Notes under the pieces: model-generated | Told to the model about the DNA's origin: nothing | What the model saw: only the letters and a program-made list of their open reading frames with translations | Databases searched by the model: none | In this document: piece after piece, positions 1 to 24,000 of the stretch | How the letters are laid out: each line of letters starts with the position of its first letter | How positions within the stretch are numbered: the first letter of the stretch is position 1 | NCBI GenBank assembly: GCA_013874835.1 | Contig: CP059430.1 | Coordinates: 552,864-576,863 of the forward strand | Source: Carnobacteriaceae bacterium zg-84 | Lineage (GTDB): Bacteria; Bacillota; Bacilli; Lactobacillales; Aerococcaceae | DNA: 24,000 nucleotides | Direction: 5' to 3' | Position numbers and translations under genes: made by a program

Positions 1-1
1 C

Positions 2-1984
2 GTGAACGATGGAGATGAGAAACACGACGGCACCAATCCGTTGGTTCCAGACAGTGACGGAGATGGTGTCAATGATAGTGACGAAAAACATGACGGTACA
101 AACCCATTGGAACCAGACAGTGACGGTGACGGAGTGAACGATGGTGACGAAAAACACGATGGTACCAATCCGTTAGTTAAAGATAGTGATGGCGATGGTG
201 TCAATGATGGAGATGAGAAACACGATGGCACAAACCCAATGGCTCCAGACAGTGACAGCGATGGCGTCAATGATGGAGATGAAAAGCACGACGGCACCAA
301 TCCGTTAGTTCCAGACAGTGACGGAGATGGCGTCAACGATGGTGATGAAAAACATGACGGTACAAACCCAATGGTTCCGGATAGTGACGGTGATGGCGTC
401 AATGACGGCGACGAGAAACACGACGGCACGAACCCAATGGCTCCAGACAGTGACAATGACGGTGTAACCGACGATGACGAAAAGCACGACGGCACCAATC
501 CGCTAGTTCCAGATAGTGACGGCGATGGTGTCAATGATGGTGACGAGAAACACGATGGTACCAATCCGCTAGTTCCAGATAGTGACGGCGATGGTGTCAA
601 CGATGGTGATGAAAAACACGATGGCACAAACCCAATGGCTCCAGACAGTGACGGCGACGGCGTGAACGATGGCGATGAGAAACATGATGGTACAAACCCA
701 ATGGCTCCAGATAGTGATGGCGATGGCGTGAACGACAGCGACGAGAAACACGACAGTACGAATCCGTTAGTTCCAGATAGTGACGGCGATGGCGTCAACG
801 ATGGTGACGAGAAACATGACGGTACAAACCCATTGGAACCAGATAGTGACGGTGATGGTGTAAACGACGGCGACGAGAAACACGATGGCACGAATCCGTT
901 GGTTTCAGACAGTGATAATGATGGTGTCAACGATGGTGACGAAAAACATGATGGCACGAATCCAATGGCTCCAGATAGTGACAATGACGGTGTAAACGAT
1001 GGAGAAGAAAAACACGACGGCACAAACCCAATGGTTCCAGATAGTGACGGTGACGGAGTAGACGATGGCGATGAGAAACACGACGGTACCAATCCGTTAG
1101 TTCCAGACAGTGACAGCGATGGCGTCAACGATGGAGAAGAAAAACATGATGGCACAAACCCAATGGCTCCAGATAGTGACGGCGACGGAGTAACTGACGG
1201 CGATGAAAAACACGACGGCACAAACCCAATGGCTCCAGACAGTGACAATGACGGTGTAAACGATGGAGATGAAAAACATGATGGTACAAACCCATTGGAA
1301 CCAGACAGTGACGGTGACGGCGTGACCGATGGAGATGAGAAACACGACGGCACGAATCCGTTAGTTCCAGACAGTGACGGCGATGGTGTAACCGACGGTG
1401 ACGAGAAACACGACGGCACAAACCCAATGGCTCCAGATAGTGACGGCGATGGTGTAAATGATGGAGAAGAAAAACATGATGGTACCAATCCGTTAGTTCC
1501 AGATAGTGACGGCGATGGCGTGAACGATGGAGATGAAAAACACGACGGTACCAATCCGTTAGTTCCAGACAGTGATGGCGACGGAGTGAACGATGGAGAT
1601 GAAAAACATGATGGTACAAACCCATTGGCTCCAGATAGTGATGGTGACGGCGTGAACGACGGAGATGAAAAACACGATGGTACCAATCCGCTAGTTCCAG
1701 ACAGTGACGGCGATGGCGTCAACGATGGCGATGAGAAACACGACGGCACGAATCCGTTAGTTCCGGATAGTGACAATGACGGTGTGACCGACGGAGATGA
1801 AAAACACGATGGTACCAATCCGCTAGTTCCAGACAGTGACGGCGATGGCGTAAACGATGGAGATGAAAAACATGATGGTACGAATCCGTTGGTTCCAGAC
1901 AGTGACGGAGATGGCGTCAACGATGGTGACGAGAAACACGATGGTACCAATCCGCTAGTTCCGGATAGTGACGGAGATGGCGTA
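2..1984 (+). repeat. In-frame tandem repeat array, 66-bp unit, about 30 copies, truncated by the window edge; one degenerate 31st copy follows to about 2022.
   Basis: I counted 30 consecutive 22-aa units in the translation. Copies are conserved at protein level but differ at many synonymous sites. Confidence 0.95.
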
Positions 1985-2530
1985 TCTGATAAAGAGGAAA
2001 AAGAAAAAGGAAGTAATCCAAATGATGCGGCATCTATACCGGTAATAAAACCATCTCCAAGTGTTCCGACAATATCAGATCAAACAACACCTGTATATGT
2101 TCCGAAAGTAGCAAAACCAGGTGAAGAAATAACGGTAATAAATGAGGGATCGTCATTACCTAAAGGTATGACTGTAGAAATAGGGGAACCAAGTTTAGAG
2201 GGCAAAATAGTTCATGTTGATAAAAATGGGCGTATTACAGTCAAAGTACCAGATGAAACACCAGTAGGTACAATCATCAAGATACCAGTAACAATTACTT
2301 ATCCAGATGGTTCATCAGATGGTGTATCAATAACAATCACTGTTACAAATACTAAAGGATATGATGCATCAAAATATAGCCAATTCGAATCAAAAGATCA
2401 AACACAATCTCAAAATGAGGAAAAAATATTACCGCATACAGGGGAGAAATATTCAGATTTATCCTTATTAGGTGTTGCTCTTACTGTATTTGGAGTAGGG
2501 TTGAAACGGAGACGTTATGACAAAAAATAA
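2..2530 (+). CDS. Cell-wall-anchored (LPXTG-type) surface protein, C-terminal part; the 5' end lies outside the window. About 30 tandem 22-aa acidic Ca-binding repeats, one Rib-like YPDG domain, and a sortase signal.
   Basis: The ORF is open from the window edge. The unit NDGDEKHDGTNP[LM][VAE]PDSD[GSN]DGV repeats about 30 times and fits the DxDxDGxxDxxD/E thrombospondin type-3 calcium-binding pattern. A 'VTITYPDGSSDGVSITITV' motif (YPDG at 2300-2311) is typical of Rib/alpha-like surface domains. The C-terminus has LPHTG (2429-2443), the hydrophobic segment LSLLGVALTVFGVGL and a KRRRYDKK tail. Confidence 0.9.
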   Translation: MNDGDEKHDGTNPLVPDSDGDGVNDSDEKHDGTNPLEPDSDGDGVNDGDEKHDGTNPLVKDSDGDGVNDGDEKHDGTNPMAPDSDSDGVNDGDEKHDGTNPLVPDSDGDGVNDGDEKHDGTNPMVPDSDGDGVNDGDEKHDGTNPMAPDSDNDGVTDDDEKHDGTNPLVPDSDGDGVNDGDEKHDGTNPLVPDSDGDGVNDGDEKHDGTNPMAPDSDGDGVNDGDEKHDGTNPMAPDSDGDGVNDSDEKHDSTNPLVPDSDGDGVNDGDEKHDGTNPLEPDSDGDGVNDGDEKHDGTNPLVSDSDNDGVNDGDEKHDGTNPMAPDSDNDGVNDGEEKHDGTNPMVPDSDGDGVDDGDEKHDGTNPLVPDSDSDGVNDGEEKHDGTNPMAPDSDGDGVTDGDEKHDGTNPMAPDSDNDGVNDGDEKHDGTNPLEPDSDGDGVTDGDEKHDGTNPLVPDSDGDGVTDGDEKHDGTNPMAPDSDGDGVNDGEEKHDGTNPLVPDSDGDGVNDGDEKHDGTNPLVPDSDGDGVNDGDEKHDGTNPLAPDSDGDGVNDGDEKHDGTNPLVPDSDGDGVNDGDEKHDGTNPLVPDSDNDGVTDGDEKHDGTNPLVPDSDGDGVNDGDEKHDGTNPLVPDSDGDGVNDGDEKHDGTNPLVPDSDGDGVSDKEEKEKGSNPNDAASIPVIKPSPSVPTISDQTTPVYVPKVAKPGEEITVINEGSSLPKGMTVEIGEPSLEGKIVHVDKNGRITVKVPDETPVGTIIKIPVTITYPDGSSDGVSITITVTNTKGYDASKYSQFESKDQTQSQNEEKILPHTGEKYSDLSLLGVALTVFGVGLKRRRYDKK
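2429..2527 (+). other. Sortase A-type cell-wall sorting signal: LPHTG motif, transmembrane segment and positively charged tail.
   Basis: TTA CCG CAT ACA GGG encodes LPHTG at 2429-2443. About 20 hydrophobic residues and RRRYDKK follow, directly before the stop codon. Confidence 0.9.
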
Positions 2531-2699
2531 TAAAAATAATTCTTTAGAAAATACGAAATGGATTGATTATACATGTAGCCGTACCTTTATATGTGCTAGA
2601 TGTGGAGATAAAGTGACAACACGAGAAGGTGTTGTTGATAAACGTGTTAAATTTTGTAGTGCACTATGTCGTAGAAGATATTGGCGACATAAAAAATAA
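2517..2699 (+). CDS. Small (60 aa) basic Cys-rich putative zinc-ribbon protein (CxxC...FCSxxC, TRASH/FCS-like).
   Basis: The ATG at 2517 overlaps the last 14 nt of the surface-protein gene and is preceded by GGAGA (2508-2512). The Cys pattern is C27-x2-C30-x16-C47-x3-C51, with an RRRYWRHKK tail. The only terminator for this unit lies after this ORF (2748-2790), not after the LPXTG gene stop. No family is assigned from memory. Confidence 0.5.
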   Translation: MTKNNKNNSLENTKWIDYTCSRTFICARCGDKVTTREGVVDKRVKFCSALCRRRYWRHKK

Positions 2700-2747
2700 T
2701 TGACATAAAGAATGTATTTATGATGACTAGCAAATAAATACTAGAAA

Positions 2748-2790
2748 GTCGGGCTAATCGTTTTGAGAGGATTAGCCCGACTTATTATGT
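2748..2790 (+). terminator. Rho-independent terminator.
   Basis: Perfect 12-bp stem GTCGGGCTAATC (2748-2759) / GATTAGCCCGAC (2770-2781) with a 10-nt loop, followed by TTATTATGTT. Confidence 0.85.
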
Positions 2791-2840
2791 TCGGAAATCG
2801 TTATTATATAAACAATCTGGATTGTTTTTGAAGTAATTTA

Positions 2841-2849
2841 TGTTATACT
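2841..2849 (+). promoter_or_regulatory. Extended -10 sigma-A promoter element (TGtTATACT) for nfo-zur.
   Basis: TG at 2841-2842 and TATACT at 2844-2849, about 30 nt upstream of the nfo ATG. There is no good -35 hexamer. Confidence 0.5.
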
Positions 2850-2879
2850 TTACTTAAAACTGATTTATGGAGGCAGAGT

Positions 2880-3776
2880 ATGCTTTTATTAGGTTCTCAT
2901 GTATCAATGAATGGAAAAGATATGTTATTGGGATCTGCAAAAGAAGCGCACATGTATGCGGCAACAACAATGATGATTTATACAGGTGCACCCCAAAATA
3001 CACGTAGAAAACCTATTGAAGAATTAAATATAGATAAAGGTAAAGCAGCGTTAGAACAATTTGGTATTTCAAATATTGTGGTACATGCACCATATATTAT
3101 TAACTTAGGAAATACAATTAAAAACGATCATTTTGAATTTGCTGTTGAATTTTTAAGAGAAGAAATCAAGCGTGCGACAGCTCTAGGTGCAACGCAAATC
3201 ACGATGCATCCAGGAGCACATGTAGGTGCCGGTTCACAAGTAGCTATTAGGCGTTTGATTGAAGGTTTAAATTTAGCCTTAGATAGTGATCAAGTGCCAC
3301 AAATTGCTTTAGAAACAATGGCGGGTAAAGGTACTGAAATCGGTAGAAGTTTTGAGGAGCTAGCAGATATTATTGCAGGTGTGACACATAATCATAAATT
3401 GTCGGTGACATTAGATACATGTCATACACATGATGCAGGCTATAATATTAAAGATGATTTTGACGGTGTTTTAAACGAGTTTGATAAAGTTATAGGTTTA
3501 GATAAACTAAAAGTCATTCATGTGAATGATTCTAAAAATGTACGAGGTGCTAAAAAAGATAGACATGCTAATATAGGGTTTGGAGAAATTGGATTTGATG
3601 CGTTACATTATGTGGTGCATCATCCACAATTAGTCGCTTTACCTAAAATTTTAGAAACACCGTATGTTCAAGTTGGAGAGGATAAAAAAAATACACGTCC
3701 ACCTTATAAACACGAAATTGCCATGTTACGAAGTGGACAATTTAATCCACATTTATTAGAGGAAATTGTGCAATAG
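2880..3776 (+). CDS. nfo: Endonuclease IV (deoxyribonuclease IV, AP endonuclease, TIM-barrel xylose-isomerase-like fold).
   Basis: The N-terminus 'LLGSHVS...' and the motifs '[10 protein letters not shown]', 'HPGAH', '[10 protein letters not shown]', 'DTCH..DAGY', 'HVNDSK' and 'DRHANIG' match the Nfo family. Length is 298 aa. GGAGG sits at 2869-2873. Confidence 0.93.
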
Positions 3777-3786
3777 GAGGTAACGC

Positions 3787-4242
3787 ATGGAAGAAGTACA
3801 ACGTGCCATAGCACTGATGAAAGCAAAAGGCTATAAAAACACGCCAAAGCGTCAAGCAATGTTAGAAGTAATTGCCAAAGCAGAGAGATTTATTACTGCT
3901 AAAGATGTTCAAGAAGCATTAAAAGATACTTACAAAGGGTTGAGTTATGATACGATTTATCGTAATTTATATACCTTTGTGGAGCAAGGTATTCTTGAAT
4001 CGAGTGAAAGAAATGGAGAAAAGGTGTTCTTGATGCATTGTTCGACACATAAGCATCATCACCATTTCATTTGTGATCGCTGTGAAAAAATCACAGAAAT
4101 TGAAATGTGTCCAATGGATTATTTTATGAATCAATTACCGGGATATGAAATTTCAGGACATCGCTTTGAAATAACAGGATTATGTCCAGAATGTGCAAAA
4201 AATAAATTGCCTAAATTAAAATTTGTTTTAAACGAAGTGTAA
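3787..4242 (+). CDS. zur: Fur-family metalloregulator, most similar to the zinc uptake regulator Zur.
   Basis: 'GLSYDTIYRNL', 'HHHHFICDRCEKITEIEMCP', 'GHRFEITGLCPEC' and the overall layout resemble Bacillus and Staphylococcus Zur as I recall them. AGGAGG lies 6 nt upstream. The subfamily call (Zur rather than PerR or Fur) is from memory. Confidence 0.8.
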   Translation: MEEVQRAIALMKAKGYKNTPKRQAMLEVIAKAERFITAKDVQEALKDTYKGLSYDTIYRNLYTFVEQGILESSERNGEKVFLMHCSTHKHHHHFICDRCEKITEIEMCPMDYFMNQLPGYEISGHRFEITGLCPECAKNKLPKLKFVLNEV

Positions 4243-4275
4243 TGGTGAGGTCGAACAAAAGAAAAGGGTGTACAC

Positions 4276-5928
4276 ATGGTATCTTATTTAGATGACAAAA
4301 CATGTTTGTTGATCAATGAGTTACTGAAACAAAAAAATCCGATTTCTGTAACAGAATTGGCGAGACAATTAGGATTGTCTAGGCGAGTCGTTTATTATCA
4401 TTTAGAGAAAATAAACGACGTTTTAGATGAACAACATTTGCCAAAAATAGTCAATAAACAAAAAATTGGCATTTTATTAACTGTTAAACAAAAACAATAT
4501 ATACAAACAGTATTGAAAACAAAAGATGTTAGCTATATTTTAAGTACAGAAGAACGTCAGTTATTATTGATGTTTTATATTGCAACAACACCGTCAAAAA
4601 TTACCATTCAGCAACTGATGTCGATTTCTCAGTCATCACGCAATACAATTTTAAATGATTTAACATCTATTCGAGAATACTTACAAAACAGTATTCATGA
4701 CATTTCGATGTCGGTCAATAAAAAAGATGGGTACCATTTTATTGCAAAAGGAAATGTTGCCATTGAATTTATGTATGCCTTATTTATTCAAATTTTCCAA
4801 TCGAAAAATGAGATATTTATTAGCATGATAAAAGAGATGTTACACGGTAATGATATGTCGGAGTGTTTGTTGTCAGATGCGTTTAGAATACAGTTGTATC
4901 AGGCTATCAAGAAAATAGAAAAAGAAATCGGTAAAAACTTTATTGATAAAGACTTAAGACATATGGTGGATGTATATCCCTATTTGATATTGGGTTTAAA
5001 AAATGTGTCAAATCATCATATAGAAGAAAACCTAAAAGAAGTTTTTGTGAGATTAGAGTATCGTTTTGCTATGAAAGTCATGTTGGAAATGGAAAAAATA
5101 TTTCATATCAATTTTTCTATTGCCGATATTTATGTTGCAGCATTGATGCTTTTATCAAGTAGAAAGGACTATGACAAGCATTTATTAAGTAAAGATTATC
5201 AACAATTATCGCAATATTTAGTATTATTTGTGGAAGCTTTTGAAAAACAAGCACGTATTGAATTGACATATAAAGAGGCATTATGCGAACGATTATTGGT
5301 ACATTTTAAAGTGCTAATATACCGTAAAAAATACAATGTTTTTACAAAAAATCCATTAAAAGATGATATTAAAAAGAAATATAAAGATTTATTTATTATT
5401 GTCAAAACATGTGTACCGTTATTAGAAGAAAAAATGAACATTCATTTAAACGATGATGATATTTCATATTTGACTGTTCATTTTGGTGGGGCTTTACAAA
5501 AGGAAAGAAAAAAAGTACATTTATACCGAATGGTATTATTGACAGATGAAGGGGTAGGAATACAAGATTTACTAATCCGTCAGTGTAAAACATATATTTC
5601 TCAACTAGAACATGTTGCCACTGTTTCAAAAATAGAGGATATTCCTCAAGATGTATCCATTGATTTTATTGTAACAACGATTCATGATGTCGTCGTCGAT
5701 AAACCATGTGTGTTAGTAAATCCTATTTTTCAAGTACAAGATATTATTCACTTGTTGCAAGTGAGTTCAGGATATAGATTATCAAACATGAATGAGTGTG
5801 TTGCTACACAACTTCATCAAGTATTAGCAAACTATATTCCAAATCAACAGCAACGAGAAAATGCTGTTATAGATATTCAAAATGTATTAGATAAAGAGTT
5901 AATGATTGATAAAGAAACACTTGATTAG
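4276..5928 (+). CDS. HTH + PRD-domain sugar-operon transcriptional regulator (BglG/LicR/MtlR-type activator family), probably the ascorbate (ula) operon regulator.
   Basis: There is an N-terminal winged-helix region ('[25 protein letters not shown]'). PRD-like segments carry conserved His ('LLVHFKVL', '[12 protein letters not shown]'). The C-terminus has an EIIB(Gat)-like segment, '[15 protein letters not shown]'. The gene lies directly upstream of the ula genes, as in streptococcal ula operons. Confidence 0.75.
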
Positions 5929-5954
5929 TGCTCTTTGTTCATCATTTCCTAATC

Positions 5955-6000
5955 AGTCCAAATATGTACACTACTGTGTGCTTTATTTGGACTTTTTTAT
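5955..6000 (+). terminator. Rho-independent terminator between the regulator gene and ulaG.
   Basis: Perfect 10-bp stem AGTCCAAATA (5955-5964) / TATTTGGACT (5984-5993) with a 19-nt loop, followed by TTTTTAT. Confidence 0.7.
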
Positions 6001-6053
6001 TATGTAAAAGGGAATATACTAAACTTATAGTAAAACATTTTGGAGGTATAAAA

Positions 6054-7145
6054 ATGGGAAAAGCACATGAAATAACTCGTGAAAGTTGGATTTTAAGCAC
6101 CTTTCCTGAATGGGGGACATGGTTAAATGAAGAAATAGAAAATGAGGTTGTGCCTGAAAATCAAGTAGCAATGTGGTGGTTAGGCTGCGTTGGTATTTGG
6201 ATTAAAACACCAGCAGGAGCAAATATCTGTATGGATTTATGGTGTAGTCGTGGAAAAAATACAAAGAAAGTAAAAGATATGGTACGTGGGCATCAAATGG
6301 CTAATATGGCAGGGGTTCGTAAATTACAACCGAATTTAAGAGCACAGCCAATGGTATTAGATCCATTCGCTATAAATGAAGTGGACTTTATTTTGGCATC
6401 ACATTATCATAGCGATCATATTGATGTGAATGTTGCAGCAGCTATTATCAATAATCCAAAATTAGACCATGTGAAGTTTGTAGGGCCGTGGCATTGTACA
6501 CGCCTTTGGAAAGAGTGGGGTGTGCCAGAAGATAGATTGATTACAGTGAAACCGGGTGATACGGTTGAATTGAAAGATATAAAAATTCATGCACTGGATT
6601 CATTTGACCGTACATGCTTAGTCACACTACCAGTGGAAGGAGCTGAGGAACAAAACGGAGAGCTTGCAGGTCTTTGTCCGTCTGATGAAGAAATGGGGCG
6701 TAAAGCGGTGAACTATGTTTTTGAAACGCCAGGAGGTACGATTTATCATGGTGCAGATTCACATTATTCCATTCAATTTGCCAAACATGGTAAACAATTC
6801 GATATTGACGTGGCATTAAATAATTATGGTGAAAATCCAGTAGGAATTGCGGATAAGATGACATCTATTGATTTATTACGTATGGCTGAGTGCTTACGTA
6901 CAAATGTTATCATTCCAGTACATCATGATATTTGGACAAACTTTATGGCAAGTACACAAGAAATTATTGATTTATGGCGCATGCGTAAAGATAGATTACA
7001 ATATACTTTCCATCCATTCATTTGGGAGGTTGGTGGAAAATATGTTTATCCACGAGATAAAGATTTAATCGAATATCATCACCCAAGAGGATTTGATGAT
7101 TGCTTTGAACAAGAGCCAAATATTCAATTTAAATCAATGTTATAA
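6054..7145 (+). CDS. ulaG: L-ascorbate-6-phosphate lactonase (metallo-beta-lactamase fold).
   Basis: '[27 protein letters not shown]...' and the 'SHYHSDHID' metal motif are typical of UlaG. I chose the ATG at 6054 (GGAGG at 6042-6046, 7-nt spacing) rather than the track start at 5928, which runs through the terminator. Confidence 0.92.
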
Positions 7146-7174
7146 AAATAAATAAAAAGAAAGAGGGAAATACA

Positions 7175-8614
7175 GTGGATATCGTTAAAGGATTGATAGA
7201 GTTCTTCTCTAAAAACATATTACAAAAACCTGAGTTTTTTGTAGGGTTACTCGTTATTATTGGTTATTTATTATTAAGGAAACCATTACATGAAGTTTTT
7301 GCAGGATTTGTAAAAGCAACAGTAGGATATATGTTATTAAATGTTGGTGCCGCAGGATTGGTTGTGACGTTTAGACCGATTTTGGCAGCACTCAATCAAA
7401 AATTCCAATTAAATGCGGCCGTTATTGATCCGTATTTTGGATTGGCTTCTGTCAATAGTTCTTTAAAAGAAACATTACCTGATTTTGTTAGTGTTGCGAC
7501 AACAGCGCTATTGATTGGTTTTTTAGTGAATATTGTTTTAGTACTATTTAGAAAAATTACAAAAGTACGTACACTGTTTATTACAGGTCATATTATGTTG
7601 CAACAAGCAACAACAATCTCATGGATTATTTTATTCTTAGTACCTGAATTACGTAATCAAATGGGTGTATTAGTTATCGGATTATTATGTGGTTTGTATT
7701 GGTCTGTAACATCTAACTTAACAGTTGAAGCAACACAACATTTAACAGGTGGTGCAGGATTTGCCGTTGGGCACCAACAACAATTAGCTGTTTGGGTAAC
7801 AGATAAATTGGCGGCAAAAGTAGGGGATCCTAAAAAAGGATTAGATGATTTGAAATTACCTAATTTCTTATCTATTTTCCATGACAACGTTGTTGCATCT
7901 GCAACATTGATGTTATTATTCTTCGGTTCTATTTTAACGATTTTAGGTCCAGATATTTTAACAAATAAAGATATTGTTGGGAATGCGGTGTTTGATCCTA
8001 AAAAACAAGAATTCTTTATGTACATTATTTCAACAGCATTAACATTCTCTGTTTATTTAGTGATTTTAATGACAGGGGTACGTATGTTTGTTTCTGAATT
8101 GACACAATCATTCCAAGGTATTTCAAATAAATTATTATCTGGTTCAGTACCTGCTGTGGACTGTGCAGCAACATATGGATTTGGTTCACCTAATGCCGTG
8201 TTATTCGGATTCGTATCCGGTGCTATTGGACAATTTATCACAATTGGTTTGATGATTTTATTCCAAAGTCCAGTCTTAATTATTACTGGTTTTGTACCTG
8301 TATTCTTTGATAATGCAACGATTGCCGTGTTTGCCAATAAACGTGGTGGTGCTAAAGCAGCTATTTTATTCCCGTTTCTTTCAGGGATACTACAAGTTGT
8401 CGGTGGTGCATTAGCGGTTATGCTATTACATTTAAAAGGTGGATATCATGGAAATATCGACTTCACAACAGCATGGGTCGGTGCAAGTGGATTATTTAGT
8501 GTATCTGGTATTATCGGTATTGTCTTAATCGTATTAGGATTTTTAGCAATCCCACAATTACAGTACTTGAAAGCAAAAGACAAACAAAAATATTATGAAT
8601 CACAAGTTCAATAG
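7175..8614 (+). CDS. ulaA: PTS ascorbate-specific EIIC permease (SgaT/UlaA family).
   Basis: A 479-aa polytopic membrane protein with the UlaA-like N-terminus 'IVKGLIEFFSKNILQKPEFFVGLLV'. GTG start with GAGGG at 7163-7167. It sits in the ula gene context. Confidence 0.9.
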   Translation: MDIVKGLIEFFSKNILQKPEFFVGLLVIIGYLLLRKPLHEVFAGFVKATVGYMLLNVGAAGLVVTFRPILAALNQKFQLNAAVIDPYFGLASVNSSLKETLPDFVSVATTALLIGFLVNIVLVLFRKITKVRTLFITGHIMLQQATTISWIILFLVPELRNQMGVLVIGLLCGLYWSVTSNLTVEATQHLTGGAGFAVGHQQQLAVWVTDKLAAKVGDPKKGLDDLKLPNFLSIFHDNVVASATLMLLFFGSILTILGPDILTNKDIVGNAVFDPKKQEFFMYIISTALTFSVYLVILMTGVRMFVSELTQSFQGISNKLLSGSVPAVDCAATYGFGSPNAVLFGFVSGAIGQFITIGLMILFQSPVLIITGFVPVFFDNATIAVFANKRGGAKAAILFPFLSGILQVVGGALAVMLLHLKGGYHGNIDFTTAWVGASGLFSVSGIIGIVLIVLGFLAIPQLQYLKAKDKQKYYESQVQ

Positions 8615-8628
8615 TGGAGGAATTATAT

Positions 8629-8913
8629 ATGTTAAAAGTATTAGCAGCCTGTGGTAACGGAATGGGCAGTTCAATGGTTGTCAAAATGAAAGTAGAAATG
8701 GCACTTCGTAAAATGGGTGTGTCTGATTTTAAAACAGACTCTTGTTCTATTGCTGAAGCAAAAGGAATGGCAAGTCAATATGATGTTGTCATTGCATCAA
8801 AACATTTGATTTCTGAATTACAAGGACGTACACAAGGTCATCTTGTTGGTTTGGATAATTTAATGGACGATAAAGAAATTTCTGAAAAATTATCAGAAGT
8901 ATTACATGTATAA
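8629..8913 (+). CDS. ulaB: PTS ascorbate-specific EIIB component.
   Basis: 'MLKVLAACGNGMGSSMVVKMK' carries the EIIB Cys P-loop. I preferred the ATG at 8629 (GGAGG at 8616-8620) to the GTG at 8614 used in the track. Confidence 0.9.
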   Translation: MLKVLAACGNGMGSSMVVKMKVEMALRKMGVSDFKTDSCSIAEAKGMASQYDVVIASKHLISELQGRTQGHLVGLDNLMDDKEISEKLSEVLHV

Positions 8914-8918
8914 AATAT

Positions 8919-8976
8919 AAAGGATTGAACAATCAACATAAAAGGGATTTGAACCTGTTCAATCCTTTTATGTTGA
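8919..8976 (+). promoter_or_regulatory. Intercistronic RNA element with two mutually exclusive 13-bp helices between ulaB and ulaC.
   Basis: Helix A is AAAGGATTGAACA (8919-8931) / TGTTCAATCCTTT (8956-8968). Helix B is TCAACATAAAAGG (8933-8945) / CCTTTTATGTTGA (8964-8976). The two share 8964-8968. Neither is followed by a clear U-tract, and the ulaC Shine-Dalgarno sequence (8982-8988) is left free. Confidence 0.45.
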
Positions 8977-8994
8977 ATGATAAGGAGGACAACA

Positions 8995-9480
8995 ATGAAT
9001 TTAAAACAAGCATTACTTGATAATCAGTCAGTTTGTTTAGGTTTAAGTGCAACAACATGGGAGGAAGCAGTCAAATTAGCTGTTTTACCGCTCATTGCTA
9101 GTCAAGCTGTTGAAGAACAATATTATGATGCCATTATTGAATCAACAAATGAATATGGACCATATTATATTTTAATGCCCGGTATGGCAATGCCTCATGC
9201 AAGACCAGAAGCAGGTGTGAATAAGGATGCTTTTTCATTGATAACTTTAAAAGAACCCGTGACTTTCTCTGACGGAAAAGAAGTGAGTGTTTTAATTGCT
9301 TTAGCAGCAACCAGTTCAAAAATACATACAAGTGTTGCCATTCCACAGATTATTGCATTATTAGAGCTAGAAAATTCGATTGCACGTTTATTGGCGTGTC
9401 AATCTGCTCAAGATGTCTATGATTTGATTGATGAGTCAAAAGATAGTCCGTATTTAGAGGGGTTAAACTTAGAAGAATAG
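8995..9480 (+). CDS. ulaC: PTS ascorbate-specific EIIA component.
   Basis: '...YILMPGMAMPHARPEAGV...' contains the conserved phospho-His region of EIIA(Mtl/Asc)-type domains. The ATG at 8995 is preceded by AAGGAGG (8982-8988); the track start at 8977 is an upstream extension. Confidence 0.88.
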   Translation: MNLKQALLDNQSVCLGLSATTWEEAVKLAVLPLIASQAVEEQYYDAIIESTNEYGPYYILMPGMAMPHARPEAGVNKDAFSLITLKEPVTFSDGKEVSVLIALAATSSKIHTSVAIPQIIALLELENSIARLLACQSAQDVYDLIDESKDSPYLEGLNLEE

Positions 9481-9491
9481 GAGCGTACACG

Positions 9492-10160
9492 ATGACAAAA
9501 CATATACCAAATTTACAAGTTGCCTTAGATCATTCTGATTTAACAGGAGCAATTACTGCTGCCGTATCAGTTGGACAAGAGGTAGATATTATTGAAGCAG
9601 GAACAGTGTGCTTATTACAAGTCGGTAGTGAATTGGTTCAAGTTTTACGAAACTTATTTCCAGATAAAATTATTGTAGCCGATACAAAATGTGCAGATGC
9701 AGGAGGAACTGTTGCAAAAAATAATGCAGTTCGTGGAGCAGATTGGATGACATGTATTTGTTCAGCAACCATTCCAACGATGCAAGCAGCAGACAAAGCA
9801 ATCAAAAAAGAACGTGGTGATAGAGGAGAAATTCAAGTTGAGCTATATGGTGATTGGACTTATGAGCAAGCACAAATGTGGTTAGACGCAGGAATTAGTC
9901 AAGCTATTTATCATCAAAGTAGAGATGCTCTTTTAGCCGGAGAAACATGGGGAGAAAAAGATTTATCTAAAGTGAAAAAATTGATTGATATGGGATTTAG
10001 AGTATCTGTTACAGGTGGACTAAACATTGATACATTAGCTTTATTCAAAGGTGTTGATGTGTATACATTTATTGCAGGTCGAGGGATTACAGAAGCTGAA
10101 AATCCTGCTCAAGCAGCACGAGCATTTAAAGATGAAATTAGACGTATTTGGGGTGAGTAG
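9492..10160 (+). CDS. ulaD: 3-keto-L-gulonate-6-phosphate decarboxylase (OMP-decarboxylase suprafamily).
   Basis: 'LQVALDHSDL...IIEAGT...VADTKCADAG' is typical of UlaD/SgbH/HPS-like enzymes. Length is 222 aa, in the ula context. Confidence 0.9.
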   Translation: MTKHIPNLQVALDHSDLTGAITAAVSVGQEVDIIEAGTVCLLQVGSELVQVLRNLFPDKIIVADTKCADAGGTVAKNNAVRGADWMTCICSATIPTMQAADKAIKKERGDRGEIQVELYGDWTYEQAQMWLDAGISQAIYHQSRDALLAGETWGEKDLSKVKKLIDMGFRVSVTGGLNIDTLALFKGVDVYTFIAGRGITEAENPAQAARAFKDEIRRIWGE

Positions 10161-10161
10161 T

Positions 10162-11025
10162 ATGAAACGTCCAATCGGTCTTTATGAAAAAGCAACACCT
10201 AAGCAGATGACCTGGCCAGAAAGATTATTATTTGCCAAAGAATTAGGTTTTGATTTTGTCGAAATGTCTATTGATGAAACAGATGCACGTTTATCACGTT
10301 TAGATTGGACAAAAGAGGAACGGTTAGATATTGTTAAAGCCATTTATGAAACAGGAGTACGCATTCCAAGTATTTGTTTTAGTGGACATCGTCGTTATCC
10401 ATTGGGTTCTAGTGATGCTTCAATAGAAGAAAAATCATTAGTGTTAATGCAAAAATGTATTGAGTTGGCACAAGATTTAGGTGTTCGTGTCATTCAATTA
10501 GCCGGATATGATGTGTATTATGAAGAAAAATCTCCTGAAACACGACGTCGGTTTATGAAAAATTTAAGAAAAGCGTGTGATTGGGCAGAGCAATGTCAAG
10601 TGATTTTAGCTATCGAAATTATGGATGATATGTTCATCAATAGTATTGAAAAATATTTAGCGATTGAAAAAGAAATCAACTCTCCTTATCTATTTGTGTA
10701 TCCTGATACAGGCAATGTTTCTGCATGGCATAATGATTTGTATAGTGAATTTTATTTAGGGCATAAATCAATTGCCGCAATGCATTTAAAAGATACATAC
10801 GCCGTTACAGAAACACAAAAAGGACAATTTCGAGATGTACCATTTGGCAAAGGATGTGTTGATTGGGAAGAATGCTTCCGTGTGTTGAAAGAAACTAATT
10901 ATCAAGGTGCGTTTTTAATTGAAATGTGGTCTGAAAATTGTAAGACAGTCGAAGAAACAAAAGCTGCCATTCAAGAAGCTCAAGCCTTTTTATATCCATT
11001 ATTAGAGAAAGCGGGGTTACGATAA
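10162..11025 (+). CDS. ulaE: L-ribulose-5-phosphate 3-epimerase (L-xylulose-5-P 3-epimerase).
   Basis: 'MKRPIGLYEKA...WPERLLFAKELGFDFVEMSIDE' is typical of UlaE/SgbU. The ATG at 10162 directly follows the ulaD stop. The track start at 10051 would overlap ulaD by 110 nt. Confidence 0.9.
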   Translation: MKRPIGLYEKATPKQMTWPERLLFAKELGFDFVEMSIDETDARLSRLDWTKEERLDIVKAIYETGVRIPSICFSGHRRYPLGSSDASIEEKSLVLMQKCIELAQDLGVRVIQLAGYDVYYEEKSPETRRRFMKNLRKACDWAEQCQVILAIEIMDDMFINSIEKYLAIEKEINSPYLFVYPDTGNVSAWHNDLYSEFYLGHKSIAAMHLKDTYAVTETQKGQFRDVPFGKGCVDWEECFRVLKETNYQGAFLIEMWSENCKTVEETKAAIQEAQAFLYPLLEKAGLR

Positions 11026-11720
11026 TGCTAGAAAATCTAAGAGAACGTGTCTATCAAGCTAATTGTGATTTGCCTAAGCATAAATTAGTGAAATTTACAT
11101 GGGGAAATGTGAGTGCCATTGATAGAGAAACGGGTTTAGTCGTTATTAAACCAAGTGGTGTTGACTATGAAAAACTATCTCCTGAAAATATGGTGATTAC
11201 CGATTTAAATGGTAATATTGTTGAGGGTACATTACGTCCATCATCCGATTTAAAAACACATCTTGAGATATATAAAGCATTTCATGAAGTGGGCGGTATC
11301 GTACATACACATTCTAGCCAAGCAGTTGCGTGGGCTCAAGCAGGACGAGATATTCCTTTCTACGGAACAACACATGCTGATTACTTTTACGGTTCAATTC
11401 CTTGTGCAAGATCACTCACAGCAGAAGAAATCAATGGGGATTATGAAAAGTCAACAGGAGATGTCATTATTGAAACATTTCATCATAGACACATAAATCC
11501 AATGGCGGTTCCCGGAGTAATTGTTAGAAATCATGGTCCTTTTACATGGGGTAAAACACCAGAAGAGGCTGTTTATCACAGCGTTGTTTTAGAAGAAGTG
11601 GCCGACATGGCAAAAAACACAGAATTACTTTGCCCTAATGTTGAACAAGCACCACAAGTGCTAATGGATAAACACTATTTGCGTAAACACGGTAAAAATG
11701 CTTATTATGGACAAAAGTAA
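11025..11720 (+). CDS. ulaF: L-ribulose-5-phosphate 4-epimerase (class II aldolase fold).
   Basis: 'GNVSAIDRETGLVVIKPSGVDYE...VHTHS...THADYF' is typical of AraD/UlaF. The start overlaps the ulaE stop (TAATG). Confidence 0.9.
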   Translation: MLENLRERVYQANCDLPKHKLVKFTWGNVSAIDRETGLVVIKPSGVDYEKLSPENMVITDLNGNIVEGTLRPSSDLKTHLEIYKAFHEVGGIVHTHSSQAVAWAQAGRDIPFYGTTHADYFYGSIPCARSLTAEEINGDYEKSTGDVIIETFHHRHINPMAVPGVIVRNHGPFTWGKTPEEAVYHSVVLEEVADMAKNTELLCPNVEQAPQVLMDKHYLRKHGKNAYYGQK

Positions 11721-11800
11721 AGAAAAGATAGAGCTACCATCAAAATGAAAATATGGGAAACTAACCGTTCGTATAAATGTAAATAAATATTCCTAAATAG

Positions 11801-11850
11801 AAAACGACTTGAAATCAACTCGTTGAACTTGTTGATTTCAAGTCGTTTTT
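11801..11850 (+). terminator. Strong rho-independent terminator ending the ula operon; symmetric A/T flanks make it potentially bidirectional.
   Basis: Perfect 19-bp stem AAAACGACTTGAAATCAAC (11801-11819) / GTTGATTTCAAGTCGTTTT (11831-11849) with an 11-nt loop and a T-run. Confidence 0.9.
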
Positions 11851-11867
11851 AGGTGACTTTATAATAA

Positions 11868-11907
11868 ATCGTGTTGGTGGAAATAATCCACCAACACGAT
11901 TTGTTAT
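11868..11907 (+). terminator. Second, tandem terminator-like hairpin.
   Basis: Perfect 13-bp stem ATCGTGTTGGTGG (11868-11880) / CCACCAACACGAT (11888-11900) with a 7-nt loop, then TTGTTAT (a weak U-tract). Confidence 0.5.
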
Positions 11908-12117
11908 AGAGCCATCAACACCAAATAGTATAGAGTGATAATTTGTCGAATAGTCATTTAAAAAGATATTGGCATTTAGGACAGTTCTATTTTTGTAGTT
12001 CGTTATAGATAGATTGCCTTATCTATTATTTGTTTAGTGGGATGTAACGAAGAATTGCTTTTATTATAGATAAAACATTCTGAAAGCATTATAATATTTA
12101 ATATAAGAGGTGATAAT

Positions 12118-13002
12118 ATGCAAGAACATATAACAGAAACAAGATTACAAGAAAGTATGGCATTGGATACAATGTCTATTTCCGAAATTACCACACTTAT
12201 CAATCAAGAAGATGATAAAGTTGCTCGATGTGTGAAAGAGGCGTTACCAAGTATCAATCAGTTGATTGAAATGGTCGTTACTATATTAAGCAATCAAGGA
12301 AGACTTATTTATATTGGTGCAGGAACAAGTGGTAGATTAAGTATATTAGATGCAAGTGAATGTGTTCCGACCTTTAATGCACCTTGTGAAATGATTCAAG
12401 GAATTATTGCTGGAGGATCAAGTGCAATAACACAAGCAGTAGAAGGTGCAGAAGATGATACCGAACAAGCCGTTCTTGATTTAAAAGCTATTTCTTTTTG
12501 TGAAAAAGATATATTGATTGGCGTAGCAGCTAGTGGTAATACACCCTATGTTGTGAGTGCATTAGAATATGCGCATTCAATAGGTGCTAAAACAGGTGCG
12601 ATTGTATGTAATAAACATTCAAAAATGTCTGCTCTAGCAGATTATCCAGTTGAAGTTTTTGTTGGCTCAGAAGTGTTGACTGGTTCAACAAGAATGAAAG
12701 CAGGAACTGCACAGAAAATGATTTTAAATATGATTTCAACAACAGCGATGATAAAATTAGGAAAAGTGTATCAAAATCTGATGATAGACGTTGTGGCAAG
12801 TAATGAAAAATTGTACAAAAGAGCTATTTCAATTATTCAAGAAGCAACAGGTTGTACAAAAATAATGGCGGAAAAAACATTTTTATTGGCTAATAAGCGA
12901 ACAAAAGTAGCAGTTGTCATGATTTTATTTAGTGTATCAAGTCAAAAAGCAGAAGAATTACTCTCTCAATATAAAGGATTTATTCGTGAAATTGTTGATT
13001 GA
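12118..13002 (+). CDS. murQ: N-acetylmuramic acid 6-phosphate etherase (SIS domain).
   Basis: 'GRLIYIGAGTSGRLSILDASECVPTF', 'IAGG..A......EGAEDD', 'GVAASGNTPYV', 'LTGSTRMKAGTAQKMILNMISTT' and 'GKVYQNLMIDV' match conserved MurQ blocks. AAGAGGTGA lies upstream of the ATG. Confidence 0.92.
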   Translation: MQEHITETRLQESMALDTMSISEITTLINQEDDKVARCVKEALPSINQLIEMVVTILSNQGRLIYIGAGTSGRLSILDASECVPTFNAPCEMIQGIIAGGSSAITQAVEGAEDDTEQAVLDLKAISFCEKDILIGVAASGNTPYVVSALEYAHSIGAKTGAIVCNKHSKMSALADYPVEVFVGSEVLTGSTRMKAGTAQKMILNMISTTAMIKLGKVYQNLMIDVVASNEKLYKRAISIIQEATGCTKIMAEKTFLLANKRTKVAVVMILFSVSSQKAEELLSQYKGFIREIVD

Positions 13003-13031
13003 CAACAGTGCACACTCACGAGAAGAAAAGG

Positions 13032-13060
13032 TTTACATTTTAGAGAGTATATATTATAAT
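13032..13060 (+). promoter_or_regulatory. Near-consensus sigma-A promoter for the downstream ten-gene operon.
   Basis: TTTACA (13032-13037), an exact 17-nt spacer, then TATAAT (13055-13060). The predicted transcription start near 13067 gives a leader of about 200 nt before the ATG at 13268. Confidence 0.7.
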
Positions 13061-13107
13061 GTTGGTAATTGAAGATAGGTAACGTTTTCATCTTTGTATC
13101 TTTATGA

Positions 13108-13141
13108 TTTTTCAATGTACAAAAAAATGTATATTGAAAAA
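13108..13141. promoter_or_regulatory. 14-bp inverted repeat in the operon leader: candidate operator, or an RNA hairpin.
   Basis: TTTTTCAATGTACA (13108-13121), spacer AAAAAA, then TGTATATTGAAAAA (13128-13141). That gives 13 Watson-Crick pairs and one G:T position. It contains GT..AC cores like those in GntR-family operators, and the operon encodes a GntR-type HTH protein (YhfZ-like). No U-tract follows, so it is not a classical terminator. Confidence 0.4.
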
Positions 13142-13267
13142 ATAAAATAAACGAAAGAGAGGCTCGTATTTGGAAAGGGTATAGAGAATATCAAATACCT
13201 ATATCAATTAGCTGGTAACAATGGAACAAATCACAATGATTAGGACAATAATGAAAGGGAGATACTT

Positions 13268-14638
13268 ATGAGAAAAACACTCACATTATTTTGTAGCGTT
13301 GCATTATTGAGTTTTGGATTGAGTGCTTGTACCCAAACACCAACAAAGGACACAATGACTAAGCCAGATACATCAACAACAGTTACAATGGCTAAACCAA
13401 ATGAGAATTTAGCATTGGAAAAATCTATAGATGGAATTGCTTATACTTATGTTCGTAGTCAGTTAGCAAAAGATAATCCAAAAGCTGTTCCAGGTGCTCA
13501 AATTGCCATTATGAAGGACGGACAATTAGTGTTTAATAAATCCTACGGTGTGATACAAGCATTTGATTTTGCGAATAATCCACCTACTAAGGTAGAAAAG
13601 CCAATAGCTGTGACGAATGATACATTATTTGACTTAGCATCCGTGACAAAAATAAGTGCAACAACCCAAGCTATGATGCATCTTGTTTATGAAGGGAAAA
13701 TAAAATTAGATGATAAAGTAGCGACTTATTTACCAGACTTTGCTAAAAACGGTAAAGAAAATGTGACAATAGGACAATTATTAAGTCATACATCTGGGCT
13801 ACCACAATGGAAAGCCATTTATTTATATGCCAATACACGTGAAAAAGCGTTAGAATATATTGAAAATCAACCATTGATGTTTGAAACAGGCACATATAAA
13901 TATAGTGACTTAGGTTTTATGACATTGGCATTTGTTATTGAAAAAATAACAAATCAACCTTTTGATACTTATGTTGAAAAAACAATTTATGAGCCACTTG
14001 GTTTAAAACATACAATGTTTAATCCGTTGTCAAAAAATATTGATAAAAATCAAATTGCTGTAACATCATACGGAAATCCTTATGAATTAAGAATGATAGA
14101 TGAAGTGAACTATCCTAATTTTGGATATGATATGAGTGAAGATAAAGATGCATTTGATAAGTTTATGAATTGGCGTCAAGTGGAATTACAAGGTGAAGTA
14201 AATGACGGAAATGCTGGTATGGCAAATGAAGGAATCGCAGGACATGCAGGGCTATTTTCAACAGCTTCAGATTTAGCTAAATTATATCAAGTTTTATTAG
14301 ATAAAGGAAAAAGTGGACAAACAGTTTTATATGATGAAACAGTGTTAAATGCCTTTTTAGAAGATGTTCATACAGAAAAAAGTGGTACAGTTCAAGCATA
14401 TGGTTTTATCAAACATAATGCATGGTTAAAAGAATTATCTGATGACGCTTTAGGACATAATGGATTTACAGGTACATACGTGACAATTTCTCCAAAAGAA
14501 AATATTGTTATTATTTTATTGACAAATAAAATGAATAATGGACAAAAAGAAAACGGAGCCTATAATGTCATCAATGATTTTGCTGCATCTGTAAACTATA
14601 CTGTAAAAAATATTTATCTAGAAAAAATGGAGAAATAA
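13268..14638 (+). CDS. Exported lipoprotein of the beta-lactamase/PBP-fold serine hydrolase family (AmiE/YbbE-like, D-aminopeptidase/esterase-like).
   Basis: The signal peptide has the lipobox 'FGLSAC' (Cys21). Motifs present are SxxK 'SVTK', the Y-x-N-equivalent 'YSD', and 'GHNGFTG' in place of KTG. The 456-aa length is comparable to the beta-lactamase-fold MurNAc-L-Ala amidase AmiE of B. subtilis. The AmiE assignment itself is inference from fold family and the murQ neighbour. Confidence 0.75.
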   Translation: MRKTLTLFCSVALLSFGLSACTQTPTKDTMTKPDTSTTVTMAKPNENLALEKSIDGIAYTYVRSQLAKDNPKAVPGAQIAIMKDGQLVFNKSYGVIQAFDFANNPPTKVEKPIAVTNDTLFDLASVTKISATTQAMMHLVYEGKIKLDDKVATYLPDFAKNGKENVTIGQLLSHTSGLPQWKAIYLYANTREKALEYIENQPLMFETGTYKYSDLGFMTLAFVIEKITNQPFDTYVEKTIYEPLGLKHTMFNPLSKNIDKNQIAVTSYGNPYELRMIDEVNYPNFGYDMSEDKDAFDKFMNWRQVELQGEVNDGNAGMANEGIAGHAGLFSTASDLAKLYQVLLDKGKSGQTVLYDETVLNAFLEDVHTEKSGTVQAYGFIKHNAWLKELSDDALGHNGFTGTYVTISPKENIVIILLTNKMNNGQKENGAYNVINDFAASVNYTVKNIYLEKMEK

Positions 14639-14639
14639 A

Positions 14640-15002
14640 ATGAAAAAAATTGTTATTGGTGGGCAAATTGATAAAGAAGAAGTGAAGCAACTAGTTGAAG
14701 CGTATGGAGAAAATCGATACGATATTTCAATTAAAAATGATTTAGATGCTGCAATGGCAGTAAAAACAGGAGCAGCAGATTACTACATTGGAGCATGTAA
14801 TACAGGTGGTGGCGGTGCCTTAGCAATGGCTTTAGCTTTATTAGGTAGACAAGAATGTGTCACTATCTCTATGCCCGGTCACGTTATGAGTGATGAAGAG
14901 ATTATAGAAAATGTTAAAAGTGGTAAAAAAGCATTTGGCTTTACAGCACAACATAAAGAAATCGTTATTCCAATCATTATGAAAGCATTAAATGAACAAT
15001 AA
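14640..15002 (+). CDS. yhfU: YhfU-like small soluble protein (DUF2620 family).
   Basis: The 120-aa length and the motif 'GAADYYIGACNTGGGGALAMALALLG' match my recollection of E. coli YhfU. The ATG lies 1 nt after the upstream stop, with GGAGA 6 nt upstream. Confidence 0.75.
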   Translation: MKKIVIGGQIDKEEVKQLVEAYGENRYDISIKNDLDAAMAVKTGAADYYIGACNTGGGGALAMALALLGRQECVTISMPGHVMSDEEIIENVKSGKKAFGFTAQHKEIVIPIIMKALNEQ

Positions 15003-15017
15003 TAAGGGAGAATAAAT

Positions 15018-16334
15018 ATGGAAACATCAAAAATTTTAGAATTAGTCGTAATTGCCTTATTAGGTGGATTATGTGCCATTTTATCAAATAAAGGTATTGC
15101 CGTTTTTAATGACGGATTAAGACCTATTTTACCAGAATTTTTAGAAGGTAAAATTGGGAAGAAAGAACTTGCGGCAACAAGTTTTGCATTAAGTTTTGGT
15201 TTAGTTATTGGATTTGGTATTCCAGTATCTATCGGGGCATCTATTATTTTAGTACATAGTATTTTATTGATGACAGACATTATCGGTTCATGGGCACCAG
15301 AAGGAAAACTTGGTTTAGCCTTATCTGGTGGTGTTGGAGCAATCTATGGTATTGGTCTTGTTTTAGGATTGCAAAAAGTCGTTGATTTATTCGCTATGTT
15401 ACCTGTGAATTTCATGCCGTCATTATCAGTTGTTGGAGCACCAATTATTGTTGCATTCAGTATTTTCCCAGCGATTGCTATTGCAAGCCAACATGGTATG
15501 AAAAAAGGTGCAGTGGCATTAGGTGCAACATTATTAACACTTGTTTTTGTAAAACGTTTTGGAACAATCACATTAGACAATGGAACAGCTATTAAATTAA
15601 GTGCAGAAGGTATGTCATTATTAGTTGGTATGATTTTTATGATTATTTTTGCCATGATGGTAAAAAGCGATGGTACAGAATCAAACCAAGCATTAGTTAG
15701 TGTCTTTTTAGAACGTGTGAATCGCATTAAGAAAAATTGGTTATGGTTAGCATTAACAGGCGGATTAGTTGCTGCAGCAACAAGTTTATTGATTATTGCA
15801 GGAGATCCAATTTCATTAAACTTATTAAAAGATGCGAAATTTAATGAAGCAGCATTAGCAGCATTTGCGCGTGGTATTGGTTTTATTCCACTTGTTTTCT
15901 CAACAGCAATTGTGACAGGTGTGTACAGTCCAGCGGGAACAACATTTGCGTTTGTTGCAGGTATTGCTTTACATGGTAATCCAGCTGTTGCCTTTGTTTT
16001 AGGTGCTTTGTTAATGTTTGTTGAAGTTCAATTATTATCTTTAGTAGCAAAAGCATTAGATAAATTCCCAGGTATTCGTGACATGGGTGAACATATTCGT
16101 ACAGCGATGAATAAAGTGTTAGAAATAGCTTTATTAGTCGGAGGTGCTATGGCGTGTGAACAAATTGCTCCTGGAATTGGTTATTTCTGGGTAATCGGGT
16201 TACTATTGTTAAACAGAAAAGCGAAAAAACCAGTTGTTGAATTGGCAGTAGGACCAATGGCAACGATTAGTTTAGGTATTATCGTAAATATTTTATATTT
16301 GATTGGTTTATTTATCCCAGTCGTTGCTAAGTAA
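15018..16334 (+). CDS. yhfT: YhfT-like polytopic membrane protein (putative transporter).
   Basis: A 438-aa (E. coli YhfT is about 434 aa), very hydrophobic Gly/Ala/Ile/Leu-rich multi-pass protein. It is adjacent to the yhfU-like and php genes, as in E. coli. Confidence 0.7.
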   Translation: METSKILELVVIALLGGLCAILSNKGIAVFNDGLRPILPEFLEGKIGKKELAATSFALSFGLVIGFGIPVSIGASIILVHSILLMTDIIGSWAPEGKLGLALSGGVGAIYGIGLVLGLQKVVDLFAMLPVNFMPSLSVVGAPIIVAFSIFPAIAIASQHGMKKGAVALGATLLTLVFVKRFGTITLDNGTAIKLSAEGMSLLVGMIFMIIFAMMVKSDGTESNQALVSVFLERVNRIKKNWLWLALTGGLVAAATSLLIIAGDPISLNLLKDAKFNEAALAAFARGIGFIPLVFSTAIVTGVYSPAGTTFAFVAGIALHGNPAVAFVLGALLMFVEVQLLSLVAKALDKFPGIRDMGEHIRTAMNKVLEIALLVGGAMACEQIAPGIGYFWVIGLLLLNRKAKKPVVELAVGPMATISLGIIVNILYLIGLFIPVVAK

Positions 16335-16346
16335 TGAGGTGTTTCT

Positions 16347-17234
16347 ATGACTTGGATAGACGGCATTACGTATATGCACGAACATACAACCATTGACTTA
16401 TCTCGTTTAAAAGGCATTGATGACACAAATTTAAACTGTTTTGATGAAACAGTTCAAGAGTTTAAGGGATTATACGAAAGAGGCGTTCGTAATATTGTCG
16501 ATGTGACGAATTTAGATATGAAACGTAATCCTGTATATGTCCAAAAAGTTGCTGAATTAACACAAATAAATGTGATACAAGCAACAGGTTTTTACCAAGA
16601 CAAATTTTTACCCGACTTTGTAACAGATGCAAGTGTGAAACAATTAGCTGATTTTATGATAAAAGAAATCACACAAGGCATTGCGGATACAACAATCAAA
16701 GCACAAATTATTGGTGAAATTGGTACGAGTAAAAATCTAATGACAGACAGAGAAAGAAAAGTGTTCGAAGCCTCTGTTATTGCACATAAAGAAACAGGAG
16801 TTCCTATTACTACACATACAACATTAGGGACATACGGACATGAACAAATTGCCTTTTTCAAAAAACAAAAAACAGATTTAGAAAAAATTGTTATTGGACA
16901 TGTTGACTTAACAGGTAATGCGGAGTATGTTTTATATATGTTAGATCAAGGTGTTTACGTCGAGTTTGATACAGTTGGAAAAGAAAATTATCAACCTGAT
17001 TTGACGAGAATAAACATGTTAAAAGAAATTGAAAAAAGAGGATATATAGATAAAGTATTCTTATCAATGGATATTACAAGAAAATCACATTTAACGTATC
17101 AAGGTGGCATGGGGTATGCGTATTTATTGGATACTTTTGTTCCAATGGCACTAGAAAATGGTGTGAGTGAAACATTTATTCGTAAAATGCTAGTGGATAA
17201 TCCTAAAACCTTTATGAAAGGAAGTAAATCATGA
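16347..17234 (+). CDS. php: Phosphotriesterase homology protein (amidohydrolase superfamily, PTE/PLL family; probable lactonase-type hydrolase).
   Basis: 'YMHEHTTIDL' (the HxH metal ligands), 'RGVRNIVDVTN', 'ATGFYQD', 'IIGEIGTS' (Glu in place of carbamylated Lys, as in E. coli Php), 'THT', 'IGHVDL' and 'LSMDITR' are collinear with E. coli Php as I recall it. Length is 295 aa against 292 aa. Confidence 0.92.
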   Translation: MTWIDGITYMHEHTTIDLSRLKGIDDTNLNCFDETVQEFKGLYERGVRNIVDVTNLDMKRNPVYVQKVAELTQINVIQATGFYQDKFLPDFVTDASVKQLADFMIKEITQGIADTTIKAQIIGEIGTSKNLMTDRERKVFEASVIAHKETGVPITTHTTLGTYGHEQIAFFKKQKTDLEKIVIGHVDLTGNAEYVLYMLDQGVYVEFDTVGKENYQPDLTRINMLKEIEKRGYIDKVFLSMDITRKSHLTYQGGMGYAYLLDTFVPMALENGVSETFIRKMLVDNPKTFMKGSKS

Positions 17235-18316
17235 CATATCCTTTAACGAGTTTAACGCTTGAAGAAGCACAACAATTACAATTTAAATTGGTCGATGCGA
17301 TTACCAAATATTTTTCTGGAACAGACATTTTAAGTTATGGTGATTTAGGTGTTGTGAAAGGATTGAATCAACCGAGTGTCACGAAAAAAGTGGAAACTGT
17401 ATTAGCAGATTTTTTCAATGTTGAAGCTACTTTACTTGTACGAGGAGCAGGAACGAATGCTATTCGATTAGGATTACATGCTTTATTAAATAGTGGCCAA
17501 ACGGTACTCGTGCATGATGCACCCATTTATCCAACAACAAAAGTGTCTATCGATATGCTAGGATTACAGACAATAAAAGCGGATTTTAATGACAAAAAAA
17601 TTGTTCAAGAATGCTTGAAAAAACATCAGATTGATGCTGTTTTAATTCAAGTAACTCGTCAGAAGTTAAATGATTCATACGATTTAGAAACACTTATTAC
17701 ATGGATAAAAGAATTAGCACCAACAATAAACATCATTACAGATGATAATTATGCTGCTTTAAAAACAAAAGGTATTGGTGCAGAATTAGGAGCAACACTT
17801 TCTTGTTTTTCAACCTTTAAATTATTAGGACCTGAAGGCATTGGCTGCATTGCAGGAAAGCGTGAGTATATTGAAAAACTAAAAGCAGAAAATTATTCTG
17901 GTGGAGGGCAAGTACAAGGGTATGAATCGTTAGAAGTATTAAGAGGTATGGTGTATGCACCTGTTTCTTTGGCGATTTCTGCGAATGTGGGAACAGAGCT
18001 GTGTCGTCGATTAAATGAGGGTGAAGTAAAAGGTGTTAAAGGAGCTTATATTGCTAATGCACAATCAAGAGTTGTTATTGTGACATTGGAAGAACCGATT
18101 GCCAAAGACGTGATTGAAACAGCTTGTCAGTTAGGTGCTCTAGGACATCCGGTAGGAGCAGAATCAAAATATGAATTTTGTCCATTGATTTATCGTGTAT
18201 CTAGCACATTTAGACAAGAAAATCCACAAGCTGAAAGTACAATGTTACGTATCAATCCAAATCGAGCGGGAGTAGATACAATTATTCGCATATTATCTCA
18301 AGCAATGAATCAATAA
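17231..18316 (+). CDS. yhfS: YhfS-like fold-type-I PLP-dependent enzyme (aminotransferase/lyase-like).
   Basis: Its 361 aa equals the length of E. coli YhfS. 'GDLGV..GLNQP.VT..VE.VLADFF', 'VHDAPIYPTT', 'DDNYA', 'FSTFKLLGPEG' (candidate PLP Lys), 'YSGGGQVQG' and 'PVGAESKYE' resemble YhfS. The start overlaps the php stop (ATGA). Confidence 0.8.
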   Translation: MTYPLTSLTLEEAQQLQFKLVDAITKYFSGTDILSYGDLGVVKGLNQPSVTKKVETVLADFFNVEATLLVRGAGTNAIRLGLHALLNSGQTVLVHDAPIYPTTKVSIDMLGLQTIKADFNDKKIVQECLKKHQIDAVLIQVTRQKLNDSYDLETLITWIKELAPTINIITDDNYAALKTKGIGAELGATLSCFSTFKLLGPEGIGCIAGKREYIEKLKAENYSGGGQVQGYESLEVLRGMVYAPVSLAISANVGTELCRRLNEGEVKGVKGAYIANAQSRVVIVTLEEPIAKDVIETACQLGALGHPVGAESKYEFCPLIYRVSSTFRQENPQAESTMLRINPNRAGVDTIIRILSQAMNQ

Positions 18317-18330
18317 AAAGGTGGACCTGT

Positions 18331-19254
18331 ATGGTAGAGTTATTTTTGAAGAAAAAAGGCGACGTTATTTATCGTTTGGCGTCAAACTTACTACAATTAA
18401 AAAAAGGAGATCGTTTACCTAGTGTATCTGAATATCAAGAATTATTCCAGGTATCAAGAGGGACTGTCCAAAATGCTATGGCGTATTTGAAAGAAGCAGG
18501 AGCATTTCAAAGTAAATCTAAAGGACATTTAGGTTCTTATATTGAAAGCGTTGATTATAGTATTTTACAAACTTTTGCTTTGTCGGATACGATTATGGGT
18601 ACGATGACTCTACCATACTCTAAATTATATGAGGGGTTAGCAACGGGGATTTATGATGAATTTAGAGAAAATCGTGTGAAATTAAATTTAGCTTATATTC
18701 GAGGATCAAAAGAAAGATTAAAGGCTGTTGCTAGAGAAAATTATCATTTTGCTGTTTTATCAAAATTCGCAGCGTTAAAAGCTATAGAGGAAAATACACC
18801 TATTGACATTGTTGTTGATTTTGGTAAACATACGTATTTAAGTGAACATATCTTGATTTTTGCAGATAAAAAGGCATCTAAAATTATCAATGGTATGAAA
18901 GTGGCAATCGATTATAATTCAATTGACCAACAATTATTAACAGAAAAACTCATTTACGAAAAAAATGTTGAGTTGGTAGAAGTCCCGGGGCATCAAATAG
19001 TATCTGCTGTACGTCAAGGAATTGTTGATGTGGGTGTATGGAATTATGATGAAATTGTTGATAAAAACTACCAAGACATCCATTATATCAAACTTTCTAG
19101 CGATATATTAGATGAACAAATGAGTACATCGGTCATTGTGGTGCACACACAAAATAAATCCTTGCAAGCATTCTTTAAACAAAGTTTTCAAACAGAGAAT
19201 GTCTTGACAATTCAACGTGCTGTTTATACAGGGACGATTATCCCTCAATATTAG
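18331..19254 (+). CDS. yhfZ: YhfZ-like putative regulator: N-terminal GntR-type winged HTH plus a C-terminal periplasmic-binding-protein-like domain.
   Basis: 'LPSVSEYQELFQVSRGTVQNAMAYLKEAGA' is a GntR-like HTH. Length is 307 aa (E. coli YhfZ is about 301 aa). It is next to the yhfY-like gene, as in E. coli. Confidence 0.75.
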   Translation: MVELFLKKKGDVIYRLASNLLQLKKGDRLPSVSEYQELFQVSRGTVQNAMAYLKEAGAFQSKSKGHLGSYIESVDYSILQTFALSDTIMGTMTLPYSKLYEGLATGIYDEFRENRVKLNLAYIRGSKERLKAVARENYHFAVLSKFAALKAIEENTPIDIVVDFGKHTYLSEHILIFADKKASKIINGMKVAIDYNSIDQQLLTEKLIYEKNVELVEVPGHQIVSAVRQGIVDVGVWNYDEIVDKNYQDIHYIKLSSDILDEQMSTSVIVVHTQNKSLQAFFKQSFQTENVLTIQRAVYTGTIIPQY

Positions 19255-19264
19255 GAGACAGATT

Positions 19265-19612
19265 ATGATAATAGAAAAATTAAACATATTAGAACAAGGT
19301 ACAATTATTGATAGTGAAACAAAAGAATGGGTAATCAGAATCCGTGAAGCATTAAAAATGTATGACGAGTGTTTGGGTGACACAGAAATGGAAGTATTTT
19401 TAATTCATTTAGCAATGGCAGATGCTCGTCGGAAACAAAATGATACATCTGTTCAAGCTATGGATGACGCATTTTTTAAAGAAGTTCAAGAACATGAAAA
19501 ATATGCTCTAAGTCAACAAATTTATACAGAGTTATTATCAGACAAACATTTTTCTGAGCCAGAAATGACCTATATTTATTTGCATCTTGTCAATATGTTA
19601 GGAGGGAATTGA
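19265..19612 (+). CDS. yhfY: YhfY-like stand-alone PRD-domain protein.
   Basis: Length is 115 aa (E. coli YhfY is about 120 aa). 'EMEVFLIHLAMADAR' and 'MTYIYLHLVNM' look like PRD helices with conserved His. I chose the ATG at 19265 (AGGAGA at 19253-19258, 6-nt spacing) over the track start at 19217, which overlaps yhfZ. Confidence 0.7.
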   Translation: MIIEKLNILEQGTIIDSETKEWVIRIREALKMYDECLGDTEMEVFLIHLAMADARRKQNDTSVQAMDDAFFKEVQEHEKYALSQQIYTELLSDKHFSEPEMTYIYLHLVNMLGGN

Positions 19613-19613
19613 T

Positions 19614-20768
19614 GTGTTTTTAGATATCACATTAACAAGAAATCCTAAACTACTCGAAGTTGCTAAAAACTTACACCAATCCGGTGATATTTTGCCAGAC
19701 ACGTATGTATTAGATTTGGATACAATTTTACAAAATGCAAAAGCAATGGCAGATGTGGCAAAACAGGAACAAGTGGAATTGTTTTATATGCCAAAACAAT
19801 TTGGACGTAATCCACTTATTGCCAAAAAAATTAGTGAAACAGCTATTTCAAAAGCCGTTGTTGTCGATTATAAAGAAGCTTTGTTGTTGATGAAACATCA
19901 ATTACCTTTAGGGAATGTAGGACATTTGGTTCAAATTCCTAATACTCTACTTGAGAAAATCATTGCTTATGGGACAGACTATATCACTGTTTTTTCAATG
20001 GAAAAATTACAACAAATTGTAGATGTGGCAAAACGTTTACAAAAAAAGCAGCGTGTATTATTAAAAATCATTGAGCCAACAGATACAATTTATGAAGGAC
20101 AGTATGGTGGTTTTCATCTATCACAACTAGAAGAAGTCGTGACGTATTTAAGTCAACAGTCTTATGTAGAATTAGGAGGATTGACATCATTTCCTTGCTT
20201 TTTATTTAATCAAGTTGATGATATTGTACCAACTAAAAATATACAAACATTGCAAAAAGCTAAAGGGTTTTTAGAAGAAAAAGGTATCACAAATCTTGCA
20301 ATCAATATGCCATCTGCTACATCGACATATACAATTCCTAAAATTAAAGCACTGAATGGGACACAAGGTGAACCAGGGCATGCCTTAACAGGAACAACAC
20401 CATTACATCAAGTGACATCTTTGATTGAAAGACCGGCTATGGTCTATGTGAGTGAGATTTCACATTGTTTAGACAATCATGCCTATTTCTATGGTGGAGG
20501 GTACTATCGTCGAGGACATTTTGAACATGTTATTGTCTATGAACCTTTCAGAGTTGTAAGAGATACATTGATGCCATTTGATTGTGAAAGTATTGATTAT
20601 TATTTAAAAACAGAAAAAGAACATGCAGTAGGCAGCACGGTTTTAGCGGCCTTTAGAACACAAATTTTTGTCACAAGAAGTGACGTTGCTGTTGTATCAG
20701 GAATACAAACAGATAATCCTAAACTAGAAGGGATATTTGATAGTTTGGGTAATCAAATAAGAAGGTGA
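19614..20768 (+). CDS. yhfX: YhfX-like fold-type-III PLP enzyme (alanine-racemase N-terminal domain family; putative amino-acid racemase/epimerase).
   Basis: Length is 384 aa (E. coli YhfX is about 387 aa). 'LFYMPKQFGRNP' holds the candidate PLP-Lys. GTG start with GGAGGG at 19601-19606; the ATG at 19612 is followed immediately by a stop. Confidence 0.75.
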   Translation: MFLDITLTRNPKLLEVAKNLHQSGDILPDTYVLDLDTILQNAKAMADVAKQEQVELFYMPKQFGRNPLIAKKISETAISKAVVVDYKEALLLMKHQLPLGNVGHLVQIPNTLLEKIIAYGTDYITVFSMEKLQQIVDVAKRLQKKQRVLLKIIEPTDTIYEGQYGGFHLSQLEEVVTYLSQQSYVELGGLTSFPCFLFNQVDDIVPTKNIQTLQKAKGFLEEKGITNLAINMPSATSTYTIPKIKALNGTQGEPGHALTGTTPLHQVTSLIERPAMVYVSEISHCLDNHAYFYGGGYYRRGHFEHVIVYEPFRVVRDTLMPFDCESIDYYLKTEKEHAVGSTVLAAFRTQIFVTRSDVAVVSGIQTDNPKLEGIFDSLGNQIRR

Positions 20769-20773
20769 AAAAA

Positions 20774-21994
20774 GTGGGACGATTTATTGTGATCGTACTG
20801 GATAGCTTTGGCGTTGGTGCCATGGACGATGTTTCTCAAGTCAGACCGATTGATGTCGGAAGTAATACAGCAAAACATATTATACAAGCATCTCCAACTA
20901 TTCAGTTACCAACATTAGAAAAATTAGGATTGATGAACGCCATTGGTGAAGAACTACCATCTCATTCTTTTTCTAAAACAGCAAATTATGGGACGAGTGA
21001 TTTAGCTCATTATGGAGCAGATTCATTTTTAGGGCATCAAGAGATTATGGGGACAACACCTAAAGTTCCTTTAATCGAGCCTTTTAATGAAAAAATAGAT
21101 GATGTCGAATGTCATTTATTACAACACGGATATAATGTCAGACGTCTTGGAGAAAAAGGTGCACAAATTTTAATTGTCAATAATGTCGCAACTGTTGGCG
21201 ATAATTTAGAAACAGACGCGGGTCAAGTCTATAATGTATCCGCTTGTTTAGATAGCATCTCTTTTGAGGACTTGAAACAATTAGGACAAAGAGTAAGAGA
21301 AGTGGTACACGTATCACGTGTGATTGCTTTTGGTGGTCAAAAAATAACGATTGATGATTTATTACATGCTTTTGAAGTAAGAGGCACACATATTGCAGGT
21401 GTAGATGCTCCAAAATCCCATGTTTATGAGTGTGGTTATCAAGTGGTGCATCTAGGATACGGCATTGATAAAAACACACAAATCGCAACAATTCTCGATA
21501 AAAAAAATATAACTGTTTCTTTTTTAGGAAAAGTAGCAGATATTGTTCAAACAGAAAGCACACGTTTATTTCCTGGAGTGGATTCAAATACATTATTTGA
21601 TTCACTCATAAAAGAAGTAAAAGAAATCTCGCATGGTTTTATTGCCTTGAACATTCAAGAAACAGATTTAGCAGGGCATGCACAAGATGTACAACGCTAT
21701 GCCGATCGACTTGAGTTAAGTGATAAACGTATCGAAGAATTGTTACCATTGCTTGTCAAAGGCGATGTACTTATTGTCATGGCAGACCATGGAAATGACC
21801 CAACGATTGGACATAGCAATCATACACGAGAAAAAGTGCCTTTGCTTGTATATTCACCAACTATTGAAGGGAAATATATTGGACATAGACAAACATTAGC
21901 TGACGTGGCAGCGACAGTGGCCGATTACTTTGATGTAAACATGCCACAACATGGACAATCTTTCTTAGCAAATATTTTTGAGGAAAAAGCATGA
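20774..21994 (+). CDS. yhfW: YhfW-like phosphopentomutase-family metalloenzyme (alkaline-phosphatase superfamily phosphomutase).
   Basis: 'FIVIVLDSFGVGAMDD', 'ETDLAGH' and 'MADHGNDPT..HSNHTREKVPLLVY' parallel DeoB motifs. I prefer the GTG at 20774 (GAAGGTGA at 20761-20768, 5-nt spacing) to the track GTG at 20765, which has no room for a Shine-Dalgarno sequence. Confidence 0.8.
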   Translation: MGRFIVIVLDSFGVGAMDDVSQVRPIDVGSNTAKHIIQASPTIQLPTLEKLGLMNAIGEELPSHSFSKTANYGTSDLAHYGADSFLGHQEIMGTTPKVPLIEPFNEKIDDVECHLLQHGYNVRRLGEKGAQILIVNNVATVGDNLETDAGQVYNVSACLDSISFEDLKQLGQRVREVVHVSRVIAFGGQKITIDDLLHAFEVRGTHIAGVDAPKSHVYECGYQVVHLGYGIDKNTQIATILDKKNITVSFLGKVADIVQTESTRLFPGVDSNTLFDSLIKEVKEISHGFIALNIQETDLAGHAQDVQRYADRLELSDKRIEELLPLLVKGDVLIVMADHGNDPTIGHSNHTREKVPLLVYSPTIEGKYIGHRQTLADVAATVADYFDVNMPQHGQSFLANIFEEKA

Positions 21995-22992
21995 ACAGAA
22001 TAAAGCACTATGCTTTTAAAACATTTCTAGCTTTGTCTAATGTACATAAATCTGTTTGCCGTGTTTTTCCTAATGCTCTTATAAACATAACAGAGCATTC
22101 TGGATATTATATGGGTATCAAAAATGTTCCAGATATTAAAAATTCTTTTATTCAATCGTTAGAATCGTTAGGATACATTTTACATACTGTGGATAAAGCA
22201 AGTCTTGGTGGTAGGGGTATCGACATTGATTTGAAAAATCCATTAACAGGACAAGCAATGACCGGTTCATCAAGTGGAACGGCAATGAATGTTTTTCTTA
22301 ATATCAATGATATAGGTATTGGAACAGACGGAGGAGGCTCCGTTTTAGCGCCAGCACTGGCTTTGAATGTATGTAGTTGTATACATGGATTATTGGGAAA
22401 AGATGATGTGAATGAGGGAACGGTCAAACGCTCAACAGACGGTATACCGTTCACCGCCTCTTTAGGCATTTTGTCCAAAGAGTTATCACATATTCAACGC
22501 ATTATCTATCATCAAATTCCACTCACGGCTGAATCACATTCACACGTGAACATCGCAATAGATAGTGCTATAGATTTACCTTATCCCAAAATAGATATAG
22601 CTGACAAGTATACACTATCTCGCCAAGCGCTGATTGAACGCTTAGAATGTTTATTACAGTCATATGACATCATTATTTCTAAAGAAGGACCTGTTGATTA
22701 TCACGGTTTTGGCGAAAGTATTTTTGGACATTTTGACCAAGGAACGCAAACGATTCAACAAAAAGCAAATAAAGGCTTTATACGTGTCGCCAATATGTGT
22801 CATGCTATGGCAGTAACTGTACCATCTACAGAATTATCGACAGGATATGTTTTGATATGTCGAACAACTAATAAAACAGTGGTTGATACATTATTTAAAC
22901 TAGCCGACCAATTAAAAGCTTCTAAAGATACATTAGTCGAACAATATTTTGGACGTTTAGATCAATATTTTACTGGTGGAAAATCAGTTTAA
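21991..22992 (+). CDS. Short, divergent amidase-signature (AS) family-like protein.
   Basis: 'TGSSSGTAMNVFLNINDIGIGTDGGGSVLAPA' reproduces the AS core GGSSGG-x14-G[ST]D-x-GGS-[IV]-R-x-PA with the same 14-residue spacing. It is only 333 aa, against about 450-500 for typical amidases. The start overlaps the yhfW stop (ATGA), with GAGGA 6 nt upstream. Confidence 0.6.
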   Translation: MNRIKHYAFKTFLALSNVHKSVCRVFPNALINITEHSGYYMGIKNVPDIKNSFIQSLESLGYILHTVDKASLGGRGIDIDLKNPLTGQAMTGSSSGTAMNVFLNINDIGIGTDGGGSVLAPALALNVCSCIHGLLGKDDVNEGTVKRSTDGIPFTASLGILSKELSHIQRIIYHQIPLTAESHSHVNIAIDSAIDLPYPKIDIADKYTLSRQALIERLECLLQSYDIIISKEGPVDYHGFGESIFGHFDQGTQTIQQKANKGFIRVANMCHAMAVTVPSTELSTGYVLICRTTNKTVVDTLFKLADQLKASKDTLVEQYFGRLDQYFTGGKSV

Positions 22993-23003
22993 GTATTTTT
23001 TAC

Positions 23004-24000
<997 letters not shown>

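Follow-up and report, generated by a model that had tools for sequence, protein, structure and literature searches.

The closest described relative of the locus reported here is the yhfZYXW-php-yhfUTS cluster of E. coli, an orphan gene set. In the searchable literature and annotation we found no function or pathway assigned to the yhf cluster, in line with the original prediction for this DNA, which gave the E. coli cluster no assigned physiological substrate. A cluster of parallel architecture has been described in E. faecium, including an SFCGS small protein, DUF4310/4311/4312, an amidohydrolase, a DgaE-family PLP ammonia-lyase, a KDGP-aldolase-family protein and a PRD antiterminator (PMC11934601). 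Like the yhf clusters, these SFCGS/DgaE clusters place a small cysteine-glycine protein alongside membrane proteins and also encode a regulator of the PRD type.

We analyzed a 24,000-nucleotide stretch of DNA from a Granulicatella species (hereafter, the window) and confirmed that it carries a ten-gene operon, which is an extended version of the E. coli cluster. Based on family assignment, the operon is made up of orthologues of the eight E. coli genes yhfSTU-php-yhfWXYZ and two extra enzymes predicted to cleave amide or ester bonds. The eight names had been proposed from motifs and nearly identical lengths, and both the HMM searches and the lengths in E. coli K-12 bear them out (window/K-12: YhfU 120/117, YhfT 438/434, Php 295/292, YhfS 361/361, YhfZ 307/301, YhfY 115/120, YhfX 384/387, YhfW 409/408). 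The gene order differs as first described, being U-T-php-S-Z-Y-X-W in the window and Z-Y-X-W-php-U-T-S in E. coli.

Organization of the ten-gene operon

The ORF listing gave ten closely spaced genes on the + strand (13268-22992) downstream of a near-consensus promoter. The features are as follows.

13032-13060, + strand: predicted sigma-70-type promoter, TTTACA-17-TATAAT, consensus match
13112-13137, no strand: palindromic operator, candidate YhfZ site, perfect and with no second match in the window
13268-14638, + strand: gene 1, exported PBP4B/YfeW-like serine hydrolase of beta-lactamase fold, predicted lipoprotein
14640-15002, + strand: yhfU (DUF2620), predicted soluble RpiB-fold protein with a Cys53-N-T-G-G-G-G loop
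15018-16334, + strand: yhfT, polytopic membrane protein, presumed permease
16347-17234, + strand: php, PTE-family binuclear-metal amidohydrolase
17231-18316, + strand: yhfS, fold-type I PLP enzyme
18331-19254, + strand: yhfZ, GntR-type HTH with a YhfZ_C sensor domain, candidate repressor
19265-19612 (ORF from 19217), + strand: yhfY, stand-alone PRD domain protein, 115 aa
19614-20768, + strand: yhfX, fold-type III PLP enzyme with an alanine-racemase-like barrel
20765-21994, + strand: yhfW, phosphopentomutase-like metalloenzyme of the alkaline-phosphatase superfamily
21991-22992, + strand: gene 10, mini amidase-signature enzyme, 333 aa, cytoplasmic
23070-23093, + strand: first strong hairpin with a T-rich tail, in the pyrG leader 3' of gene 10

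From gene 1 to gene 10 the intergenic gaps were 1, 15, 12, -4, 14, ~10, 1, -4 and -4 nt, in agreement with the close packing and the junctions originally quoted. The likely true start of yhfY is the ATG at 19265, with AGGAG at 19254-19258 just before it. The promoter proposed at 13032-13060 matched at 11 of 12 positions and was the top-scoring + strand match of the region; it is a prediction only, because promoter-like matches as a class were not enriched (51 seen, 63 expected). A second strong promoter-like site (14539-14566, 11/12 positions) lies within the 3' end of gene 1. Terminator-like matches inside the operon were weak (3 G-C pairs), all in coding sequence and not in excess (10 seen vs 5.9 +/- 2.6 by chance), consistent with the claim that there is no internal terminator. 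No dedicated terminator was found from 22992 to the pyrG promoter-like site at 23004-23032, and the hairpin at 23070-23093 (10-pair stem, 7 G-C), ahead of the pyrG ORF start at 23141, is the probable 3' limit of read-through.

The ten genes relocate between genomes as one block: G. adiacens has the same ten genes among other neighbors (IU-nucleoside hydrolase, ferritin), and in both Granulicatella lineages the operator described below is found 5' of gene 1, not 5' of yhfU. Both observations support the treatment of the ten genes as one unit. For comparison with other genomes we surveyed 80 of 380 loci, those most similar to the window, whose lineages are not independent; the complete loci came from about 80 species.

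Php and the YhfS, YhfX and YhfW enzymes

All ten products fall in the families listed above and keep the predicted catalytic residues. Php matched PF02126 (PTE, 1e-82), and its best PDB matches were E. coli Php (1BF6 and 4LEF, 4e-79); H11, H13, E124, H157, H185 and D242, which we take to be the metal ligands, are conserved across 83 sequences. YhfS matched YhfS-like_C (1.5e-42), shared 53% identity with E. coli YhfS and matched PDB 4J8L ('uncharacterized protein YhfS') at 1e-117. YhfX combined YhfX-like_C (4e-34) and Ala_racemase_N (9e-18) matches, with PDB 4KBX ('uncharacterized protein YhfX') at 1e-95. YhfW, 48% identical to E. coli YhfW, matched Metalloenzyme (2.6e-37) and PRK12383 (572 bits, cut-off 254), whereas the DeoB model TIGR01696 gave only 168 bits (cut-off 341); it has conserved Asp/His residues of the superfamily's metal-binding kind.

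A conserved operator and the candidate regulators YhfZ and YhfY

Between the promoter and gene 1 lies a 31-nt inverted repeat whose core, 52 nt downstream of the promoter, is a palindrome with the consensus TCAATnTACA-N6-TGTAnATTGA. At 13112-13137 it reads TCAATGTACA-AAAAAA-TGTATATTGA, the single match to the consensus in the window, where 0.09 sites per 24 kb would be expected by chance. When up to 3 mismatches were allowed, 73 of 83 loci had it, almost without exception immediately 5' of the first gene in a cluster unit. Among loci with sufficient flanking sequence, it was present in 56 of the 59 that have yhfZ and in none of the four that lack it (p = 6e-5). The palindrome is thus a widely conserved, newly recognized operator that tracks with yhfZ; it was looked for and not found in E. 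coli.

These patterns make the operator a candidate binding site for YhfZ, and YhfZ a candidate repressor. YhfZ matched NF041241 YhfZ_full (379 bits, cut-off 260) and YhfZ_C (2.5e-63), and HTH_41 was also matched. YhfY gave a PRD match above the Pfam cut-off (2.6e-5). Its H48 and H107, 59 residues apart, are kept in 100% and 99% of 80 homologues, respectively, and are presumably the PTS-phosphorylated histidine pair of PRDs; E. coli YhfY, unlike that of the window, lacks the second histidine. The two-part regulator proposed originally is borne out and sharpened by the association of the operator with yhfZ and by the retention of both PRD histidines.

YhfU and YhfT

YhfU and YhfT had been proposed to form a transporter, of which only the membrane part stands. 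YhfT is indeed polytopic (PF10797, 1e-166; ~10 hydrophobic segments) and is presumed to be a permease, without a link to a permease family: hhalign found no match to EIIC or the other permease families tested, and no relative was found in the PDB. Its AlphaFold2 model failed (pLDDT 41). YhfU (PF10941, DUF2620, 1e-45) was not recognizable as a transporter subunit; its AlphaFold2 model (mean pLDDT 96) suggests a soluble RpiB-like fold with an invariant cysteine. The top Foldseek matches of the model were RpiB structures (TM 0.65-0.73, probability 1.0, E = 1.6e-3), and the RpiB link rests on fold, as the sequence comparison was not significant (E-values 0.015-0.5). Cys53 never varies in an alignment of 30 sequences, and across 84 sequences its conservation is at least 90%. 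YhfU also matched the SFCGS family weakly over its full length (E = 0.012).

We considered whether the two proteins form a new PTS-type uptake system, in which YhfU would be EIIB-like and phosphorylated on Cys53, YhfT EIIC-like, and YhfY a sensor of YhfU phosphorylation; the substrate would therefore enter phosphorylated. No kinase is encoded in the cluster, though relatives of YhfW and Php act on phospho-sugars, and the YhfU cysteine belongs to a glycine-rich loop that does not vary. The genomic context is also suggestive: in nearly every locus yhfU is immediately 5' of yhfT, the clusters almost always encode a PRD protein that has both histidines, HPr or EIIB genes occur near a few clusters, the SFCGS/DgaE clusters show a similar pairing, and a DUF2620-linker-PRD fusion protein (P0439) exists. 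However, that was the only credible fusion detected, neither EIIA nor HPr is encoded in the window cluster, and YhfT has no similarity to EIIC families. The top 50 Foldseek matches of YhfU included no EIIB, and its cysteine comes after strand 3, as in RpiB, whereas known cysteine-type EIIBs carry theirs in the first loop. We regard the PTS-type system as rather unlikely.

Alternatively, YhfU could be a minimal RpiB/LacAB-type sugar-phosphate aldose-ketose isomerase with Cys53 as the base, alongside YhfT as an ordinary secondary permease. The fold matches favor this, as does the alignment of Cys53-N-T-G with Cys66-G-T-G of RpiB, which places Cys53 on the catalytic cysteine, and an isomerase would have a place between a lactonase and PLP enzymes of a sugar-acid pathway. 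Yet YhfU is ~30 residues shorter than RpiB, lacking the C-terminal region with what we take to be the phosphate-binding arginines and the first-loop Asp9-His10, and its sequence similarity to RpiB is insignificant. A purely metabolic YhfU would also leave unexplained the constant adjacency to yhfT and the PRD fusion. The isomerase too is rather unlikely. With such an isomerase, the YhfT substrate would be already phosphorylated or modified later.

Two accessory hydrolases

The original prediction had set the co-occurrence of the flanking hydrolases with the core as a test in advance, and both do co-occur. Among the 67 complete loci in the best 80 of 380, the mini-amidase was attached to the yhf cluster in 45 (32 downstream, 7 within the cluster and 6 divergent upstream) and the beta-lactamase-fold gene, rarer yet in independent arrangements, in 8, all eight of which also have the amidase. 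The mini-amidase and PBP4B-like genes are thus recurrent cluster members whose position is shuffled between lineages. As both are absent from E. coli and from many Firmicutes, they are better seen as optional feeders than as core steps.

Of the family profiles suggested for these two proteins, Beta-lactamase (PF00144) matched gene 1 (2.4e-65), while Amidase fell just under its cut-off of 27 for gene 10 (26.2 bits, residues 89-123 only). The gene 10 family, with 866 homologues detected at ~338 aa each, gave a profile match to GatA of 2.9e-7, limited to residues 89-202. The motif GSSSG...GTDGGGSV and an intact Ser-cisSer-Lys triad were identified, with K44, S93 and S117 kept in 52 homologues and 24 residues from S93 to S117. 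For gene 1 the top NCBIfam match was PBP4B (244 bits, under the cut-off of 385). The motifs S125-x-x-K128, Y212-S-D and H397-x-G399 are kept in 14 homologues. Its lipobox L-S-A-C lies at residues 18-21, and nearly all cluster-linked homologues carry either a signal peptide or a lipobox.

In the window murQ is directly upstream of gene 1, across a 265-nt gap with no predicted terminator, and this proximity had been used as an argument for the substrate. A faint trace of it survives in that gene 1 shares 35% identity with E. coli PBP4B/YfeW (E = 4e-65), whose gene is the final one of murQ-murP-yfeW. Gene 1 might then lie outside the yhf system, serving murQ-linked MurNAc recycling and abutting a nine-gene yhf operon, for which the promoter-like site ahead of yhfU could be counted. 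This is unlikely: the perfect yhf operator lies in the gap, as does the top-scoring promoter match, and only 1 nt separates gene 1 from yhfU. The same junction and operator position occur in G. adiacens without murQ. Gene 1 homologues also lie between core genes: Clostridium (L047, L048) has them between yhfU and yhfT, and Sneathia (L080) has one between php and yhfS. In the 67 complete loci of the best 80 of 380, murQ was never a neighbor, and the argument from its proximity falls.

Proposed function

The original interpretation is partly supported overall. We consider it probable, though by no means assured, that promoter 13032-13060, operator 13112-13137 and the ten genes to 22992 form a single self-regulated catabolic operon. 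In our best reading YhfZ and YhfY control the operon, and the nutrient is amide-linked, probably carries a phosphate and is of the amino-sugar-acid or lactone type; an N-substituted amino-sugar-acid or lactone is the most likely substrate class, which is conjecture, as is the order of the degradation reactions.

YhfZ bound to the palindrome 3' of the promoter would repress transcription until released by the substrate or an intermediate, and YhfY, a stand-alone PRD with both histidines, could tie this control to the PTS phosphorylation state. Outside the cell, the PBP4B-like lipoprotein may cleave an amide or ester in a larger conjugate, which may derive from cell wall or contain D-amino acids, and so release a unit that can be transported. 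YhfT, acting with YhfU, the cysteine protein of RpiB-like fold, would import this unit. Since no kinase is encoded in the cluster, yet relatives of YhfW and Php use phosphorylated substrates, the unit may be phosphorylated on uptake or already before import. The mini-amidase would then strip an acyl or amide group, Php may open a lactone or other cyclic ester, and YhfX and YhfS could invert and remove the amino group. YhfW would move or remove the phosphate, so that the carbon skeleton could pass into central metabolism. The one conserved operator offers a practical handle on what this long-orphaned pathway consumes.

A catabolic rather than housekeeping role is suggested by the patchy distribution, the plasmid-borne cluster of Entomospira (L036), the E. 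faecium parallel and the SFCGS match. A biosynthetic or salvage role, yielding for example an altered amino sugar or the precursor of a cofactor, is very improbable. In its favor, the two PLP enzymes, the mutase and the hydrolase would suit synthesis just as well, and the operon encodes no terminal aldolase or dehydrogenase linking it to central metabolism. Against it stand a PRD and a predicted substrate-type repressor that includes a ligand-binding domain, as well as the exported hydrolase and the membrane protein encoded in the front part of the operon. The cluster is moreover patchily distributed, relocated as a block and plasmid-borne in one species, and nagB lies downstream of it in five Clostridium loci.

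Organization of the operon

The yhf genes lie within ten consecutive plus-strand open reading frames that extend from 13268 to 22992 (ORF listing), as originally predicted. The junctions are tight, with gaps of -4 to +15 nt, and the four that had been specified in that prediction were exact. The features of the region are as follows.

4276-11720: complete L-ascorbate-type PTS operon, upstream of the yhf operon (PRD/HTH regulator, UlaG lactonase, EIIC (UlaA), EIIB, EIIA, UlaD, UlaE, UlaF)
12118-13002: orphan murQ (MurNAc-6-P etherase), scoring above its NCBIfam cut-off, with murP not adjoining
13032-13060: predicted promoter of the yhf operon
13112-13137: palindrome between the predicted promoter and gene 1
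13268-14638, + strand: gene 1, encoding a PBP4B/YfeW-like protein with a beta-lactamase fold
Between genes 1 and 10: the yhf core
21991-22992, + strand: gene 10, encoding a mini-amidase
23141: start of pyrG, whose leader carries a promoter-like site (23004-23032) and a strong hairpin (23070-23093)

The proposed near-consensus promoter was recovered (TTTACA-17-TATAAT, 11 of 12 positions), and it stays a prediction because promoter-like matches overall were not enriched. No internal terminator was apparent, in line with the earlier reading: the terminator-like matches inside the operon were weak, fell in coding sequence and were no commoner than chance. The start of yhfY is most likely ATG 19265, preceded by AGGAG, rather than a GTG further upstream. 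A second near-consensus promoter-like site (TGGACA-16-TATAAT, 14539-14566, 11 of 12 positions) is found about 75 nt ahead of yhfU, within the coding end of gene 1 (3' part), and could be an internal promoter or a remnant of an ancestral yhfU promoter.

The eight core proteins and their E. coli counterparts

Profile searches (Pfam, NCBIfam) assigned the core products to the eight families that had been proposed for them, namely DUF2620/YhfU, YhfT, PTE/Php, YhfS-like, YhfZ, PRD/YhfY, YhfX-like and the PRK12383/YhfW group, with YhfZ and YhfW above the NCBIfam equivalog cut-offs. Seven of the eight were 28-53% identical to their E. coli K-12 counterparts in pairwise BLASTP, and YhfY was assigned by its PRD match and by a family alignment containing E. 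coli YhfY. As had been noted, all eight have almost the same length as the E. coli proteins and a changed gene order, U-T-php-S-Z-Y-X-W here versus Z-Y-X-W-php-U-T-S in E. coli (b3376-b3383). The order in the window is common to other Lactobacillales, and Clostridia have Z-(Y)-U-T-php-S-X-W. The E. coli cluster shares all eight families but does not have the two extra hydrolase genes found here.

The closest PDB entries for YhfX (4KBX, 1e-95), YhfS (4J8L, 1e-117) and Php (1BF6/4LEF, 4e-79) are all from E. coli, the first two deposited as uncharacterised. Php matched the PTE domain PF02126 with 278 bits, and scored 334 bits with NF007373, under the equivalog cut-off of 486. Its residues H11, H13, E124, H157, H185 and D242 are conserved, and we take these, from the E. 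coli Php structure, to be the binuclear-metal ligands. YhfW belongs to the PRK12383/YhfW group (572 bits, cut-off 254), and its identification as the phosphopentomutase DeoB (TIGR01696) was rejected at equivalog level (167.8 bits against a cut-off of 341).

All eight genes are listed as putative or uncharacterised in RefSeq E. coli K-12, and yhfW was among the uncharacterised genes in a paper of January 2026 (PMC12924614). Full-text literature searches found no functional study of the yhf cluster. The literature on B. subtilis yhfS, yhfT and yhfW concerns unrelated genes of the same names, and 1BF6 is cited in PMC12753220 as a phylogenetic reference only.

Genes that travel with the cluster

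Relatives were found in a YhfT-based scan in at least 380 species, spread over Firmicutes, Thermotogae, spirochaetes and enterobacteria. The best 80 of the 380 loci were used and three more were added via the amidase; the window proteins were mapped on all 83, of which 67 had complete flanks. YhfY proved near-universal once an ORF family of 44 loci, missed by tblastn, was recognized as YhfY.

The neighbourhood survey that had been proposed gave a clear result for the mini-amidase, which was attached to or embedded in the core in 45 of the 67 complete-flank loci (32 after yhfW, 7 between core genes and 6 upstream in divergent orientation). The beta-lactamase-fold gene also co-occurred with the core, in several arrangements, but at 8 of 67 loci it was far rarer than the amidase, which was present in all eight clusters with the PBP4B-like gene. 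Granulicatella has this gene upstream, Alkalibacterium has it downstream, and the Clostridium paraputrificum group has it in the yhfU-yhfT interval; the Sneathia locus, which is not one of the 67, has it between php and yhfS. Retention of an accessory gene in the cluster despite shifts in position is good evidence that it is functionally linked. The meaning originally attached to the adjacent murQ was not borne out, as murQ was a neighbour in 0 of 67 complete-flank loci, and on conservation it is ruled out as a functional partner.

No other broadly recurring accessory gene was detected among the surveyed loci. Sporadic neighbours were nagB (5 loci), HPr (3 loci) and PTS-related genes. The nagB gene (glucosamine-6-phosphate deaminase), identified by eye from sequence, is directly downstream of the cluster in one Clostridium locus (L040, 16054-16788) and four others, a faint hint of amino-sugar metabolism. 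In Vagococcus xieshaowenii (L001) the cluster is without the PBP4B-like gene, and a Peptidase_M20 gene (1046-2230), which may encode an alternative feeder hydrolase, lies about 370 nt 5' of yhfU.

The cluster also appears to be mobile. G. adiacens has an identical ten-gene block flanked by nucleoside hydrolase and ferritin genes, indicating that the ten genes relocate as a unit. In the spirochaete Entomospira entomophila, a yhf cluster that has neither yhfZ nor the operator described below is carried on plasmid p118 (L036), which points to horizontal mobility. Clusters in two Bacillota / Negativicutes MAGs (L075, L077) are likewise without yhfZ and operator, and have a second, divergent yhfT paralogue (42-43% identity) beside yhfU, followed by the mini-amidase.

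A conserved putative operator and a proposed split regulator

The leader contains a 31-nt inverted repeat with the core TCAATGTACA-N6-TGTATATTGA (13112-13137), the sole match in the window against a chance expectation of 0.09 per 24 kb. In 73 of the 83 loci there was a site with no more than three mismatches, nearly always immediately 5' of the gene that opens a cluster unit. In most Lactobacillales the operator heads yhfU, and in Granulicatella it heads the beta-lactamase-fold gene; Clostridium has two sites, one before yhfZ and another before yhfY/yhfU, and some genomes have tandem sites. Among loci with adequate flanks, the operator was found in 56 of 59 with yhfZ versus 0 of 4 without (Fisher p = 6e-5, with lineages that are not independent). 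From these sequence patterns we infer that the palindrome is the YhfZ operator. Its position 5' of gene 1 would place that gene under yhf control. In a number of Lactobacillaceae (L042-L046, L051, L057, L060, L063, L082) an operator-like site occurs 18-25 nt 5' of yhfT, at or just past the end of yhfU and not ahead of the first gene.

The leader fold was stable (z = -3.65), and the stability stems from the palindrome. Rfam gave no family match in the window and no RAT-like element. A riboswitch or RAT element in the 200-nt leader was ruled out, since there was no Rfam match and the stable fold is due to a palindrome conserved in sequence.

YhfZ scored 379 bits with NF041241 (equivalog cut-off 260), with both HTH_41 and YhfZ_C matching. 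YhfY matched the PRD domain PF00874 (24.9 bits, cut-off 23), and its H48 and H107, 59 residues apart, were conserved in 100% and 99% of 80 sequences. This spacing is that of the PTS-phosphorylated histidines in LicT-type PRDs. YhfY was rejected as a BglG/LicT antiterminator, which has a CAT domain and two PRDs, as it is a 115-aa protein with a single PRD. The E. coli YhfY (L087, 14061-14423) is the only one of the 80 sequences without an H107 equivalent, and the operator motif was not found at the E. coli yhf locus; regulation may have diverged or decayed there.

The exported hydrolase and the mini-amidase

The product of gene 1 has a beta-lactamase fold (PF00144, 2.4e-65, 221 bits). Its nearest named relative is E. 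coli PBP4B/YfeW (35% identity over 366 residues, E = 4e-65), and with 243.9 bits to the PBP4B model NF002968, below the NCBIfam cut-off of 385, it is a PBP4B relative rather than an equivalog. The motifs S125-x-x-K128, Y212-S-D and H397-N-G (H-x-G) are conserved. An L-S-A-C lipobox is present at the N-terminus, and a signal peptide or lipobox is also seen in almost every homologue linked to a cluster. E. coli PBP4B, the product of the last gene of murQ-murP-yfeW, likewise has SxxK, YS(N/D) and HxG motifs and a murQ ahead. In contrast to it, gene 1 encodes a predicted Gram-positive lipoprotein under the putative yhf operator, and unlike YfeW, its homologues are embedded in yhf clusters of other phyla.

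Gene 10 encodes 333 aa and matched the Amidase profile PF01425 only at profile positions 126-160 of 445 (26.2 bits, gathering cut-off 27). Its signature GSSSG...GTDGGGS aligns to those of GatA, Pam and MAE2, and the Ser-cisSer-Lys triad (K44 in a G-I-K motif, S93 and S117) was at least 90% conserved among 52 homologues. The two serines are 24 residues apart, a spacing typical of amidase-signature enzymes, and the family profile matched GatA over residues 89-202 (E = 2.9e-7). By its conserved triad, Ser-Ser spacing and GatA match, the gene 10 product is, at the level of sequence, a genuine and strongly trimmed amidase-signature enzyme. A total of 866 homologues were detected, about 338 aa long among the matches listed. 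The family shares the signature and triad with GatA, peptide amidase Pam, malonamidase E2 and FAAH, but it has ~338 residues versus 412-636 in the solved relatives listed, to which gene 10 aligns over residues 89-202 only. Lys44 is 49 residues ahead of the cis-Ser, compared with ~70-79 residues in other members. To our knowledge, there is no smaller amidase-signature enzyme.

YhfU and YhfT

The DUF2620 family has an invariant loop, Y-x-G-A-C-x-T-G-G-G-G-A-L-A-M. The predicted YhfU model (mean pLDDT 96) was most similar among PDB folds to type-B ribose-5-phosphate isomerases (Foldseek, TM 0.65-0.73, probability 1.0), and hhalign placed its Cys53-N-T-G on RpiB Cys66-G-T-G (E = 0.015). phmmer gave weak matches to LacAB/RpiB-like proteins; across these comparisons the sequence E-values for YhfU and RpiB were 0.015-0.5 and not significant. 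As modelled, YhfU would have the fold and the C-x-T-G loop in common with the RpiB/LacAB isomerases, but it is ~30 residues shorter, without the Asp-His loop, and always encoded beside a membrane protein. In the alignment the Asp-His of RpiB loop 1 is opposite a gap, and YhfU has no counterpart of the last 30 residues. The DUF2620 profile gave only non-significant matches to PDB sequences. Over its full length YhfU also matched PF14272, 'Gly-rich SFCGS', weakly (E = 0.012). An exhaustive search found 181 DUF2620 members in 1.84 billion representatives and reached neither family, so homology of YhfU to RpiB or SFCGS is unproven.

YhfU was not recognisable as a PTS EIIB, with none in its top 50 folds and no Pfam PTS_IIB match at E <= 10; its cysteine comes after strand 3 and not in the first loop as expected of EIIB. 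One credible DUF2620-linker-PRD fusion (the protein P0439) was found among the 181 representatives. Of two other fusions, php-yhfU resembles read-through and yhfU-yhfT appears to be frameshifted.

YhfT has about ten hydrophobic segments. Pfam at E <= 10 gave PF10797 alone, there was no PDB match, and hhalign to UlaA, EIIC_2, SgaT, FruA and a BrnQ-like protein gave E >= 0.1. An AlphaFold2 model from a 10-sequence alignment had a pLDDT of 41 and was left unused.

Parallel systems and a proposed function

A cluster with the same logic has been described in E. faecium (TnEFM-UMCG-1), comprising SFCGS, DUF4310-4312, an amidohydrolase, a DgaE-family PLP ammonia-lyase, a KDGP-aldolase-family protein and a BglG-type PRD antiterminator (PMC11934601). 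In common with yhf, it is under PRD-based control and encodes one or more membrane proteins alongside a small, soluble Cys/Gly-rich protein, an enzyme of the amidohydrolase superfamily and a PLP enzyme of fold type I. The protein families are all different, however; yhf is without the aldolase and has in addition a fold-type III PLP enzyme and a mutase. No SFCGS protein was present in the fetched yhf loci, and homology of the two clusters is unproven.

A second parallel is the ula pathway together with the PTE-family phospho-sugar lactonases (Lmo2620, MS53_0025), in which uptake precedes the action of a metal-dependent lactonase on a phosphorylated sugar lactone. Php matched the NCBIfam phospho-furanose lactonase model with 77 bits (9e-22), against a cut-off of 630, and we know of no lactone substrate for the Php subgroup. 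Compared with these systems, the two PLP enzymes add amino-group chemistry in yhf.

The most economical substrate class is a phosphorylated amino-sugar-acid or lactone, given that the cluster has no kinase and has a PRD, a mutase and a lactonase with phospho-sugar-lactone relatives. In the reading that we favour, YhfZ would repress at the palindrome and YhfY would tie this control to the PTS. The exported PBP4B-like lipoprotein would free a transportable unit, which YhfT would import together with YhfU and the mini-amidase would deacylate. Php would open a cyclic ester or lactone, the amino carbon would be processed by YhfX and YhfS, and YhfW would move or remove a phosphate. As a speculation, one that we consider unlikely, yhf could moreover be a new kind of PTS-coupled nutrient module. 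YhfU and the new membrane-protein family YhfT would then both import and phosphorylate the substrate, and a split regulator of the stand-alone PRD protein YhfY and the GntR-type repressor YhfZ would control the operon through TCAATnTACA-N6-TGTAnATTGA. The enzymes would make up a new pathway whose substrate, an amino-sugar-acid or lactone with an amide linkage, is in Granulicatella released outside the cell by the PBP4B-like lipoprotein and deacylated by the mini-amidase.

The yhf gene set itself is already known, and its ten-gene version is generically annotated in public genomes. Within the searched literature, four points appear to be new: the mini-amidase and PBP4B-like hydrolase as genuine cluster members, the putative operator, the RpiB-like nature of YhfU suggested by its model, and the reading of the regulator as split with an intact PRD. 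yhf/php is a long-standing orphan set of E. coli for which structures of YhfS, YhfX and Php yielded no function, and the Granulicatella-type operon offers two substrate clues, the exported PBP4B-like hydrolase and the dedicated mini-amidase. Inducer screens can employ the conserved operator directly, in a reporter or as an EMSA probe, and YhfU C53 and YhfY H48 and H107 are testable residues. A solution would allow thousands of genes to be annotated, might reveal a new principle of uptake or regulation, and would define a nutrient niche for oral/gut commensals, e.g. Granulicatella, Enterococcus, Vagococcus and Clostridium.

Flanking genes in the window

The ula operon is a characterised example of PTS uptake followed by a lactonase, adjacent to the orphan cluster. 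Its longest ulaE ORF (GTG 10051) shares 110 nt with ulaD, so the real ulaE start is probably later. murQ has its own promoter-like site (12067-12095); the order of murQ and the PBP4B-like gene resembles E. coli murQ-murP-yfeW, yet gene 1 is under the putative yhf operator. The pyrG leader hairpin is a 10-bp, G+C-rich stem with a T-rich tail, presumably akin to the CTP-responsive pyrG attenuator of Bacillus and Lactococcus, and Rfam gave no match for the leader (23004-23141). At the other end of the window, an incomplete ORF (2-2530, at least 842 aa) encodes an Asp-rich repeat surface protein with matches to CglD/thrombospondin-type-3-like and Sdr/Clf-like repeats and a YPDG domain. The window proteins are 99-100% identical to those of Granulicatella sp. 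zg-ZJ / Carnobacteriaceae bacterium zg-ZUI78.
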